This document shows positions 1 to 64,000 of a DNA stretch of 64,000 nucleotides, in pieces. How positions within the stretch are numbered: position 1 is the first letter of the stretch; every line of letters begins with the position of its first letter. The stretch is from the IMG/VR virus record IMGVR_UViG_3300033997_000243, positions 62,001 to 126,000 of that record; one strand, 5' to 3'. The notes under the pieces are model-generated. The model had not been told where the DNA came from and did no database searches. It worked only from the letters and a program-made list of their open reading frames with translations. The translations under genes were made by a program, and so were the position numbers.

Positions 1-2
1 AT

Positions 3-119
3 GGGCAAATTGTTTACCGTTGGTGTCACGATTCAACTGGTTTTGAATGCAGCCAAGTTGAAAATCCGGCTTACGTAAGTAACCAACACGATCCTAAAAA
101 CATTATGATGGTGCGCTAA
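3..119 (+). CDS. 3' end of an upstream CDS (partial, ...GQIVYRWCHDSTGFECSQVENPAYVSNQHDPKNIMMVR*)
   Basis: Frame 3 is open from the window start to TAA 117-119, which overlaps the ATG of the next gene (TAATG coupling). Confidence 0.5.
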   Translation, partial: GQIVYRWCHDSTGFECSQVENPAYVSNQHDPKNIMMVR

Positions 120-1039
120 TGGAATTCAGATACAATTCAGATACTCCATTCCAATTAGGTGAATGGTTTAAAATAGAGCGTAATCATTTCTGGCATGTGT
201 ACTTAGATTCACGTATTAAAATTCGTGATGACAAAGGCGCTGTTGCTGTAGTTGATGAACGTACTTTGCGAGATCTTGTTGAAAAAAGCTTAATGCTTAA
301 TGGCGATCCTGCTTTGTTCGATTCTGTTTGGATTACACTAAACAACATTAAACCTGTTGCCATTGACTCTAAGGATATTGTTAGCGAAAGTGCAACATTG
401 AATTACAACTACCGTGTTGTTCTTCAACCTCCTGCAATTAAAAAAGCGCATCCATTAGCAATAGGTTTTCTTGAGGAAAATCTTGAACGCAGAAGAAATG
501 AATGGTGCTACCCATTAGCTGACATTGAGCGTAAGGCCGTAAATCAAGCTTTAGATTACACAGGATTTAAGAAGAAGATCAACTTAAATCATTTTATTCT
601 GTGTAAATCTGATGTAGTACCTACTTGCTTCAGTCGTCAAACCGATGCCTCTATAAAAGCGCGTCAGTTGCTTGTTCTGAACTTCAATCAACTTCAAGGC
701 TTACGTTCAGGTGCAATAACTTCAGGATTCCTTGCTCAAGTTATCACGCACGAGCTTGCTCACTTTTTAATGTATGATGGCATTGTACGTCAATCTCAGA
801 TGGAGCGTTACAAACAAGCTTTGGTTGCAAGACGTTTGCATCCAGATCAATTTAATCATGCAGGATATACTTATCCTTGGTATGAAGAAGCTTGGGCTAC
901 ATTGTGTGAGTATATGGTTCACGGTAAATCTGAACGTGGTTTAAGCTGCACAGATGGTTGGGAACTTGCAAAACAATACTTCGATAACAACTTTTTAATT
1001 AACGGAAATCCAACTGGTGATCGCTTAATTAAAATTTAA
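119..1039 (+). CDS. Putative zinc metallopeptidase (HExxH, gluzincin-like)
   Basis: VITHELAHFLM followed by WYEEAWA (candidate third ligand E). Confidence 0.65.
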   Translation: MEFRYNSDTPFQLGEWFKIERNHFWHVYLDSRIKIRDDKGAVAVVDERTLRDLVEKSLMLNGDPALFDSVWITLNNIKPVAIDSKDIVSESATLNYNYRVVLQPPAIKKAHPLAIGFLEENLERRRNEWCYPLADIERKAVNQALDYTGFKKKINLNHFILCKSDVVPTCFSRQTDASIKARQLLVLNFNQLQGLRSGAITSGFLAQVITHELAHFLMYDGIVRQSQMERYKQALVARRLHPDQFNHAGYTYPWYEEAWATLCEYMVHGKSERGLSCTDGWELAKQYFDNNFLINGNPTGDRLIKI

Positions 1040-1048
1040 GGAAAACAT

Positions 1049-1447
1049 ATGAAAATCAAAGTATTCGTTTCGCAAAGTTCGTACTCTTTGGCCAGACTTA
1101 AAGCATCTGACTCTAAATTCAGACAGTTGGCTGACGACAGATTTACTTCGTCACAAATCAAAAAACTTATGACCAAAGGAACGAAACTTCTTATGGTTGT
1201 TACAGGTGCTTACACACGTAAGGCTGATAACAAAGTAACTCCACAACTAAACAAATATACTCTTGTCATCAAAGAAGTTGAAATAGCTGGCAACGGAAAA
1301 TTAAAAAGAGTGTTGATTGCTCCAGAAGGTAAACATTCAAAAGATGAAATTAAACCTTTATCTGCGGCTGCTTTGGCAAAACTGTTGAACGGCGAAAAGG
1401 CTACTCTTAAATCTAAGAAAGGCACCAAAAGTGCTTCTCTTAAATAA
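1049..1447 (+). CDS. Lys-rich hypothetical protein with shared N-terminal leader (putative internal head protein)
   Basis: SD AAGGA; starts MKIKVFVSQSS; highly basic. Confidence 0.75.
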   Translation: MKIKVFVSQSSYSLARLKASDSKFRQLADDRFTSSQIKKLMTKGTKLLMVVTGAYTRKADNKVTPQLNKYTLVIKEVEIAGNGKLKRVLIAPEGKHSKDEIKPLSAAALAKLLNGEKATLKSKKGTKSASLK

Positions 1448-1465
1448 ATTCAATAGGAAAATCTT

Positions 1466-2293
1466 ATGAAAATTCAAGTTATGTTGTCTGAGAGCGCAGA
1501 TTTAACTGCTGCCCAAGAAAAGAAAATTGTTGTTGGCGGTACTTTTACTTTATATACAATAGTATCAACTAAAAAGACTCCACCAAGACCGAGCATTGGC
1601 TTTATTCCGAAAGAAACTATAGAGCGCTACAAAAAGATGCCTCCTGTTATAACAAAGGCGGCCACTAACTATCGTATAACCGAAGTGAATAGCACTAAAT
1701 CTGGATCAGTTAAATCCATAGTTGCTGTTGCAGAGCGTGACAATTCTCTTACACGTAAGCATCCCGGCAATTTATCAACTTTAACATTAACTAAAGCTAA
1801 ACTTTTGAGTTTAATCGGAAACAAAATAACAAAAGAAGATGTTGGAAGTCAGAGTATAACACTTACTACAAATTCTAAAGATACAACAGCATTCTTTAAC
1901 AAAACTGAGGCAAAAGACAAACAACGCATAAAAGCCTTAGATGAACAAATAGCTAAACTTCAAAAACAACGTGAAGAATTAGCTGGAGTTCAGAAAAAGC
2001 GTAACGATGCTATACACGATGCGGAATCCGCTAAGAAACGTGCTGAACTTAAAGCACAAGGCTATAGTTATTTAGTTGTTATTGAAGGTAAAGAAACAAA
2101 GAAAAAAACTTTAAGTGAAGCCCGTTCAGTCAGACCAAAGATCGGTGAAACCGCTTCGATTTTTGCTGTATTAGCAGGTAAACGCTCAAAGATTCTTACG
2201 TGGTCAGCTAAAGATCCTGTAACCAAAAGAGTCCTTAAAGGATATAATTGGTTCTTTACTTCAGCTGCTGCACAGAAAAAGTTTGATGTATGA
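1466..2293 (+). CDS. Lys-rich hypothetical protein with shared leader; central coiled coil
   Basis: SD AGGA; starts MKIQVMLSESA. Confidence 0.75.
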   Translation: MKIQVMLSESADLTAAQEKKIVVGGTFTLYTIVSTKKTPPRPSIGFIPKETIERYKKMPPVITKAATNYRITEVNSTKSGSVKSIVAVAERDNSLTRKHPGNLSTLTLTKAKLLSLIGNKITKEDVGSQSITLTTNSKDTTAFFNKTEAKDKQRIKALDEQIAKLQKQREELAGVQKKRNDAIHDAESAKKRAELKAQGYSYLVVIEGKETKKKTLSEARSVRPKIGETASIFAVLAGKRSKILTWSAKDPVTKRVLKGYNWFFTSAAAQKKFDV

Positions 2294-2330
2294 ACTTAAT
2301 GCGTTCGATTCCTACTATTAAGGCGGCCCT

Positions 2331-2933
2331 ATGAAAATCAAAGTATTTATTAGCTCTTCAAATAACAAACCTAAAAAAATTGGAGGCTCCAATTGGTTTG
2401 ATGAACTTTCAGACGAAGCTAAAAAAGAATATATTGAAGAACATCCAAATAGTCAGTACGCTAAACATCATATGCGTATGGCAAAACATAAGGAACGTAA
2501 ATCAAGGACTGGCCAATTCGCATCCGGCTTAGATCCTAGATTTGCAGAAGCATCTAAAGGTTTAGATCCTAATCTATTAAAAGAAGTATCTAAACTGGAT
2601 GACGATTTGCAGCAAAGTTTCGCCAAAAGATTTTCTGGCGCTATGGAAGAGTTTGGTTTGGATGCTGATAGTGAAGAAACAACTGCTTCACTGGAAAGTC
2701 ACAAAAATAGAGCGTTGAAAGCAAAGAAAGATGCAGAAAACGCAACTAATCCTATCGCCAAAAAGAAAGCTTTAGCTACTTTTGAGCGTGAACGAGATAA
2801 CTACAAAGAGTTAAAGCTTGCTCACCAGAAAGCTTTGGATGTTTTAAAGACTCCTGGTAAGTTGGATAAATTTAAGAATCAGCTTGGTAGACAGCTTTTA
2901 AGTAAGCTAAGTAAAGTTCAAGCGGAAGAGTAA
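2331..2933 (+). CDS. Basic hypothetical protein with shared leader
   Basis: Starts MKIKVFISSSN; WFDELSDEAKKEYIEEHPNSQYAK resembles a motif recalled from jumbo-phage virion proteins. Confidence 0.75.
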   Translation: MKIKVFISSSNNKPKKIGGSNWFDELSDEAKKEYIEEHPNSQYAKHHMRMAKHKERKSRTGQFASGLDPRFAEASKGLDPNLLKEVSKLDDDLQQSFAKRFSGAMEEFGLDADSEETTASLESHKNRALKAKKDAENATNPIAKKKALATFERERDNYKELKLAHQKALDVLKTPGKLDKFKNQLGRQLLSKLSKVQAEE

Positions 2934-2935
2934 GA

Positions 2936-3094
2936 ATGAAAAAACTCATGGTGGCTAATCTTGCTAAGAAAATTCCTGAAGATCAGCGCAATAAACGTCA
3001 ACAAAAATTAGTTGATGAAATTCCTGAGATTCATGCACGCCTTAAACAAAAAACTGGCCCCTTTGCCTTTATGCGTAAATCGAAGTTTAATTAA
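2936..3094 (+). CDS. Small basic ORF, 52 aa (MKKLMVANLAKK...RKSKFN), absent from the ORF track
   Basis: Translated by hand; fills the gap between 2933 and the terminator at about 3093. Confidence 0.6.
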   Translation: MKKLMVANLAKKIPEDQRNKRQQKLVDEIPEIHARLKQKTGPFAFMRKSKFN

Positions 3095-3113
3095 GGGCTT
3101 CGGCCCTTTTCTT
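3093..3113 (+). terminator. Intrinsic terminator with C(UUCG)G tetraloop
   Basis: AAGGGC-TTCG-GCCCTT followed by TTCTTT. Confidence 0.8.
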
Positions 3114-3124
3114 TAGGTGAGCTT

Positions 3125-3457
3125 ATGAAAATTCTTGTGAGTCTTTGTACAAGTGTAGACAGTATTCAAAAAGAAAATGGTAAACTTGTATACAAGGGAA
3201 TGACTTTCATTGATTTTGATAAACCCATTGAAATAAAGGATAAGCGCTACAAACGTGCGGTATTAGCACGTAAAGGAAATAATTTTAAACTAATAAAGTA
3301 TGGCCATGTTGACTATGAAGATTTCACTACTCACAAAGATCCTGAACGTAGAGAAAATTTTCGCAAAAGATTTCGTGGCATCTTAAAGTCTAATGGTAAG
3401 CCAGCTTATAAAGATAAATGGCAAGCTGCGTATTGGGCATACAACGATCTTTGGTAG
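3125..3457 (+). CDS. Basic protein with leader; DUF5754-like family (recalled from large DNA viruses)
   Basis: MKILVSLCTS leader; YGHVDYEDFTTHKDPERRENFRKRF...AAYWAYNDLW. Confidence 0.65.
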   Translation: MKILVSLCTSVDSIQKENGKLVYKGMTFIDFDKPIEIKDKRYKRAVLARKGNNFKLIKYGHVDYEDFTTHKDPERRENFRKRFRGILKSNGKPAYKDKWQAAYWAYNDLW

Positions 3458-3465
3458 GGAATTCT

Positions 3466-4143
3466 ATGAAGGTTAATATATTAATTTCTGAATCTGCTTC
3501 GACAACTCGTGCATTTAAAGCAAAACTTGCTGAATTAGGTTCCTTATTGTTTGAGTCAGATAATAAATTGATCAGGGAACTAAAGGTAACTAAACCTTTT
3601 GTTAAGACCATTGATGGATTAGCTTATGCTATCCGACTTGCACGTAAATCACACGTTGCTCAAAATAAAGTTGAAGAGTTAGCTACTTTGCTCGGAGTCA
3701 ATCCAGCACATATAACTTCTGCTGTGGATAAAACTGGCTATTGTCTCCACTTTAGCTCTGGTGCTGCTACCAAAGCAATTGCTACATTAAAAAGAATGGC
3801 TAAAGCCAAATCAGTTGGAGCACCTGCTAAAAAATCTAAGACCGCAGACTTCGGTTGGAATGTAGCAATCCAACAAATGACTCGTCAGAAAGAGAATATT
3901 GTTCAAGATAAAGGTCTTGAAGTTGCAGCTAAATGTAAACTGGCTTTTGCTGACCGCATTGATAAGCTTGTTGCTAAAAATACTAAAACACATGATGTCA
4001 GAAGTTTTAGTATGGAAGTTGTTGACTATCCACAAATGACAAGCACTGTCGGCACAGACGAAGTTTATATAACTGTCAAACTAAAGCTGGATCAAAAATC
4101 TCGACCTTCTCAGGGTCGTCCAGTGAAAAAAGAATTCAAGTAA
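3466..4143 (+). CDS. Basic hypothetical protein with shared leader
   Basis: Start moved from 3418 to ATG 3466 (SD AGGGA); begins MKVNILISESA. Confidence 0.75.
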   Translation: MKVNILISESASTTRAFKAKLAELGSLLFESDNKLIRELKVTKPFVKTIDGLAYAIRLARKSHVAQNKVEELATLLGVNPAHITSAVDKTGYCLHFSSGAATKAIATLKRMAKAKSVGAPAKKSKTADFGWNVAIQQMTRQKENIVQDKGLEVAAKCKLAFADRIDKLVAKNTKTHDVRSFSMEVVDYPQMTSTVGTDEVYITVKLKLDQKSRPSQGRPVKKEFK

Positions 4144-4173
4144 TTGGTCGCTCTAAAAAGAATTCAAGTAATT
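4127..4173 (+). repeat. 19-bp direct repeat AAAAAGAATTCAAGTAATT x2
   Basis: Copies at 4127-4145 and 4155-4173; the first spans the stop codon of the upstream gene. Confidence 0.85.
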
Positions 4174-4200
4174 AAATATTTTAGTTAAAGGAAATCAAAA

Positions 4201-5421
4201 ATGAAAATTCGTGTATTCACATCAACCTCAGCGCGTAAGCGTGATATTGTAGTAAATCAAGTTGGCACCAGTTTTGAAGTGTCTGTTGACGATAAAGTTC
4301 TGGTTAAGTTTACTGGCAAAGCAACACCTGATACTATTACAGAAAAATTGCAAAAGAAAGAATTCAATGGCGCAGAAATCAAACGTGTGTTTGCTCAGAT
4401 TGCTAAGCTTGGTAAAGCTGATTCCCGTGAAGTTAAGGTTAAACCTTCAGCTGCTGATTCAAAAACAAAGAAACAGCTTTTCTCTGATGCAACTGTACGT
4501 TTGGTGGCAAAAGAATTTCCAGAAGCTATAGCTACTTTAGCTCAACTGAATAAAACAGATCGTGCTAAAGCCTATGCCAGATCGCATCATGGCCTTGGTA
4601 TGGGTGTTCGGAATTTTATGCGTTCTAAGACCACAGAAAAAGCAGTGAGAAATCCTGTCACTGCCGACGATATTTGGTCAGAAGTTTTAGATCGTGCAAT
4701 CGAATTGAAACTTTATAAAGATACGGATGCTGATGTTTACCAGTTAGCAAAAATAACTGGTAATGCTGTAAAAGAGTTGGATATGGTTTTGTACAAAGAC
4801 GCAGATTCAGTGAAGAAATTAGGAGCCTCTATTGCACGTAGCTTGAAAAAAGCTTTCGGTGATGGCATGACTATTAAAGCTCGTGTACGTGAGCACTTTA
4901 GTCCGTCACCTAATGTACCTGCACACAGATACAATCACTTTGCTGTTTCCTTACCTATCAATATGATTACTGTAGGCGGCAACAATAAACTAAATATTTA
5001 TGTCGGTACTGGCATTGTAATGATCGAAGAGGATGGGCCGAAATCTACTAAGGTTACTAACCATAAACTGGTGAAAGGAACTAACGCAGAAGTTTTGGAG
5101 GCTATTACCAAGAATCTTAAGATCAAAACCAATACTGTTGAAAAACCTGCGTCAACAGGAAAATTCAATGAAGCAAGTCAATATGTTGTTGATAAATTCG
5201 GCAAAGATCTTAAGGCAAAAGGTATTGACTTAATACCTACACCTGGTGGCATTAGTTTTTATCATCCACGTCGCGGAACCGTTAAAGCACGTTTCGGAAT
5301 CAAAAATGGTAAGATGATGCACATGACTAAGTATAAGGCCAGTTTTGGTGAAACTTTTGACATGAGTAAACCAATTAGTAAAGCTGTTATCAGCAAAATT
5401 GTCGCTCCCTTACTTAAATAA
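4201..5421 (+). CDS. Basic hypothetical protein with shared leader
   Basis: SD AAGGA; starts MKIRVFTSTSA. Confidence 0.8.
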   Translation: MKIRVFTSTSARKRDIVVNQVGTSFEVSVDDKVLVKFTGKATPDTITEKLQKKEFNGAEIKRVFAQIAKLGKADSREVKVKPSAADSKTKKQLFSDATVRLVAKEFPEAIATLAQLNKTDRAKAYARSHHGLGMGVRNFMRSKTTEKAVRNPVTADDIWSEVLDRAIELKLYKDTDADVYQLAKITGNAVKELDMVLYKDADSVKKLGASIARSLKKAFGDGMTIKARVREHFSPSPNVPAHRYNHFAVSLPINMITVGGNNKLNIYVGTGIVMIEEDGPKSTKVTNHKLVKGTNAEVLEAITKNLKIKTNTVEKPASTGKFNEASQYVVDKFGKDLKAKGIDLIPTPGGISFYHPRRGTVKARFGIKNGKMMHMTKYKASFGETFDMSKPISKAVISKIVAPLLK

Positions 5422-5434
5422 TTTTTCCATAGGA

Positions 5435-5603
5435 TAAGGAGGTGATCCATATCTCGTGGTAACTACACCACGTTAAAGAAGGTAGTAGAGCAACCGCTCC
5501 GCTGCATAGAGTCAGTGATTTGATCAACTTTAACTGGAGATCATTATGAAGGCACTTCTTATCTAAACTTTATTTCAAGAGCATTCTTTTGGGTGCTCTT
5601 TCT
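5435..5603 (+). ncRNA. Candidate structured small RNA or leader element (16S 3'-end complement, pseudoknot, mini-ORF, terminal hairpin)
   Basis: TAAGGAGGTGATCCA 5435-5449; stem CGTGGT/ACCACG whose loop ACTAC is complementary to GTAGT 5482-5486; hairpin AAGAGCATTC-TTTT-GGGTGCTCTT 5577-5600. Confidence 0.45.
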
Positions 5604-5629
5604 AATAAGGTTTCCACTAAGGAACAAAT

Positions 5630-6286
5630 ATGAAAATTCGTGTATTCATTTCAGAATCAAGTCAAGAAGATGAAGAGTTTCAAAGAATTTGCGCGTTGTA
5701 CCTTGAGCGTCAATCCGTAGTACGTGCTTTAGGTGAAATCGACCGTGTGGTAAACGCCACAACTCAGGACGCAAACGAAATAGAAAGTGATAAAAGCTTT
5801 AATACTCGTAAACGAAATCTTCAGGAAGAGGTTGCAAAGTTTGATCTTGAAATCTCAAATCTCAAACGCAGAATTTTATACGGTACTTCTCCGTGGAAAA
5901 GTAAAGATAGCGAGTGGGTTAAAGAATTTATAGCAAAATGTTCTACCTCACTTATTGCCAATCCTTCACTAATACAAGCGAATAATGAAACCCAGTATAT
6001 AGAAGTAGCTTCAAAACTTCGCAGAGAGTTACTTGATAGTGTTAGAATGATCGCAAACTTTAAAAGCGAAAATATAGCTAATCTGTTATACGCTTGCGCT
6101 AAGTTTTATTTGGATATGTCAAACAGCGGTCAAAGTTCTTTATCTCAAGTTACGTATTCGGCTGCTGTAACCGAATTGCATAAAGTTCTTGAGTTATATG
6201 AACCTATTCTTATTCGTATATACAAACACGGCATTCGTAAAGATTACATGAAAGTGTTTGCTCAGGTTTTCAAGAATTTTGGTTAA
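5630..6286 (+). CDS. Helical hypothetical protein with shared leader
   Basis: SD AAGGA; starts MKIRVFISESS. Confidence 0.8.
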   Translation: MKIRVFISESSQEDEEFQRICALYLERQSVVRALGEIDRVVNATTQDANEIESDKSFNTRKRNLQEEVAKFDLEISNLKRRILYGTSPWKSKDSEWVKEFIAKCSTSLIANPSLIQANNETQYIEVASKLRRELLDSVRMIANFKSENIANLLYACAKFYLDMSNSGQSSLSQVTYSAAVTELHKVLELYEPILIRIYKHGIRKDYMKVFAQVFKNFG

Positions 6287-6296
6287 GGAATTTATT

Positions 6297-7115
6297 ATGC
6301 CTAATGCTGTGGTTAAATCTTATGCGGAAAAGACGGGCAAATCTGTAAAAGAAGTTGAGGCTCTTTGGGATCAGGCTAAGCAAATAGCAGGTAAAAAGTT
6401 TAAGGAAAATACCGAAAAGTTTTACCGTTACACAATGGGCATTTTTAAACGTAGCTTAGGTATATCCTCGGTTCAAACTATTGTGTCTGTAAGCACAACA
6501 ACTGGCGCACTTATAAGTCGTTCTGGTTGTTCTTGTGATGAAACAAAAGATGAAGGCCGCTTTAAAATTTGGTGGCAAGGCCCAGTCTATTCTTCAAAAA
6601 TTCTGTATGCCGCTGATAGTATTCCAGATTTGTTTGCTATGGTGGATTCTACTAGATTGCGCCAAAAACATTATCCTGAAGGAACTTACAGAATTATTGA
6701 TGACGCTGCTGACGGAAAAAGTGTTTATGGTCTACATCGTTTCGGTGGGAATGGTAGTCCAATAAAAGAACTTTGGATTCCATTGGATTTTAATCATAAA
6801 GAATTATCCAAAGTAGATTCAAGAACCACAGCTTTTCTCGCCAACTACTTAAAAGCAAATCTTTCTACACTTGAGTCAAGCTTATCAACTCACGAATTTC
6901 TTTCTCGTATGGAGCAATACGCCACTTATTATTTTAATGCAAAAGAAAGATTTGAAAGTTTATCCCCAGTTCCTGCATTTGAATCTAGCATGGATGGCCA
7001 AGCTTTATTGTCTGTTTTTCAAGATACAAATAATGCTGATCGTATTCGCTGGAAATATCCTGACAGTGCAAAGCGTGGAACCTATCCAAAAATTGAAAGT
7101 CTTGTTTTTAATTAA
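6297..7115 (+). CDS. Hypothetical virion/prohead-core-like protein
   Basis: Start moved to ATG 6297 (SD AAGGA); N-terminal module MPNAVVKSYAEKTGKSVKEVEALWDQAK...FYRYTMGIFKR resembles a small myophage protein family; internal QTIVSVST leader-like motif. Confidence 0.7.
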   Translation: MPNAVVKSYAEKTGKSVKEVEALWDQAKQIAGKKFKENTEKFYRYTMGIFKRSLGISSVQTIVSVSTTTGALISRSGCSCDETKDEGRFKIWWQGPVYSSKILYAADSIPDLFAMVDSTRLRQKHYPEGTYRIIDDAADGKSVYGLHRFGGNGSPIKELWIPLDFNHKELSKVDSRTTAFLANYLKANLSTLESSLSTHEFLSRMEQYATYYFNAKERFESLSPVPAFESSMDGQALLSVFQDTNNADRIRWKYPDSAKRGTYPKIESLVFN

Positions 7116-7117
7116 TC

Positions 7118-7153
7118 AAAAGCCAGTTGAACCAAGTGTTCGCTGGCTTTTTT
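7118..7153 (+). terminator. Intrinsic terminator
   Basis: AAAAGCCAG...CTGGCTTTTTT. Confidence 0.8.
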
Positions 7154-7182
7154 CATTTCCCTCATTGTTTTCCACTTAAATC

Positions 7183-7193
7183 TATAATTTAGT
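7183..7193 (+). promoter_or_regulatory. Candidate late promoter TATAATTTAGT
   Basis: Identical 11-mer at 29925-29935; core TAATTTA also occurs upstream of the scaffold and sheath genes. Confidence 0.45.
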
Positions 7194-7230
7194 TAGGTAA
7201 GACAAATTAACCGTGTACAAAGGAACTCGT

Positions 7231-8931
7231 ATGAAAAAGCCGATTAAAGCCAAGGTTACGCCTGTGCATGATAAAAATGCAGCCAAGCCAAAAGCTAAGA
7301 AACCAGTTGTAATTCCGAATAGCATTAAGTATGCTGCGGAAAAATCGAAATCTCGTGTTGTGTTTGCTGTTCCAGGCCGTTACATTTTAAAAAATCGTCG
7401 TGCAACCTTCGCTATTGTGCGGATTGCAGATGACGTTAAAATGAGTCCAAGCGTAGCCACTAAAGTTTTCAAGGTTACTGCAAGTGATATGGATCTTACA
7501 CAAGAACAAATCTTTGCACTTGAGCCAATTGAAATGGATTCTTTGAGTGCTGCACCTGGTGCGAAAGTTTCTGGTCTTGACTCAAAGATGGGCAAGAAAA
7601 CACATGCACCAAATACCTTATCAAAAGGTTGGTGGGTTTTCCGTAAAGGTAATGACGGTAAAGTTGCAAAAGCTTTTGCTGGTGGCCGCATCAGTGGTCG
7701 TCGTATCTTATCTTTAATCGATCCTTCTCAAGCACCTAAGCCAAAAACTGAAGTGATTGACGAAACCAAAAAAGCTCCGGCCAAGAAAACTGGTGCTGAA
7801 TTAAAAGCAGCTGGTCAAATCAAAGCTTTGCAGACTGAGTTCAAAAAACTTGGTGGCGAACTTACTGCTGGCAAAGAACGCTTAACCACTTTACAACGTG
7901 CAACATCTAAAATTGCTTTGAAAGAAAAGCTGAAGAAAATAATTGCCCGTCGTAAAGAAATTTCTGCTGAGATTAAAGCTTTGAAATCTGGTGAACCTGC
8001 ACCAAAAATTAATCCTTCAGCTAAGGCTCCTGCCGTTAAGAAACCTGCTGCTACAGGAAAGATCACTAAGTCTGATATTAGTGCGTTACCTAAACGCCAA
8101 CAAACAGCTTATATGAATCTGAAGGAAAAAGGCACGGCTATTGTTCAGGCTATTAAAGCACTGAGAGAAAAGTTGACTAAGTTGAAAACAAAACCAGCTA
8201 AAGCCAAAGTAGAAGCTGAGATTGCTAAGCAAACAAAACTTCGTGATAAGGTTGTAAAAGCTTTAGCTGACTTCCATGAAAAAATTCGTAATGGAAGTGC
8301 AGGTCAGGTAGTTCCTGCTCATAAACAAAAACCTTCAAAATCACCTGAAGCTGGTAAAGCAGTTCCTCCTGCTAAAAAACCAAAGGCTGAGCCAGCATCT
8401 AAAGCTCCGGCAGCTAAGCCAAAAGCTACGGTTCCAAATGCTGAAGTAAAACAGGCCAAACAAGAAGTTAAAAAGTTGGATCAAGAAATTGATCGTGACG
8501 TTCAAACAATAGATCGTTTGAAAGACATGCTTGAAAAAACAAAAGACGTTAATCGTCGTAAAAAACTTCAGGCCAGCATTGATGGTCTTAACAAGCGTAT
8601 TGATTTAAAAGCTCGTAAGCAAAGTGGTGCGAATAGCGTACTGCAATCAAAAAGCAGTGAGCAAATTTACTTCCCTACTTACTCAGCTGCCGTTCAACAT
8701 GCCGTCGATGGTTTAGCTTCAAAAGGATTAGCCTACGAAGCTGCCGATTTTGAACGCATCGTCACACATGGAACAGCAAAACCTGCTGCTGGTAAAACAA
8801 CTCGCTTTGTGTTGCCAATTAAATCTAAAGGCGGCTTGATCAGTAAGAGCGCTAAAGGTTTAACTGTTGCTGTTTATCATGCAGATGATCGCACTCAAAA
8901 TCCATTTGAATTAACTCACTACGTTTCTTGA
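7231..8931 (+). CDS. Large Lys/Ala/Pro-rich (histone H1-like composition) putative DNA-condensing head protein; paralog of 8964
   Basis: SD AAGGA before ATG 7231; PAKK/PAAK repeats, coiled coils; N-terminal ~150 aa align with 8964. Confidence 0.7.
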   Translation: MKKPIKAKVTPVHDKNAAKPKAKKPVVIPNSIKYAAEKSKSRVVFAVPGRYILKNRRATFAIVRIADDVKMSPSVATKVFKVTASDMDLTQEQIFALEPIEMDSLSAAPGAKVSGLDSKMGKKTHAPNTLSKGWWVFRKGNDGKVAKAFAGGRISGRRILSLIDPSQAPKPKTEVIDETKKAPAKKTGAELKAAGQIKALQTEFKKLGGELTAGKERLTTLQRATSKIALKEKLKKIIARRKEISAEIKALKSGEPAPKINPSAKAPAVKKPAATGKITKSDISALPKRQQTAYMNLKEKGTAIVQAIKALREKLTKLKTKPAKAKVEAEIAKQTKLRDKVVKALADFHEKIRNGSAGQVVPAHKQKPSKSPEAGKAVPPAKKPKAEPASKAPAAKPKATVPNAEVKQAKQEVKKLDQEIDRDVQTIDRLKDMLEKTKDVNRRKKLQASIDGLNKRIDLKARKQSGANSVLQSKSSEQIYFPTYSAAVQHAVDGLASKGLAYEAADFERIVTHGTAKPAAGKTTRFVLPIKSKGGLISKSAKGLTVAVYHADDRTQNPFELTHYVS

Positions 8932-8934
8932 TAA

Positions 8935-8952
8935 AATGGGCTTCGGCCCATT
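8935..8952 (+). terminator. UUCG-tetraloop hairpin (probable terminator)
   Basis: AATGGGC-TTCG-GCCCATT; weak U tract. Confidence 0.55.
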
Positions 8953-8963
8953 AAGGAAAAACA

Positions 8964-10007
8964 ATGATTATCTCGTTGAGCGTTTCGGCAAAGAAGCCAG
9001 CCGTGCCGAACAGTGTTCAGTATGTTTTGGAACAAGCTAAAGGCCGTTTAGTTTTTGCGGAATCAGGACGTTATGTTTTCAAAACAAGACAAGGCGATTT
9101 TGCTTTAGCCCGTTTCAAAGACGAAACTAAATTTTCACCATCTATGAATGTGAAAATGTTTAGCAATAAAATGGTTTCTAAATCGGAAGATTTCAATGTA
9201 AGTACAGAAGCTTACTCTGAACCTGAAGATGAATTGCAAGCAGAAGCGGCAGCTAAAGCACCTGGTGCAAAAAATAATGCAGCCTCTACAAAGATGGGCG
9301 TTAAAAAACGTGCTCCTGGAATGATGGCTCCAGGTTGGTGGCTTTTCCATAAAGACGGCGGTAAGGTTACTCGTCAGTATGTTGGCCCACGTTTAAGCGG
9401 AAGAAAATTACTTTCTCTTGTTAAGTCTGAGAGCCAATCTAATAATGGTAAGCCTGATACAAAAGAAACCAAACATGATATTGGAGACAATACTCCGGTT
9501 AAAGTATCTAAAGTAAGTGAACTTTATGTTCCAACAAAAGATCCTGTTAATGACGCAATCAAAGTATGGAAAGCCTTGGACAAAAAACTTGAGTCCGAAG
9601 GTATTCCAACAAAAGAAACTTTAGCTGCTGTTGATGCTGCTATAGCTAAAATGCAAAAGATGTACGATGTTTTAACTTCACCTGAAAACAAAAGCAAACA
9701 TTTAGGTGACAGTATTGAACTTAACTACTACCTGAAAGACCTGAAATCTATAAGATCTGAAATGGCTAAAAAACCAAAATTAGATGAAGCAAATAAAAAA
9801 ACGCTTGCTTTATTTATGAAGGCTAAAGATGATGGTCACGGAAACATTCAAGTAAATTTTGGTGAAGAAGCAAAAGCAAAAGCAGCTAAAACTTTAATGT
9901 CAAGCTTAGGTATTTTAGCTTACACTACAGGAATGAATAGAAGATACGTCAATATTGGCAAACCTGGACATAAAAAGCTTAGAGCAATTATGAAGCAATT
10001 GTCTTAA
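8964..10007 (+). CDS. Basic hypothetical protein with leader; paralog of 7231
   Basis: Starts MIISLSVSA; shares PNS..Y.....K.R.VFA..GRY and APGAK..KMG..GWW.F.K..GKV blocks with 7231. Confidence 0.8.
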   Translation: MIISLSVSAKKPAVPNSVQYVLEQAKGRLVFAESGRYVFKTRQGDFALARFKDETKFSPSMNVKMFSNKMVSKSEDFNVSTEAYSEPEDELQAEAAAKAPGAKNNAASTKMGVKKRAPGMMAPGWWLFHKDGGKVTRQYVGPRLSGRKLLSLVKSESQSNNGKPDTKETKHDIGDNTPVKVSKVSELYVPTKDPVNDAIKVWKALDKKLESEGIPTKETLAAVDAAIAKMQKMYDVLTSPENKSKHLGDSIELNYYLKDLKSIRSEMAKKPKLDEANKKTLALFMKAKDDGHGNIQVNFGEEAKAKAAKTLMSSLGILAYTTGMNRRYVNIGKPGHKKLRAIMKQLS

Positions 10008-10012
10008 ACCAA

Positions 10013-10056
10013 CGAAAATCGACTTAAATTTATTTTCTATTTTTTGTCGATTTTCG
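10013..10056 (+). terminator. Inverted repeat / probable terminator
   Basis: CGAAAATCGAC / GTCGATTTTCG 11-bp stem with a 22-nt AT-rich loop. Confidence 0.55.
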
Positions 10057-10078
10057 TGCTGTTCTTAGTTGTAAAACT

Positions 10079-10085
10079 TAATTTA
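10079..10085 (+). promoter_or_regulatory. Candidate late promoter core TAATTTA
   Basis: Upstream of the scaffold-capsid operon. Confidence 0.35.
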
Positions 10086-10135
10086 ATGGTATACGGAATG
10101 ACACTCTGTATATGAACTTTAACAGGAGCCACACG

Positions 10136-12469
10136 ATGATCAAGACAAAAATGAAAGCCTCAAAACAGGCTATCATAGTTCATGGCGCAAGTGAGGCAGA
10201 GGCTATCGCTAAATATACAGCTGTTGCTTCTGGAGAAAGCCTTCAAGCTTTCACAGACGGTACAAATGAGTTTTATACTCATGCGTCAGCAACATCTTTA
10301 TATAATCCAGACACAGGAGATTTTGATCTTGATGCTTTGGACAATGGTGAATTTTCTGCTGAAGCCAGCGCTCGTACTGGAGCCGTAGATGTTTTCTACG
10401 GCGTATGTTCTGATGGTTGCGGTGAGCATGTTGTTGCTGACTGCCCTGTCACTTTCTGTCCTTCATGTTCAAGCGCTATGCCTGAAGAAGATGAAGGAGT
10501 CGATTTATCAGATGATGAAGATCTGGTATCGATGGAAGATGAAGAACCGGAAGAAGAAACTGAAGAAGAAATGGATGATGTTGAATACGAAGATTTAGAA
10601 GCTGAAGCTTCTGAAGGCATGATTGTAGTTTCAGGTGATAACTTAGATGAAGCACTTGAAAACTTCCGTGCCGTAGCTTCAAATCAAAGTCAACGTGTTA
10701 TTACTTCAGGCCATTCGGTTTTTGTAACTCATGCCAGTGATTCATTTGATTATGATCCATTAACCGGATCGCCAGACATCGAAGAAGCTGAAGCCTCTGA
10801 AATTACTATGCAGAGTGAAAGTTCTGACGGTAGCGACAACGTAGAAGCTGAACATTATATTTGTTCAGATGTTGACGGTTGTGGCGCACACGTAATCAGT
10901 ACCTCAAGTTCTGTATTGAACTGTCCTCGTTGTGCCAGCGGTTTGTTAGATCCGGCTGATTTCCATTCACACTCAGAAGATGATTCTGAAGATGAAGAAC
11001 TGGAAGCACTGTCGGCTGAAATCGAAGAACTGGAAAACGAATTAGGTATCTCAAGCGAAAGCGCTGACGAAGAGTTAGATGCTGAAATCGCTGCGTTACT
11101 TGCTGAATCAGGTGACGAAGAAGAAACCGAAGAAGAGGAAGAAATGGAGGAAGTTAATTATGACGACCTCGAAGCAGATCTTGCCTCTGATTTAGAATTC
11201 GAAGAAGAACTGGAATCTGAAAGTTCTGACAGCGATCTGGATGAAGATTTAGATCCAGATGCTGAAGAAGATTTATCAAGCGATGACATTCTTGAATCAG
11301 AATCTTATGATGAAAACGACGAGTTTGAATCTGTAAGTGCTGACGAAGATGAAGAGTATGATTTAGATGCTCTTGATCAAGAAATGTCTGCTTTAGATTC
11401 AGACGATATGGAATCAGAAAGTTCTGATGACATTGAATTGGATTCCGACATTGCCGCACTTCTGGCCGAATCAGAAGATGAAGAAATGGAAGATGACGAA
11501 ACTGAAGAAGAGTCCATTGAAATGGATGAATCTGAAGAAGAATCTGAAGAAGAAATCGAAGATACTGAATTAGATGACGAAGGTGACTACGGTGACATCG
11601 AAGGTCTGGATTTAGAATCAGAAAGTTCTGAATCTCCTGTAATGGAATTCGACGTCGATTTGTTATCTGCAATTTCTGCAACGGAAGATTTATCTGTTGA
11701 TAAATTCCATGTTGCTCACTGCGGTAAAATTGAAGGTCAATCAACTTGGACAGCATTCTATGGAAAACTTCCTGTAGCTATGGCGTCTGAGTCAAGTGTC
11801 GCTGATAAAGCTGCACTGAAAGATATTTTTGAAAGCGCTAAATTCGGTTCCGCTATCATGGCTCATGCGAAAGCTGAAGGCATTGAAAGTGCATTAGCTG
11901 AATTTAACTTTGAACGTATCAGTCCAGACCTTGATGTTGATGCTGTTGTGTCTAACGAAATCATTAAACGCAGCGAAAGCCGTGTTCGTGAAGTCGAGAC
12001 ACAAATGCAATCATACTCTGCAAATGTTCAAGCTGAAATAAATGCAGATATGGAACATCGTATGGATCGTTTAATGTCAGCATTAGCTACTTCGGCTTTA
12101 GGCATTAACCGTCATGTTTTTGCAAATGTAAGAAACCCAGTTGCTGATGCTCTGATTAGTGCATTATCTTCTGCTGGAGTTCGTAACGCTGACTCATTGG
12201 TTTCAGATGCTTTTGCTCAACACGGTGATCGTTACAGCGAAATCCTTTTAGGTCAAGCTCGTGAACTTCTGGAAAAATCAGAAGATACTCAAGACGAAAT
12301 TACACAACTTGTAGTTTCTGCTTCTGTGAATCGCGGTGGCTTAACAAGTGAAAGTAATACAGTGGAAGATCGTTTGTCTAACTTAACCACGGTTAAGCCT
12401 CAAACTCTTCAATCTGAATCTGCTCACAAACCACAAACAAATCGTTACCTGAGTCTTTTAGATTCGTAA
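10136..12469 (+). CDS. Prohead scaffold/core protein, extremely acidic, with two Cys4 zinc-ribbon modules
   Basis: Directly upstream of the decoration and capsid genes; long D/E tracts; CSDGCG...CPSC and CSDVDGCG...CPRC; SD CAGGAG before ATG 10136. Confidence 0.75.
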   Translation: MIKTKMKASKQAIIVHGASEAEAIAKYTAVASGESLQAFTDGTNEFYTHASATSLYNPDTGDFDLDALDNGEFSAEASARTGAVDVFYGVCSDGCGEHVVADCPVTFCPSCSSAMPEEDEGVDLSDDEDLVSMEDEEPEEETEEEMDDVEYEDLEAEASEGMIVVSGDNLDEALENFRAVASNQSQRVITSGHSVFVTHASDSFDYDPLTGSPDIEEAEASEITMQSESSDGSDNVEAEHYICSDVDGCGAHVISTSSSVLNCPRCASGLLDPADFHSHSEDDSEDEELEALSAEIEELENELGISSESADEELDAEIAALLAESGDEEETEEEEEMEEVNYDDLEADLASDLEFEEELESESSDSDLDEDLDPDAEEDLSSDDILESESYDENDEFESVSADEDEEYDLDALDQEMSALDSDDMESESSDDIELDSDIAALLAESEDEEMEDDETEEESIEMDESEEESEEEIEDTELDDEGDYGDIEGLDLESESSESPVMEFDVDLLSAISATEDLSVDKFHVAHCGKIEGQSTWTAFYGKLPVAMASESSVADKAALKDIFESAKFGSAIMAHAKAEGIESALAEFNFERISPDLDVDAVVSNEIIKRSESRVREVETQMQSYSANVQAEINADMEHRMDRLMSALATSALGINRHVFANVRNPVADALISALSSAGVRNADSLVSDAFAQHGDRYSEILLGQARELLEKSEDTQDEITQLVVSASVNRGGLTSESNTVEDRLSNLTTVKPQTLQSESAHKPQTNRYLSLLDS

Positions 12470-12503
12470 CGGCTTTGAAATTTTTCAGTTCTGGAGATAA
12501 ACC

Positions 12504-13205
12504 ATGCTTAACTATGCAAATACTCGTTTCTTCAAGACCGTTGACCGCGTTCTGGCCGACGGCGTTGGTATCAAAGAAGAAGGTTTCACTTTAGCTTTAG
12601 TTCAGGAAGAAGGTGAGTTACGTGCTCGTCTTTCAACTGGCGTTTCTGGTGAAATTTTTGGTGGCTTCGCTTGTTCAACAAACCTGCCAACAACTTTCTC
12701 AACTAAAGTTGTTGAAATTGCTGAACTGGATGATTTGACTGTTCAGTTAGATCGTACTCCACAATCTGCACAGATTCTGGTTAAAGTTGCTGGCGTTAAA
12801 TTAACTGTTGAAACTGGCACAGCTGCACCAACTGCTGATACTTCAGTTGTTCTGACTCCAGCCAACACTTTACTGTTCCACGGTAATGCTGCTGGCGAAT
12901 CAGTATTAATTCAGTATCATTATGAACTGTTAGCTTCTGAAGCAGTTGCTGAAACTGGCGATTACTTCGGTGGTGTAGGTAACAGTCCGGCTTCTGTTAT
13001 GGGTGTAGTTGGTGCTGTAATCGAAGGCACAATCTCTACAAACTTGTTCTTTGCTTCTGACGACTGGACTGGTGTTATCCATCCGAAGATGGGCGCTGGC
13101 GGTATGTTACGTGCTTCAGGTAATGGTACAGAATTAACGAATGTTAAAGTTGTACAAGTGCCGAACGCTGGTTCACCTTTCCTGACAGTTGAAGTTGGTA
13201 ACTAA
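12504..13205 (+). CDS. Head decoration/cement-like structural protein
   Basis: Lies between scaffold and capsid gene; highly-expressed codon usage; beta-rich; SD GGAG. Confidence 0.6.
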   Translation: MLNYANTRFFKTVDRVLADGVGIKEEGFTLALVQEEGELRARLSTGVSGEIFGGFACSTNLPTTFSTKVVEIAELDDLTVQLDRTPQSAQILVKVAGVKLTVETGTAAPTADTSVVLTPANTLLFHGNAAGESVLIQYHYELLASEAVAETGDYFGGVGNSPASVMGVVGAVIEGTISTNLFFASDDWTGVIHPKMGAGGMLRASGNGTELTNVKVVQVPNAGSPFLTVEVGN

Positions 13206-13252
13206 TAGTTACTGATTAAAACTTGAATCAAATTTTTGTGGAGAAATACAGT

Positions 13253-14347
13253 ATGAAAACCAATTTACAAGTCGGCGCTTCTTATCAACTGAAGAACGGC
13301 GCACCTTTGCACGATCTTCGTTTTGCCGGACAAGGTATGGCTGCACTTTCATCTAACGGTGAAATTAACGCATCAAGCAATGCAGATCTGTTAAAACAAA
13401 TTGGCCAACTTTTACAATCAGTATCAAGCGGTACTGTTGTTCAAGCTGCAACGCCTGATTCTTTCCTGTCATTATCTGCCGAGCAGAAACGTGATATTTT
13501 AGTTGCCGCAAAAGCATGTCCTAATAAGTGGGCTGCTTTAGGTGCTCACATTGCTGCTGACGTTCGTGAACAAGCAAGTCGTCAAGGTTTTTCACGCAAT
13601 CTGTGTGTGATCAATAACCTGAAGCAAGGTGAAACTCAAAAAGTTCCAATGCCTCGCCATCAAGCTAAAGCCGTTTTAGCTACTGGCCCAACTTCAATTT
13701 CTTACCAAATGATGCGTGATAAATATTTCACGCCACCAGAGTTTGAATTGAAAGCTGCTGTTCGCGTGAACAAACTGGATTTGGGTCAAGCGACTCACGA
13801 TCTGTTAGACCACGCTTACAACGATGCTGTTGAAGGTATGATCACTGCTGCTGACCGCGTGTGGAAACGTGCTGCTGATGCAACTGTAGGTAAAGCAAAT
13901 ACTTTAGCTGCTTTCGCTGGTGCATTTACTCCTGCCGTTATCGCTCGTGCTTCAACACAAATTCGTGATTGGAACTTACCAGTAAGTCGCGCTGTTATCG
14001 CAAACAGTTTTTGGGAAGATATTCAATCTGAAGGTGCCTGGGCCAATACACTGACTCCAGTATCTCAGTACGAATTAGTTATGACTGGCCGTGTTGCAAC
14101 TATCTTCGGTCTGGAATTAACTACTGACGGTTTCCGTCCTGAAAACCAACGTGTTCTGTCTCGCGGTGAAGCGTACATTGTTGCTGATAATGAATATCAC
14201 GCAACTTTAGGTTCTCGCGGTGGCATTGAATCTACTCCGACCGATGGTGCAAACCAAGGCGATACAACTAAGGGCTGGTTACTGTCAGAGGTTATGTCTC
14301 TGATAATTCCAAATACTCGCTCTGTAGTTAAAATGCAAAAGCTGTAA
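13253..14347 (+). CDS. Major capsid protein (HK97 fold)
   Basis: Start moved to ATG 13253 (SD GGAG); SRQGFSRNL..L.QG...P, ATGPT...FTPPEF, AADRVWK and TG.V.TIFG.EL.TDGFR motifs recalled from PaBG/Y3-type jumbo MCPs; position. Confidence 0.85.
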   Translation: MKTNLQVGASYQLKNGAPLHDLRFAGQGMAALSSNGEINASSNADLLKQIGQLLQSVSSGTVVQAATPDSFLSLSAEQKRDILVAAKACPNKWAALGAHIAADVREQASRQGFSRNLCVINNLKQGETQKVPMPRHQAKAVLATGPTSISYQMMRDKYFTPPEFELKAAVRVNKLDLGQATHDLLDHAYNDAVEGMITAADRVWKRAADATVGKANTLAAFAGAFTPAVIARASTQIRDWNLPVSRAVIANSFWEDIQSEGAWANTLTPVSQYELVMTGRVATIFGLELTTDGFRPENQRVLSRGEAYIVADNEYHATLGSRGGIESTPTDGANQGDTTKGWLLSEVMSLIIPNTRSVVKMQKL

Positions 14348-14350
14348 GAA

Positions 14351-14515
14351 ATTAGGTTACAAGCTAACTTTGAATGTTCGCCATGTGGCAATTGCTCTCC
14401 AGCCATTCAATTAGCCTAATCTTCGATTGAGGGTGCAGGTGTTAGCTGATTTGCTAGGCCATAGAAAACCTCTCACTTTTCTATGAAGTAGCTTAGTAAA
14501 GTAATCGTGACGCAC
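14351..14515 (+). ncRNA. Candidate structured RNA in the capsid mRNA 3' region
   Basis: Stems TTGAATG/CATTCAA, GCTAA/TTAGC, ATTAG/CTAAT, CATAGAAAA/TTTTCTATG; possible pseudoknot TGAGGG/CTCTCA. Confidence 0.4.
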
Positions 14516-14518
14516 AGG

Positions 14519-14552
14519 AACCCGTATCGAGGCAACTTGGTACGGGTTTTCT
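14519..14552 (+). terminator. Strong intrinsic terminator (GNRA loop)
   Basis: AACCCGTATCGAG-GCAA-CTTGGTACGGGTT followed by TTCT. Confidence 0.85.
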
Positions 14553-14573
14553 CATTTCTAAGGTGGATTCACA

Positions 14574-15260
14574 ATGACTGGTTACGTACAAATTGCAGAT
14601 GAAGATCTTGATGGTTATAGCGGAACATTAGTTGGTGTATCTGCTTTCGCCCAAAAACTAATTCAAATTTTTAAATTCGAGCATGTTCCATTAGTTTTAG
14701 ATGACGATTGGAAAGGTGCGTTGAAAAAAGTTCATGGCATTGCCAACAACATAGAATCAAAACTTCCTGATCCCTATTGTTATTTAAAAATAACTAATCT
14801 TGGGTTAAGAGAAGGCGCACACAACGCAAAAGGTATTGCGAGATTTGGCTCTGGTTACAATATAAGTGGGGAAGAAACAGGAGATCTTAGTAATTCTCTT
14901 GTTGAAAAGAACTATCACTTTTGGGCCGATGTTCAAATTGAGCTATGTGTGGGCTTTAGAGAATTTCAAAAGTTTTTTGCTTTTTGCGAAAAACTAAGTA
15001 TCGCCATTAAGTCTGGTGGTTTTTCTTGCTTTCCGGTTGTCAATGGAAACAAATGGTCAGTAACTATAGATCAGTCTGCGTCATCTATTCCAATTCAATC
15101 TGCGACAAAAGATGATCCTTCTAACCCAAACTGGTTTATTTTAAATCACGCACTTACAATTTGGACACAATTTGGCGTTAGCGTTGAAGTTCCTAAACTT
15201 AATAACGAAGGTATTGTAACAACAAATATAAGGGCGGAACGTCAACATGGCAGGAATTAA
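14574..15260 (+). CDS. Putative neck/tail-completion protein
   Basis: Position between capsid and sheath genes; no diagnostic motif. Confidence 0.45.
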   Translation: MTGYVQIADEDLDGYSGTLVGVSAFAQKLIQIFKFEHVPLVLDDDWKGALKKVHGIANNIESKLPDPYCYLKITNLGLREGAHNAKGIARFGSGYNISGEETGDLSNSLVEKNYHFWADVQIELCVGFREFQKFFAFCEKLSIAIKSGGFSCFPVVNGNKWSVTIDQSASSIPIQSATKDDPSNPNWFILNHALTIWTQFGVSVEVPKLNNEGIVTTNIRAERQHGRN

Positions 15261-15630
15261 TAGATACAGACAAGTTGGTCGTACACTAACAACTTCCGTT
15301 GTTGTTACTTCAACAACGGCTAAGACTCGTGAAACTAAAATTTCAGGAGACACAAGTGTTCACTTAGGAGAAGCAGATCGTTTGCAAGAAGTTGAGTTGG
15401 CTGTTTCTGAGACTCAAGAATATGAACTTCCAATAAACTCTATAAATAAAGTTCTGATAATCACATCGGCACATCGTTTCCGTTTAATGTTTAGAAGTTC
15501 TGTTGTAGACGATTATGTTTTGCTTTCTGTGTGCGATAAACAATTTATCCTGAACGGAAATTTTATAGGGCAGTTAAAATTGGTTGGTGATTACACTGAA
15601 CCTACGGCCTGTAAAATTGTATTCGCTTAG
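15247..15630 (+). CDS. Hypothetical structural protein
   Basis: Coupled ORF in the structural operon. Confidence 0.6.
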   Translation: MAGINRYRQVGRTLTTSVVVTSTTAKTRETKISGDTSVHLGEADRLQEVELAVSETQEYELPINSINKVLIITSAHRFRLMFRSSVVDDYVLLSVCDKQFILNGNFIGQLKLVGDYTEPTACKIVFA

Positions 15631-15651
15631 GCTATAGTTGCAAATAGTAGA

Positions 15652-15658
15652 TAATTTA
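15652..15658 (+). promoter_or_regulatory. Candidate late promoter core TAATTTA
   Basis: Intergenic, upstream of the sheath gene. Confidence 0.35.
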
Positions 15659-15691
15659 TAATAGATCCCAAAAAACTTAGGAGTCACCCGT

Positions 15692-17317
15692 ATGTCTTTA
15701 GCGCCTAACAATCCGAGTGCGGGCGTCTATACTTCCGAGAACGTGATACCAGAACAAATCGCTTCAACAAGCGTTAGTACCGGTGTCATTGTAACGGCTG
15801 CTGATCGCGGTCGTGTAGGACAAAGAATCTTTGTCGGAAATAAAGGCGACCTGCGTACAAAGTTCGGAAAAAATAATCCAAAGCTTACAAAAGCTTTGAA
15901 TTGTGCTGAACACTTTTTAGAAGAAAGTAACGCACTTTACGTTACTCGTGTTGCCCGTGATTCAAAGTATGCTGGCATTTTAATTCGCACAGTATCAAAC
16001 TTTGCTACCACAATTAAACTTTCTGCTGGTATTTCAGATCCAACCAGTGTTGGATTGGGTGAAGCTGACATCATGTTGGTTTATGCTGATAACCAAGGAA
16101 AGTGGGGCGATGATCTTTACGTAGTAATGTACCCTGATGTAGATGATGTTGATGGACATCAGTTCATTTTTGAAATTTACGAAGGAACTACTTCTACTGT
16201 TCCGGCTGAGAGATTCTCATGTACTACATTCTATAAAAAGAATGACAGTGGTTCTCAGTTGTTTGTCGAGGATGTTATTAATAACAGAAGTAAATTGGTT
16301 AAAGTAAAATTCAACCATGAGCATTTTGTTTTTGCATCCAATGATTCTCCACTGTTAGTAAACGCAATAATTGGCGGCCCATTTGATCCAGTTTCTGGAC
16401 AAAACAACGGACAATTATTTGGTGGCGATAACGGTTTGCCAATTACTAACGGTGATTTAATTAACGGCTGGAATTTATATGAAGATCATGAAAAAGTTGC
16501 TGTAGATATTCTGATGTCTGCTGGCTACACAGATCTTCCTATTCTGCATACAATCAACGACATTGCTGCTCGTCGTTTAGATTGTATTGCTGTTTTAGAT
16601 GCGCCTGAGATATTAACTGACGCTTCTGACTTAGTTAACTTCAGACGTAACACTTTAAATCTGAATAGCAGTAGTGCCGCACTTTATACTCCTTACCTGA
16701 AAATGTTGGACACAGATAATTCACGTTCTTATTTCGTTCCACCTTCAGGTAAAGTTGGTGCTGTTTACGCAAAAACAGATAGTATTGCACGTAGTTGGTT
16801 TGCTCCTGCTGGTTTGAATCGCGCTATTCTTTCTGGCGTTGAAGAACTTGGTAGTGTGTTCAAGCAAGCTGATCGTAACATGCTTACTCAAAACCAAATC
16901 AACTTTATTATTGAGAAGCAAGGTTACGGAAATGTAATTTGGTTAGCTGATACACTTTATGCGAGTGGCGGCCCATTACAAGACATTGGTGTTCGTCGTT
17001 TACTTGCGATCTTACACCGTATTGTTCGTCGCGCTCAACTTCAATCTGTTTTCCAACCTAACGATGATTTCTTACGTCGTAAAATTCGTGACGATATGAT
17101 TGCATTACTTGCACCTATTCGTCGTGATCGTGGTTTGGATTGGTACGAAGTTGTTTGCAGTCGTGTTAATAACCCGAACGATCAAATTGCAAACGGCGAT
17201 TTAGTTTGTGATGTGTATTTAGATCCTACACGTTACACTAAACGTATCCACTTGAATGCAATCGTGCCGAAGAAAGGCGCTATTTCGTTCTCTGAAACTT
17301 TCTTGGATGCTGCCTAA
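15692..17317 (+). CDS. Contractile tail sheath protein
   Basis: N-terminal PSAGVYTSE; PPSG.V.AVYAKTD...WFAPAG.NR; NQINFI; IGVRRLL; C-terminal GDLVCDVYLDP. Confidence 0.95.
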   Translation: MSLAPNNPSAGVYTSENVIPEQIASTSVSTGVIVTAADRGRVGQRIFVGNKGDLRTKFGKNNPKLTKALNCAEHFLEESNALYVTRVARDSKYAGILIRTVSNFATTIKLSAGISDPTSVGLGEADIMLVYADNQGKWGDDLYVVMYPDVDDVDGHQFIFEIYEGTTSTVPAERFSCTTFYKKNDSGSQLFVEDVINNRSKLVKVKFNHEHFVFASNDSPLLVNAIIGGPFDPVSGQNNGQLFGGDNGLPITNGDLINGWNLYEDHEKVAVDILMSAGYTDLPILHTINDIAARRLDCIAVLDAPEILTDASDLVNFRRNTLNLNSSSAALYTPYLKMLDTDNSRSYFVPPSGKVGAVYAKTDSIARSWFAPAGLNRAILSGVEELGSVFKQADRNMLTQNQINFIIEKQGYGNVIWLADTLYASGGPLQDIGVRRLLAILHRIVRRAQLQSVFQPNDDFLRRKIRDDMIALLAPIRRDRGLDWYEVVCSRVNNPNDQIANGDLVCDVYLDPTRYTKRIHLNAIVPKKGAISFSETFLDAA

Positions 17318-17342
17318 GATTTTTTAGTTAAAGGAACCAATT

Positions 17343-17894
17343 ATGTCAAAAGTAACTTTGGATGAATTCACTAGCGTAGGCGATCCTTTATTGTCTGACG
17401 CTTTTGAAATCATCATTCCAAACTTGCCTACGGGCTTGAATAGTCAAGGTGGTCGTTTTTTCCGACTGCAATGTAAAACATTTACAAAGCCTGGTGCAAC
17501 ACTGGAAGAAGTTTTGCAAGAAGCTTATGGCCATACGTTGCGCTATGCAGGTCGTAAAACTTTCTCTGGTTCAATCAGCTCAGAGTTTGTTGAAAACAGC
17601 CAGATGCGTATGTACACTGTGTTGGAAGATTGGGTGAACGTAACTCGTTCTACAGAATTCCAGTTAGGTCTGTTCAAGCGCGAATATTCTGTTACCGCAA
17701 CAATTAATATCTTTGACCAAAAAGGTGCGATTACTTATGCAGGTGAACTGCGTGGTTTCTTCCCTAAAGGTCTGCAAGATATTAGCTTTGATGGTACTGC
17801 TGCCGCTGTTCCGGTAAACTGTGATTTTTCTTACGATCACTTTTATCGCACTATTCCTGCTCCGGTTGAACCTTCAGGTGTTCCAGCCTCTTAA
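17343..17894 (+). CDS. Tail tube protein (T4 gp19-like)
   Basis: Directly after the sheath gene; DPL....FEI.IP, YAGRKTFSG, FP.GL.DISFD...V.CDFSYD. Confidence 0.85.
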   Translation: MSKVTLDEFTSVGDPLLSDAFEIIIPNLPTGLNSQGGRFFRLQCKTFTKPGATLEEVLQEAYGHTLRYAGRKTFSGSISSEFVENSQMRMYTVLEDWVNVTRSTEFQLGLFKREYSVTATINIFDQKGAITYAGELRGFFPKGLQDISFDGTAAAVPVNCDFSYDHFYRTIPAPVEPSGVPAS

Positions 17895-17902
17895 TAAACC
17901 GT

Positions 17903-17928
17903 TGGGGCTTCGTATTGAAGCCCCATTT
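17903..17928 (+). terminator. Intrinsic terminator after tail tube gene
   Basis: TGGGGCTTC-GTATT-GAAGCCCCA TTT. Confidence 0.75.
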
Positions 17929-17946
17929 ACGTTTGGGCCACACATT

Positions 17947-18276
17947 ATGAAAATTTTAGTGAGTTTGTCTGTTGGTTATGAGGACATAGGAAGCACGAAA
18001 CCTGTCTTAAGACTTCACCGTCCTAAAAGACGCTTTGGGCCTCGTAGAAAACTTCCGAAACCTTTTAAACGCTTGGACATTCTAAAACGCAAGTTAAGTA
18101 ACATCAGAGCGCAAATAAAACAACGCTTGAATGCAACAACTTTCCGCTTAGGTGATCCTAAAAAACTATCTAAAAAGAAATCTGAAACAATTTCGCTTTA
18201 TCTACAGTACAAAAGATTGAAGCAACAGATTGAGAAGATGGAACAGATTCAAAAAACAAAGCCTCGGCTTATGTGA
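17947..18276 (+). CDS. Very basic (R/K-rich) small protein with shared leader
   Basis: Start moved from 17821 to ATG 17947; begins MKILVSLSVG. Confidence 0.7.
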   Translation: MKILVSLSVGYEDIGSTKPVLRLHRPKRRFGPRRKLPKPFKRLDILKRKLSNIRAQIKQRLNATTFRLGDPKKLSKKKSETISLYLQYKRLKQQIEKMEQIQKTKPRLM

Positions 18277-18282
18277 GGTCAT

Positions 18283-18963
18283 ATGCTTATTGTAGTCTCC
18301 GCTACAAATAAAAGAAGTGTCAAAGATTTTGACTGGTATAAATTCAAAGGTAAAAGATCCGTTGACATACCTAAGTCAAATCCTGAAGCCGACATTTCAG
18401 AAAACGATATATTCGGAGTTAGAAAAGTTGGTGAAAACTATCAACTGATCTTCAAAGAATATCCTGAAATCCTTTTCCGCCTCAGCGAAAAAATTGCCTT
18501 ACTTGTTCTCAAGCGTTCAATTGGTTGGACTGGTACTGTCTCCAAGATAAAAGTATTTGCTGGTAGTCTTGGTGGTGCTGAACCTAAACCTGCGAACACT
18601 TTGCTAGACAATAAACCTTTTGTTCCACCAAAGGAACCGAAAAGCGTAAAGGCTAAATTTATTGCACCCGAAGAAAATGCTGCACTTACTAAAAAGCTTA
18701 AGTCCTTAGATATTGACGGAATGAAGAGTATTAAGTTCCTTCAGGCACAAGAATTGATTCCTGGAGAAATAGTGTATTACTATGAAATCCGAAATGTTTA
18801 CAATCAATATTTGAAAAACAATGGCTTTAGAGTAGCACCTAAAAACTGGGGTGACGAAATAGAAGCTTTAATTGAAAGTATGGAACCTGATTTAGATATT
18901 GAGTGTAATACTGTTCGTTATCTTGGCGAAGTAAAACACATAATGTCTGTTGCAGAGGAGTAA
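18283..18963 (+). CDS. Hypothetical protein with leader-like start; N-terminal domain paralogous to an internal domain of 34345
   Basis: MLIVVSAT; DFDWYKF...DIFGVRKVG...LIFKEYPEILFRLSEK. Confidence 0.75.
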   Translation: MLIVVSATNKRSVKDFDWYKFKGKRSVDIPKSNPEADISENDIFGVRKVGENYQLIFKEYPEILFRLSEKIALLVLKRSIGWTGTVSKIKVFAGSLGGAEPKPANTLLDNKPFVPPKEPKSVKAKFIAPEENAALTKKLKSLDIDGMKSIKFLQAQELIPGEIVYYYEIRNVYNQYLKNNGFRVAPKNWGDEIEALIESMEPDLDIECNTVRYLGEVKHIMSVAEE

Positions 18964-18967
18964 TAGC

Positions 18968-19366
18968 ATGTTGGTATTTCTACCAGGAACTCATGTTGGT
19001 ATGCGAAATGGAAAGTTTCATCTTTCCGCGAATATAGTAATGAGCAATTTGGATGGAGCGAAGTTGCCTCGTGATCTTGCTCAGAAACTTTATAAAATTG
19101 CTAAGCACTCCAATATAGAATCATGGAGAAAAGAAGCAGCTTACATGCTTTGCTGTCTATCCGGCAATTTTAACAATAGCGTTAAGCAAACTTTCTTTGC
19201 CAATCGTGATGATATTCGAGAAGTAGTTGATCTGCGCTTTACATCTACACTCGAAAGAAAGGCAAACAATAAAGCAAACAGGTTTCGTAATCAAAGATTG
19301 TCGGATTTGTTTGAACAATATGCACATGAAATGGTAAACACTTTCTTTCCATTTGAGGTCGATTAA
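18968..19366 (+). CDS. Hypothetical protein
   Basis: SD GAGGAG before ATG 18968. Confidence 0.65.
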   Translation: MLVFLPGTHVGMRNGKFHLSANIVMSNLDGAKLPRDLAQKLYKIAKHSNIESWRKEAAYMLCCLSGNFNNSVKQTFFANRDDIREVVDLRFTSTLERKANNKANRFRNQRLSDLFEQYAHEMVNTFFPFEVD

Positions 19367-19368
19367 TT

Positions 19369-19902
19369 ATGGGCATATTGAAGATCGATGATTTAGCCGA
19401 TCTTCACAGTGGAGATAGAGAACCGTTTCAATCGTGGAAATGGTCGTTAGTTTCTTTTCCAGAAATTGGCGGATTTACGTTACCTCCTTCTTACTGTGAG
19501 GAAATCGGTTTACCGTTTCCAGCATTTGCTACCAAACAAAAAGAAATCGCTGGAACTACCGTTACATTTCCTGGAAATACCAGCATTGATAGTTTTGAAA
19601 TGATTATGTATGAGGACAGTGTTTTAAGTAGCATAGCCTACATACAAGATTGGCAGTCACTGGTGCAAAATCCGAGGACAGGTGGCTACAGAACACCGTC
19701 ACATTATTGGAAAGATTTTGCGGTAGAACTTTATAACAATAAAAATGAAGTAGCTGCTACTTCAACGATAAGAAATGTCTGGCCTATAAGTTTAGGGAAT
19801 CCACAACTTAATCAGGAAACTGGAAGGCTAAGGGTGAACGTACAATTTGTCTGTACTGCTCAGATTTTCCTTCCTTCCAAAAGAATAAACTTTTCAGGAT
19901 AA
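19369..19902 (+). CDS. Second tail-tube-like protein (gp19/gp54-like baseplate tube initiator)
   Basis: YCEEI.LPF, FPG.T....F...YED, W.......G.Y, L.N.WP..LG...L. Confidence 0.7.
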   Translation: MGILKIDDLADLHSGDREPFQSWKWSLVSFPEIGGFTLPPSYCEEIGLPFPAFATKQKEIAGTTVTFPGNTSIDSFEMIMYEDSVLSSIAYIQDWQSLVQNPRTGGYRTPSHYWKDFAVELYNNKNEVAATSTIRNVWPISLGNPQLNQETGRLRVNVQFVCTAQIFLPSKRINFSG

Positions 19903-19907
19903 TAACT

Positions 19908-20798
19908 ATGTATAGTCAACAGCAACCACTAGAAATTCCATTCAACAAACTTCCAAGCTTGGGACTGAACTACGAAAGCTCTACTCAAATTGCACAGTTA
20001 GTTCCATTTGACTTTAATTCCCTGATGAAAGTTAGTGAAGCTATAGAAACCGATGATTACTTACCTTTCATTCTTGCCGTGCAAGATCATTGCGGCATAC
20101 AGAATTTAGAGGTAGTAGACTTTTATTTTATTGTAGCACTGTTACGCATCATAACTCTGACAGATATGCCAATTCAAATGAATTGGATGTGCAGAGAAAA
20201 TCATCTACGAGTTCAGATAACTGGCGATTCAGAAATTTCTCAAGCTGCCGTTCAATTTCTTATTGAGCAGCATTTCAATTTTGATAGTGAAAGCAACACA
20301 TGGTTGTTGTACTCAGTAACTGAATCTCAATACAAAACTTTTAATGCTGAGATAACGGCTAATTATTCAGAGGTTGCTAAAGGATCTTGGTTTACCTGTA
20401 AAACCGAGAATTCCCAAGATCTAACTGTAGATCATTTAATGGAATTCGTTAAGCACTATCCAAGTGATATGCAGCTTGAACAAGGTTATCAAACTCCAAA
20501 AGCCATTGATATAGCAGATTACAATGCTATGGGTAAAAATCCTGCGCTGAAAAAACTAAGACCTGTCTTAATGTGGATGGATGAAAGTTTTGGCTCCACA
20601 CTACAAGACCGTTTGAAGTTTATGCAGACAAAGCCAAATAATATAGTGATGCCTATTGTTCAGCAAGCACTTAAATATGATGCTGATTATCGTGCCGGAA
20701 TTTCAAAAATTATAACTTGTCCTCCATGTTCGTGTTGCGGTGCTCGAACTGAACCTTATTCACTTAACATAACTCCAAAAATGTTCTTTGTTGGATAA
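19908..20798 (+). CDS. Baseplate hub assembly chaperone (T4 gp26/gp51-like)
   Basis: LPS.G..Y; L.VVDFYFIVALLR; W.C; C-terminal CSCCG. Confidence 0.6.
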   Translation: MYSQQQPLEIPFNKLPSLGLNYESSTQIAQLVPFDFNSLMKVSEAIETDDYLPFILAVQDHCGIQNLEVVDFYFIVALLRIITLTDMPIQMNWMCRENHLRVQITGDSEISQAAVQFLIEQHFNFDSESNTWLLYSVTESQYKTFNAEITANYSEVAKGSWFTCKTENSQDLTVDHLMEFVKHYPSDMQLEQGYQTPKAIDIADYNAMGKNPALKKLRPVLMWMDESFGSTLQDRLKFMQTKPNNIVMPIVQQALKYDADYRAGISKIITCPPCSCCGARTEPYSLNITPKMFFVG

Positions 20799-20801
20799 CT
20801 T

Positions 20802-21746
20802 ATGTATAGTAGCATTGGTGGTTTACCTAGCGAATACCGCTGGTACGACATAAAAGCTTTGAATGTTCGTCAAATTCTTCTGAGCGATATGTCAGCTATT
20901 GAAAGAAGTAAATCGCAATCTCGTATGCAAGATACAGTCAGTTTATTGAGTGAGTTTACTGATTGGTCTGAATCTGATATTTGGAATCTTACTTGCGGTG
21001 ATGCAATTTATATTCTAGCTTATTTAAGAAAAACCTGTTACACCGAAAGTCATTTAACTATGACTTGGGATTGTCATTCTTCTGCCGTCAAAAATGCAAG
21101 AGGAACAATTTTTCGTGAGTATAGCGATAAAGATGATCGCTGGCTTTTACGAAATAAAATGAAAAGATCTACGTGTGGAACTAAGAACACGAATTTAGTC
21201 TATGGTAATAAATACAAGTATGTTCCTATAATTCCAAAATGGAATAACCTTGTCATACCCTCAGACTGTCATGTTCCGACGCTACACGATCTTCATTTGA
21301 TTGAAGAATATTCTGACTCTAACGAACAAGATTGGCTTAAATACAGAAAATTTAAAGATGTTATTGCTTGCCTAGATGGAAGTACATTTGAGCAAAAACT
21401 TGAATTGTTCTCTGTTAAATATTCTGCAAAATTCGTCAAGGAAGTAAATAAATTCTATTCCGATTCTTATCATGGCGTAGAATTACGATATGAACTTGAT
21501 TGCGCTGAGTGCGGAAACAGACCTCAAATGGTTAAACGTCTTGGGCCTCACGATGTGTTGCCTAACATTACTGAAAAATCTGTAATGAACATGCAATTTA
21601 ATATCATGCAAGCCATGAACATTCAGGTAATTGAAGATACCCCAATCAAAAAACTCTTGTATTGGCACAGTGTTTATCAAAAGAATGCGGCAGAACGTAA
21701 ACAAAAAGAATTGGCTAACAAGGCCAAGAGGCGCTCTAGTCGTTGA
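20802..21746 (+). CDS. Baseplate hub/tail assembly chaperone, paralog of 19908
   Basis: LPS.Y.WY; LTCGDAIYILAYLR; W.C; CAECG. Confidence 0.6.
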   Translation: MYSSIGGLPSEYRWYDIKALNVRQILLSDMSAIERSKSQSRMQDTVSLLSEFTDWSESDIWNLTCGDAIYILAYLRKTCYTESHLTMTWDCHSSAVKNARGTIFREYSDKDDRWLLRNKMKRSTCGTKNTNLVYGNKYKYVPIIPKWNNLVIPSDCHVPTLHDLHLIEEYSDSNEQDWLKYRKFKDVIACLDGSTFEQKLELFSVKYSAKFVKEVNKFYSDSYHGVELRYELDCAECGNRPQMVKRLGPHDVLPNITEKSVMNMQFNIMQAMNIQVIEDTPIKKLLYWHSVYQKNAAERKQKELANKAKRRSSR

Positions 21747-21757
21747 GGTATTTCGCA

Positions 21758-24082
21758 ATGGAAGAAAAAACCGAATTGACCATTATCGATCTACTGGATA
21801 ATTATGTTCCAGACGATACTGTGGTTACGCCAGATAACAACGACGACACAAATATAACCGCTGAAGATTTTGCTCCTGATCAAATTGTTGATGTGCAGAC
21901 AACAGAAAATTCAAGTAGTGTTGAAGATACTGTTCAAGATATATCAGAAGATGAATCAGGAAACACTGTAATAAACAATACTTCTATTACAGAAGTCAGT
22001 AACACCACAAATGAATATACCACACAGTCAGATGATACTCAGTTAAGTGAAGGTATTTCTGATCTTGGAGAAGTCACTCAAGATCTTGTCGGTGTTACTG
22101 TTGAAGGAAATGAACAACAGCAAGATTTGCTTGGTAGCATAGATGCTACGTTAAGAAATCAATTTGAAGCCGATGAAAAGCAACGAAGAAAAGATGCTAT
22201 TATAAATGAAACTACTCCGTTTGATTTTTTAATAGGATCGGATTCAAGCTTGAGTGGTCGTGCTGGACAAAACGGTGGAATGCTTGGAGATCTAGCGGCT
22301 GCCGCTGCTGCCGCTGCTGCCGCACGAGGCGGTAACAACAAAGACGAAAAAGCAAAGAATAAAAAATGGAAAGACCAGACAACAAGTGAAAAAATAAGAA
22401 GTGGTGCGCGTACTGGAATAAAAGCAACTGGACTTGCAGCTATTGCGGCTTTAGTCGGAGCAACTGCTTACGATAAACTTGGAGGTAAACTTCCAGAGTG
22501 GGTTCCATTTACTGGTGAAGATTCAGAAGGTAATAGCGATAGCCCTATTGCAGATGCTGCGGCCACTGCTGGTTTAGTAGGTGCGACTTATCTTGGCGGT
22601 AAAAAAGTTTATCAAGCTTACACGGCACCAAAAGATGTTGTGGAAACTGCTGATACTGCGGAAGCAGATAAACCGAAAGAAGTTGATTCTGATTCCGATA
22701 AAAAGAATTCTGTTTCAAATGATACAGATAAATCACCGGATAAAAAATTCGGATTGAAGAATTTCAATAAAGCTGGTTTAGCTGGTGCTGCTGTTACTAC
22801 CGCAATGACAGTTTCTGAGATAGTTAATATTCGTAATGACGAAACACTTACTCAAGAACAAAAAAATGTAGCGACCGCTGATCTTGTAGGATCTACTGTT
22901 GCTTCTGGTGGTGCAGCTTGGGCAGGTGGCGCTGTTGGTGCAAAACTTGGAGCAAGTGCTGGTTTATTAACTGGGCCAGCTGCACCAATTATGGTTCCTC
23001 TTCTTGGTGTGCTTGGTGGTATTGCAGGCAGTATGGGAGCTATTGAACTCGCTGAGAATTCTGGCCTCGTTGAATTTGGCCAAAATCTTGCAGTCGATGT
23101 TTACGAAACTTCCTCAAATTTAACTGACTCTGCCGATCAGCTTTATAAAGATACGGTCGCTAGTGTTGATGCTACTGTTAAATCAGGTAAAGAACTTTTA
23201 GCTGGTGCAGGAAATGCAATAACAAATTTTGCAAACAGTTTGTTTACTTCAAATGAAACAACAGCCAATGCTATTGTAGATAATACGCTAAGCACCAAAA
23301 TGAAAGTTTTGGAGAGCACTTCCGATTTCTCTATGGAAACTTATTCTGCATTTGATGTGAATTCTACTGAGCAAAATTCAATAGGAATGTTAGCGAAGTC
23401 TATTGGATTACTTCCGGCCTCTTTAAGTCCGATTATAAATCTTTCTACTGAAGGATTAGTTGGATTATTCTCTACTTTCGGCATTTCACTGACAGACAGC
23501 ATAGATAGTTTGAAAGAAGAAATTTCTGAAATAGGTGATGCTCTTTGGGACAACATCGTTGGAATTTTTGAAGGTGATAGTGATACTGAACGCGCTTTAA
23601 AAGACGCTCAGAAAAAGTTTGATAGCAACACAAAACAAGAGTCTGGTATATTCAGCAACTTTTTTGGTTTTGGTAACGATAGTAAAACAGTTGTAGTTAA
23701 TAACACTGCTCCTGTTGCTCCTGTCGGCCGACTTAAACCAAAACAAACTTACACTGCAACTCCATTAGATCCTAATCTAAATATTGATTCGGATTATGGA
23801 ACAGCGGTTAATGTTACAGAAGCTGGCATGGTTGTTAATCCAGATCCTGCTCCAGTAATAAACAACTTTGTTGAAGAACGTCCCGTAGAAAAATCTGGTT
23901 ACGGAAATTCCAGCAAGCGTGAACAGAAACGTCCAGAAAAAGCCAGCATTAAAACAGTTAGCCGAAAAGATTTTGGTGGCAAAACTCAAAGCGGTACTGG
24001 CAGCGGTGTTCCTTCGTTAGCAAATACTCCTGTTCATATGGAAGATGCAACACTCAATTTAGTGAACCTTGGAATTTTATAA
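21758..24082 (+). CDS. Tape measure protein
   Basis: Position between chaperones and baseplate genes; Gly/Ala-rich hydrophobic segments (AGGAVGAKLGA..G..TGP); poly-Ala; SD GAGG before ATG 21758. Confidence 0.7.
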   Translation: MEEKTELTIIDLLDNYVPDDTVVTPDNNDDTNITAEDFAPDQIVDVQTTENSSSVEDTVQDISEDESGNTVINNTSITEVSNTTNEYTTQSDDTQLSEGISDLGEVTQDLVGVTVEGNEQQQDLLGSIDATLRNQFEADEKQRRKDAIINETTPFDFLIGSDSSLSGRAGQNGGMLGDLAAAAAAAAAARGGNNKDEKAKNKKWKDQTTSEKIRSGARTGIKATGLAAIAALVGATAYDKLGGKLPEWVPFTGEDSEGNSDSPIADAAATAGLVGATYLGGKKVYQAYTAPKDVVETADTAEADKPKEVDSDSDKKNSVSNDTDKSPDKKFGLKNFNKAGLAGAAVTTAMTVSEIVNIRNDETLTQEQKNVATADLVGSTVASGGAAWAGGAVGAKLGASAGLLTGPAAPIMVPLLGVLGGIAGSMGAIELAENSGLVEFGQNLAVDVYETSSNLTDSADQLYKDTVASVDATVKSGKELLAGAGNAITNFANSLFTSNETTANAIVDNTLSTKMKVLESTSDFSMETYSAFDVNSTEQNSIGMLAKSIGLLPASLSPIINLSTEGLVGLFSTFGISLTDSIDSLKEEISEIGDALWDNIVGIFEGDSDTERALKDAQKKFDSNTKQESGIFSNFFGFGNDSKTVVVNNTAPVAPVGRLKPKQTYTATPLDPNLNIDSDYGTAVNVTEAGMVVNPDPAPVINNFVEERPVEKSGYGNSSKREQKRPEKASIKTVSRKDFGGKTQSGTGSGVPSLANTPVHMEDATLNLVNLGIL

Positions 24083-24865
24083 ATGGCAAACTATTTACAG
24101 AGAGGCGGTACTCTTCCTGGAGTTCAAGGAATTGTACACAATAATCCGGCTGTACGTAAAGGGATTGAAGTTGATCCAATTTACAGAACAGTCATTAGAA
24201 ATCGCAGTGGAACCCTAAACTTTTCCGGTTATGTTCCTACTGATTTTCAAATAGCTATGGCTAGTGGTTGGCAACCTTTATTCTCTGGATCTATGGCGGA
24301 TCTTGCAGGTCAAACTGGTTTAATAAAACAAAGCAGTGCTGATTTATTTTCTGGCGCTGCCAGTTTATTAGGTGCGAGTTCACGAGTTAAAGCAGCTACT
24401 GCCCAAGCTTGGACAGAACCAGCTTATCTGCAAATAAGTCTACCTATTGAAATACACGCATATCAAGATACTAAAGAAGAAGTTATTAACCAACTTATTC
24501 GCATGAGTAAATTTGTTACACCTAACGAAAAGGGAAATTTTGATGGCACTGTTAAATTCGGTGCGCTTCAACCTCCTGGTCCGGCTGCTGGTGTTGCCAT
24601 TCTTGATAGTGTTGCCGATGGTACAAACTTTTCTATTGACGATGAATTTGAAATCATTTGTCAAGTTGGTAAATTTTTTCGCATGACCCCTTGTATAGTA
24701 ACAAACGTAGTTGCTGCACTTGATGGTCAAATGGAAGATGAATCCGGTAATCCTTTAGGTGTTGATTTCAATTTAGAGCTAACAAGTTATTTCGCGGTTA
24801 CTCAGCAAGATATAGAAAAATGGTTTGCTGGCGGCTTTGGTAATGACTTCAGTGAAAGAACTTAA
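24083..24865 (+). CDS. Baseplate tail-tube cap/initiator-like protein (gp48/54-like)
   Basis: After TMP; W..P.YL.ISLP....A, L.PPGP, .GKFF.M..C.VT.V. Confidence 0.55.
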   Translation: MANYLQRGGTLPGVQGIVHNNPAVRKGIEVDPIYRTVIRNRSGTLNFSGYVPTDFQIAMASGWQPLFSGSMADLAGQTGLIKQSSADLFSGAASLLGASSRVKAATAQAWTEPAYLQISLPIEIHAYQDTKEEVINQLIRMSKFVTPNEKGNFDGTVKFGALQPPGPAAGVAILDSVADGTNFSIDDEFEIICQVGKFFRMTPCIVTNVVAALDGQMEDESGNPLGVDFNLELTSYFAVTQQDIEKWFAGGFGNDFSERT

Positions 24866-24873
24866 GGTGCATC

Positions 24874-25191
24874 ATGAGTAAAGCCAAAACTGTTGTGGTC
24901 GATGAATATGGGCCAGATCCATTAGCCTTGACCTTGCTTGATGAAATATGCGCTATTGATCTGGCCTTTAGTGTAGAGATTGACGCTACATATTTAAGTA
25001 ATCCGCAACTGTTAGCCTACGATACTTTAGGTGATGTTGAATTATATTTCGTCATACTTAATTACAATGGCCTTTGTGATAGCTTTCAGGTTACGAGAGG
25101 AATGACTTTAAATATTCCAGATCCTAATCAAGTGAAAGAAATTTTAAGTCGCGTAGAAAAACGTCAGACTGCCACTAGGATGTCAATATGA
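24874..25191 (+). CDS. Baseplate wedge LysM-like protein (gp53-like)
   Basis: P.LLAY..LG...LY.VIL.YNG......GM.L.IP. Confidence 0.7.
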   Translation: MSKAKTVVVDEYGPDPLALTLLDEICAIDLAFSVEIDATYLSNPQLLAYDTLGDVELYFVILNYNGLCDSFQVTRGMTLNIPDPNQVKEILSRVEKRQTATRMSI

Positions 25192-27107
25192 TTGCTTTAA
25201 GCGTTGCTGGAACCGAGATCCAATTAAAAATAAATGGTAGAGAGTTGCCTCCTGCTAATAACTTTTTCCAATCTTTTATTCTTAATGGTGGCTTTGGTTA
25301 TAATACACCAGCCATAGAATTTAAGTTTGAAGATAGAAATCGTATATTATCTGGCCCTCTTGCTTTAGTTGATGGATCTAAGATTACACTAACCTATAGT
25401 TTTTCAGATAAGCCAAAACTAGAACTTAACTTTACTACAGTAAGCTGCAAAGAAGAAGAAATTGCAGGTGCAGGTGTTCGTTATGATATAGTTGCTGTTC
25501 TTGGCGAACCTTCTTATGTTTTTGGCGCACAACAGCAAGCTCAAAAAGGCACAAGCATCGATGCTGTTACCCAAATTCTTCAAGCACATGGCATTACGGT
25601 TGATAGCGATGTAACTTCTGACGACTCCATGACTTGGTTAAATGTCGGTAAAAGTCGTGCTCAATTTGTTCAAGATATTTTAGCCAGATCTTTTAAAGAT
25701 ACTGAAAGTGTTATTGCTGGTTTGCATGACATAGATAACACTTTTATCATTCGTGAGTTGTTTTCCACTATTCAACAAGACCCTGAGTACACAATATTAT
25801 TAGGTGATATGCCAGAAAAGAAAGAAGCCAATACTTTCTTTGCGCTTGAATACAAACCATTTAAACATTCTGGCTTAACAAATTTAATGTTTAACTATGG
25901 TCATGTACGAACTCAAGCTCGTGCTGATGGAAAGATTGATACATACGAATCTGTAAATCCTCCAGTAATACAAGATGGTTTACCTATAAACCAAGAAGTG
26001 CGTAACAGCTTTGCTTACAGTAGTTCGGTTAGCGCAAAATATTATGACAGTGGTATTGGCAAGAATTTAAGTGGCTCAAACGCGCACGAAAAATATTATG
26101 AGGCCAAAACGCAGAATATGCGTTATCTAAGTTTGTTCAACAGCGGTATTCGCGTTAACATTCCCAAAATGGCTAACATTCCATTATTTTCTGTGGTTGA
26201 AGTGAAAGCTTTCAATCAATTTCAAGAGCTTGATGTTCAGGAAACCGTTCAAGGCATTTATATTGTTGGAGGTAAAACGGCTGCATGTGTAGGAAATAAC
26301 TACAGAGAGTTTTACACTCTTTATCGCTGTTTTGTTACTCAAAGCGGAAACACCCCACTACTAGGATCTAAGAATCAAAGATCTGACAGCAAAAAACCAA
26401 AAATGGAAAAAGCTGACAGCGTTGTTGATTATAATGATCCAATAAAAGAACAGGCCATAAGCCAACAAGCAAGCACTACACTGGCTGGCGGTGATACGCA
26501 AACTCCAATTCAAGCTGCTGATGCTGCACAACAAAATATTAAAACTGGATTTGACGGCTTCATTGATAAAGCTACCGGAAGCATAGATGCTCTTGAAAAT
26601 TCTTTTGCGTCTGAAAGTGATCGTTTCGGATTCGGAGCTTTGTCTGCAAAATACGGAGCAGGAAAAGATCAACTGTTGAATTTACTCAGTGAGTTCAGCA
26701 TGGCAAAATCTATTTTAGAAAACTGTGGCGAGTTAAATCCACTTGAATCTCTGGTAATAGATTTTATTAAACTTAATCTTGATGATCTAGTTAATGCGGT
26801 TATTGATCGTATTGGAAGAATTGAAGGATTGAGTGCCAGACTTCTTAATGAAATAAATGCCTTGCTTGCTCTTGGAGATCTAAATGGTGGTTATTTAAAA
26901 GCACCTCAATTAAATGTTAGTTGCCGAGCTTTTGCTCAAGACCACTTGAATGCGGCTTTACGTGGTTTATATCCTGACCAATGTATAGACAATTTCAACA
27001 TGAATAGATTGCGCTTTCCCTTCAATAAATTGAACAGATTGAAAAGATTACTTCTTTCTTTTTTACGCGATCTTCTTTGCGCTTTAGGTGAGAATGCCAC
27101 AGAATGA
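25188..27107 (+). CDS. Baseplate hub protein (gp27/VgrG-like) with helical C-terminal extension
   Basis: Position between LysM and spike genes; P..EFKFED, D.M.W.N. Confidence 0.65.
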   Translation: MIALSVAGTEIQLKINGRELPPANNFFQSFILNGGFGYNTPAIEFKFEDRNRILSGPLALVDGSKITLTYSFSDKPKLELNFTTVSCKEEEIAGAGVRYDIVAVLGEPSYVFGAQQQAQKGTSIDAVTQILQAHGITVDSDVTSDDSMTWLNVGKSRAQFVQDILARSFKDTESVIAGLHDIDNTFIIRELFSTIQQDPEYTILLGDMPEKKEANTFFALEYKPFKHSGLTNLMFNYGHVRTQARADGKIDTYESVNPPVIQDGLPINQEVRNSFAYSSSVSAKYYDSGIGKNLSGSNAHEKYYEAKTQNMRYLSLFNSGIRVNIPKMANIPLFSVVEVKAFNQFQELDVQETVQGIYIVGGKTAACVGNNYREFYTLYRCFVTQSGNTPLLGSKNQRSDSKKPKMEKADSVVDYNDPIKEQAISQQASTTLAGGDTQTPIQAADAAQQNIKTGFDGFIDKATGSIDALENSFASESDRFGFGALSAKYGAGKDQLLNLLSEFSMAKSILENCGELNPLESLVIDFIKLNLDDLVNAVIDRIGRIEGLSARLLNEINALLALGDLNGGYLKAPQLNVSCRAFAQDHLNAALRGLYPDQCIDNFNMNRLRFPFNKLNRLKRLLLSFLRDLLCALGENATE

Positions 27108-27907
27108 AACCAACAATTAATTTGCTCCGTGAGTTGGAACGTAAAGGACTTGATCCTAAAATTCCTTATAATGCAATCGTCGTTGACAATAATGATCCTG
27201 ATAGACTTTTTAGAATACGCGCACGTATTCCAATTTTACAGGACGCAATAAAGGATGATGAACTTCCTTGGTTAATACCTGAAGATAATATTCATCCTCG
27301 CGGTCTAATGGGCGGTGTGTTGGGACATACAGCTTGTGTTTGGGGAACTCCAGTTCGTGGTTCTTGGGTTTCCGTTAGTTATAAACATGATGGAGATCCG
27401 CACTTAGGATCTTATTCAACAAGAGTTCCCTTTAACAGCACTACATTGGCCGAAGAATTTGAAGTTAATTATCCTGATCGTCTAGGTTACGTGCTTCCAA
27501 GCGGCCACTATTTTGTAATAGATGAAAGAACCAGAGAAACTTTTGTAAATTTTCCTGGTGATCACCATGTTACTGTTTTTGGAGATCTTCGCCAAACAGT
27601 TATAGGTAATCATCAGCTGCATGTAGCAAAAGATGTAAATGCGATTCCTCAGTATTTAAAAGATAACGTAAGTTCAATTCTTGATAGCCTTGGTAAGCAA
27701 CAAAAAGGTCGTGTTCCGTTTGCTGGTTTCCGTAAAAAAGACAGCGGTAATATGCACGTTATCGTCGAAGGTGATTTCACACAAGACATAAAGGGCGATC
27801 ATGAAATGAAAATAGGTGGAAAGCAAGTAATCCAAGTTAAAGGAAGCGTCGATTACACTACAAGCTCTACCTATAAAATCAATGGTACTCGAATCGATTT
27901 AGCGTAA
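27104..27907 (+). CDS. Baseplate puncturing spike (gp5/Gp138/VgrG OB-fold and beta-helix)
   Basis: IVVDNNDPDRL.RIRARIP..Q....LPW; P.RGS.V.V; C-terminal repeats ending INGTRIDLA. Confidence 0.85.
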   Translation: MKPTINLLRELERKGLDPKIPYNAIVVDNNDPDRLFRIRARIPILQDAIKDDELPWLIPEDNIHPRGLMGGVLGHTACVWGTPVRGSWVSVSYKHDGDPHLGSYSTRVPFNSTTLAEEFEVNYPDRLGYVLPSGHYFVIDERTRETFVNFPGDHHVTVFGDLRQTVIGNHQLHVAKDVNAIPQYLKDNVSSILDSLGKQQKGRVPFAGFRKKDSGNMHVIVEGDFTQDIKGDHEMKIGGKQVIQVKGSVDYTTSSTYKINGTRIDLA

Positions 27908-27918
27908 GGAATGTTAAA

Positions 27919-28737
27919 ATGTCAGAAGTTGAAATCAAAATTTATGACACCACGAATACTCCTGAAGGTAAGCACATAGGTATTCCTTATGTAAAAGAAA
28001 ACACTGCTGAATACTTCAGGCAAAGTGTGCTTGTTCCGGCTTTAACACAACACGAAACAATATTAATCGATTTTATTAACCCTGAAACCAAAGAAGAACT
28101 TTCTATCGCAGCTTCTTGGCTAGAGGAAGCGTTTGCTGGCCTTATTAAATACGGATATTTAACTCTGGACGAATTCAAAAGAAGAGTACGTTTTAAACCA
28201 GCCAGTAACCAACGCTTCTATAATCTTAAAGTAAACCAGTACGTATCACAAGCAGTTTACTGTAGTGATATTTATGTTGCTCCACTTGAAGGACATTCCA
28301 TTTTGCAAGAACAACATTCACAATCTGATTCAATAGATTTAAACAACTCTTCTCGAATTTTTGGGAAATTTAATGTAGTTGCGTCAGAAAGATCTGATGT
28401 AAATACAAAACGCTATGCTTTCGTTTATGAAACGGATCTTGAGCCGCACCAACAAATTTTGTGCTTAGAGCTTGAATTATATTTTCCATCAAGTTTGCAG
28501 TTTGTGGTAGATGGTGCAATCAAGTATGAACCTTTGTTAAACAGTTTGTCTGCACTACATTTGCTGGATCAACCTGAATTCATGGAATACGTAAAATCTT
28601 ATAATCTATTCAGCTGTGACCGAGACGAAATAGAAGAACAATTAGAAGAATTATCCAATTGTACTTTTTTACGCAGACTAAAACGTAAGGGTGAGGTTAC
28701 AACTTTTGATCCTTATGTTTATCGTGGCGGCTGTTAA
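27919..28737 (+). CDS. STAS-like (DUF4325-like) domain protein
   Basis: P.G..........AE.FR...L.PAL......IDF.....SWLEEAFAGLI..G. Confidence 0.6.
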   Translation: MSEVEIKIYDTTNTPEGKHIGIPYVKENTAEYFRQSVLVPALTQHETILIDFINPETKEELSIAASWLEEAFAGLIKYGYLTLDEFKRRVRFKPASNQRFYNLKVNQYVSQAVYCSDIYVAPLEGHSILQEQHSQSDSIDLNNSSRIFGKFNVVASERSDVNTKRYAFVYETDLEPHQQILCLELELYFPSSLQFVVDGAIKYEPLLNSLSALHLLDQPEFMEYVKSYNLFSCDRDEIEEQLEELSNCTFLRRLKRKGEVTTFDPYVYRGGC

Positions 28738-29124
28738 ATGAAACTTGATTTAAAGAAAAATCGTAAAAGGATTATTCCTATGGGTGAATACGTAAAAATC
28801 GGTGTAATCACTTTTGTTGAGTACGATTTGCCTGAACTGGAAAGACTTGTTGATGCTGCGCTCAGAAAAGAGCATCTTATGTGGGGAGCAGGACACATAG
28901 TAATATGTAAAAAAGACCCTAGCATTGAGCATGTTACTCGTCAATTCAGATCCACAAAATTTGCTGGTATGTCATGGAAAGATAAACAATCAGACATATT
29001 ACCTGAAGTAACGTATTTACTTGTGGTAGGGAAAACAGGCGAACATCGTAAAAAGTTTGATGAATTATCTTTGAGCGCAGCCAAAACATTTAATTTACGT
29101 AGAAGGAAATACATCGCAATATAA
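28738..29124 (+). CDS. Hypothetical protein
   Basis: Abutting ORF, 128 aa. Confidence 0.6.
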   Translation: MKLDLKKNRKRIIPMGEYVKIGVITFVEYDLPELERLVDAALRKEHLMWGAGHIVICKKDPSIEHVTRQFRSTKFAGMSWKDKQSDILPEVTYLLVVGKTGEHRKKFDELSLSAAKTFNLRRRKYIAI

Positions 29125-29158
29125 TTTAAGCTTATCTAATACAAGTAGGTGACTTATC

Positions 29159-29512
29159 ATGGAAACCAGAACTCAACTTGGTTCATGTCATTTATTGTTG
29201 CTTGTAGATAAGTCCTTACATGATTGTGTGAGATTCCGAGGATTATCTTTACTGCAATACGCTAAAACATTTTCAGGATATTCTAAAGGAATCAATTTAA
29301 GCGCATACGGTAACAAACTTGGTGTTGTTGAGTTTGACTGTGATGGTGAGTACGCTAATAATATCATTAGCGAATATGAAATGGATGATTTAACAGCTAA
29401 TGGATTTTGCTTTGAAGAACTTTTAGAAAAGTTTGAGCTTACTAAAGCTGATACTAATCTTGTGAAAGCCAAATTTAAAGAAATTTGTCCTGTTCAATCT
29501 GCGGTAATTTAA
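29159..29512 (+). CDS. Hypothetical protein
   Basis: SD AGGTG; 117 aa. Confidence 0.6.
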   Translation: METRTQLGSCHLLLLVDKSLHDCVRFRGLSLLQYAKTFSGYSKGINLSAYGNKLGVVEFDCDGEYANNIISEYEMDDLTANGFCFEELLEKFELTKADTNLVKAKFKEICPVQSAVI

Positions 29513-29513
29513 A

Positions 29514-29876
29514 GTGAGCTATGCAGTATCGCCACTTACATTTGGTTTGGTTCTTAAGAAAGTTTATCCAGAGTTAAAATTGTGTTTGTTGGAAATACCT
29601 GATGTACTTTTTTGCGAACGTGCTTACAAGGCATTAGAGTTAGAAAGTATCATACTGCCAATCTTAATGCGAAACTTAGGGTACGGCAGTAAGATAATGC
29701 GTAGTATAACTGAGTATGCGGATCAGCACAGTTTTATAATTGTGTTGAATCCATCCACAGCCTTCGGAAGCAATCTTAAAAGACTTACACAATTTTATAC
29801 AAGATTTGGATTTCAACCTGTAGATCCTAAACTGATAAAGGCATCGTATAAAATGTACAGACTGCCTAAACAATAA
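29514..29876 (+). CDS. GNAT-fold acetyltransferase-like protein
   Basis: LESI......RNLGYGSKIM......D......L.P...FG....RL..FY.RFGF (motif A RxxGxG plus FY...GF). Confidence 0.7.
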   Translation: MSYAVSPLTFGLVLKKVYPELKLCLLEIPDVLFCERAYKALELESIILPILMRNLGYGSKIMRSITEYADQHSFIIVLNPSTAFGSNLKRLTQFYTRFGFQPVDPKLIKASYKMYRLPKQ

Positions 29877-29878
29877 CC

Positions 29879-29906
29879 CAAAGGCAGCTTAATTGCTGCT
29901 CTTTGC
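29879..29906 (+). terminator. Probable terminator hairpin
   Basis: CAAAG-GCAGC-TTAATT-GCTGC-T-CTTTG. Confidence 0.5.
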
Positions 29907-29924
29907 ATTTATGGGCTGTATTTT

Positions 29925-29935
29925 TATAATTTAGT
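29925..29935 (+). promoter_or_regulatory. Candidate late promoter TATAATTTAGT
   Basis: Identical to 7183-7193; upstream of a highly-expressed-type basic gene. Confidence 0.45.
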
Positions 29936-29984
29936 AGAGTAAGTTAATCAACTTCAAAACAGCATCTTATTCAAGGAATTTGCT

Positions 29985-30860
29985 ATGAAAATCGAAAGTT
30001 TGGTAAGTCTGAATGCAGGTAACACTTATTTAGCTGCTGATGGTTTGGCTAATCTGCCAAACATTTTGGCTGTACGTAAAGACATTGAATCTTATTTACG
30101 TAACATGAAGCCAATCTCTACCATCAAAAAATCGCGTGATGGTTTTTCCGTGAGTGTTGTTGCTCCGGTTAAAATGCGTAAAGAGGCAGTAACCTTAAGT
30201 GCTGTTATCAAGCCGCATACAGCTGACGGTAAAGTTAAGATCGAAGGCGAAGCTGGTAAGTTCACATTAAACTTTTTGTGTGAAGATAAAGCCACTGCTG
30301 AAAAAGCTGTTGCCGCTTTTGGCAAATCAAGTGTTGTTCCTGCACCAATGGGATATTACACTGTTCCGAAACGTAGCAAAGCCATGCAGTATAGTGCGGC
30401 TCGCGCTAAAGCCAAAGAACCAAATTACATGAAGAAACGGGCAATCGCAGTTTCTTTGCGTAGCAAAATGACTGAGACAGCAACTCAAATTCTTCCTATT
30501 TATGCTAACGGCGTTTTGTCTGCCGCGCTGGAAAAGAAAATGAAAGCTGCTGCTTCTGCACTTAACAGTCACATCAAAAAAGTTCCTGCGACTAAAGAAG
30601 CTGCTGGAAAAGTTGCGGATAAAAATCGCGCAGCCAAAGCAAAAGAATATGGCCTTCTGGCGAAAGAAGTTGTCAAGATGCTGACAGAAGCCGGTATCAA
30701 AACTTCTAACATCGTGTTAGGTAAATCTATTTCAGGCCAGACGTTGTATGTTAAATTGCCAAGTGGCAAAGTAATGACTGTAGGCTTGAGCACTATGACT
30801 AACTTCAACACAGCTAAAAAAGCTGCTGCTGAAGCTTACACAGAAGATGAACTGGAATAA
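29985..30860 (+). CDS. Lys/Ala-rich putative internal head/DNA-binding protein with leader variant
   Basis: SD AAGGA; starts MKIESLVSLNA; own promoter and terminator; strong codon bias. Confidence 0.75.
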   Translation: MKIESLVSLNAGNTYLAADGLANLPNILAVRKDIESYLRNMKPISTIKKSRDGFSVSVVAPVKMRKEAVTLSAVIKPHTADGKVKIEGEAGKFTLNFLCEDKATAEKAVAAFGKSSVVPAPMGYYTVPKRSKAMQYSAARAKAKEPNYMKKRAIAVSLRSKMTETATQILPIYANGVLSAALEKKMKAAASALNSHIKKVPATKEAAGKVADKNRAAKAKEYGLLAKEVVKMLTEAGIKTSNIVLGKSISGQTLYVKLPSGKVMTVGLSTMTNFNTAKKAAAEAYTEDELE

Positions 30861-30871
30861 GTTGTAAATGT

Positions 30872-30895
30872 GGGGCTGCATTAATCTGTGGCCCC
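30872..30895 (+). terminator. Probable terminator hairpin
   Basis: GGGGCTGCA-TTAATC-TGTGGCCCC. Confidence 0.55.
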
Positions 30896-30913
30896 AAATC
30901 CGTTTTTGGAGAC

Positions 30914-31339
30914 ATGATGAATATTCTAATACCATTAAAACGCTTTCTTTCCATTAGTAGTGTTGAACCTCGTTCGCTTGATATTTCATCTTTACTTACA
31001 CGCGCTGTTCTCTTAATTAAAGATCGCAGACTCTTAGCCAGTGAACGTGACTCACGAGTTAAAGCGCTTGCACTTTGCGTCATTGAAATGCAAAATATTA
31101 ATGACGCAAAAACAAAGCTTGTTGTGCTGGAAACAGAATCTGGCGATAACATAAGAGCAATCATTGTTCTTGGTACTCAAATTCTTTATGATCCTGCTGA
31201 GAAATTCAGACGTACTCAAATTTACGATCAAAATTCTAGCATTATTTATCGTGCAGGGAAAACAGATATAAAGGCTGAGTATTTTACTTACGTTTCCTAT
31301 ACTCACAAAGCTATTATGTCACGAATTGAGAAGGCTTGA
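30914..31339 (+). CDS. Hypothetical protein (leader-like FLSISS)
   Basis: SD GGAG; 141 aa. Confidence 0.65.
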   Translation: MMNILIPLKRFLSISSVEPRSLDISSLLTRAVLLIKDRRLLASERDSRVKALALCVIEMQNINDAKTKLVVLETESGDNIRAIIVLGTQILYDPAEKFRRTQIYDQNSSIIYRAGKTDIKAEYFTYVSYTHKAIMSRIEKA

Positions 31340-32328
31340 TTATGTCATTACGTTCCATATACGGCGCTGAATTCGATAAATTAGATCAGCAACTTTCCAA
31401 AAACCGTAATCAATATTCACCTGAGATTCTGCAAGCACTGAAAAAAGTTTGCAAAGGAATAACAGGCGATTCTCTTGAAATGGTGGATGAAGAATATCCG
31501 GCTGATGCTCAAAAGTTTGAGCAAGGCGTCGAATGGTTACGTAGGAATTTATTATCTGCAACACAAATTTTATTGTTTATAGGTGAACCTAAATTCCCTG
31601 AAATATGTGTTGTTGATACTTGGTCAGCTGATAAAAATTTCCCTCATTTATATCCTTTCGCTTTTGATGCGCGTAATAAAACCAGAGTTGATGAACTTTA
31701 TGATTCTCAGCGTAAACAAATAAGTTATGAGTCTGTTGATAGGAAAACTCAAGAAACTTATGTTTTCACTCAAAGAGTTTTATCAGAAATTGACTACACA
31801 ACTCTTCGCAGTTATTTGTGCAATCCTGAATTCATTTGTCATCATTACGTAGATCAGTATGTAAATGAAATTAAATATACCGACAGTCAAAATGTTGTGC
31901 GTAGAGCAATAGCACACTGCTGCGGTAAACACGTAGACTTTCCACAGTGGGCAGGATATTGGGGATTGAGTAACGCCAGAGAAATTGAAAATGTCTTAGA
32001 GGCTTTGTATTTACATACAAACTTCGATAAAAATTCTGACAGATATTATGTCGGGAATTTTATTAGACAAGATAGATCCATGAATGATTGGAACATTGTT
32101 TGGATTCTTAACGAGCATGGCCAACGCATTGTAGTAAGAAACGGAAAGCCTTATGTAATGGCTTCTGATCCGAAAGCTCTGTGCAACAGCGTGAATCTTA
32201 ATTTCAAAAACTTTGGCATTTCTGCCTATGATCGTGATGCAATTTACAGAGAAACGTCACGACATCCATTAAAACCATTACTACAAGAATTTGGAGGCTA
32301 TCATGGTCGGAACTTACCTAGCTGTTAA
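31336..32328 (+). CDS. Hypothetical protein
   Basis: 330-aa coupled ORF. Confidence 0.7.
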   Translation: MIMSLRSIYGAEFDKLDQQLSKNRNQYSPEILQALKKVCKGITGDSLEMVDEEYPADAQKFEQGVEWLRRNLLSATQILLFIGEPKFPEICVVDTWSADKNFPHLYPFAFDARNKTRVDELYDSQRKQISYESVDRKTQETYVFTQRVLSEIDYTTLRSYLCNPEFICHHYVDQYVNEIKYTDSQNVVRRAIAHCCGKHVDFPQWAGYWGLSNAREIENVLEALYLHTNFDKNSDRYYVGNFIRQDRSMNDWNIVWILNEHGQRIVVRNGKPYVMASDPKALCNSVNLNFKNFGISAYDRDAIYRETSRHPLKPLLQEFGGYHGRNLPSC

Positions 32329-32758
32329 ACCTGATGCTTTTGCTGTCACAGATATTCAAAAGATTCAACGTGCAATTAAATTTGCAAATCCGATTCCCAA
32401 AGAAAAATTGCATTGTACACTTATGTACAGCAAAGAAAAACAGGGTACAGATTATGTACCTAGTCCGAATGTTCGATATTCGGCTGAAGTAGTTGGTTGC
32501 GATGTTATGGGTGATGTAGGTTCTCCTTGGAGAGCTATAGTTTTAAAGCTTCATTGCCCTGCCTTAGAAAGACGGTTTAACTATGCTAAAACGAAAGGGC
32601 TTGAACATAGCTATCCAGATTTTAAACCACACATTTCACTTGCTTACGGTGACGATGTTGAAGGTTATCTGATTGACCTGAAAAAATATTTGGAGAATAG
32701 TAAGCAAATTACTTTAATCCTCACTAATGAATACAGCGAAGAATTAGTAGACGATTAA
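32303..32758 (+). CDS. acb1: Anti-CBASS nuclease Acb1-like 2H phosphodiesterase (T4 gp57B family)
   Basis: G.Y.A.K, NPIPKEKLHCTLMYS, VL.L....L..RF.YA...G..H.Y.DF.PHISLAY, ...L..EY.E.L..D; two HxT/S motifs; colinear with T4 57B as recalled; SD GGAGG before ATG 32303. Confidence 0.85.
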   Translation: MVGTYLAVKPDAFAVTDIQKIQRAIKFANPIPKEKLHCTLMYSKEKQGTDYVPSPNVRYSAEVVGCDVMGDVGSPWRAIVLKLHCPALERRFNYAKTKGLEHSYPDFKPHISLAYGDDVEGYLIDLKKYLENSKQITLILTNEYSEELVDD

Positions 32759-32759
32759 T

Positions 32760-33407
32760 ATGACAAGAAAAAATGATACATTGCGGCTTAAACGGGCCGC
32801 AACTTATTATCTTGTGGATAAGCTGTATTCTGTCTATGACGAAGTTGGATTAAAATCTGACAATAAATATAGCAAATTAAGAGCCGACATACTTGGCTTA
32901 ACTGTTAGAGGGCAAACAGTTATTGTTGAGGTTAAAAGTTGTTGGGCCGATTTTACTAGCGATACAAAATGGGAATCTTACTTACCATTCGCAAATAAGA
33001 TGTATTTTGCTATATCTATTGAATTGTTTGAAAGCAAACATGGAGCTTATATCAAGCAGCGATTAAAAGCGCATGGTGTAGGTTTAATGGTTGTTACTGA
33101 TGGCGGTAATGTCATTATCAAGCAAAATGCAAAACACAGAAAAGTAGATGGAAGCTTAAAGCGTTGGGTCATTACCAAAATGGCTTGGCGTGGCGGATTC
33201 TGCAAAGCCACTGCTGATAGATCAATGCGTTTTAATCTGCGATCTGTTCAGACTCCACATAGAGAAGTTAATCTTCTTGAATTTCTCACCATGCCAAAAA
33301 GCGAACGCACGATTTATTTTGCAGCTAATCCAAGGTGTGGATTCAAGAAATACATTAACTATCCTTTGCTAGATGCTAAGTTTATTACGGGTGGGATATG
33401 CGAATAG
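32760..33407 (+). CDS. MmcB-family PD-(D/E)XK nuclease / DNA repair protein
   Basis: RADILGL...G..VIVEVKS..ADF.SD.KWE.YLPF...YFA. Confidence 0.8.
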   Translation: MTRKNDTLRLKRAATYYLVDKLYSVYDEVGLKSDNKYSKLRADILGLTVRGQTVIVEVKSCWADFTSDTKWESYLPFANKMYFAISIELFESKHGAYIKQRLKAHGVGLMVVTDGGNVIIKQNAKHRKVDGSLKRWVITKMAWRGGFCKATADRSMRFNLRSVQTPHREVNLLEFLTMPKSERTIYFAANPRCGFKKYINYPLLDAKFITGGICE

Positions 33408-33790
33408 ATCTTGACGCTAATAAGTTTCTATCCGATTGGACAAGAAACAAAACAAATTTAAGTATTATTGCTGTGAAATTTCTTGACGAAGTTAAACCCA
33501 ATTCTGTTCTCAAAGGTTTAAAATCTAAAGCACTGAGATTTGTGCCTGTTCTTCCAAATAAAAATGCACAAATAGAAAAACTTGTCAAGAAGTCAGCTAC
33601 AGTTTTTGCTACACAAGGTAAGCCAAAACCTTTAGGTGAGATATTTAATACGCTCGATGCTGTTTCAGAAAAATTTCCAAAAGAGAGCGTATTTGAGGTA
33701 ATGGTTTTTATTCAAGGCTTCGACGATTCCACGGATGCCGAAACTTACGAGTACGTGTTTACTCTAATGATTAAAAAGGTTGAGAAATGA
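33398..33790 (+). CDS. Hypothetical protein
   Basis: Coupled ORF, 130 aa. Confidence 0.6.
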   Translation: MRIDLDANKFLSDWTRNKTNLSIIAVKFLDEVKPNSVLKGLKSKALRFVPVLPNKNAQIEKLVKKSATVFATQGKPKPLGEIFNTLDAVSEKFPKESVFEVMVFIQGFDDSTDAETYEYVFTLMIKKVEK

Positions 33791-34335
33791 GAATATTAAT
33801 TAGTCTATCCAGTAAGGCTATTCGTATTGAGCAGTCGTTCGGGCCTCTGCATCTTAAAGTACAACGTGCTGACAGAAATATGTATGCAGTAAGTTGGACA
33901 AATAAAATGAAAAATGCTACTGCAAACTTTGCTAAGATGGGACAAAAGAATTATCTTGTGAGTTCAGCTGGCCCTAATCTTCCAGAAACTCAATTAGATA
34001 CGAAAGATTTAAAGCAAGGTCTGCTAATGTTCTTTGGCAATTGCAGTATTTTAAAAGTTGCTGATGAACAAGTATTGGCCGCACGTAAATGGATAGGTGA
34101 AATCATTAAAGATTACGAAGGCGTACATTCTTTGAATATTCGTATTGCTGTTCGTGGTCGTGAGCAAGATAACTTGCACCTACCTGTTACATACGGGCCA
34201 GCTGGTCAAAAGAAGAAGGGTATTTTGCTTTATATTCTGCCGCTCAGCGAGAAATGTCGAGTCATGGTATTGAACGAAGATGGTTCCAAAGGAAATGTCT
34301 TAGAAATGCCTAAAGATCAAATTTGGATAGATTAA
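33787..34335 (+). CDS. Hypothetical protein with shared leader
   Basis: Starts MRILISLSS. Confidence 0.75.
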   Translation: MRILISLSSKAIRIEQSFGPLHLKVQRADRNMYAVSWTNKMKNATANFAKMGQKNYLVSSAGPNLPETQLDTKDLKQGLLMFFGNCSILKVADEQVLAARKWIGEIIKDYEGVHSLNIRIAVRGREQDNLHLPVTYGPAGQKKKGILLYILPLSEKCRVMVLNEDGSKGNVLEMPKDQIWID

Positions 34336-34344
34336 GGGATAGCC

Positions 34345-37140
34345 ATGTTTCCACACATTCAAAAGAAAATAGATCGTTTGCAGTCTTTAGGTATGGTAGC
34401 CACTTGTTCAGTTGGTTGCGGTTCTACAAATGCACTGGTTGGCGGATCTACCTGCAAAATAGAGGGTATTCCAAAACTACATCACAGAGACAATTATATG
34501 TACTGTGAAGAAACTGGTGTTTACTACACTATTGATCGCAATTACATTGGAACCAAACCTGTGATTGCCGCATTACAATTGCTGGATGTTATTGAACCTG
34601 AATTGGCCTGTGCCGAAGATGTAGTCTGCTCTGTGGGTTATTCTCGCTTTTTAGAATCTTGGGTTCAATGGTCTATGCACGGACTTTCAATTCACAGATG
34701 CCGTGAAGATGCTGCCGAATTTAGTAAAATGATTGGCGATTTCAACATTAGTATCGAATCTGAGTTTAATGTTGACAAGTTATTTGCTCAGCGGTTTTTA
34801 ACCAGCCCAAGTATGACTCGTATTCTTGAAACCGTTGCCACTCGCTTGCAGAATCCAATAGCAACAGAAAAACATACTGTTGATCCTGAGCTAAAAGAAA
34901 TTTGCGATCAAGAAGAATCTACTCCAATGGAATTAAAACTTCAGGCGTTACGTGAACGTCGCGGTGAAACTCCTGAAGAATTTGAAAACCTTATTCGTGA
35001 TAACCTGCCAACTCCTGAGCAAAATGAAGTGTTTAAGGAAATGTTTGGCGATTTAGTTTCTTTGTTTGAACAAAAATCTGCACCACAACCTGTTCAAGTT
35101 CGTACTGTTGGTGGCCCATACCATTCTGACCACGGAAAGATAAGTGGCGAACACAAACAGCATAACGTAGATTCAAACAAAAGTGTGTTCAACAATCGTC
35201 GTCAAAGCGGTGATCATATACAGCATGGTGTACCGACTGACGCAAAACCAACTATTCCAACGAAGCCTCAAATGAATCGTTCAAAAATTAGTGGTGAGCA
35301 TATTCAACAAGGCCACCCAAATCCACCTACTCTTTATGTGACAAGTAGCGATTTGCGTTCACAAAGTTCTGACACTGTTCACGATTATACTTGGATGCGT
35401 TACAGTCCACCGAATGGGCGAAGCCGTCACTTCAATAATCACCATCGTCAGCACGAAATGTCTTTGGACATGAATGAAGTGTTTGGTTATCGTGCGATTC
35501 GTGGTGGTGAATTTTATGTTGTGTTTGAAGATAATCGCAACATAAAATTCAAATTAAGTGCGAAAGAAATGGAATCGGTTTTAAAAGTTTGTAAACCATT
35601 CCGTGGTAAAGTTGAAGGTCAGGTTATTCAACGTAAAGAAGTACCAATTCCAAAACTTTCTACTGATCGTCCATTGACACCAAAAGAAAAACAGAAACTT
35701 GCTGAGTTAGAAGCCGCTAAGAAAAAAGTGGAACCTAAGTTAAAGAATTCTGTTATCACTGGTGAGGGCAAAATTGATTTAAGTCGTGTATCTCAAGAAG
35801 AAGCTTTGAGCCGTGATACAACTTATGTTGGTTTCTTTCAATCTTCTGCATTTGCTGATGACTTTGATGTGTTCATGGATGATGATAAAGAAGATTTAGA
35901 AGATGAACTGCTTGACGCAATGCGCCGTACTAAAAATGGTATTCCAGTTTCTTATGTAATGAAGGTTAAAACAAGTTTACCTTGGGTACGCTCATTATTA
36001 GGTACTTCTGGAAAAATGCGTTTACATACTCAAGTTGCACAAAGAATTCTTGCTACACAAAAGCATGAAAAATTAGAAGCTGGAATAAACATAGAGCATT
36101 TTAAAGAACGTCCAGAGCAACCAAATTCAGGAAAGTTCAAACGCAAAGAACCTTTGTATTACGGCAACAGTTTTGCCGTGCTTTCTGAAGTTAAGCAAGC
36201 TATTCTGGCCGGACACTTTACTAAAGCTTTCCGAATCACGCAGATAACAGGTAAGTCGTCGATTAATATTGACAACAAGTTAGCTGCACAAGATCCTAGC
36301 TTTGGTATTGTATCTAATGATCCATCAAACGATGATTTCATGCTGGTACTTGCTGCTCAGAATGACAACCCGCTTTATCAACACGAAGCTGAAGAGATAC
36401 AAGGTCGGTTAGCCAGAGTTTATGGGCCAGCACTTAAATCTATTGTGAAGCATACTAAAACTTCACAAAATGGATCTGGTGTGTTGTTTGTTGTTATTAA
36501 ACTGAATCTTGCTCGTCGTCCTGATGTTGATATTGCGCGTAGCCGTAAGCTTCATAAACTTGTACAAAACATTCTTGAAAATAAACAAGGTGTTGCCAAG
36601 AAAAGTCTGGCTGAATCTGAGTTGTTAAAACTCAGTGAGCAAATGAGTGCCTTACGTAAGAATGCGGCTGCTGATGCAAGTATCTTAAAGGATAAGTTTG
36701 AAACACAACGCACTACCTTAAAGAACAGTATCATCCGTGCTAAAACTATTGCAAACCAACGTACAGTAAATCCAGCAGGTTCTGCTCGTGCTGCAAAAGA
36801 TTTAGTGCGTCATCAAACAGCTTTACAAAGTTTAGATCAGGAATATGAATTTGAACTGACTAATCTTGAGCGCAAAACAGAAGAAGCTGTTGCTAAAATT
36901 CAAAACAAAATCGATGCCATGACATCTGCTAAAGATTTCCGTTATAGCAGCGAATTAGTTTTGAATGTTCCTATCTATGCGATTAAAACAGGAACCGGCA
37001 CTTTTGTTTCGGTTGAAGCTGTTGACTATAGCATTCCAGATGGAACGATTGGTGTGCGTACTGTTCGTGGTAAAGATCGTACTATTACTCAAGTAAAAGA
37101 ACTTTACACATTTAACGGCCATTCTAAGGTTTTCCCTTAG
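34345..37140 (+). CDS. Large multidomain hypothetical (probable virion) protein, 931 aa
   Basis: His-rich repeats; domain shared with 18283 directly after RSQSS; C-terminal coiled coil. Confidence 0.8.
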   Translation: MFPHIQKKIDRLQSLGMVATCSVGCGSTNALVGGSTCKIEGIPKLHHRDNYMYCEETGVYYTIDRNYIGTKPVIAALQLLDVIEPELACAEDVVCSVGYSRFLESWVQWSMHGLSIHRCREDAAEFSKMIGDFNISIESEFNVDKLFAQRFLTSPSMTRILETVATRLQNPIATEKHTVDPELKEICDQEESTPMELKLQALRERRGETPEEFENLIRDNLPTPEQNEVFKEMFGDLVSLFEQKSAPQPVQVRTVGGPYHSDHGKISGEHKQHNVDSNKSVFNNRRQSGDHIQHGVPTDAKPTIPTKPQMNRSKISGEHIQQGHPNPPTLYVTSSDLRSQSSDTVHDYTWMRYSPPNGRSRHFNNHHRQHEMSLDMNEVFGYRAIRGGEFYVVFEDNRNIKFKLSAKEMESVLKVCKPFRGKVEGQVIQRKEVPIPKLSTDRPLTPKEKQKLAELEAAKKKVEPKLKNSVITGEGKIDLSRVSQEEALSRDTTYVGFFQSSAFADDFDVFMDDDKEDLEDELLDAMRRTKNGIPVSYVMKVKTSLPWVRSLLGTSGKMRLHTQVAQRILATQKHEKLEAGINIEHFKERPEQPNSGKFKRKEPLYYGNSFAVLSEVKQAILAGHFTKAFRITQITGKSSINIDNKLAAQDPSFGIVSNDPSNDDFMLVLAAQNDNPLYQHEAEEIQGRLARVYGPALKSIVKHTKTSQNGSGVLFVVIKLNLARRPDVDIARSRKLHKLVQNILENKQGVAKKSLAESELLKLSEQMSALRKNAAADASILKDKFETQRTTLKNSIIRAKTIANQRTVNPAGSARAAKDLVRHQTALQSLDQEYEFELTNLERKTEEAVAKIQNKIDAMTSAKDFRYSSELVLNVPIYAIKTGTGTFVSVEAVDYSIPDGTIGVRTVRGKDRTITQVKELYTFNGHSKVFP

Positions 37141-37148
37141 AAAAAGAA

Positions 37149-37174
37149 GGGGCAGGGAAACTTGCCCCAATTTT
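37149..37174 (+). terminator. Intrinsic terminator (GAAA loop)
   Basis: GGGGCAGG-GAAA-CTTGCCCC then AATTTT. Confidence 0.75.
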
Positions 37175-37189
37175 CGACCGGAGTTTTAT

Positions 37190-37966
37190 ATGCCAGAAAC
37201 TGCACTGCTTCAAATGTTCTTCGATAAAATAAATAATAACAGCATGACTCTACCTACTCTTCCAGATATTGCAATTAAAGTAATGGAAGTTACGGATAGA
37301 CAAGAAGTAAACGCGCAGTTGCTTGTTAGTGTGTTGATGCGAGATAGTGCATTATCTTTGCGACTTATTCGATTAGCAAACAGCGCTCATTTTAATAGAA
37401 GAGTTCCTGTGGAAACTGTACATCAAGCAGTTGTTCGCATAGGATTTACTCAAGTAAAAGCTTTGGTTGTTGCTATGGCTATGGAACAACTTTTTATTTC
37501 GGCTGATCCTTATATATCTAAAATACTGAAAAGTGTTTGGGATGACAGTGTGCGTATTACAGCATACGCGATAGCGCTATCTCAGGTTAGAAAGAATACC
37601 AAAATATTTGAACCTCTTATGTTGTTAGGGGTTACAAGTAGAATAGGGATGTTAGCCATTTTATGTGAAATGGAAAAATCTTTTAATCGTTCAATGTTCA
37701 AAGATTTAGATTTATCTAATCTACAGGTAATTGAAAAATCAGTTACTCTTAAGATTTTTGAAACATGGGATTTTCCAGAAGAATTGCGTACAGCCGTGAC
37801 GAACTATTTTCAAGGTAATGAAGTCGGAATAGCTGAGTACGTAATATTTTCCAGCTTGTATGGAGGCAAACCCAGTGCCGATTATACAAGCCAGCGTTAC
37901 GTGGCTCCAGATAAATTGCCTGAACTTGAAAAAATAGCTGCGGAAGTTAAAGCTATATTTGCTTAA
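37190..37966 (+). CDS. HDOD-domain protein (degenerate HD motif)
   Basis: LPTLPDIA.KV.........L...L.RD.AL..RL.RLANSA.F.....V.TV.QAV.RIG. Confidence 0.9.
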   Translation: MPETALLQMFFDKINNNSMTLPTLPDIAIKVMEVTDRQEVNAQLLVSVLMRDSALSLRLIRLANSAHFNRRVPVETVHQAVVRIGFTQVKALVVAMAMEQLFISADPYISKILKSVWDDSVRITAYAIALSQVRKNTKIFEPLMLLGVTSRIGMLAILCEMEKSFNRSMFKDLDLSNLQVIEKSVTLKIFETWDFPEELRTAVTNYFQGNEVGIAEYVIFSSLYGGKPSADYTSQRYVAPDKLPELEKIAAEVKAIFA

Positions 37967-37974
37967 GGAATTTT

Positions 37975-39642
37975 ATGATTATTTCAATTTCTGCTGTGAG
38001 TAAAAACTCTACAGAATCATTCATCAAACTTGTAGCCAGTTCAATAATGGTGTGTTTGATTGAAGAACCTTTGGGCGCTAAAGTTAAATCTAAGATCCGT
38101 AAGTGGAATTCAGACGCCGAAGAATTTTTGAAAAGATTTCGTATTCCAAGATCAACTTTCAATCCTATAGTAAATGGCTGCTTAAACGACAATGCCGATA
38201 TGGATTGGGATCTTGATGCTTTAATTCGTGTTCTGAAAGAACGTGAAAAAGCTGGTATGCTTACAAAAGAGTTGGATCTTACCAAAGACCATATTGATCT
38301 TTTGAAGTATATGATGGGTATTGTACTTCGTGGGAGTGACGCAAGTTTAAAAAATCTTACTCGTCATATTAGTAAACTTGGTGATCCTGATCTAACAGCT
38401 GTTTTCCTTCACGAAGATGCTGAGCAAAGTAACCAACAAGATTTAGTTGCAGAACTTAATAAATTCTGCCGTAAAATCTTCGGTAAGCCTGAAGCCGACT
38501 TAACTGTCGAAGATAAAAATTCGTTACGTGACAAAAAACCTGAACAGTATAAAGTTTTCCTGAAATTAATGCGGGACATTAACGAAGGGACAAAGCAAGC
38601 AACATTAAGCTTTGTCCGACAAAGTGGTGAAAAGCTTGTTAAGGCTACAGAGTTAGTTCGCTATCTAAAGCAGAACAAAATTCGCAGCAAAGTGCCTGAA
38701 GGATTCAATGGTTACGTTGATGAAAACGGTGCTTATTACAACACGAACAAAGTAAAACTTGATGGTGCTATAACAGGCCGCTTAGAAGCAAATCCTAAGT
38801 ACGATCCTGAATTGGATAACACTTACGTTTTCCTTCACTATCCACTGTTTGGTACTGGGCAGCCTCAACGTATTTACACAGTTGAGTATCGCAAAGAGAA
38901 GGCGGGTAAAAAGTTTAACACTGTTGATGCACTAATAAAAGATCTTCCGGCTGCCCGTAAAAAATGGTTGCATGAATTAAAGACAGGTCATTATGAAGAT
39001 GCTGACACTGTATCTGCTTTAATTCTTGAACTTATTTACGAAACCTCTGCTCGTATTGGTACTGCTGGTCAAAGTGGTCAAGGCATTAGCACGTTGGTAT
39101 GTAAAAACTATACTTCTCGTGGAACCGGATATTTCACATTGAATTATTTGGGCAAGAGTGGCGTTAAACAAATTCATAAAATACATACTAATAAGCCTGA
39201 AGGCAAAATGATGAAGGGGTTATTAGATAGTTTGGTTGAAGGTAAAAAGCCAAATGATTTAATAATGACTGCTCAATTCGGTCGTGCTGTTAAGCATGTG
39301 AATGGTACTTACGTAAATAAATATTTGCGTTCGTTAGGTGTAGATCAAAGCATTACACTTCACAAATTCCGACATGCCCGTGGAACCATTGTTGCAGGTG
39401 CTGTTCTTGATAAAGCTCCGGCTTTCCGTGGTAAATCTGAAGCCGAAATAAATAAATGGTTTATTGAGGCCATGAAAAAAGTTGGTGAAGAATTAGGTCA
39501 TGTTAACGGTGAAAAAGTAACTGCTACTACTGCAATTCAAAACTATATTGATCCAAACTTAATTAAAGAATGGTTCGAGAAAGTTGGTGCTCGTCCGAAC
39601 AGCACTATTCAAAAAGCAATCAACAAAGTAGCTAAGGATTAA
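37975..39642 (+). CDS. DNA topoisomerase IB-like tyrosine transesterase with N-terminal extension and leader
   Basis: ETSARIG (R), G.STL, YLGKSG (K), HKFRH (R), LGH (H), NYIDP (Tyr); starts MIISISAVS. Confidence 0.8.
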   Translation: MIISISAVSKNSTESFIKLVASSIMVCLIEEPLGAKVKSKIRKWNSDAEEFLKRFRIPRSTFNPIVNGCLNDNADMDWDLDALIRVLKEREKAGMLTKELDLTKDHIDLLKYMMGIVLRGSDASLKNLTRHISKLGDPDLTAVFLHEDAEQSNQQDLVAELNKFCRKIFGKPEADLTVEDKNSLRDKKPEQYKVFLKLMRDINEGTKQATLSFVRQSGEKLVKATELVRYLKQNKIRSKVPEGFNGYVDENGAYYNTNKVKLDGAITGRLEANPKYDPELDNTYVFLHYPLFGTGQPQRIYTVEYRKEKAGKKFNTVDALIKDLPAARKKWLHELKTGHYEDADTVSALILELIYETSARIGTAGQSGQGISTLVCKNYTSRGTGYFTLNYLGKSGVKQIHKIHTNKPEGKMMKGLLDSLVEGKKPNDLIMTAQFGRAVKHVNGTYVNKYLRSLGVDQSITLHKFRHARGTIVAGAVLDKAPAFRGKSEAEINKWFIEAMKKVGEELGHVNGEKVTATTAIQNYIDPNLIKEWFEKVGARPNSTIQKAINKVAKD

Positions 39643-39718
39643 CTACATAACATACAGGCTTTGGTAGAGGGACATACTGTAAGCTAATTGGACTTACTTT
39701 ATGATATTGAAAGGGAAT

Positions 39719-40201
39719 ATGTCCCCTACCAATGCAAACTCTATTGTATTGAAAAACACTTTAACTATTTCAGTCGCTACTGATCAGCCTATTCCTATTG
39801 TTTGGGGCGAGGTTGAAGGTCTACCAAATGCAAAACTTTTTACTCATGTTAAAGGTCGTGCTGAAGTAATTTCAAAGATGTCAGGTCGTGTTAAAATCGG
39901 CTTTAAGTTAAATTGTACGTTAACCGGATCTAACGGATCTCCTACAAATCGAGCCGATACAGTTGTTGCTTTTTTATCTATTAACGATATATCAGTTGAT
40001 AGATCTGTCTCTTACGGCTCTTTATATGAGGTAGGTGGAGGATTGACCTCTATTACTGCTGATATTGATAACTTAAGCATTAAACCTAATGATGTCATTA
40101 AACTTTATCTATACAGGTTAGCTAATAATGGAACAATAGTTATGCGTCCGAGCGAAGCATCTATCTCTATTGAACTTACCACGGTGAATCCAAATGGTTA
40201 A
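39719..40201 (+). CDS. Small beta-sandwich structural protein (C1q/BclA-like?)
   Basis: IPIVW...SGRVKIGFKL...IKPNDVIKLYL pattern; SD AAGGG before ATG 39719. Confidence 0.45.
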   Translation: MSPTNANSIVLKNTLTISVATDQPIPIVWGEVEGLPNAKLFTHVKGRAEVISKMSGRVKIGFKLNCTLTGSNGSPTNRADTVVAFLSINDISVDRSVSYGSLYEVGGGLTSITADIDNLSIKPNDVIKLYLYRLANNGTIVMRPSEASISIELTTVNPNG

Positions 40202-40844
40202 AATGACATTCAAGGTGAAAATAAATCCAAACTTAGCGGGAGCCAACTTAGATGGGAGGCCACCGCTTCCAAGTTACGTCGAAGCAATATCTTGGTACTA
40301 TCCTTCATTAAAAGTTTATTCTTATGGCGATGAATACTCAGATATTGTTTGGCCAAATTCTTACGAAAAAGTTTCTAAACCTGCACTTGATAACATAAGA
40401 CTTCAATATGCAAAATATCTGTACATTGAAAGAAGTTTTGAGCAAGCAAATAAAGTGCAGGAAGCCGCAACTGGTTATCATACTGTATCAAAAACAACAA
40501 CTCAAATTCAAACTGATGTATATCGTATGAAGTATGATGATGCACTTGCATACGTCACTTCTTACGAAGCAGCTGAAAATAAAGATAATGTTGAAGTTCC
40601 TCAGCTTCTAGTAAATGAAAGTCAATTGGTAGGTCAAAATCCCTACGAATTAGCATTAGGTATCATAAAGAATTTTAACGGATCTGATTTAAGTTTAAGA
40701 TCTTATTTCGGAACCATTGAAGGAATACGTAGGTTGTTAAAAAAGCGTATTCTTGAAGTAGATTCTTTATCTGCATTGGAAAGTATGCCTTGGGTAACAT
40801 GGCCTAATTATGTCCCATCTACTGAAGTGGATTTGGAAGCTTAG
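40194..40844 (+). CDS. Tail fibre assembly-like protein
   Basis: Y..KY..A..Y......P.LL..E....G.....LA..I.......IEG.RR..KK.I pattern typical of phage fibre chaperones. Confidence 0.5.
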   Translation: MVKMTFKVKINPNLAGANLDGRPPLPSYVEAISWYYPSLKVYSYGDEYSDIVWPNSYEKVSKPALDNIRLQYAKYLYIERSFEQANKVQEAATGYHTVSKTTTQIQTDVYRMKYDDALAYVTSYEAAENKDNVEVPQLLVNESQLVGQNPYELALGIIKNFNGSDLSLRSYFGTIEGIRRLLKKRILEVDSLSALESMPWVTWPNYVPSTEVDLEA

Positions 40845-40846
40845 TC

Positions 40847-41341
40847 ATGAAAATTTTAATCAGTTTGTCTGGCGAGAAATTTTATCGTGGAATAAATGGT
40901 AAATTTTCTACTGACTACCAAAACAAAAGCCATATAATTTGGGTCACATTAAATGCCAAATATGCTTTGCAGTATGGCGATCATTTAATGGAATATGACA
41001 TAAACTTAGGCCAAGGATTTAATTTTGGCTTTCGTACACTTGATGCTCAAGTGACCTTTAGTGAAATCATTTCCAGAATAAAGCAAGGTATCCTAGATTC
41101 CTATAAAAAATTTAACCTTGTATCAAAAGATAAAGCGCTGACACTGTACAATGAGTTAAATTCATTAAATCATGGTGGCCATAAAAAAGTTTGGGAGTGG
41201 TATCAGACTGAGCCAAAACTTGCTGAATTGTTATTGAAGTCTGGATACACTCATATAGATGCACTTGAAGGAAAATACAACGACATAAGAACTGTTGGTA
41301 TTCTTAAAAAGAGCATTATAAAGGGAAACAAATCATTATGA
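40847..41341 (+). CDS. ADP-ribosyltransferase-fold (ART-PolyVal-like) protein with shared leader
   Basis: MKILISLSG leader; FYRG, W.T.N..YA.QYG.....Y.I, L.K.GY..I. Confidence 0.55.
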   Translation: MKILISLSGEKFYRGINGKFSTDYQNKSHIIWVTLNAKYALQYGDHLMEYDINLGQGFNFGFRTLDAQVTFSEIISRIKQGILDSYKKFNLVSKDKALTLYNELNSLNHGGHKKVWEWYQTEPKLAELLLKSGYTHIDALEGKYNDIRTVGILKKSIIKGNKSL

Positions 41342-41601
41342 AAAAGAAGCAACTTTTGCTATCGGAATCCGCTAATGCAAAACAAATAGCTGCACTAACT
41401 ACAACAGCTCCTGAAACACTGCAACTTATAAATGATGCGATTAAGGCAAGTGATAAAAAATTACGCGCTCTTAAGAGTCGAGGCACACAAGCCAGTGAAA
41501 TAATGGCTCATGAAATTGTTGGAAGGATTGATGCACTTAAGATAGTCAAAGAATCTTTGTTGGGTAACAGTGTAGATCTTAAGATGCTTACAAAACAATA
41601 A
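41338..41601 (+). CDS. Small helical protein with leader variant
   Basis: Starts MKKKQLLLSESA. Confidence 0.7.
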   Translation: MKKKQLLLSESANAKQIAALTTTAPETLQLINDAIKASDKKLRALKSRGTQASEIMAHEIVGRIDALKIVKESLLGNSVDLKMLTKQ

Positions 41602-41615
41602 GGCTGGAGTATAAG

Positions 41616-42053
41616 ATGGCTCGAATACAATACGGTATTAGTGATTCTTTTAACGGGTTTCGTGCCAGAAATTTCGTTCTGGACATGCCAAGTTCAACAA
41701 AAGGCATGTTTGAATCTTATGCAAGATCTGTTGCTGAATTCTACTATGATGACGAAATGCTTAAGGTTGAACAACAGGCTAAAAAAGAAGTAATTCGTCG
41801 ATACAGATTGGATGATGAAAGCATATTACTTCAAGACATCGATGACACTATCGCTGGATTGATAGCCGGATTGAATGTAAGTAAAACAAATATGCAAGTT
41901 GCTTTAGCGAGCATTAAAGCAAAAATTGGTGAATACAATCACTTTAATTATATAGGTGTTGAATATCTTGTAGATCGTGGTCTATTCACTAAAAACGGTG
42001 ACGGTTACAAATTTCAATACAGATACAAAACAGCATTCATTGAGTTTATCTGA
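41616..42053 (+). CDS. Hypothetical protein, paralog of 42068
   Basis: SD GGAG; aligns with the next ORF. Confidence 0.7.
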   Translation: MARIQYGISDSFNGFRARNFVLDMPSSTKGMFESYARSVAEFYYDDEMLKVEQQAKKEVIRRYRLDDESILLQDIDDTIAGLIAGLNVSKTNMQVALASIKAKIGEYNHFNYIGVEYLVDRGLFTKNGDGYKFQYRYKTAFIEFI

Positions 42054-42067
42054 GCAGAGGAACAAAC

Positions 42068-42523
42068 ATGGCTATAACAACTGCTCGTGATGTAGTTAAC
42101 GAAAACAATGGAAAGGCACAGCGATACGATGCAATTGAACTTTCCGAAAGCGATAAGCCTAGATTGCAGAGATTTATCGATGCTGAGGCTAAACGCTGGT
42201 ACACGGATTTCAGAACAGATGAATTAGGAAGAATTAACAGAGAACTTAGAGATAAGTTTGGACTGCCTGGTGATGAAGGGCTGCGTCTTTCAATATCAAA
42301 TAGAATAGAATCACTTAATATAAATCAAACGGCAGCAAACCAGAACAACGTAATAGCCTTATCTGATTTACGTGAATATTTACGAAATGTCATTGATGGC
42401 GAGGAAGATGATCCACGTTACGCGAGAATTCGAGATTTAATCGATAACGGTAAAATAACTAAACGTAATAAAAGATTCTTCCTTGAAGGTGAGGGCAAAC
42501 GCATGACGTTTGTATTCATATGA
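42068..42523 (+). CDS. Hypothetical protein, paralog of 41616
   Basis: SD GAGG; internal ELSESD. Confidence 0.7.
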   Translation: MAITTARDVVNENNGKAQRYDAIELSESDKPRLQRFIDAEAKRWYTDFRTDELGRINRELRDKFGLPGDEGLRLSISNRIESLNINQTAANQNNVIALSDLREYLRNVIDGEEDDPRYARIRDLIDNGKITKRNKRFFLEGEGKRMTFVFI

Positions 42524-42840
42524 AAATAAATTTTAAAAATGTCCCATCAGTTGCCATTGATTCTAGGTTTCAAAAAGTATTTAATGCTTATAACAAAGAA
42601 ACTCGTGAATACATGCACTATCTACATAGCGTTGCCGAGAATCCAAGTCTACAGCACGAAAGACCTGCTATAAATACCAACAGGCTTCACAGAATAAGTG
42701 AACTTATTAAGGCAGAACTTAGTAAACGTATTAACATGGATGGTCTTGATTTTTACGAAAACTACGTATGCCGTTTTGATGGAAACAAAAACGCTTTTGT
42801 TCAACCAATTTATAGAATTGTTTTTAAGGACATGAAATGA
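42520..42840 (+). CDS. Hypothetical protein
   Basis: ATGA coupling on both sides. Confidence 0.65.
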   Translation: MKINFKNVPSVAIDSRFQKVFNAYNKETREYMHYLHSVAENPSLQHERPAINTNRLHRISELIKAELSKRINMDGLDFYENYVCRFDGNKNAFVQPIYRIVFKDMK

Positions 42841-43229
42841 AAGTTAAAGTATTTGTAGCTAAGGCCACCAATCTGAGAAATAAACCGTTAAGTGAATACT
42901 CACAGCGCGAAGAGTTACGGAAATTTTGGCCGTTGCGTGATGCTATTGTTGTAGGGAACATGCAGGAAAAGCAACTGATAAATATGATTCGAGATCTTAT
43001 TGACTGGTACTACGATGCTAAAGATGAACGTGACGAAAATTTAGCATTAGCTTGTGTTGAGTTAATGCGTACTCGTGGAGTAACCAGACGCTTACCTCAA
43101 ATTGCGGCAGTAAATGCAGAATTCAACAATTCACCTACTTACAAACATTGGTCAAAGATAACACTGGCAGCCAGTATAGCCGAAAATAAAATCATTTTAG
43201 CTAATCGTAAACCAGAGGACAGATTTTAA
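42837..43229 (+). CDS. Hypothetical protein with leader variant
   Basis: Starts MKVKVFVAKAT. Confidence 0.7.
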   Translation: MKVKVFVAKATNLRNKPLSEYSQREELRKFWPLRDAIVVGNMQEKQLINMIRDLIDWYYDAKDERDENLALACVELMRTRGVTRRLPQIAAVNAEFNNSPTYKHWSKITLAASIAENKIILANRKPEDRF

Positions 43230-43588
43230 TGTTCCGAGCAAAAGTTGTAGATAAGTCTGTTGTATTTTTCTGTGTAGGTTGTAATCTTGAACATGCTGTC
43301 AACATAGATGTTACGAAGAATCCTAAATGGGTATTCAATTTTAATCTGAATACACCTACTCTTAAACCTTCGGTGGATATTAAATCATGTAATCCAGATT
43401 TAAGTCCTGAACTTGAAGAAGAATACGACAGAATTTCTGTATTACCTAATGGAAGAAATTTGGTTTTGAATGATCCACGGTTTAGAACAGTGTGTCATTC
43501 TTTTATTGAAAATGGAAAGATTCGATATTTACCTGATTGTACTCACAGTTACGCAGGTCAAACAGTCGAACTTCCAGCTAAGTATTAG
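43229..43588 (+). CDS. DUF6527-like Cys/His metal-binding protein
   Basis: FFC.GC...H.V.......W.FN.N...PTL.PS...CHSFI..GKI.YL.DCTH..AGQTVELP. Confidence 0.75.
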   Translation: MFRAKVVDKSVVFFCVGCNLEHAVNIDVTKNPKWVFNFNLNTPTLKPSVDIKSCNPDLSPELEEEYDRISVLPNGRNLVLNDPRFRTVCHSFIENGKIRYLPDCTHSYAGQTVELPAKY

Positions 43589-43627
43589 ATCTGTAATCGT
43601 GCAGATCTTTATCTGGAGAAAGTAAAG

Positions 43628-44146
43628 ATGGAAATACAACTAAACTACGTTCAGCAAGCAACACTTGCGTACATAAATGCCTGCCGTGAAAGTTCGATGA
43701 AAATTTCGGAAGCCATTCATGTAAAAGCGAATGAAGATGGTTCTTATTCACCTATTGAATTTAACGCCTCTGATGTAGCCGCGTTTCGAGTTATTGGATT
43801 ACGCGCCCCACAAAGAGCCGGAATGTCAATTTTTCAGGAATGGTTCTGTTATGAAGAATCTAAGAAATTGGAGCTTGAAAATAGTTCTGAACGAATTTTG
43901 TGGATAACGACTCAGGATAACGACTTTTCTTTACCTAGTTTTGTCGATTACTACAAAGTCAGACAGCCAGCAGAATATGGACGTTTGTGTCAGTCGTTAA
44001 AGAAAGCAGAGTTTAAAAAGTATCGTTGGATAATTATCGATCAACATACTTGGATTTGTGGACATGATATACATTTGGAAAAATTAATTTCAGCTGTGTA
44101 TGATGGAAATAACACAAAGCAATTCTTTTTAACATTCTCAAGTTGA
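43628..44146 (+). CDS. Hypothetical protein
   Basis: SD GGAG; last gene of the + arm. Confidence 0.65.
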   Translation: MEIQLNYVQQATLAYINACRESSMKISEAIHVKANEDGSYSPIEFNASDVAAFRVIGLRAPQRAGMSIFQEWFCYEESKKLELENSSERILWITTQDNDFSLPSFVDYYKVRQPAEYGRLCQSLKKAEFKKYRWIIIDQHTWICGHDIHLEKLISAVYDGNNTKQFFLTFSS

Positions 44147-44149
44147 TTG

Positions 44150-44174
44150 AAGGGGCTTCGGCCCCTTTTCTTTT
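44150..44174 (+). terminator. Intrinsic terminator ending the + strand arm (UUCG loop)
   Basis: AAGGGGC-TTCG-GCCCCTT TTCTTTT. Confidence 0.9.
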
Positions 44175-44199
44175 ACCTAAAGTTTATCAGTTTTTGGCA

Positions 44200-44235
44200 A
44201 ATAAAAAAGGGAACCCCGAAAGAGGTTCCCTTTTG
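44200..44235 (-). terminator. Intrinsic terminator of the groES-groEL operon
   Basis: Minus strand AAAAGGGAACCTC-TTTC-GGGGTTCCCTTTTTT. Confidence 0.85.
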
Positions 44236-44240
44236 CGATC

Positions 44241-46164
<1,924 letters not shown>

Positions 46165-46174
46165 GTTTCCTCTC

Positions 46175-46729
46175 TTATGTGTGAATTGCTAAGAATTTTC
46201 TTAAGTTGCTTGCGCGATTTCCTAAGAAATTAAATGTCGGAATGTCAAACTTTCTAGCAAGGTGAACTGCCGTTGCTGTTCCGCCTGACACTACTCCGTG
46301 GGTTTCCGGTGCAGAAAACAAAACGAATTTACTTCGAGTTTGTAGATCTTTACCGAGAATTTGATAAACATTTCGTATATGAAGTTCTCTGTGATCAGGA
46401 ATCATTTTATTGTACGCTGGATGTACACTTGCTGCATACGCCATTGCCTTAGATCTGATCTCAGTATCTGTAACAACAATGTTCCAATCTTCACTTCCAA
46501 AATGTTTGTTAAAACTTAAGTTGGGTAAGTATGCTTCAAAGGTACACTCTATTCCCAAACTTCTACAAAACTCAAATCCAGCTTGAGTAGCTTGATCTGG
46601 CCCAACTGCTTTTCCACTTCTACCCGTAAAGTTATCGGCAGCTAAATCAGTAGCGACTCTTTCCATAGCCAACAAAATCTTTTCGCAGGTTTCTCGTGAA
46701 CCAATTCCTGTGAAAATACGTTGACTCAT
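46175..46729 (-). CDS. SLOG/DprA-like Rossmann-fold protein
   Basis: FTGIGSRET, RSG.A.G.D, RNVYQILG.DL, SGGTATAV.LA....IP.FN. Confidence 0.75.
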   Translation of the reverse strand: MSQRIFTGIGSRETCEKILLAMERVATDLAADNFTGRSGKAVGPDQATQAGFEFCRSLGIECTFEAYLPNLSFNKHFGSEDWNIVVTDTEIRSKAMAYAASVHPAYNKMIPDHRELHIRNVYQILGKDLQTRSKFVLFSAPETHGVVSGGTATAVHLARKFDIPTFNFLGNRASNLRKFLAIHT

Positions 46730-47310
46730 TTAGCATCTGGTAAGTAATTGCAGCTTTCAAGCGAACGCTTCTTTTCGTAGTCAGGTAACTCAGTTTTGTA
46801 CAACAGAGTATCTAGTAAACGAGCTTCATTTGCATCAAAATACTCACAAAGAATTTTTGTTATTTGCGCTGCACGAGAATCAGAACTTTCACGGCCTTCA
46901 CGGATTGTATCAATTGTATAAACCACTGTAGGCTTAGAAGCGTTGATCTTACCTGTTGCCATTTGAATACGTTCGGCAACAGCATAATAAACTCCATGTT
47001 CATCTTCGTGTATTAAAGTGTGAACAACTTCAACATTTTTCACTTCGATCACATGGTTGTTATAACGAAAAACATCTAAACCAGTTTTACCTAATGGCTC
47101 ACTTGACGATCCAGAAGCAACTGGTTTAATTATTTCTGTCACGTTGTATTTAAAGCGTAATTCTTTTTGGAGAAACTCTTCAATGGACTTTGATTTGATT
47201 TTTGCAGCATAAATGCAAATATCATCAGGATCTGGATTTGTTTTATCGAACTTAGCTAACCTCAGTCGTCCAAGAGTAGAGCAAAATAGAACAACGAAAA
47301 TCGGTTTCAT
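46726..47310 (-). CDS. Hypothetical protein
   Basis: Coupled ORF, 194 aa. Confidence 0.65.
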   Translation of the reverse strand: MKPIFVVLFCSTLGRLRLAKFDKTNPDPDDICIYAAKIKSKSIEEFLQKELRFKYNVTEIIKPVASGSSSEPLGKTGLDVFRYNNHVIEVKNVEVVHTLIHEDEHGVYYAVAERIQMATGKINASKPTVVYTIDTIREGRESSDSRAAQITKILCEYFDANEARLLDTLLYKTELPDYEKKRSLESCNYLPDAK

Positions 47311-47311
47311 G

Positions 47312-47983
47312 TTATTTCCTTTTCAAACTTTCTTTCATTAAATTTCTTTCAGACTTCTTTTCTATTCCAACTACTCTTTCAGGCCGTAATAAAAGATCTG
47401 CGAAACTTTGGTTCATAGTTCTTCTTGCTCTGGATTCAAGACTATTCATTTGCATAATGGACATCATTGCCAAGTGTCCAAACATACTTACTCTTTTTCT
47501 TCTTTCATTAAGATCACGTTCATAACGCGCCTTGATTTCTATGCCTCTTTGTTTTTCTTCTTGAGCAATAAAATCAGCCGGATTTTCAATAAAGTTTGGA
47601 ATTGCAGATATTGCATCCCAAATTCGTTTGGTTGCTCGATCAGTATTACAATACTCGTCGATTACTTCAGTGTAATCTTTTGGACTTCCACCAATTTTGT
47701 ACGCGGCATAATAAACAAATAGCGTTTTACGGATATTACCTTCTGTGCTATCGTTGTGTACCAGCCATTTATCAATTCTCGGCCACATGCGAGTTTCTTC
47801 ACGCCAATGATTAATATTGTATTCTTTGAAAAGATGCCAACAATTATCGCCAGCTTTATCAATAAGCGTAAACATACGCTCTATTTCAAGAGGGAGTAGT
47901 TTACGTTTATTATTTGCCCAAGCTAGTTCAGGCAATTTTAATAAGGCTGTGCAAAATTCATTTGACAATTCTTGTACATTCAT
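47312..47983 (-). CDS. Hypothetical protein
   Basis: SD AAGGAG. Confidence 0.7.
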   Translation of the reverse strand: MNVQELSNEFCTALLKLPELAWANNKRKLLPLEIERMFTLIDKAGDNCWHLFKEYNINHWREETRMWPRIDKWLVHNDSTEGNIRKTLFVYYAAYKIGGSPKDYTEVIDEYCNTDRATKRIWDAISAIPNFIENPADFIAQEEKQRGIEIKARYERDLNERRKRVSMFGHLAMMSIMQMNSLESRARRTMNQSFADLLLRPERVVGIEKKSERNLMKESLKRK

Positions 47984-48002
47984 GTTGGCTCCTTAGTTAC
48001 CA

Positions 48003-48017
48003 ACTGATTTACAGTTT
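48003..48017 (-). promoter_or_regulatory. Repeated motif AAACTGTAAATCAGT (copy 1)
   Basis: 15/15 identical to 54237-54251; 12-nt core also at 60031-60042; just upstream of an SD. Confidence 0.55.
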
Positions 48018-48233
48018 TTTATTATCAGCCTGAATAGCCAAACACTTTTTAACTAAATAATCGTAGAGTCCATCTGGCATAACACGAGTGTATTTTTTGA
48101 ATTCAGATACCATAGTACCTTGGCGACTTTCGTTCATAAATACAGGCCGTGTGAATCTCCAATCATTTCTCCAAATGGTGTGGTCTGCCTCACAGCCATT
48201 TAAAATGTCGAACATTTTTTCAACTTTCATCAT
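48009..48233 (-). CDS. Hypothetical protein
   Basis: 74 aa, coupled to the upstream ORF. Confidence 0.6.
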   Translation of the reverse strand: MMKVEKMFDILNGCEADHTIWRNDWRFTRPVFMNESRQGTMVSEFKKYTRVMPDGLYDYLVKKCLAIQADNKKL

Positions 48234-49387
48234 TAACCTGTATACGTAATTGAGTAAATGGATTGGGATAAAGCCTTTTCAAATTCAGCTATTTCTGTTT
48301 CTGTGGTATCACGCTTATTCATTTTGATCAAGAAACTATCTTGATCTTTTGTCCAGATTTTTCCGTTCTTTCCAACATAAGTGATTTGAGTTTTGTATTC
48401 GGCACGTACACTGTCTTTGTTTGAGATCATCACAACCATGTATTCACAGCCGTTACGGTGTGTCCACACTGTCTTAGGTAAAACAACTTCAACGTCTTTA
48501 ATGTCTGAAGTTATGTCACCAAAGTCCAGATAATCAACTAACTGATCTGGCTTAAATATATTATCCCAAATTTCTTGAGATATTATATCGAAAGAGTATT
48601 CTAACTTTGATTTACCTTCAACAATTTCACTGCGATTCAAAACAAATTTGATTACTTTTTGGTGATTACTTTGTCTAGGATTTGCATAGAATGTGAGGGT
48701 AATCTCAACAGATTTAGAATCATCTAAGGTCTTAATTTCTGACCTATATAACTCAGGCATTACAGCGCGTGTGTTCAAAAAACTACGCTTTATCTCCAAC
48801 ATAGTTTCATGTAGTGTCTGTTTTATCGAGTCTAGTTCTGGCTGATCTCCGTTTGCTGAATGTGCATCCAAATAATTGTTGCAAATTTCAGAATGTATCA
48901 TTTCAAACGCAGTAAAGAAACTGATGTACTCAGGTAAAAATATATCGTAGTCGAATCCTGTGTAGATGGCTTGACCCCAAATTACTGCATGTTTGGCCGG
49001 AATATTCCGAGCAGTTTCATTCGTATACATAGAACGAATTGCATTGAATCCGATTTCAGATAATTCATTAAGATCTTCCGATGTATAAATACCTAATGCA
49101 ATTCTATCTTTGTTTGAAGTTGCTTCAGGCGAATTTGCTTTTGAAAAGAATGACGATGATTCTATACCTGCTAACGGAGGAAGTTCTGGTGCAATACGTA
49201 ATTCTGTTTGGAAATAATTTTCAATAGCCGCGTGTACGCGATCACGATTTTCCTGATAATCTATATCCAACACGTTTAGCTCTTGAAGTATTCCATTCCC
49301 TGATACATAATAAATCAGGGAATGAGGTTTTGCATTGTAATTAATGTCGGAAGTTACTTCAAATCTTTTTGGTACACAAAAATTCAT
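48233..49387 (-). CDS. Hypothetical protein with C-terminal DUF1653-like domain
   Basis: VWTHRNG.EY.V......YV...GKIW.K....F. Confidence 0.6.
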   Translation of the reverse strand: MNFCVPKRFEVTSDINYNAKPHSLIYYVSGNGILQELNVLDIDYQENRDRVHAAIENYFQTELRIAPELPPLAGIESSSFFSKANSPEATSNKDRIALGIYTSEDLNELSEIGFNAIRSMYTNETARNIPAKHAVIWGQAIYTGFDYDIFLPEYISFFTAFEMIHSEICNNYLDAHSANGDQPELDSIKQTLHETMLEIKRSFLNTRAVMPELYRSEIKTLDDSKSVEITLTFYANPRQSNHQKVIKFVLNRSEIVEGKSKLEYSFDIISQEIWDNIFKPDQLVDYLDFGDITSDIKDVEVVLPKTVWTHRNGCEYMVVMISNKDSVRAEYKTQITYVGKNGKIWTKDQDSFLIKMNKRDTTETEIAEFEKALSQSIYSITYTG

Positions 49388-50565
49388 TATGATATTCCTC
49401 TGCCTTTAAAGTTTTCTAATGGTATTCTATATTCAAAACCTGCGGCTGTTGGGTGTCCACCACCACCGAATCTTTTTGCAATTTCATTTACATCAACTGC
49501 TTTTGTAGAACGTAAACTAACATCCATTACGACAGTTTGGTTTTCAATGCGTAAGGTCACGTTGGCCGCTATATTGACACCTAAAAATTCGTAAAGTGCT
49601 TGAGCAGCATCCGATCTAAATTCACGAGGAAGAACAACACAAGGAACTTTAAAATAATAGCCGCTTGTCTCCACCGTCGCATGTGAAACAAAAGTAAACT
49701 CAAAATGCTTTCTAATCTCACTTTGAATAATCAACTTGCGTTGCATCAACAAGATTTTACCTTGTTTAATAATTGAATTCCAATCTCTGGTTGTTTCAAA
49801 GTCTTTAAAAACAGTATCAAGAGTTTGACGCTTTTCATTCAATCTTGTTGTGGTTAAGCTGTTTTGAATTTGAAGCATCATGTAGGCTACAACTTCATCT
49901 GTTCCCTCAACATCTTTTTTCCAAAGATCTCTACTGTTTACATAACGAAGAAATTCATACTCTTTACGTATTCCTTCTTCTGGAAATACATTTTGTGCCA
50001 ACATATCCATGTTTAGATTATGCTTTCCGCTTTGCATACGAGATAACTGTTCTATAGCGAATGCTGTCAATACTGCACCACAATAATCAGTAGATACCAA
50101 CCCATAGATAAGATCTTTCTCTATCCAACTACGTGCTATTTCTACACGATCTTTGTGGTGATCTATAATACAAATTTTATCGCCACGATTGACCACTTGC
50201 TGAATTTGATCATCTGACCAAGAAAAGTCTACCAATATATAAAGAGTATTGCCAGCGTACTTTCCAGGTAGGGCATCTTTGTAGTTTGCTGAAAGTGGGA
50301 TAACATCACGAATTGCACTTACTGCTCTGTTCCAATTTGTAGAACCCTTGACCTTTCTATTTTGAAACATAGAATCAGCTGTTTTCATTTCAAAGAATTC
50401 ATTGAAATTTATATTGCTGTCTTTTCGGTGCGCTATTGCTGTGAACAGAAATTTAGTCATTAAATAGCCTGACGAATAGCCGTCCAAGCATTGATCGCCA
50501 TGATATAAAATTCTTATGTGCTGGACACCATGAAACATATTGAGATCTAAGCTTTGTGTAATCAT
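49387..50565 (-). CDS. DHH-family phosphoesterase with DHHA1 domain
   Basis: LYHGDQCLDG, LVDFS, IIDHH, DLWK, SLRS, FGGGGHPTAAGF. Confidence 0.9.
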   Translation of the reverse strand: MITQSLDLNMFHGVQHIRILYHGDQCLDGYSSGYLMTKFLFTAIAHRKDSNINFNEFFEMKTADSMFQNRKVKGSTNWNRAVSAIRDVIPLSANYKDALPGKYAGNTLYILVDFSWSDDQIQQVVNRGDKICIIDHHKDRVEIARSWIEKDLIYGLVSTDYCGAVLTAFAIEQLSRMQSGKHNLNMDMLAQNVFPEEGIRKEYEFLRYVNSRDLWKKDVEGTDEVVAYMMLQIQNSLTTTRLNEKRQTLDTVFKDFETTRDWNSIIKQGKILLMQRKLIIQSEIRKHFEFTFVSHATVETSGYYFKVPCVVLPREFRSDAAQALYEFLGVNIAANVTLRIENQTVVMDVSLRSTKAVDVNEIAKRFGGGGHPTAAGFEYRIPLENFKGRGIS

Positions 50566-50566
50566 T

Positions 50567-51079
50567 TTAATTACCTTTGTAGAGCGAGAAAAACTTTGAT
50601 AAATTTACATGATACTTCGGATCTGTCTGCAAAAGCCTCAACTGATCTAGTGTAGGATCGCCTTTACTAACTAAGTTATATTTTACATAAAACTTTAATA
50701 GATTTTTACATTCAGCTTGTTGTATGGATTCAAAAGCTATTTTATTTAGTGTTGGGCGTCGAATATTTAACTGCTCATGAAATAACTTGGCTACCTCTGT
50801 GTCGGCTTTTGGGTATAAATAATTCTTATGTCTGAGAAAGGTATCAAATATCTCCTCTCCATTCTCTACAATAACTAGATTATCCTGAAGTAGATCTAAG
50901 TATTTATGAGACGAACCTTTATCTATTAGCTGCGATCTGATCATTTTGTGGTAACAAATCATCCATAGTTCAAACTCTTCCATGATTTGACCTATGTTAT
51001 GCACAACATTTTTAATTTCCGCTCTATTTTGACGCCAAGCTCGAAACTTTTCTTTCCACAAGTTTATTCTTTCAAACAT
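50567..51079 (-). CDS. Hypothetical protein
   Basis: SD AGGA; 170 aa. Confidence 0.6.
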   Translation of the reverse strand: MFERINLWKEKFRAWRQNRAEIKNVVHNIGQIMEEFELWMICYHKMIRSQLIDKGSSHKYLDLLQDNLVIVENGEEIFDTFLRHKNYLYPKADTEVAKLFHEQLNIRRPTLNKIAFESIQQAECKNLLKFYVKYNLVSKGDPTLDQLRLLQTDPKYHVNLSKFFSLYKGN

Positions 51080-51160
51080 TATAATCTTCCTAGTTCATCA
51101 AGAATTAAACACATTATGCACATGCCAGTAAAATGTTGGTGAGTATAAGTTGTTTTATTT

Positions 51161-51832
51161 TTACCCTTTGGTTTCGCCACGTAAAGCAGCGCTAATAGCA
51201 GAGTTAAAATCCAAAGTAGTTTGAGTGGCGAAAACATTGTTAACCTCTTGAATAAGTCTTGCTGGAAATGTTTGAGAATATTTGCTAGTTACTTCACCTA
51301 GTATACTCAAACATTCTTCAATATGTTGCTCGTTGATTCCGTATCTACCGTGCGGCTGTACAAAATGAGCTAAAAGATTTGCGTAAGGCTTGTTTTTATA
51401 CCAAGCATGATTTGGATGGTTGCGATAACATCTTCCGTCATCATCCAATATTACAAAACGCTTTACATTATTTTCAACAATGTAATTGAGTATTTCCAAA
51501 GACCGTTCGCCTCCGAAAATATTTCCATATAATTCAAAACCTACAAATTTGTTATAGGATTCTGTGTCTTTGCTATTATTTCTGCATACCCAACTTGATA
51601 TGTTTATAACACGAATATTGTAATCTAATATCATCCTTTTCAGCAATTTTAATTTGTGCGCTGATACACAATCATCTGTTTCATATCCATTAGGCATCCA
51701 ATGTAAGGTATCTGGATTGTTCCAACGATTTTCTCTTATTGCATTACTGTCGTTAGAGAATGTATACCAAACATCATAAATACCGTTAAGAACTCCATCC
51801 ATATCCAGAAACAAATAAGCAGGATCTTTCAT
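51161..51832 (-). CDS. HAD-superfamily protein (Swiss-Army-Knife RNA repair-like HAD)
   Basis: LFLDMDGVLN, ISSW, FVILDDD, .G......E....L. Confidence 0.8.
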   Translation of the reverse strand: MKDPAYLFLDMDGVLNGIYDVWYTFSNDSNAIRENRWNNPDTLHWMPNGYETDDCVSAHKLKLLKRMILDYNIRVINISSWVCRNNSKDTESYNKFVGFELYGNIFGGERSLEILNYIVENNVKRFVILDDDGRCYRNHPNHAWYKNKPYANLLAHFVQPHGRYGINEQHIEECLSILGEVTSKYSQTFPARLIQEVNNVFATQTTLDFNSAISAALRGETKG

Positions 51833-51876
51833 TTGACTACCTTAAATGAAAATAGAGCGGAAAATCCGCCCTATTC

Positions 51877-52263
51877 TTAGTTTGCCAGTGGAAGTCCACC
51901 ACCTACATCCGAAAATTCTTTCGTCTTTTCTATTACTGCTAAGGCTGCTTCTTTCAAAGCTTTCTTGTGTTGAGTTTGAGTCTGAACTTGTTTGATTTCA
52001 ATCATTTCTTTAGTTAGTGTTGATTGAATTTCATCGTAGGCCGCACTTAAGTCTGCAAGAGTAACACCATAGTGACGCGCTATCAATACAGGATCTAACT
52101 TTGCTCCACCTACAATACCGATAAAGTTGTTGTCACCAATTCTTTGGATTCTTACTGATACATGATCGATCACTGTCTGACGAAACAATACAACGGTTTC
52201 TCTTTCAACAACAGTTTCAAATATTGTTACTGGCTTCGCAAACAAACTTTTTAGAAAATTCAT
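51877..52263 (-). CDS. Hypothetical protein
   Basis: SD AGGT; 128 aa. Confidence 0.65.
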   Translation of the reverse strand: MNFLKSLFAKPVTIFETVVERETVVLFRQTVIDHVSVRIQRIGDNNFIGIVGGAKLDPVLIARHYGVTLADLSAAYDEIQSTLTKEMIEIKQVQTQTQHKKALKEAALAVIEKTKEFSDVGGGLPLAN

Positions 52264-52267
52264 ATTA

Positions 52268-53380
52268 TTACCTTTTAATCCAATGCCAAACAGGTTCTAC
52301 AAAGATACCTGCAACATCACTCTTACTTCCCACACGTTTAGCCATTCTATAGCCAAAATGTTTTCCTTCCTTTGCACCTATTTTTCGCATGTAGTTATTC
52401 AACGGATCACACAATTTATTAACAGTGTGATTAGAATATACATCGCTTATATTAATGCAAAGATGCCCACCTACACGTAAACTATCGTAAGCTTTTTGTG
52501 CAAGTGGTAATAAAAATTTCTTTATCCAAACATCACAATCTTTATACCGGATAAAACTTTGATCGTCATCACGACTGTAACGCTCAATATTGAAATAGGG
52601 CGTACTTGTGAAAGCTATGTCGTAATGATTTTGTTTTAATGCAGCGCGTTCAAATCCACTATAATGAATCTTCGCTATTTTATCGCTGCTTTTGTATCTG
52701 CGTATTTGTTGGTTGTAGCCTTCATGTAGATGAATGTTTGGATCGTAACCTGTGTATTCAACTGCACTACTTGCTAAGAATCCTTCAAGTCGATCACCCC
52801 AACCGCTACACATATCTAAAACTGCACCGCCTTGAGCAAATTTATCATACAATGCTTTTGCTGCACTTGGTCTAAACTGACTTGCAATATATTTACGCAT
52901 TGCAATGCACGAACCTAATACCTTTGAATCTACGTGGGCATTTTTTAAACTGAATACTGCACGTAACATGCTTTCACGGAATTTAGGTGTGTGCCAAACT
53001 CTCATAGGGCTTGGACTATTAATGCTGTCGCAAAACATTCTTGATCTATGGTGAAAATGATTGGATGCTGCATTCCCAACATTGCTGCTGTTTACGTAAC
53101 GACTTGCCAACGGAAATAATTCTGATGGATACCGTGTTACAACATCACCATTTTTCAACAAAGATCTTGAATTCAATTCCAACAATTTTTCATGAGCAAT
53201 ATCTGCTTCTTCTAGTGTAGGTGCTTTAAGAGGAAGCTCGATATTGTATTCGTCAATCAAATTGCTTAAAAACTTTACACTGGCCTCGACTCCATATTTT
53301 TCATGAAGTCGAGCCAGATTTTTGTGACTTATGTAAAGTTCGTTATCACGTATTTCAAAAAGCGCCATTACACAAATCAC
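52268..53380 (-). CDS. SAM-dependent DNA amino-methyltransferase (N4C/N6A type)
   Basis: QFRPSAAKALY, VLDMCSGWGDRL (motif I), G.DPN, FTSTPYF..E.Y (motif IV variant). Confidence 0.85.
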   Translation of the reverse strand: MICVMALFEIRDNELYISHKNLARLHEKYGVEASVKFLSNLIDEYNIELPLKAPTLEEADIAHEKLLELNSRSLLKNGDVVTRYPSELFPLASRYVNSSNVGNAASNHFHHRSRMFCDSINSPSPMRVWHTPKFRESMLRAVFSLKNAHVDSKVLGSCIAMRKYIASQFRPSAAKALYDKFAQGGAVLDMCSGWGDRLEGFLASSAVEYTGYDPNIHLHEGYNQQIRRYKSSDKIAKIHYSGFERAALKQNHYDIAFTSTPYFNIERYSRDDDQSFIRYKDCDVWIKKFLLPLAQKAYDSLRVGGHLCINISDVYSNHTVNKLCDPLNNYMRKIGAKEGKHFGYRMAKRVGSKSDVAGIFVEPVWHWIKR

Positions 53381-53386
53381 CTTTAA

Positions 53387-53716
53387 TCAAATGTATTCAC
53401 ATACGCTGTATATCATTTCAGTATAACCACCGTTCTGTGGGGTACTTTGCTTCAAAGTACCTTGAGAAAAGCGCTCTCTCAGTGTTGCTAACAATGTCAT
53501 GTTAGAACTTTCAACATTGTTTATTTTGAACCAGTGGAAATACTCTCGCGTTGTTCCCTGATCTACGCGCCAACTATAATATACACCATCTACAACAACA
53601 TACCAAAGTCTCATAGTAGGTGACACAGTGTATACTACAACACGATTGTTAATATCATAACGACACGTTAATTCAGGTAAAGCTTCTTTATCGTAGCGCT
53701 GAGAATGAACTGACAT
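53387..53716 (-). CDS. Hypothetical protein
   Basis: SD GAGGT. Confidence 0.6.
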   Translation of the reverse strand: MSVHSQRYDKEALPELTCRYDINNRVVVYTVSPTMRLWYVVVDGVYYSWRVDQGTTREYFHWFKINNVESSNMTLLATLRERFSQGTLKQSTPQNGGYTEMIYSVCEYI

Positions 53717-53727
53717 AACTACCTCTT

Positions 53728-53749
53728 GGTTAAGCCTAATTGCTTAACC
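53728..53749 (-). terminator. Hairpin / possible terminator
   Basis: GGTTAAGC-loop-GCTTAACC 8-bp perfect stem. Confidence 0.45.
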
Positions 53750-53754
53750 TTAAA

Positions 53755-53907
53755 TTAGTTAGCATAGCATTTCTTGAACAAGAACCCTAAATGCCGTTCC
53801 AACTCACCATATTTCTTTTCAAGAAAAAGTTGATGTGCTTGTGATCCATGTTGAACCCATATTTCACCATGTACCGGATGATCGTATTTTAATACATTGC
53901 GTGGCAT
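53755..53907 (-). CDS. Small His-rich ORF, 50 aa (MPRNVLKYDHPVHGEIWVQHGSQAHQLFLEKKYGELERHLGFLFKKCYAN), absent from the ORF track
   Basis: Translated by hand; GGGG SD-like; fills the gap. Confidence 0.55.
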   Translation of the reverse strand: MPRNVLKYDHPVHGEIWVQHGSQAHQLFLEKKYGELERHLGFLFKKCYAN

Positions 53908-53919
53908 AATTACCCCAAT

Positions 53920-54225
53920 TTAATTTACACATGAAGGCAATGGTGCAGGACTTACATACGTGAACTCTATTGCAGCTCCATGAGCGCCACGTACAAAATC
54001 AAGTTTTCCATTTTCAAATCTTTTCAGCCGATAATGAATGACCAGTGTAGAATTTATGCAATATCGTGCAATCTCTACAACTTCATCTTTAGGAATTTCT
54101 GGCTTCACTTCAACAGTTTTAACAGGTGCCTCTTTGTGAATATCCTCCACCATGAAAGGAATTCTGAACATCAAAATTGCTACTGTTACAGCAACAACTA
54201 ATGTGATTGTTTTACCTTTAGTCAT
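53920..54225 (-). CDS. Small protein with N-terminal membrane anchor
   Basis: ITLVVAVTVAILMF hydrophobic stretch. Confidence 0.65.
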   Translation of the reverse strand: MTKGKTITLVVAVTVAILMFRIPFMVEDIHKEAPVKTVEVKPEIPKDEVVEIARYCINSTLVIHYRLKRFENGKLDFVRGAHGAAIEFTYVSPAPLPSCVN

Positions 54226-54236
54226 AACCTACCCTT

Positions 54237-54251
54237 ACTGATTTACAGTTT
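54237..54251 (-). promoter_or_regulatory. Repeated motif AAACTGTAAATCAGT (copy 2)
   Basis: Intergenic, directly before the SD of the 54225 gene. Confidence 0.55.
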
Positions 54252-54252
54252 A

Positions 54253-54864
54253 CTATTTTCTACGATTTCTCTTACGCGCTGCTTTGGCGGCCTTGCGCTT
54301 TTCCTTACTGGCTTTCACTCCACCAATTTTAGTAGGTTTACTATTCCATGATGGACGTTTGCTTTCTTTATGGTAAAAGGCAGCTTCATCGTACTGATAT
54401 TTGACTTTTATTGTGCCTTCAATTGGAGAATCATTAAGCTTGACTGAATTACCTTCTACCGTGAATTGAACTGGCTCATTATTCAATAAAACTTGAATTC
54501 CGTCTTGTACGTATAATCCATCATCCACAAAATCTTTTTCCAGCACACGTACACTGGACGAAGTATTATTCCAAGTCACTGGATTGTCTCTTACCTCCAT
54601 CCAAGGATTTCCACATTCAGTGGTGAATACCACTGTTTTGGGTTTTGCATCAGGATCGATTTTATCCACAATGCTTGGGCAGTAGATTAAATTTGCTCCG
54701 TTCCCTATACGTTGTTTAATAGCTCTGAAGGAAGATGATCCAACTGAATCAATTACAACCGCGTCTTTGGAATCTACGAGACTCTCAGAAGAACAAAATT
54801 CAAAGTATTCAACAGCTCTCTTTAAAGCTTCTGGATCTACCGCTTCTATTTCTTTTTGAGGCAT
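54253..54864 (-). CDS. Hypothetical protein with basic C-terminal tail
   Basis: Ends KEKRKAAKAARKRNRRK. Confidence 0.7.
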   Translation of the reverse strand: MPQKEIEAVDPEALKRAVEYFEFCSSESLVDSKDAVVIDSVGSSSFRAIKQRIGNGANLIYCPSIVDKIDPDAKPKTVVFTTECGNPWMEVRDNPVTWNNTSSSVRVLEKDFVDDGLYVQDGIQVLLNNEPVQFTVEGNSVKLNDSPIEGTIKVKYQYDEAAFYHKESKRPSWNSKPTKIGGVKASKEKRKAAKAARKRNRRK

Positions 54865-55160
54865 TCTAAATTCCTTAAGTTTCTGTGTTTGTATACAGCA
54901 ACAATATCAAAAGGCGATTCAGGATCGATACTGCCGTAGACGCGAATAGCATTGCGTTTTTCACAATATTCCCAATCGTGCATACGATCTAAAAAGAAAA
55001 CCGTATGATGGTGTAACATACATCCTTTCATGCTTTTAAACATTTCTTCATTTAAAAGAAGTGCTACATATACTGGCTGTTGATCGACCGGATGCCATTC
55101 ACGAGTGTTATAAGGATTCTTAGTCCTAACGATAGTACCCTTTAATGCTTGTGTAGTCAT
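54846..55160 (-). CDS. Hypothetical protein
   Basis: Start at 55160 by ATGA coupling. Confidence 0.6.
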   Translation of the reverse strand: MTTQALKGTIVRTKNPYNTREWHPVDQQPVYVALLLNEEMFKSMKGCMLHHHTVFFLDRMHDWEYCEKRNAIRVYGSIDPESPFDIVAVYKHRNLRNLECLKKK

Positions 55161-55453
55161 GTTTTTGCACCAACTCTTGTGTTTATCCAAGTGCAGTACA
55201 GTTGCATGACTTCATCCATAACAATAGCAATCGGTTGCAGCAAATCTTTTTCCGAAAACTGAAGTTCAAAACATTGACCGGATTCATCAACACGTAAATA
55301 ATAACTTATGTTGAAAACAATATCACGATCTTGGTTTGGTCTTGGAAGCGAAGCATGTGGCTCCACTCCGGCCACAGCTAAATGCCCTAAACGATTTTTA
55401 AATGCAGCCAATATATCTAACACACTTAACTTGTTCATATTTTTCCTTAACAC
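55157..55453 (-). CDS. Hypothetical protein
   Basis: Coupled ORF. Confidence 0.55.
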   Translation of the reverse strand: MLRKNMNKLSVLDILAAFKNRLGHLAVAGVEPHASLPRPNQDRDIVFNISYYLRVDESGQCFELQFSEKDLLQPIAIVMDEVMQLYCTWINTRVGAKT

Positions 55454-56361
55454 TCAGCCAGATCTTTAAATAAATCTTCGACAACTCCGCAAGGTTCACA
55501 TACTAACCAATCGGCATCCAACTCTTTGACATCAATTTGGTGATCTACAAAATTTAACCAGTATTCGTTGAAATCAATTTCCTTCAGTGTTCCTTTGGTG
55601 CATTCATAATCACCTACTTTGGTGATCCACATTATGAATAAAAGCATCATTTGAGTTTTTACGTATTCACGTAATTCAGATTTACGTTTGGTCAATCTTA
55701 TTTCACGATCTGCCCAAGCTAAAGACATATCTGAAAGGATTTTTACATCTGACCACAAAGCTGTTAATAAATCAGCTCCTTTAAGTTCAGCATTTTTTGC
55801 TTGATTGACCCAAAATATTTCATTATTTTCGACCGTAAAATCAAACGGATGCTCTATGATCTTTGGCTTATCGGCTTCAGCTTGGCTATATCGCATAAAG
55901 GTGCGGGGCATATTCAAGTAAACTTGTTTTCCGCTAAAGTGTTGCTTTTCAAGACTGCGCTTTTGTTTTATATCCAGTGCATGGCGTACACGCATTTCAT
56001 TGCATCCGTATGATGGACGCTCCCAAATATTTATTCCATGTTCTTTTTGCCAAGCAACAACTTCTTTCGCATCAACAATAATTCTTAAATCATCTAGTGT
56101 GTATGCACCCAACAATTTACTACGTACAGTCATTTGATGTTTCGATACATCTTCTTTTTCAATGTACTGTAGTCTTTGCAGTTCATAAACCACTTCTGGA
56201 TCTAAAGTAATCTTGTAAAGAGCGTTATATCGATGGTGGTTATATTCCTCAATATTGGCAACGTAACCACGAATTCGACCTGCTGGATTTTCAGAAGCAA
56301 CTTCTACCAGCGTATACAATGGAATAGGATTGAACGGCTTAGATCTTAAATAAATTCTCAT
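55447..56361 (-). CDS. Hypothetical protein
   Basis: 304 aa; SD AAGGA. Confidence 0.7.
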   Translation of the reverse strand: MRIYLRSKPFNPIPLYTLVEVASENPAGRIRGYVANIEEYNHHRYNALYKITLDPEVVYELQRLQYIEKEDVSKHQMTVRSKLLGAYTLDDLRIIVDAKEVVAWQKEHGINIWERPSYGCNEMRVRHALDIKQKRSLEKQHFSGKQVYLNMPRTFMRYSQAEADKPKIIEHPFDFTVENNEIFWVNQAKNAELKGADLLTALWSDVKILSDMSLAWADREIRLTKRKSELREYVKTQMMLLFIMWITKVGDYECTKGTLKEIDFNEYWLNFVDHQIDVKELDADWLVCEPCGVVEDLFKDLAEC

Positions 56362-56840
56362 TTGATTTCCTTAAAATCTGACAACATCTGACTAAAGAAG
56401 TTTTGAATGCGAGAACTGAATTCAGTTGCTTCTGCTTCTGAATAGCAAGGTGTAGCAAAGATAATGTCAGAAAGATTATCAATTGTTTTTAAAAATTCTG
56501 GTGGAATACGCAGAGCAATAAATATTTCATTACTATCAGGTCGCTTTAATTTGTGCGTCCATTCGTAGTCAGAATATTCATACACAGCATTTAAAATATC
56601 TAACAACAATTTGTCTGTTCTACGTGCTTGTTCTTGAGCGGCCAACATTTGTTTTTCATTTGCTTCTTCTTGGCCAGACTCTAACAAAGTTAGTTCATGT
56701 GCAGTTCGCATAGCAAGACCGCTACCATAACTTTCGTCAATGTCTTTCATAAAAGTTGGCTTTATTCTTACATAGTAAGATTCGCCTGAAAAATAAACAG
56801 CGCACATTTGAATATTCATTGTCTGAAGTGTTCCTTGCAT
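56358..56840 (-). CDS. Hypothetical protein
   Basis: Coupled ORF. Confidence 0.6.
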   Translation of the reverse strand: MQGTLQTMNIQMCAVYFSGESYYVRIKPTFMKDIDESYGSGLAMRTAHELTLLESGQEEANEKQMLAAQEQARRTDKLLLDILNAVYEYSDYEWTHKLKRPDSNEIFIALRIPPEFLKTIDNLSDIIFATPCYSEAEATEFSSRIQNFFSQMLSDFKEIK

Positions 56841-57484
56841 TTGTTTTTGGTTATTTCATACGGATAATAAGAATCGAGAATCATTGCTGGCTTTTCGCAA
56901 TACGCACACGTTATTATTTTGTGCTTGGCCGCATATATTTTGTTTATCAATCTGGTTTTACCCAATACCGATGTTTCTACAAATACTTCATCATCCAACG
57001 CCATTTTAGTAGAGAAAGATGTTTTTGGCGCGTAAACTGAATTCGAGGCTAAAAGATTAAGTCCGTGCTTTAATCTGTTGACAGCAAAGTTATCCATAGG
57101 ACTGTCGAATGCACCTATAAACAAAGCTATTTGTCTGTCAGTTTCTCCGGTTGTCCAATGACTTGCATAATCAAACATTCGATAGATGTTTCCGGCCACT
57201 AGAGGAAGTTCGACAGGATCTCCACTTCGCTCTAAAAACGCATTGATTGTCCCAGTAGATTCAAACAATGGCATGAAGTACATAAAGCCAGTTCGATCTA
57301 CGTGAGGCGCTACATTAGGATGCCAACCGTATAATTCAACACCTTTTTTATTTTGAGTACCTACAACTGGATCGGTAAATCTTTGTTTTGTGTTCAACAC
57401 TGCTTTGGTGGCAGCAATATGTCTGTGATTTAACACTGATTCGCTTACAGGGAAGTTCCCGACTATTTTTAATATTTCTTTCAA
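56816..57484 (-). CDS. Putative 2OG-Fe(II) dioxygenase/cupin with C-terminal Cys/His finger
   Basis: PHVD (HxD), G..Y.MF...SH (distal His), downstream R in TDRQIALF; C-terminal CAYC...C..H. Confidence 0.5.
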   Translation of the reverse strand: MKEILKIVGNFPVSESVLNHRHIAATKAVLNTKQRFTDPVVGTQNKKGVELYGWHPNVAPHVDRTGFMYFMPLFESTGTINAFLERSGDPVELPLVAGNIYRMFDYASHWTTGETDRQIALFIGAFDSPMDNFAVNRLKHGLNLLASNSVYAPKTSFSTKMALDDEVFVETSVLGKTRLINKIYAAKHKIITCAYCEKPAMILDSYYPYEITKNKCKEHFRQ

Positions 57485-57502
57485 AGTAAGCTCCCTATAA
57501 AT

Positions 57503-57676
57503 TTATTTCTTAAACTGAACTTTATCTATTGGTTGAATAAACTCAATTCCTGATATTTTATCAATGAAGCAAACTTTATCAGCTGTTAGATTTGTTACTG
57601 TGCATGTTCCAGTTCGAGTTTTCTTCTTTTTATCTTTATATGTGTACGAGTAGACGGTGCCAACTTTTAGCCTCAC
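57503..57676 (-). CDS. Small SH3-like protein, 57 aa, absent from the ORF track; paralog of 57699
   Basis: SD GAGGAG, GTG start; MRLKVGTVYSYTYKDKKKKTRTGTCTVTNLTADKVCFIDKISGIEFIQPIDKVQFKK. Confidence 0.8.
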   Translation of the reverse strand: MRLKVGTVYSYTYKDKKKKTRTGTCTVTNLTADKVCFIDKISGIEFIQPIDKVQFKK

Positions 57677-57698
57677 TTTGATTCTCCTCGATAAACAA

Positions 57699-57899
57699 TT
57701 AATCCACTACTGCCGTAAAAGTTACTTCATCTGCTCTGCGTATAAACTCTATGTCAGAAATGCAATCGATAAACTTTACGTTGACTGGAGTTATATCAAC
57801 AATAACACAAACGCCAGTACGTACTCCATTTCCACGTTTTTCTTTAAATGAATATTGGGCTTTAAGACCTACACGCGGATTCAGTTTTTTCTTGTTCAT
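57699..57899 (-). CDS. Small SH3-like protein, paralog of 57503
   Basis: RVG....Y..K.K....RTG.C.....V.FID.IS.IEFI. Confidence 0.75.
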   Translation of the reverse strand: MNKKKLNPRVGLKAQYSFKEKRGNGVRTGVCVIVDITPVNVKFIDCISDIEFIRRADEVTFTAVVD

Positions 57900-58294
57900 T
57901 TTATACTCTGCCTTATTCTATAAAGCGCGTTTTGTATTTTAGATTGACCTTGCATTCCAATCCAATAAGAATGAATATTAGGCATGACCTTAAATTCTTC
58001 ATCAAATCTACTTATATTGTTCAACAAATCTTCCAAAGTATAAACATCCAAAACTTTCCATATATGTTCTGGACTCAAGTTGTCATCTAAAAACTGAAAT
58101 ACTTTGTTGTCTTTATGTTTATCAAATTTTTGTATAGCCAGATCCGCTTTCTGCACTACACTTACAGTACGTGCAAGATAATAACCTTGACGTACCAAGC
58201 TTTGGACTATAAAGCGATCAACTGCTTGCTGCTCTGTAAAGCTAAATACATTCATTTGATTCTCCAAACAAAGACTTTTGTTTAGCCAATTCAT
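57896..58294 (-). CDS. Hypothetical protein
   Basis: Coupled ORF. Confidence 0.6.
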   Translation of the reverse strand: MNWLNKSLCLENQMNVFSFTEQQAVDRFIVQSLVRQGYYLARTVSVVQKADLAIQKFDKHKDNKVFQFLDDNLSPEHIWKVLDVYTLEDLLNNISRFDEEFKVMPNIHSYWIGMQGQSKIQNALYRIRQSIK

Positions 58295-58808
58295 TTAATT
58301 CTTTTTCAATCAAAAATGTAGCGTCAAGTAATTGATCGACTTGATTAATAATCCTTTTAAGGATTTTACACAGCTTTGCTTCGCCACCGACTTCATGTGA
58401 GTGTATGCGTATTTTAAACTTGCACGAAGAAATTTCAAAAATTGATATTAAGTTACCAGAAGGTGATTTGTCACGTTTCCAGTAAATAGCACCACTGAAC
58501 GGAGTATCTTCATCATTCAAGTGTGTATGGTACGTAGAGTAACTATTGGAATGAACAGCCCTAATATAACGGTCGATACAAACGATTGCTGTTTCGCATT
58601 TTTCTCGAAACTTGCTGGCAGCTTTGTGCCCATATTCACCATAGCTATGAATACCAACAACTGTGCTACCCCAAGCAATAGTAAACTTTCCATAAAAATG
58701 AATTGGAACTTCGTATTCTGGAGTCTGCTTTACTCGCGTTTCCCAAGAAATAGAATTCAAACTTGGTGACGGTTGGAGAAATGTACGACCGCTATATTCT
58801 TTGCTCAT
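58242..58808 (-). CDS. Hypothetical protein
   Basis: SD AAGGG; 188 aa. Confidence 0.65.
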   Translation of the reverse strand: MSKEYSGRTFLQPSPSLNSISWETRVKQTPEYEVPIHFYGKFTIAWGSTVVGIHSYGEYGHKAASKFREKCETAIVCIDRYIRAVHSNSYSTYHTHLNDEDTPFSGAIYWKRDKSPSGNLISIFEISSCKFKIRIHSHEVGGEAKLCKILKRIINQVDQLLDATFLIEKELNELAKQKSLFGESNECI

Positions 58809-58817
58809 GATTTTCCC

Positions 58818-59693
58818 TTAAAAGTTTTTGATTATTACCTCTACTGTTCCATTGTCTTTTGTATCGGCTGCTCGATTCAATGAGTAGAGTTCACCCTTAC
58901 CCGTAAAAGAAGGATAAGAATAATTGTATTGTTTCATCCACTTTGCCAGTGGTTTGTTTTTATGCCCACGATGTTTTGTTACGTTACTGAGTACCCAACG
59001 TATTCCAATTTTGTTCAGGTAATCAAGTAAGTCACGCAACTTTTGATCGTCTGCTGCTGTCCATTCGCCAACATATACATTTGCACCACTGGCTAAATAC
59101 GGCGGATCAAAATAAAACACATGCGATTTATCTGCTTTAGCCAGTGCGTGTTTCACATACTGCAAGTAAGTTTTGTTGTGTAACTTAACTCGTTGCAAGC
59201 GAGTCCAAAATTGCTGAATCCAAAAATCACGACTTTTAGATTTCTGTGGACTACGAAAACCAAAAGGTAAGTTGAATTCACCTTCTTCGTTAAAACGAAT
59301 CAAACTGCTGAAACTGTGCTTGCTTAAAACCCACAAATCAAACCAATTGGGAGACTTATTAAACTTATTGCGAAAGCGATAGTAAGCGTCCTCGTATTCT
59401 CGCGTGTTACCAAGTTTGTGTTTGCGTATTGTAGCATCCAACTGCTTAACAATTTCTTGCCAAGTTGGTCTGGATTTTAAATGGCACAGTACACCATACA
59501 CATTCGGATCTAATTCGTTAATGTGTACTGTTTTAGCTATAGGCATATTCAAACCTACAGTACCACTTCCACCAAACACATCATGTAATACTTTTACCGG
59601 AGAACAATTTTGTTGTAGGGCCGCCAACAACTTGTACTTGCTTCCTTGATAACTTAATGGCGATCTTACTAATAAATGACTATCCATTATCAA
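58818..59693 (-). CDS. dam: Dam/D12-class N6-adenine DNA methyltransferase
   Basis: RSPLSYQGSK..LL, DVFGGSG.V (motif I), INELD, FNLPFG, FYFDPPY (motif IV), LSN. Confidence 0.9.
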   Translation of the reverse strand: MIMDSHLLVRSPLSYQGSKYKLLAALQQNCSPVKVLHDVFGGSGTVGLNMPIAKTVHINELDPNVYGVLCHLKSRPTWQEIVKQLDATIRKHKLGNTREYEDAYYRFRNKFNKSPNWFDLWVLSKHSFSSLIRFNEEGEFNLPFGFRSPQKSKSRDFWIQQFWTRLQRVKLHNKTYLQYVKHALAKADKSHVFYFDPPYLASGANVYVGEWTAADDQKLRDLLDYLNKIGIRWVLSNVTKHRGHKNKPLAKWMKQYNYSYPSFTGKGELYSLNRAADTKDNGTVEVIIKNF

Positions 59694-59971
59694 ACCTTTC
59701 TGTATGCTGTGACTGATTGTACTGCTTCAAACTTTTCTTTGGTGTAACCTATGCCTTTACACAAATCACATTCAACGTGACGTATTTGAATTTTTTCTAC
59801 AAAGCCACTATCCGGTAAATTTGATGGATACGCATCATATTTTTCTTGCCGCTTTCCACTACCCGCGCATTTTGGGCATTTATGTAGACCTTCATGTGCT
59901 GCACAAGCATCGGCAGTGTCAAATACTTTACCGTCAGCGGCCTCGAACTTGGGAACCGTTATTTTACGCAT
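59690..59971 (-). CDS. Small protein with DnaJ-type zinc finger repeats
   Basis: CPKCAGSG and CDLCKGIG. Confidence 0.75.
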   Translation of the reverse strand: MRKITVPKFEAADGKVFDTADACAAHEGLHKCPKCAGSGKRQEKYDAYPSNLPDSGFVEKIQIRHVECDLCKGIGYTKEKFEAVQSVTAYRKV

Positions 59972-60030
59972 GTTACCTCCAGTTTTAAAACTATGACTGG
60001 AAATGAAAAATCCTCCAGCTTATGCCAGAG

Positions 60031-60042
60031 GATTTACAGTTT
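60031..60042 (-). promoter_or_regulatory. Repeated motif core AAACTGTAAATC (copy 3), overlapping a hairpin
   Basis: Intergenic upstream of 59971; overlaps the AAATCCTC/GAGGATTT stem. Confidence 0.5.
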
Positions 60043-60046
60043 TGTA

Positions 60047-61198
60047 CTATTCAGCGATATATTGAGTCGGTAAACCTAATGTCACACATGAGGCCATTGC
60101 GTTAAAGCAAGCTCTATTTATTTCATTGTTATGATCCACGAAATTCTTTTCATGAAAAATACCTAAAGTCGTATGGCCACGTACTGCAAATTTACTGATC
60201 GGTTCTGTTGTATAAACAACAGTGACTCCATTCACTACTTCAGTCTTATTTTCATAGTGGTCAAACACGCGAATAAAAATATTACCTTCTCCACCTAAAG
60301 TAATTAACTTTGCTATTTCATAGTTGGGAAATTTTCTCACCGAATCTATAAAAGCATTGGCTTTAACAATATGAGACTTACGCTTAACATCCTGTATATC
60401 TGAAATTATTTTCAGTGGCTTCATTGTTTTGTTGCCTGTGAGTGATCTTAAATAAATAAGGTAGGCAACTGAATCTAAAATATCACCTTTTTCCAGGTGA
60501 GCAATTAATGACTCACGACATTGATCTGCGTTAACAAAGAAACGTCCTTTTCCAAGTTCTTCCTTATTAACGTGTTCTGGAACAACAGACCAACCTTCGG
60601 ACAATCCATATTGTTCTTGCGACTGAAAAAGTTTACTGGCTAATTCTTTGAAGAAAATTGTAAGAACTTCTGTTGTTGATTTGTGCAGACCTTCAGGAAA
60701 CTTCAACGCTTCTCGGCTGGAACCAAAAAATTGGTTAGCATTTTCTTCGTGTCGGGTTTCGGCCTTAATATTGATCAGTGTATTGCGAAAAGACTCACCT
60801 AAGTTATCTATCTCAATTTTAACACCGAATCTTTTAAACAAAGCTTCTGTCACAAAAATCAAACTTTGTCCAAAGTTGTGGTAAATATCGTCCTCGCTTT
60901 TATTCTGAATTGCAACAAGGAAAACATATTGATCCTCACAACGGAGTGTAGGATATTGCACAGTGTTATCCAGAATATTCGCTTGCATACACAAATGAGA
61001 AAGTCTGGTATACAATTGAGCTATTTCAAGTATGTAACGATTGTTGGAATTAAATGCTTTATTCGTAGTATCTATGTGTTCCGACTCTATTACACCTGAA
61101 GTATCTGACAAATATTTCAAATTTTCTACATGCTGATTAACAGCACAAACTGCCGCCACGTATTTCACATACATCTTGTTCCATAAATTCAGATTCAT
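60047..61198 (-). CDS. Hypothetical protein with possible MazG-like helical domain
   Basis: KL......YG...GW...C..SL..HL.KGD.LD...Y..YL resembles a recurrent phage domain. Confidence 0.6.
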   Translation of the reverse strand: MNLNLWNKMYVKYVAAVCAVNQHVENLKYLSDTSGVIESEHIDTTNKAFNSNNRYILEIAQLYTRLSHLCMQANILDNTVQYPTLRCEDQYVFLVAIQNKSEDDIYHNFGQSLIFVTEALFKRFGVKIEIDNLGESFRNTLINIKAETRHEENANQFFGSSREALKFPEGLHKSTTEVLTIFFKELASKLFQSQEQYGLSEGWSVVPEHVNKEELGKGRFFVNADQCRESLIAHLEKGDILDSVAYLIYLRSLTGNKTMKPLKIISDIQDVKRKSHIVKANAFIDSVRKFPNYEIAKLITLGGEGNIFIRVFDHYENKTEVVNGVTVVYTTEPISKFAVRGHTTLGIFHEKNFVDHNNEINRACFNAMASCVTLGLPTQYIAE

Positions 61199-61205
61199 AT
61201 TTACC

Positions 61206-61433
61206 TCACAGTAAATTAATTTTAATTGAAAGCCAATTCAAGTGCTCATAAAGATTAAATGTATCTAATAAAAACAAGACTGCTGAAATAGTGCTGATGA
61301 CCACACAAAAAGTAAAACGCAATAAATTCGATCTAACGTCCTCCAGATTCAATAAATCTTCATAAAGATTTTGAGCCATCACAAACCAAAATACGAATAA
61401 ACTAAGGTAGATCAATGGCAGTATCATTTTCAA
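61206..61433 (-). CDS. Small two-TM membrane protein
   Basis: Two hydrophobic segments. Confidence 0.6.
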   Translation of the reverse strand: MKMILPLIYLSLFVFWFVMAQNLYEDLLNLEDVRSNLLRFTFCVVISTISAVLFLLDTFNLYEHLNWLSIKINLL

Positions 61434-62077
61434 ATCCCCTCGTGTTCAATAAACCAGCTCAACACTTCACGGCCTTGATCTGTGTACATTTGTGCGGTTG
61501 ACCAAAACTTCTGCTGCTGGTAGAACAATTCGTCATCCGTAAAATCTGCATGTCCATGAATTTCGACAGAAAGTTTGCGTAGAATTTCTAAACGCTTAAT
61601 CTTATCGTCTGTCATGGCATACATCAAATCCGCATCACGTAGCGCAGCTTCAAAAATTGTTGTTGGCGTGTTTTCCAGTAAAAAAGGATATTGAGTTATC
61701 TTGATAAGACGTTTAATCTCTACCAAAATGTAACCATGATATTTATTTGTCAGTAAATCATCCACACCATTTAACGCATTTTGAATGTTAACAACATCAC
61801 TTTCTTTACCTACTGTGTGATCGTAATCGTGCATCAAACAGGCAAGAGCGAAAGTCTTATTGGGTTTGACTCCATTTGTAATAAGCAACCACTGAGCTAT
61901 AATGAATACTTGCTCCATGTGATCGTTGCTATGGTAATTTTTAGCGTCACCACTTGTATTGGTATTCTGAATTATTTCCCACTGAGTTTTCAAACCGAAA
62001 TTTTCTATAACACCCGCACTATACGCCCAATTAAACGCTGCTGTACGAATATTTAAAAATTGACCCACTGAATTCAT
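61430..62077 (-). CDS. HD-domain phosphohydrolase with class-I cyclic-nucleotide PDE-like signature
   Basis: YHSNDH, ACLMHDYDHTVG, LRDADL; SD AAGGA before ATG 62077. Confidence 0.75.
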   Translation of the reverse strand: MNSVGQFLNIRTAAFNWAYSAGVIENFGLKTQWEIIQNTNTSGDAKNYHSNDHMEQVFIIAQWLLITNGVKPNKTFALACLMHDYDHTVGKESDVVNIQNALNGVDDLLTNKYHGYILVEIKRLIKITQYPFLLENTPTTIFEAALRDADLMYAMTDDKIKRLEILRKLSVEIHGHADFTDDELFYQQQKFWSTAQMYTDQGREVLSWFIEHEGI

Positions 62078-62087
62078 TTTTCTTTCC

Positions 62088-62837
62088 TTAGATGAAACAA
62101 TCATCAGATCTACTAAACAACTTAGTACCATTTAATGTTTCCACAAATACATAGTTTCTGAAAGTATGCTTGCAGACTGGATGTAATTCTTTTTGTAGCT
62201 CAACATTGAAAACACCTGACCAGTATTTCAATAGCTTAACAGGATCAGCTTCATTTGTCTTTACTGCGTCTGCTAACTTTAATCGAATCGCAGCTTTTAA
62301 ACAATATTCTTCAAATGATTTACATGCTTGATTCAAGTCAAGATTGTAATGCTCACCAAAAAAGAATTCTTGTTCTTTCTGCACCAAAGAATCAAAATTA
62401 GTTAGATCTCCAAAACCAAACACTTTGATGTATACATCTTTTAATTGTTCGTATGAATTCCAACGCAACGTGATTGTCTGTACAAATTCTGGAACTTCAG
62501 TTTGAAATTCTACGAATTCTGATGTGTTTGGCATTCGTTTCATTATAATGCTAATAGATATATCTGGATTAGATTGCATTAATAAAACGCTGTGCTTGAA
62601 TATGTTTTCTACACGATCAAAACCTAATTCAGAATACACCAATGAAATATGGCCATGATCTTCAGTATCATTACCGCTGTTATACTCAAGCACCGATACA
62701 CCGTTATAAGAGTTTATTAAGCGAATAAGTGGAGTTAATGTTGGAGAAATTAAATTGTTAGCCAGATAACGATCCGTTATCTGTTTTCTTTTGAAAAGCA
62801 AATCTTCACTTACTCGTAGATAGTCGCAGTGAATCAT
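62088..62837 (-). CDS. Hypothetical protein
   Basis: SD AAGGAG before ATG 62837. Confidence 0.65.
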   Translation of the reverse strand: MIHCDYLRVSEDLLFKRKQITDRYLANNLISPTLTPLIRLINSYNGVSVLEYNSGNDTEDHGHISLVYSELGFDRVENIFKHSVLLMQSNPDISISIIMKRMPNTSEFVEFQTEVPEFVQTITLRWNSYEQLKDVYIKVFGFGDLTNFDSLVQKEQEFFFGEHYNLDLNQACKSFEEYCLKAAIRLKLADAVKTNEADPVKLLKYWSGVFNVELQKELHPVCKHTFRNYVFVETLNGTKLFSRSDDCFI

Positions 62838-62838
62838 A

Positions 62839-63381
62839 TTAAACTCCTTTGGAAACTTTGTTCCAGCGAATTCCTTGGCGTATAATAAAATCTTGCAAAG
62901 CCGAAGAATTTTCATTATTCAAGGACATACGTTTTAAAATATCAATATGCTTCATTACAGAGGCTTCTATAACCACCTGAACATTCGCAAATTCATTTTG
63001 CATATCAATATAAGGCGGCCATGTTAAATTGGTAACAATATGTGAAACATTTGGATCTTGAAAACCTAATATTTGTTCGGCATCTGTTAAGTTGTCACTA
63101 ATCTGTTTCGCGCATTTACGAAGTTCATAAGAAATACGTCCAGCCGAAGTTAATTCTGGCAGATAGGTATTATCAAAATACTTTTCACGCGCATTCTCAA
63201 AATCTTGCAGATTAAAATCCTGAGTTAAAACAAGTGCAAGGTTTAGTAAGTTTGTTGTCCAACGGGCAAAATATCTGTAAGACTTTACCGTTGCCTCTAT
63301 TTCAGAAAACTCTTGTTTTGGGGTGTTGGCCTTGTTTTCCGTTTGGGCTGGAACGCGACCTGATTCACTAGCTGAATTCAC
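62839..63381 (-). CDS. Hypothetical protein
   Basis: 180 aa, abutting ORFs. Confidence 0.6.
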   Translation of the reverse strand: MNSASESGRVPAQTENKANTPKQEFSEIEATVKSYRYFARWTTNLLNLALVLTQDFNLQDFENAREKYFDNTYLPELTSAGRISYELRKCAKQISDNLTDAEQILGFQDPNVSHIVTNLTWPPYIDMQNEFANVQVVIEASVMKHIDILKRMSLNNENSSALQDFIIRQGIRWNKVSKGV

Positions 63382-63382
63382 T

Positions 63383-63979
63383 TTAGTTATCCTGTAAATA
63401 TTTTGATTTGAAGTCCTCTGGATAAATTCCAGAACCGCATAATATCCGCGCTTTAGCTATATTATTAAATATAAGCGCTTTGTTTGGAAATTCTGAAAGC
63501 AAGCTGCATAAATTTTCAGAATGGCGTAGAAGTATTTCTTGTATAAGATAATAAAACTCACTCATTTTTTCAGTGGATAGTGAAGAACATACTTCATGTA
63601 TTAAACTTTCTATATTAACGTCAATGTCGTTGTGTTCTTCACGTTCTGATCTTAATCCACCTACATCAAATAGTACACTTTGCATAACACTGGCCGTATT
63701 TGCCAAACTTTTTAATATTGGAAAATGACCATACAATGCAATTGGGTTCAGACCTTCGATTTCCTCGGCAGCAACCGAACAAATTTTATGAATGTTTTCT
63801 AAATACAACTCAGTTAATTTCTTAAAGCGTTTTTTGGACGATGTATCTGGATCGTCTTTCTCAAGTAAAATACTTTGATATAGCAGATGACACGTTATTG
63901 ACCAGTTTCCGAATTCGTTGAGAACATGAAGGACTTTTTGAATTTGAAGCATCTTCACGAACATTGTTTCTTTTTTCAT
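63383..63979 (-). CDS. Hypothetical protein
   Basis: SD GAGGTGAG. Confidence 0.7.
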   Translation of the reverse strand: MKKETMFVKMLQIQKVLHVLNEFGNWSITCHLLYQSILLEKDDPDTSSKKRFKKLTELYLENIHKICSVAAEEIEGLNPIALYGHFPILKSLANTASVMQSVLFDVGGLRSEREEHNDIDVNIESLIHEVCSSLSTEKMSEFYYLIQEILLRHSENLCSLLSEFPNKALIFNNIAKARILCGSGIYPEDFKSKYLQDN

Positions 63980-64000
63980 TACTCACCTCATTTATACTGT

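What the first reader, a model, noticed from the sequence alone, without database searches (positions are those of the whole stretch)
37975..39642. Topoisomerase IB-like enzyme carrying the packaging-type leader and hybrid catalytic motifs
Seen: leader MIISISAVS and a ~290-aa N-terminal extension. TopIB-type RIG, GKSG and YIDP motifs are present, but with HKFRH and LGH as in tyrosine recombinases and protelomerases (TopIB usually has KxxR). There are 15 rather than the usual 9 residues between His and the Tyr nucleophile. Inference: a virion-delivered enzyme acting on the incoming genome (relaxation for early transcription, end joining, circularisation or hairpin resolution), reminiscent of the poxvirus packaged TopIB.
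Basis: partly seen in the sequence, partly recalled or inferred. Interest (0 to 1): 0.7.

Follow-up and report, generated by a model that had tools for sequence, protein, structure and literature searches.

The report
Jumbo-phage topoisomerase IB with head-targeting-like leader
This gene encodes a genuine type IB DNA topoisomerase of a little-studied jumbo-phage clade, and its short N-terminal tag matches a motif found on about 20 other basic proteins and at the capsid protein's expected maturation site, so it may be packed into the phage head, which is unproven.

Summary

The catalytic pentad R360-K394-R466-H509-Y524 is (near-)invariant in 150 relatives. HxxR in place of KxxR is typical of the clade (134 H, 13 K) and has switched at least 12 times, so it is a tolerated variant and not a hybrid mechanism. 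The His-Tyr gap of 15 lies at the known variable insertion point of TopIBs.

The "290-aa extension" has two parts: about 80 aa of ordinary TopIB cap domain, plus a 220-aa all-helical domain with no fold match.

The family is already annotated in PaBG, Lu11, phiRSL1 and NCTB, and has at least 565 metagenomic representatives.

The leader core (hydrophobic-hydrophobic-S-hydrophobic-S-A) is real. It sits at 12 or more N-termini of unrelated, basic proteins. It also occurs inside the major capsid protein, where about 20% is expected to be cleaved off. This supports a T4-like head-targeting and protease-site propeptide, but only circumstantially. A protelomerase or recombinase role is not supported.

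The parts
37975..39642 (+). TopIB gene, 555 aa (P0001)
   Evidence: ORF list; PF01028 E=1.1e-15, 58.1 bits against a cut-off of 23.7; phrog_23460 over the full length, 7.6e-121
37965..37969 (+). AAGGA ribosome-binding site, overlapping the stop codon of the upstream HDOD gene
   Evidence: sequence read
37975..38001 (+). N-terminal leader MIISISAVS (aa 1-9), core IISISA
   Evidence: coil with low pLDDT in the AF2 model (residues 1-4 below 50); matches the genome-wide N-terminal motif; related forms occur in orthologues
38002..38625 (+). family-specific all-helical N-terminal domain (aa 10-217)
38635..38880 (+). TopIB N-terminal beta (cap) domain, aa 221-302
   Evidence: beta strands in the model; aligns with human Top1 339-433 and variola 34-80; G246, N273 and T302 are conserved
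38881..39639 (+). TopIB catalytic domain, aa 303-555
39052..39054 (+). Arg360 (SARIG), catalytic Arg I
   Evidence: 150/150 invariant; aligned to the R of RVG in TopIB structures
39154..39156 (+). Lys394 (GKSG), catalytic Lys
   Evidence: 149/150; aligned to the GK of TopIBs
39361..39372 (+). His463-x-x-Arg466 (HKFR); Arg466 is catalytic Arg II
   Evidence: R466 150/150; H463 is H in 134, K in 13, R in 2, Y in 1; at least 12 independent H-to-K/R changes; cellular and pox TopIBs have K here
39499..39501 (+). His509 (LGH), catalytic His
   Evidence: 150/150; aligned to LNH/CNH of archaeal and Leishmania TopIB and LGN of Deinococcus
39544..39546 (+). Tyr524 (NYIDP), nucleophile
   Evidence: 150/150; aligned to the RNYIDP / LNYLDP Tyr of archaeal and human TopIB
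13223..14347 (+). major capsid protein gene (probable true start at Met11, nt 13253)
   Evidence: 44% identity to PaBG gp80 MCP; phrog_2522 1.8e-82
13463..13480 (+). FLSLSA inside the MCP, at the expected maturation-cleavage position (about 21% of the chain)
   Evidence: conserved as F-[MA]-S-L-S-x in 18 clade MCPs within a variable linker; PaBG MCP loses about 20% on maturation (PMC7412058)
8964..10007 (+). 347-aa protein with leader MIISLSVSA, next to the head module
   Evidence: the NCTB orthologue starts MKIVSISAQKPALP
33787..34335 (+). 182-aa protein with leader MRILISLSS
   Evidence: the orthologue in L042 starts MKIFISLSS
40847..41341 (+). 164-aa protein with leader MKILISLSG
18283..18963 (+). 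226-aa protein with leader MLIVVSATN and a KMPT-N domain
   Evidence: PF20294, 3e-12
3125..3457 (+). 110-aa protein with leader MKILVSLCT; DUF5754 and phrog_220 'minor head protein and DNA pilot'
1049..6286 (+). cluster of basic proteins with the variant leader MKI[KRQ]V[FM]xSxS (starts at 1049, 1466, 2331, 4201, 5630), just upstream of the head genes

Best explanation
The gene encodes a working-type IB DNA topoisomerase of a phage-specific clade found in jumbo myophages of the PaBG/Lu11/NCTB ('Lupandier') and phiRSL1 lineages. By homology, Tyr524 attacks one DNA strand to form a 3'-phosphotyrosyl link, with Arg360, Lys394, Arg466 and His509 stabilising the transition state. The cut strand swivels and is then resealed, which relaxes supercoils without ATP. 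His463 (HxxR) takes the place of the usual Lys and is a tolerated clade variant. The 15-residue His-Tyr spacer is a small beta hairpin at the usual TopIB insertion point. A 220-aa helical domain of unknown fold precedes the normal cap domain. Inferred, not shown: the first 7-9 residues (core IISISA) form a short propeptide of the same kind as on about 20 other basic proteins of this phage. This propeptide is recognised by the head-assembly and maturation machinery, as the T4 capsid-targeting sequence is. Under this model the enzyme is loaded into the prohead, trimmed, and delivered with the DNA, where it could relax the incoming genome for early transcription or replication, or act on host DNA. 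My probabilities: TopIB enzyme about 0.9; head-packaged about 0.45.

For: Leader. The core motif is at 12 N-termini against about 0.3 expected. Codons differ between copies, so the peptide itself is selected. The carriers are unrelated beyond the leader. They are basic: median pI 9.5 against 6.7, P=5.5e-8. The TopIB leader is an unstructured tail in the model.

Link to head maturation. The same motif FLSLSA sits about 21% into the major capsid protein. It is conserved there in 18 clade MCPs within a variable linker. PaBG MCP loses about 20% on maturation (PMC7412058). In Lu11 and HRDY3 both the MCP site (Q[VI]ATASS) and the TopIB N-terminus (IAVAAAS / IAAAAP) are Ala-rich versions.

Context. 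The gene lies in the structural strand block (tail sheath, baseplate, MCP). It sits next to Acb1, MmcB-like, a KMPT-N protein and an HDOD protein. In PaBG and NCTB it lies 4-5 genes from the MCP and head genes. Some leader proteins carry domains typical of injected polyvalent proteins (KMPT-N, DUF5754/'DNA pilot'). TopIB homologues occur fused to Tad6, SprT-like and DUF5661. The phage has a separate type II topoisomerase in its replication region, so this enzyme is an extra one.
Against: There is no proteomic evidence for any member. The text of the PaBG virion study (14 proteins) does not mention gp84, and its table could not be read. The nearest listed relative (P0002, 70% identity) starts MYSQSAVSK and has lost the hydrophobic positions, while its neighbours keep MKILVSxS leaders. 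Only 27 of 134 family representatives show even a loose motif before helix 1. PaBG has the motif only on its TopIB and not on other proteins. The exact MCP cleavage site is unknown. No prohead protease was recognised by Pfam S77 or S78. One leader protein looks like a P-loop kinase (weak AAA_33 match), which is not an obvious head protein. On a PSSM anchored at Met and built from MKILVSLSA leaders, the TopIB scores about 0 bits (rank 21 of 410); the match appears only when a 2-residue shift is allowed.
Confidence: 0.5

Rival explanations
1. It is an ordinary intracellular TopIB. The enzyme works only inside the infected cell in late infection, relaxing supercoils during replication, late transcription or headful packaging, and is not in the virion. 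The N-terminal motif is simply a family-specific N-terminus, or serves another purpose such as partner binding or turnover.
For: Every defining feature of a relaxing TopIB is present. The leader is absent or degenerate in most family members and in the closest relative. There are no virion data. Late-operon placement is also compatible with a packaging-time or late role.
Against: The phage already encodes a type II topoisomerase beside its replication genes. The motif is shared with the MCP maturation region and with more than 20 basic orphan proteins. Homologues are fused to modules typical of delivered proteins.
Confidence: 0.35
2. It is an injected effector aimed at the host or at host defences. 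The enzyme is delivered with the DNA but acts on the host chromosome (for example by collapsing supercoiling to shut off host transcription), or it counters a DNA-topology-sensing defence, and does not serve the phage genome.
For: Its neighbours are anti-defence genes (Acb1 1.4e-27; a Tad6-like/KMPT-N 931-aa protein). A homologue is fused to the Thoeris inhibitor domain Tad6 (3.4e-35). An HDOD protein is co-transcribed upstream and this arrangement is conserved in L042.
Against: This is guilt by association only. The Tad6 match of the neighbouring gene is weak (E=0.0039; pairwise E=0.007). Nothing in the protein indicates host specificity.
Confidence: 0.1
3. It is a site-specific recombinase or protelomerase-like enzyme. 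Under this view the HxxR and LGH motifs mark a tyrosine-recombinase chemistry used for circularisation, end joining or hairpin telomere resolution.
For: HxxR and LGH resemble recombinase boxes. PF00589 gives a sub-threshold hit (24.7 bits against 27.1).
Confidence: 0.03

Closest known systems
Phage TopIB of PaBG gp84, Lu11 gp197, phage NCTB, phiRSL1 ORF108 and Motura (PHROG 23460)
   Same: Full-length homology at 27-34% identity, with the same three-part architecture, the same invariant residues including HxxR and LGH, and the same NYIDP tyrosine box. This is the family noted by Iyer et al. 2021 as a 'phage-specific version of topoisomerase I' (PMC7824862).
   Different: This copy lies about 24 kb from the MCP instead of 4-5 genes away. 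Its phage has spread a similar N-terminal motif to about 20 other proteins, which PaBG has not. No paper found in the held library reports a biochemical characterisation of any member.
Poxvirus (vaccinia/variola) TopIB
   Different: The poxvirus enzyme has KxxR and 9 residues between His and Tyr, lacks the 220-aa helical domain, and has no cleavable leader. Its packaging is proven, whereas here it is only inferred.
Archaeal and eukaryotic TopIB (Caldiarchaeum 6Z01, human Top1)
   Different: Their insertion is a 60-90 residue linker, not a 6-10 residue hairpin. Their cap has core subdomain II in place of the phage helical domain. They have KxxR.
Bacterial TopIB (Deinococcus radiodurans 2F4Q/3M4A)
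   Different: It has Asn in place of the His, KxxR, a spacing of 9, and no N-terminal extension.
T4 capsid-targeting sequence of internal proteins (MKTYQEFIAE, cut by gp21 at L/I-x-E)
   Same: A leader of about 10 residues is shared by unrelated, basic, small proteins. It ends in a motif that also occurs at the capsid protein's maturation site. The T4 facts come from established knowledge.
   Different: The sequence is different (hydrophobic-S-hydrophobic-S-A, small residues instead of Glu). No recognisable gp21-type protease was found. Nothing has been tested experimentally.
Tyrosine recombinases (XerH/XerD, Cre, lambda Int)
   Different: The structural score is clearly lower. PF00589 is below threshold. 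The N-terminal domain type differs. There is no evidence for recombination sites.

Membership tests
Type IB topoisomerase | Profile match to the TopIB catalytic core above the curated threshold | tested here: met
   PF01028 at 58.1 bits against 23.7; PDB TopIB profile hits at 8e-21 and 7e-18
Type IB topoisomerase | Catalytic pentad Arg-Lys-Arg-His/Asn-Tyr in order | tested here: met
   R360, K394, R466, H509 and Y524 align to the pentad of solved TopIBs and are invariant or 149/150
Type IB topoisomerase | TopIB fold of catalytic domain plus beta cap domain, closer to TopIB than to recombinases | tested here: met
Type IB topoisomerase | Lys three residues before Arg II (KxxR) | tested here: not met
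   The protein has H463 (HKFR). In the family the count is H 134, K 13, R 2, Y 1, with at least 12 switches, so this is a variable position and not a family-excluding one
Type IB topoisomerase | ATP-independent relaxation through a 3'-phosphotyrosyl intermediate | not testable with these tools
   Requires enzyme assays
Tyrosine recombinase (Phage_integrase) | Profile match above threshold | tested here: not met
   PF00589 at 24.7 bits against a cut-off of 27.1; 20.9 bits in the genome scan
Tyrosine recombinase (Phage_integrase) | R-K-HxxR-H/W-Y signature | tested here: met
   HKFR and LGH are present, but the same residues also fit TopIB
Tyrosine recombinase (Phage_integrase) | N-terminal core-binding (SAM-like) domain, and a fold nearest to recombinases | tested here: not met
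Protelomerase / telomere resolvase | Structural or sequence similarity to TelK/ResT, and a genome with hairpin ends | tested here: not met
   No such entry among the Foldseek/VIA matches and no Pfam hit. The termini show a 127-bp direct overlap and no inverted repeat. The read-based end test was inconclusive
T4-type capsid-targeting / prohead-protease propeptide | Short N-terminal peptide shared by otherwise unrelated proteins | tested here: met
   12 to about 20 N-termini carry it; only one pair of carriers is paralogous
T4-type capsid-targeting / prohead-protease propeptide | The motif coincides with the maturation cleavage site of the capsid protein | tested here: inconclusive
   FLSLSA lies about 21% into the MCP and is conserved in the clade. 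PaBG MCP loses about 20% (PMC7412058). The real cleavage site is unknown
T4-type capsid-targeting / prohead-protease propeptide | Carrier proteins are present in heads and are trimmed by a prohead protease | not testable with these tools
   No virion proteome exists for this phage; no S77 or S78 protease was detected by Pfam
Polyvalent (co-injected multi-domain) proteins | TopIB module joined to known polyvalent-protein modules | tested here: inconclusive
   This does not hold for this protein, which stands alone. Homologues are fused to Tad6, SprT-like and DUF5661. TopIB is not listed in Iyer 2017

The most novel reading that the evidence does not exclude
The hydrophobic-S-hydrophobic-S-A peptide is a previously undescribed capsid-targeting and prohead-protease signal of the Lupandier-type jumbo phages. 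It would mark a whole cargo of about 20 basic proteins, including a topoisomerase IB, for loading into the head and delivery with the DNA. That would make this the first phage known to carry a packaged TopIB, a parallel to poxviruses. The clade, which keeps the recombinase-type HxxR, could also be the 'missing' viral TopIB lineage that Forterre and Gadelle (PMC2647321) postulated as the source of bacterial TopIB.
Probability: 0.3. Interest if true: 0.75.

Novelty: new member of a known kind. Interest (0 to 1): 0.45.

Why it matters
No paper found in the held library characterises a phage TopIB biochemically, yet this clade is large: at least 565 representative clusters at 50% identity, on contigs of 200-320 kb. 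If the leader is a head-targeting signal, it would give a simple sequence rule for predicting the injected protein cargo of a whole group of jumbo phages, and a tag for loading foreign proteins into their heads. A virion-borne topoisomerase would show how a 300-kb genome is made ready for transcription on entry. The H/K interchange at the HxxR position is a natural experiment on the step that separates topoisomerases from recombinases. If packaging is disproved, this is an ordinary accessory topoisomerase with an unexplained helical domain.

Tried and rejected
1. Nucleotide search against phages found no near match.
2. NCBIfam gave nothing.
3. A Met-anchored PSSM built from MKILVSLSA leaders scored the TopIB at about 0 bits. 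I replaced it with a shift-tolerant core motif.
4. A DNA-pattern scan for the leader in PaBG, Lu11, RSL1 and NCTB found only two NCTB sites. Whole-proteome scans followed: NCTB has 4 N-terminal cases and PaBG none besides its TopIB variant.
5. tblastn of two large leader proteins found only one NCTB orthologue, with no virion annotation.
6. Pfam on nine leader proteins outside the window gave no domains except a weak AAA_33 match.
7. Literature searches for a virion-associated phage TopIB found none. The PaBG virion table is not held as text. The Matilda preprint was irrelevant.
8. Fold searches for the helical domain found no meaningful match. The Atlas feature hits to Topoisom_I_N score 0.77, below the level a third of shuffled proteins reach with their first hit, so they are only a lead.
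9. Prohead protease families S77 and S78 were not found.
10. Contigs of four runs laid on the genome end broke at a short repeat, so the test of the ends is inconclusive.
11. The link between the Tad6 domain of P0038 and the neighbouring 931-aa protein is weak (E=0.007).
12. Model coordinates are not exposed, so active-site distances could not be measured.
13. No complex prediction was run, because no specific partner could be justified.
Full report
**The object**

Window 37975-39642 (+) is a clean 555-aa ORF (P0001). It starts at the first ATG after an in-frame stop, and an AAGGA ribosome-binding site lies 6-10 nt upstream (37965-37969), overlapping the stop codon of the preceding HDOD gene. 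The 110-aa antisense ORF over its 5' end is a shadow of this gene.

The window is part of a 319,518-bp IMG/VR virus record, of which it covers bases 62001-126000. The tail sheath is 45.6% identical to that of phage NCTB and 38% to the Erwinia and Dickeya jumbo phages. The major capsid protein is 44% identical to PaBG gp80. The genome is therefore a new member of the 'Lupandier' group of jumbo myophages (PMC7412058). The same DNA occurs in subsurface and wastewater metagenomes.

**Checking the observation**

All quoted motifs are present:
- MIISISAVS at 1-9
- SARIG at 358-362
- GKSG at 393-396
- HKFRH at 463-467
- LGH at 507-509
- NYIDP at 523-527

The His-to-Tyr distance is 15.

A profile of nine phage orthologues was aligned to solved TopIBs. 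Archaeal, Leishmania, human and Deinococcus enzymes have K where the phage has H463 (AKVFRT or AKDFRT). Deinococcus has 9 residues between the Asn/His position and Tyr.

**What it is**

Pfam Topoisom_I scores 58.1 bits against a cut-off of 23.7, while Phage_integrase stays below its threshold at 24.7 against 27.1. PHROG 23460 matches over the full length.

|---|---|
| Human Top1 | 25.5 |
| Caldiarchaeum TopIB | 22.6 |
| Deinococcus TopIB | 20.7 |
| Variola TopIB | 20.2 |
| Best tyrosine recombinase (XerH) | 14.0 |
| Cre | about 12.5 |

No protelomerase appears. Across 150 family representatives, R360, R466, H509 and Y524 are invariant and K394 is present in 149 of 150. This is a TopIB.

**The 'hybrid' motifs**

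H463 is His in 134 of 150 relatives, Lys in 13, Arg in 2 and Tyr in 1. On a maximum-likelihood tree of the catalytic domain, the non-His states need at least 12 independent changes. His and Lys are therefore interchangeable at this position. That fits a supporting rather than mechanism-defining role, and it argues against a distinct recombinase-like chemistry.

The His-Tyr spacer is 15 residues in 86 members and 19-20 in 54. In the model it forms a small beta hairpin followed by the helix that carries Tyr524. Human and archaeal TopIBs have a far longer His-Tyr gap in the same alignments, so the spacing varies across the superfamily. The tyrosine box T-A-I-x-N-Y-I-D-P resembles the archaeal and eukaryotic box (TSLRNYIDP, TSKLNYLDP) more than the bacterial one.

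**The N-terminal 'extension'**

Residues 221-302 are beta-rich and superpose on the cap domain of human (339-433) and variola (34-80) enzymes. They are ordinary TopIB.

Residues 10-217 form eleven helices, modelled with pLDDT 94 when folded alone. This domain has no convincing counterpart:
- AFDB cluster E-values are all above 0.4;
- no PDB sequence hit was found.

A language-model search pointed weakly (0.77) at Topoisom_I_N. That is below the 0.8 that a third of shuffled proteins reach with their first hit. The function of this domain is unknown.

**How common the family is**

tblastn finds full-length homologues annotated as topoisomerase I or IB in PaBG, Lu11, NCTB, HRDY3, Xanthomonas and Erwinia phages, Motura, phiRSL1, BCSR5 and Rhizobium phages. 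An exhaustive HMMER scan of 1.84 billion representatives finds 565 hits, 224 of them below 1e-30. Many lie on contigs of 200-314 kb.

Iyer et al. [quoted passage not shown] The protein is thus a new member of a known but uncharacterised kind.

**The leader**

A regular-expression scan showed many genes of this phage begin MKILVSLSA or a close variant. With a shift-tolerant core, [ILVF][ILV]S[ILVT]S[AVGS], there are 21 matches in 102,908 residues of 410 gene-like ORFs. Twelve lie within four residues of an initiator Met, the TopIB (MIISISAV) among them. About 0.3 would be expected if placement were random.

Further properties of the leader and its carriers:
- Synonymous codons differ between copies (AGT or AGC against TCT or TCA for Ser), so the peptide itself is conserved, not the DNA.
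- A variant class, MKI[KRQ]V[FM]xSxS, heads five genes clustered just upstream of the head genes.
- All-against-all BLAST finds only one paralogous pair among 22 carriers.
- The carriers are strikingly basic: median pI 9.5 against 6.7 for the rest of the proteome, Mann-Whitney P=5.5e-8.
- Two carry domains known from co-injected polyvalent proteins: KMPT-N, and DUF5754 with PHROG 220 'minor head protein and DNA pilot'.
- In the TopIB model the leader is an unstructured, low-confidence tail ahead of helix 1, which is how a free linear signal would look.

**Link to head maturation**

One internal match to the core motif lies in the major capsid protein (window 13223-14347; phrog_2522 at 1.8e-82). 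The sequence there reads ...TPDSFLSLSA/EQKRDIL. This is residues 71-76 of the 364-aa protein counted from Met11, or 21% of the chain.

The PaBG study reports that its capsid protein loses about 20% of its mass on maturation and that several virion proteins are proteolytically processed (PMC7412058).

In 18 capsid proteins of this clade (57-99% identity) the site is conserved as F-[MA]-S-L-S-x, within an otherwise variable linker.

In Lu11 and HRDY3 the same capsid position reads Q-[VI]-A-T-A-S-S, and their TopIB N-termini read H-I-A-V-A-A-A-S and S-I-A-A-A-A-P. This is a parallel shift from Ser to Ala in both proteins.

The simplest reading is that this motif (a hydrophobic residue followed by small residues at alternate positions) is recognised by the head maturation machinery. 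The leaders would then be short propeptides that direct cargo into the prohead and are trimmed off, as the T4 capsid-targeting sequence does (established knowledge). This is inference. The real cleavage site is unknown, and no S77 or S78 protease was detected.

**Evidence that weakens the TopIB's membership of the leader class**

- The nearest listed relative (P0002, 70% identity) begins MYSQSAVSK, while genes around it keep MKILVSSSS, MKIFISLSS and MKILVSISA.
- Other close relatives have LLSISAVSK, LMISESAVSK and FYSQSAVAK. The constant part in the TopIB is S-x-S-A-V-x-K, not the hydrophobic strand.
- Only 27 of 134 family representatives show a loose motif before helix 1. That is still about 12 times the background.
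- PaBG has the motif only on its TopIB.
- In fusion proteins the motif is internal, sitting at the junction with an N-terminal Tad6 domain (P0038: IDWESMSSSS). This fits a cleavage site as well as it fits a structural linker.

**Context**

The gene is the last large gene but a few of the plus-strand block. That block holds the capsid, tail sheath and baseplate genes.

Its immediate neighbours, with window start coordinates, are:
- Acb1, an anti-CBASS protein (32291; 1.4e-27)
- an MmcB-like nuclease (32760)
- a leader protein (33787)
- a 931-aa protein with KMPT-N and a weak Tad6-like match (34345)
- an HDOD protein (37190)

The order is conserved in a related contig. In PaBG and NCTB the TopIB sits 4-5 genes from the capsid and head genes.

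The phage also encodes a two-subunit type II topoisomerase at 264-268 kb and has no other tyrosine-recombinase-fold gene. The TopIB is therefore an additional topoisomerase placed among structural and anti-defence genes.

**Genome ends**

The 'direct terminal repeat' is an exact 127-bp overlap with no inverted repeat. That is what a circular assembly produces. The PaBG paper describes that genome as circularly permuted. Contigs from three other samples break at a short repeat near the record's end, which settles nothing. There is no support for hairpin telomeres.

**Verdict**

This is a real TopIB of a known, unstudied phage clade. Its odd motifs are variations the clade tolerates. The idea that it is a virion-delivered enzyme is plausible and gains indirect support from the capsid-site coincidence, but it remains untested. 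I put it at about 0.45.

Noticed in passing
window 1049-6286, 3125, 8964, 17947, 18283, 33787, 40847, 42837; genome 194555-198254 (-), 242248-242769 (-), 318727-318936 (+): About 20 unrelated, mostly orphan, basic proteins begin with MKILVSLSA-like or MKI[KR]VFxSxS-like leaders. Seven of them are tandem small genes at 194.5-198.3 kb. Conservation is at the peptide level, because codons differ between copies.
   Followed up: partly
window 13463-13480 (MCP aa 71-76 counted from Met11): The leader core FLSLSA recurs inside the major capsid protein, at the position where about 20% of the chain would be removed on maturation. It is conserved as F-[MA]-S-L-S-x in clade MCPs, and Ala-rich equivalents occur in PaBG, Lu11 and HRDY3.
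   Followed up: partly
window 32291-32758: An Acb1 (anti-CBASS phosphodiesterase) homologue, PF23474 at 1.4e-27, is followed by an MmcB-like nuclease at 32760-33407.
   Followed up: no
window 34345-37140: A 931-aa protein carries a KMPT-N domain (3.5e-7) and a weak Tad6-like N-terminus (0.0039). It looks like a polyvalent or injected anti-defence protein and is conserved in the related contig L042.
   Followed up: partly
window 37190-37966: An HDOD-domain protein (8.6e-34) lies immediately upstream of the TopIB, with its stop codon overlapping the TopIB ribosome-binding site. An HDOD domain was not an expected find in a phage structural block. The pairing with TopIB is conserved in L042 and L043.
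   Followed up: no
window 44241-45848 (-): A phage-encoded GroEL-type chaperonin (Cpn60_TCP1, 2.8e-72) sits at the strand switch, which is also where the GC skew flips at about 44 kb.
   Followed up: no
window 8930-8963, 3090-3124; genome about 198255-198290: GGGC-TTCG-GCCC hairpins followed by TTAAGGAAA precede several leader genes. They may be terminator-plus-RBS or late regulatory modules.
   Followed up: no
window 2331-2933, and homologues P0016, P0020, P0049, P0067: The motif W-[FW]-x-x-L-S-x-E-x-Q-K-x-Y-x-x-x-H-P-x-S occurs in a leader protein of this phage, and also N-terminal to the TopIB module in several fused homologues. Its identity is unknown.
   Followed up: no
window 43229-43588; L042 9823-10179: DUF6527 proteins (PF20137) occur downstream of the TopIB. 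In the relative L042 this gene lies directly after the TopIB.
   Followed up: no
genome 1-127 and 319392-319518: The terminal direct repeat is exactly 127 bp, a typical assembler k-mer overlap. The IMG/VR 'DTR' label probably reflects a circular assembly and not physical ends.
   Followed up: partly

Follow-up and report, generated by a model that had tools for sequence, protein, structure and literature searches.

The gene at positions 40847..41341 of the window, the 64,000-nt stretch of DNA analysed here, encodes a 164-aa protein that on sequence grounds represents a divergent, stand-alone, R-type subfamily of the ART-PolyVal (Tox-ART-HYD2/AcrIF11-like) clade of ADP-ribosyltransferases (ARTs). 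It starts with a ten-residue leader, and this leader is a genuine, modular, lineage-specific tag carried by about 21 otherwise unrelated, mostly basic small proteins. Because the phage carries this tag on some 20 small basic proteins that are unrelated to one another, the ART, designated P0001, probably belongs to a group of enzymes that are loaded into the capsid and delivered into the host with the DNA. The window corresponds to bases 62,001–126,000 of a complete 319,518-bp IMG/VR virus record with direct terminal repeats (GC content, 37.6%), which represents an uncultured phage of ~320 kb. The sequencing runs holding the P0001 region were subsurface and wastewater metagenomes. The features of the gene are listed below; A1 is the profile of the stand-alone subfamily.

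40847..41341, plus strand: stand-alone ART gene (P0001), 164 aa, an ATG-started ORF analysed by AF2, fold matches, hhalign, and dN/dS
40847..40876, plus strand: leader MKILISLSGE, codons 1–10, with a pLDDT below 50 at residues 1–6 of the AF2 model and a PSSM score of 20.6
40883..40891, plus strand: motif I, Y13-R14-G15, on strand 1 of the predicted fold (HMM alignment, hhalign)
40940..40948, plus strand: motif II, W32-V33-T34, on strand 2 of the predicted fold (the S/T position), followed by the Y39-A40..Y43 helix (HMM alignment, AF2)
41267..41269, plus strand: E141, candidate catalytic Glu, at the end of predicted strand 136–141 (x-E-G) (A1, HMM alignment, hhalign)

The ATG at 40847 is the earliest possible start following an in-frame stop. 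As it lies 2 nt past the stop of the upstream gene and the ORF shares an ATGA overlap with the downstream gene, P0001 belongs to a tightly packed operon on the plus strand. The gene occurs as one copy in the genome. Its dN/dS was 0.14 relative to an orthologue on a 214-kb contig with 93% identity at the nucleotide level, indicating that it is under purifying selection. When neighbour genes were compared across loci, no conserved partner or immunity gene was found beside the ART, and there is therefore no sign of an immunity partner. Genes of the Macro and ADP-ribosylglycohydrolase families were not found in the genome.

The AF2 model, built from A1, had a pLDDT of 93.3 and a pTM of 0.85, with only residues 1–6 below 50, and it gives P0001 a split beta-sheet ART core fold. 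In the Foldseek comparison with the PDB, the top match was 6KYF (AcrIF11; prob 1.0, E 5e-3), followed by a cyanophage pre-ejectosome chain, RhsP2, ParT, and diphtheria-toxin homologues, and further fold matches included RES, MbcT, NatT, Arr, and Tpt1/KptA. BFVD yielded 19 matches at E ≤ 1e-3, many of which are named PolyVal ADP-ribosyltransferase; other jumbo phages, MuF fusions, and an N4-like virion RNA polymerase were among them. The ESM Atlas neighbours of P0001 carry PF18760 or PF26151. The original prediction, made from the sequence alone, had proposed a small ART-fold protein with an R-type first motif, to be checked by Foldseek and abandoned if no ART fold appeared. AF2, Foldseek, BFVD, and hhalign agree on such a fold and first motif, with AcrIF11 leading the Foldseek matches, so this ground for abandoning the prediction does not arise.

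The short strings on which that prediction was based are all present: MKILISLSG at residues 1–9, FYRG at 12–15, WVT at 32–34, YALQYG at 39–44, and GY..I at 133–137. The motifs are not chance occurrences, being near-invariant in an HMM alignment of 88 homologous domains that share 25–35% overall identity. In this alignment, Y13 was kept in 77 domains, R14 in 80/85, and G15 in 83, while the second motif was kept as W32 in 83 and T/S34 in 85/86, with A40 in 81 and Y43 in 85/86 after it. Counts for the remaining positions were 82 for G61, 80 for R63, 82 for R77, 79 for W118, 77 for G133, 63 for I137, 72 for T149, and 76 for G151. The invariant acidic residue, which had been left unnamed, is E141, just after GY..I; it was found in 84/86 domains and is invariant in A1. 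In the AF2 model, R14 lies on strand 10–16, W32-V-T34 makes up strand 31–34, Y39 and Y43 fall in the helix that comes next, and E141 closes strand 136–141. Sequence and predicted strands together hold a three-motif ART site (R/H on strand 1, S/T/Y on strand 2, and E/D on strand 5), and the model places the motifs in the canonical strand-1/strand-2/strand-5 arrangement.

In the hhalign comparison, R14 aligned with the His of the 'YHG' in canonical ART-PolyVal, and E141 aligns with the x-E-G of a Pfam-verified domain ('AREGG'). The [QE]-x-E motif is absent, position 139 being variable and mostly A, Q, H, or S. The ARTs of polyvalent proteins have been described as H (strand 1)-Y (strand 2)-D (strand 5) (PMC5512222), and the AcrIF11 residues as H-F-H-D or H20/Y46/D146-E147. 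P0001 does not have the H-Y-D configuration: it carries R14, T34 (with W32 and Y43), and E141, and His occupies the first position in only 4 of 85 relatives. Since these motifs differ from both published sets, the branch is an R/(W)-S/T/Y/E variant, and the departure from H-Y-D means that the activity of P0001 is not guaranteed.

Residues 71–131 form a helical insert of ~60 residues that includes the invariant R77 and W118. A variable helical region of AcrIF11 has been suggested to recognise its target, and by analogy the insert of P0001, with R77 and W118, may be a substrate-recognition module. Sequence and profile matches to the PDB entries for M11L (E 0.004), LRRC8A, and a designed protein were rejected as chance matches on this insert.

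Direct scans of P0001 against Pfam, PHROGs, NCBIfam, and PADLOC gave no match. The Pfam ART-PolyVal model, PF18760 (gathering threshold, 31.2 bits), left P0001 unmatched even at E ≤ 1 and gave no match when searched against its own genome. In the phmmer matches of P0001 (E 1e-8 to 1e-15), PF18760 exceeds its gathering score on the part that aligns, and in two of the relatives, P0053 and P0037, the model was placed exactly on the P0001-matching region with 87 and 55 bits, respectively. Several relatives are domains within proteins of 0.5–4.9 kaa, alongside LPD23/LPD39 polyvalent modules. Among the 42 stand-alone subfamily members, PF18760 matched 6. When A1 was aligned by hhalign with A2, the Pfam-verified ART-PolyVal profile, the probability was 100% with an E-value of 5.6e-43 over 164 columns. 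Membership in ART-PolyVal is thus indicated by full-domain homology to verified members, with a score that falls short of the Pfam gathering threshold.

Four close homologues were found in a collection of 5.8 billion proteins, and 82 cluster representatives (50% identity) matched P0001 at E ≤ 1e-3 in an exhaustive search. Homologues in cultured phages amounted to 37 records, all from Erwinia Y3-like or Dickeya AD1 jumbo phages, with 32–34% identity and the annotation 'hypothetical protein'. By sequence, P0001 would define an R-type, Pfam-invisible branch of ART-PolyVal that is widespread among metagenomic phages, as the 82 representatives illustrate.

P0001 and ART-PolyVal (PF18760) are homologous over the whole domain, and for both, delivery along with the incoming DNA is predicted. 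They differ in that P0001 is a stand-alone protein of 164 aa to which the Pfam HMM is blind and which shows R/W-x-T/Y/E instead of H-Y-D; moreover, delivery of ART-PolyVal would rely on fusion into a giant virion protein, and that of P0001 on a short N-terminal tag. AcrIF11 (6KYF, 8DWQ) is an anti-CRISPR mono-ADP-ribosyltransferase that modifies Csy1/Cas8f. Its identity to P0001 is ~12–14% with no sequence-level match, and its H-F-H-D or H/Y/D-E residues contrast with the R...E of P0001. A leader is missing from AcrIF11, which is not known to be packaged, and P0001 shows no link to CRISPR. The AcrIF11 model PF26151 matched none of the 42 subfamily members, and no PDB sequence match was obtained either. 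Diphtheria-toxin-type ART domains (7K7B, 7RI3) resemble P0001 at the fold level only (10–12% identity); their first motif is H where P0001 has R, and P0001 lacks translocation and receptor domains.

T4 Alt, a ~76-kDa protein, is a member of the R-S-E-2/VIP2-like clade. Homology of P0001 to this clade with its [QE]-x-E was not found, P0001 having no Pfam match. P0001 lies on the diphtheria-toxin-like side of the ART superfamily, outside the Alt/VIP2 and AcrIF11 families. What P0001 may have in common with Alt and IPI–III of T4 is the concept of a head-carried, injected ART. The description of P0001 as a minimal analogue of Alt holds as a functional analogy and fails as homology, because P0001 falls on the ART-PolyVal/AcrIF11-like side.

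The leader lies outside the folded domain, which in the AF2 model begins at about residue 10, with the first strand at 10–16. Some homologues begin directly at the domain, with MIVYRG, MALTLYRG, or MDGVFYRG. A loose regular expression for the leader matched 16 of 404 N-termini against 0.8 expected from the pooled N-terminal composition (at most 3 in 500 simulations), and at internal Met residues it matched 1 of 1670. The suspicion that the leader is shared was therefore correct: it is a real tag. With a PSSM, 21 of ~404 genes, or ~5% of the genes of the phage, scored between 11.6 and 25.1, while the maximum among 1589 internal-Met controls was 6.1. The consensus is of the type M-K-I-L-V-S-L-S-A. 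Besides P0001, the tagged genes are as follows.

1049..6286, plus strand: seven consecutive tagged genes, starting at 1049, 1466, 2331, 3125, 3466, 4201, and 5630 (PSSM)
8964..10007, plus strand: tagged 347-aa protein (MIISLSVSAKK) in the head-gene region (PSSM score 14.5)
17947..18276, plus strand: tagged 109-aa protein (MKILVSLSVGY) directly past the tail tube gene (PSSM)
33787..34335, plus strand: tagged 182-aa protein (MRILISLSSKA; PSSM score 19.3), also present in the relative locus L029
42837..43229, plus strand: tagged 130-aa protein (MKVKVFVAKATN; PSSM score 13.5)
Genome 194.5–198.3 kb: second array of seven consecutive tagged genes (PSSM)
Genome 242.2 and 318.7 kb: two more tagged genes (PSSM)

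The first array lies immediately upstream of the virion structural protein (12504–13205), the major head protein (13253–14347), and the sheath and tube genes, and its products have a basic pI and no mutual similarity beyond the tag. The second array has thymidylate synthase, RNase H, and baseplate wedge genes as its neighbours. After removal of the first 12 residues from the tagged proteins, BLASTP similarity was detected in only 1 of 210 pairs. Their median pI was 9.6 versus 6.6, and 81% versus 27% had a pI above 9 (Mann-Whitney p 1.6e-8); the pI of P0001 is 9.4. Leader codons vary synonymously (AGT, AGC, TCT, and TCG for Ser; TTA, TTG, CTT, and CTA for Leu), and the DNA upstream of the tagged genes shows no conservation except the Shine-Dalgarno sequence, indicating that selection acts on the leader peptide and not on an RNA or DNA element. 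The tagged proteins that were tested had no homologues in cultured phages.

A targeting peptide of this general kind is known from T4, where small proteins that are basic, fast-evolving, and unrelated to one another have it in common (PMC7411985, PMC3012670, PMC8442874). The internal proteins and Alt of T4 use a capsid-targeting sequence (CTS) of 10–20 aa (PMC7411985), which reads MKTYQEFIAE (PMC8442874), is cleaved by gp21, and suffices to load foreign proteins into heads (PMC8442874, PMC10229621, PMC7411985, PMC3012670). The phage described here has a short N-terminal peptide common to unrelated small basic proteins (21 genes). A tag of the MKTYQEFIAE type together with a gp21-type protease was not found in its genome, and its MKILVSLSA-type tag is unrelated in sequence to MKTYQEFIAE.

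The 42 stand-alone representatives of the ART carry tags of both kinds. Jumbo-type leaders were present on 11 and a T4-type start, M-x-x-F-x-x-F-[IL]-x-E, on at least 10, as in MKTFKQFITE, MKSFSQFINE, and MKTFLQFLLE. In both types, the junction with the domain falls at a similar point with respect to Y-R-G, the R lying at position 12–15 after a jumbo leader and at 15–22 after a T4-type start. One representative, P0044 (MKTFKQFITE...), is found on T4-like contigs of 91–157 kb with gp15, gp23, gp18, gp19, and a T4 portal. Its gene, placed between the sheath gene and those for the tube and portal, belongs to a run of seven that each begin with MK[TS]FKQFI.E; this run includes a second ART, an H-type ART-PolyVal, and none of its 21 pairs is similar beyond the tag. 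At another locus (L004), the P0001 homologue is preceded by a GNAT gene with the same T4-type tag. A further relative, P0035, is fused to a cytidylyltransferase-like (NMNAT-type) domain in the context of T4 RNase H, SegE, and a DenV-like gene.

The jumbo-type tag recurs in related phages. The Y3 and AD1 orthologues retain the leader as MQIFVSLSS and LQIFVSLSA, and nine tagged genes were counted in Erwinia phage Y3; in both phages, the P0001 homologue and the other tagged genes are annotated only as 'hypothetical protein'. On L030, a 130-kb contig of a related large phage whose ART is 34% identical to P0001, at least ten consecutive genes start with an M[KQR]IQLSLSA-like sequence, with 0 of 45 pairs similar beyond the tag. 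This array holds three ARTs, namely an H-type ART-PolyVal (90.8 bits), the R-type orthologue, and a weaker ART-PolyVal (24.9 bits), and also a NUDIX enzyme (62 bits) and a zincin-like HExxH protein. For polyvalent proteins with such domain types, Iyer et al. 2017 (PMC5512222) predicted packaging and injection; for ART-PolyVal domains this prediction is also found in PMC9503650, where NAD/ADPr enzymes like these have been proposed to be virion-borne. In polyvalent proteins, these domains are fused, whereas in arrays of the L030 type the same domain types occur as separate tagged polypeptides.

The proposal that P0001 is head-carried and injected is borne out in part: the comparative data favour capsid loading, as homologues in T4-like phages bear a T4 CTS at the same junction. 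Packaging and injection are thus a well-founded inference from these T4-CTS homologues together with the tagged arrays. Of the prohead protease families, S78, ClpP, and S49 gave no match in the genome. The gp21-type S77 family (PF03420) gave none in this genome or in Y3/AD1, in a search that had no positive control and does not establish absence. The product of 6297–7115 was considered as a scaffold or protease candidate and rejected, its match being limited to a short N-terminal stretch. E10 was considered as a cleavage residue of the T4 kind, but orthologues do not conserve it; consequently no cleavage site can be named, and the tag may simply stay on the protein. An 'SES' motif after the leader, conspicuous in the Y3 and AD1 neighbours, was likewise rejected as a cleavage signal, with 6 occurrences here against 3.8 expected.

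We consider it slightly better than an even chance that P0001 is an NAD+-dependent ADP-ribosyltransferase which is loaded into the procapsid by its tag and modifies a host macromolecule at the onset of infection. In this mechanism, R14 on strand 1, W32-x-T34 on strand 2, and Y43 would hold NAD+, E141 would be the catalytic acid, and the helical insert 71–131 would choose the substrate. The leader would most likely work like the T4 CTS and load P0001 into the procapsid, so that the enzyme would enter the host together with the phage DNA and ADP-ribosylate its target at the very start of infection. This target might be a defence protein, a part of the transcription or translation machinery, or a nucleic acid. 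We infer the enzymatic activity and the loading into the capsid, as well as any cleavage and the target.

The broader proposal concerning the tag itself stands a little below even: M-K-I-L-V-S-L-S-A may be an undescribed capsid-loading (ejection) tag of a large/jumbo-phage clade, convergent with the CTS system of T4, the two being interchanged on the same ART cargo. As part of this proposal, the tagged arrays of ART, NUDIX, and zincin-like enzymes would be an 'unbundled' version of polyvalent injected proteins. Members of the clade would be the present phage of 320 kb, the group of Erwinia Y3 and Dickeya AD1, and relatives known from metagenomes.

A less probable account, to which we nevertheless give appreciable weight, is that P0001 is an active ART made after infection, which acts in the cytoplasm without being packaged, like AcrIF11 or T4 ModA/ModB, and that the decapeptide serves another purpose. 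Docking to phage assembly or to a chaperonin, controlled turnover, and co-translational sorting are conceivable uses of the decapeptide. The closest solved structure is indeed that of a non-packaged anti-CRISPR, AcrIF11, and in Y3 and AD1 the orthologue is located among replication and recombination genes, that is, genes of DNA metabolism, and not among head genes. The thymidylate synthase and RNase H genes beside the second array, the failure of the S77, S78, ClpP, and S49 searches to identify a protease, and the GroEL/GroES encoded by the phage itself point the same way. However, the same domain carries a bona fide T4 CTS at the same junction in T4-like phages, one tagged array abuts head genes, and the tagged proteins resemble T4 internal proteins in being small, basic, fast-evolving, and mutually unrelated.

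Two further readings concern the chemistry of the enzyme, and we regard both as improbable. The ART fold may serve an NAD+ glycohydrolase or phosphorylase, or a small-molecule enzyme (cf. RES, MbcT, and Arr), that depletes or reshapes NAD+-derived pools or signals and leaves macromolecules unmodified. Consistent with this are the presence of RES, MbcT, NatT, and Arr among the fold matches, the single Glu without a [QE]-x-E motif, and the NMNAT-type fusion of P0035 and the NUDIX neighbour on L030, which link the family to NAD/ADPr metabolism. Equally doubtful is the idea that P0001 ADP-ribosylates nucleic acid (cf. DarT and RhsP2), either host RNA or DNA or the phage's own DNA. Its basic charge, the extra invariant arginines R63 and R77, and the RhsP2 and Tpt1/KptA fold matches would fit such a substrate, but these matches are weaker than those to AcrIF11 and the diphtheria-toxin group; and because the basic charge is common to all tagged proteins, it may stem from packaging alongside DNA and not from the choice of substrate. 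That P0001 is a catalytically dead ART-fold protein with a purely structural role inside the head, as the departure from H-Y-D and the failure of the Pfam model might suggest, is very hard to reconcile with the near-invariance of R14, T/S34, Y43, and E141 over 88 such divergent domains and with the low dN/dS.

Head-packaged ARTs are known from T4 Alt and predicted for polyvalent proteins, and the idea of head-packaged phage ARTs is already published. Small stand-alone head-packaged ARTs with a recognisable delivery tag have, to our knowledge, not been described before. In the literature searched, which included a jumbo-phage genomics survey, there was no description of the R-type stand-alone branch, of the MKILVSLSA-type tag or its arrays, or of a tag swap on one cargo between lineages. 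Here, one cargo carries two unrelated tags in two phage lineages, and one of these tags is the experimentally proven T4 CTS. The swap provides a concrete hypothesis for effector loading in jumbo phages and ~21 candidate ejected proteins in this phage. If M-K-I-L-V-S-L-S-A is an ejection tag, sequence could reveal directly which proteins uncultured phages inject, and cargo could be brought into jumbo-phage heads by means of the tag. The similarity to AcrIF11 makes P0001 a candidate counter-defence factor of the first minute of infection. Cultured phages with a homologue are Erwinia phage Y3 (Y3_193) and Dickeya phage AD1 (AD1_189).

Two sets of consecutive genes in this genome share the start MKI-x-V-x-x-S, a form of the leader, the N-terminal decapeptide (MKILVSLSA type) that heads 21 of its genes:

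Window 1049-6286, plus strand: leader array 1, seven consecutive genes
Genome 194555-198254, minus strand: leader array 2, seven consecutive genes

The members of both arrays are small and basic and show no mutual relatedness; DUF5754 was found in one gene of array 1 (window 3125-3457). We regard the array genes as candidates for internal or ejected proteins. In a related large phage (IMGVR_UViG_3300033997_000077, locus L030), at least 10 leader-tagged genes follow one another (L030:3069-12564). Among their products are three ART paralogues, one R-type and two H-type (Arg or His in motif I), together with a NUDIX hydrolase. A zincin-like HExxH protein is also encoded there; its match to PF07737 was weak and below the cut-off.

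Upstream of the ART gene of the window are encoded:

Window 34345-37140, plus strand: KMPT-N domain protein, 931 aa (PF20294, 30.7 bits)
Window 37975-39642, plus strand: topoisomerase IB-type protein, 555 aa (PF01028, E 1e-15; phrog_23460, E 8e-121)

The gene of the KMPT-N protein directly follows one that is leader-tagged, and 3.7 kb separate it from the ART further downstream. KMPT-N is a module found in polyvalent/metallopeptidase proteins, and this product is possibly a classical polyvalent injected protein encoded in the same region as the ART. The 555-aa protein has the catalytic core of a eukaryotic/poxvirus-type topoisomerase IB and starts with MIISISAVSKNS, a weak version of the leader (3.7 with the leader-scoring PSSM); this jumbo-phage enzyme might be leader-tagged as well.

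Comparable tags were observed in T4-like phages. In the T4-like contig of JGI 3300008007 (L006:10001-15980), seven genes between the sheath and the tube/portal genes each start with MK[TS]FKQFI.E, resembling the T4 capsid-targeting sequence (CTS). Two of the tagged genes encode ARTs and another a DUF5662 protein, and the segment therefore looks like a large internal-protein locus of an uncultured T4-like phage. The terminase gene of this contig carries a LAGLIDADG insertion. In another T4-like context, the CTS-tagged protein P0035 (L008:2779-3879) has a cytidylyltransferase-like (NMNAT-type) domain fused to an R-type ART, and appears to join NAD-making and NAD-using domains within one candidate packaged protein.

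Proteins encoded next to the ART orthologue in Erwinia phage Y3 (Y3_187, Y3_194, and Y3_196) and in Dickeya phage AD1 (AD1_190 and AD1_192) start with a longer pattern, M-x-x-I-K-L-N-L-(5-7 aa)-S-E-S-A, which may be a lengthened leader with a candidate processing site. This pattern was not enriched in the window's genome. The R-type orthologue of a 230-kb contig (L031:10001-10519) departs in sequence beyond 'GREGP' and lacks the last two strands, which could be due to a frameshift or an assembly error.

The window also encodes a phage chaperonin pair and a methyltransferase:

Window 44241-46164, minus strand: Cpn60/GroEL (PF00118, 244 bits) and Cpn10/GroES (PF00166, 79 bits)
Window 58818-59687, minus strand: D12-class N6-adenine DNA methyltransferase (PF02086, 101 bits)
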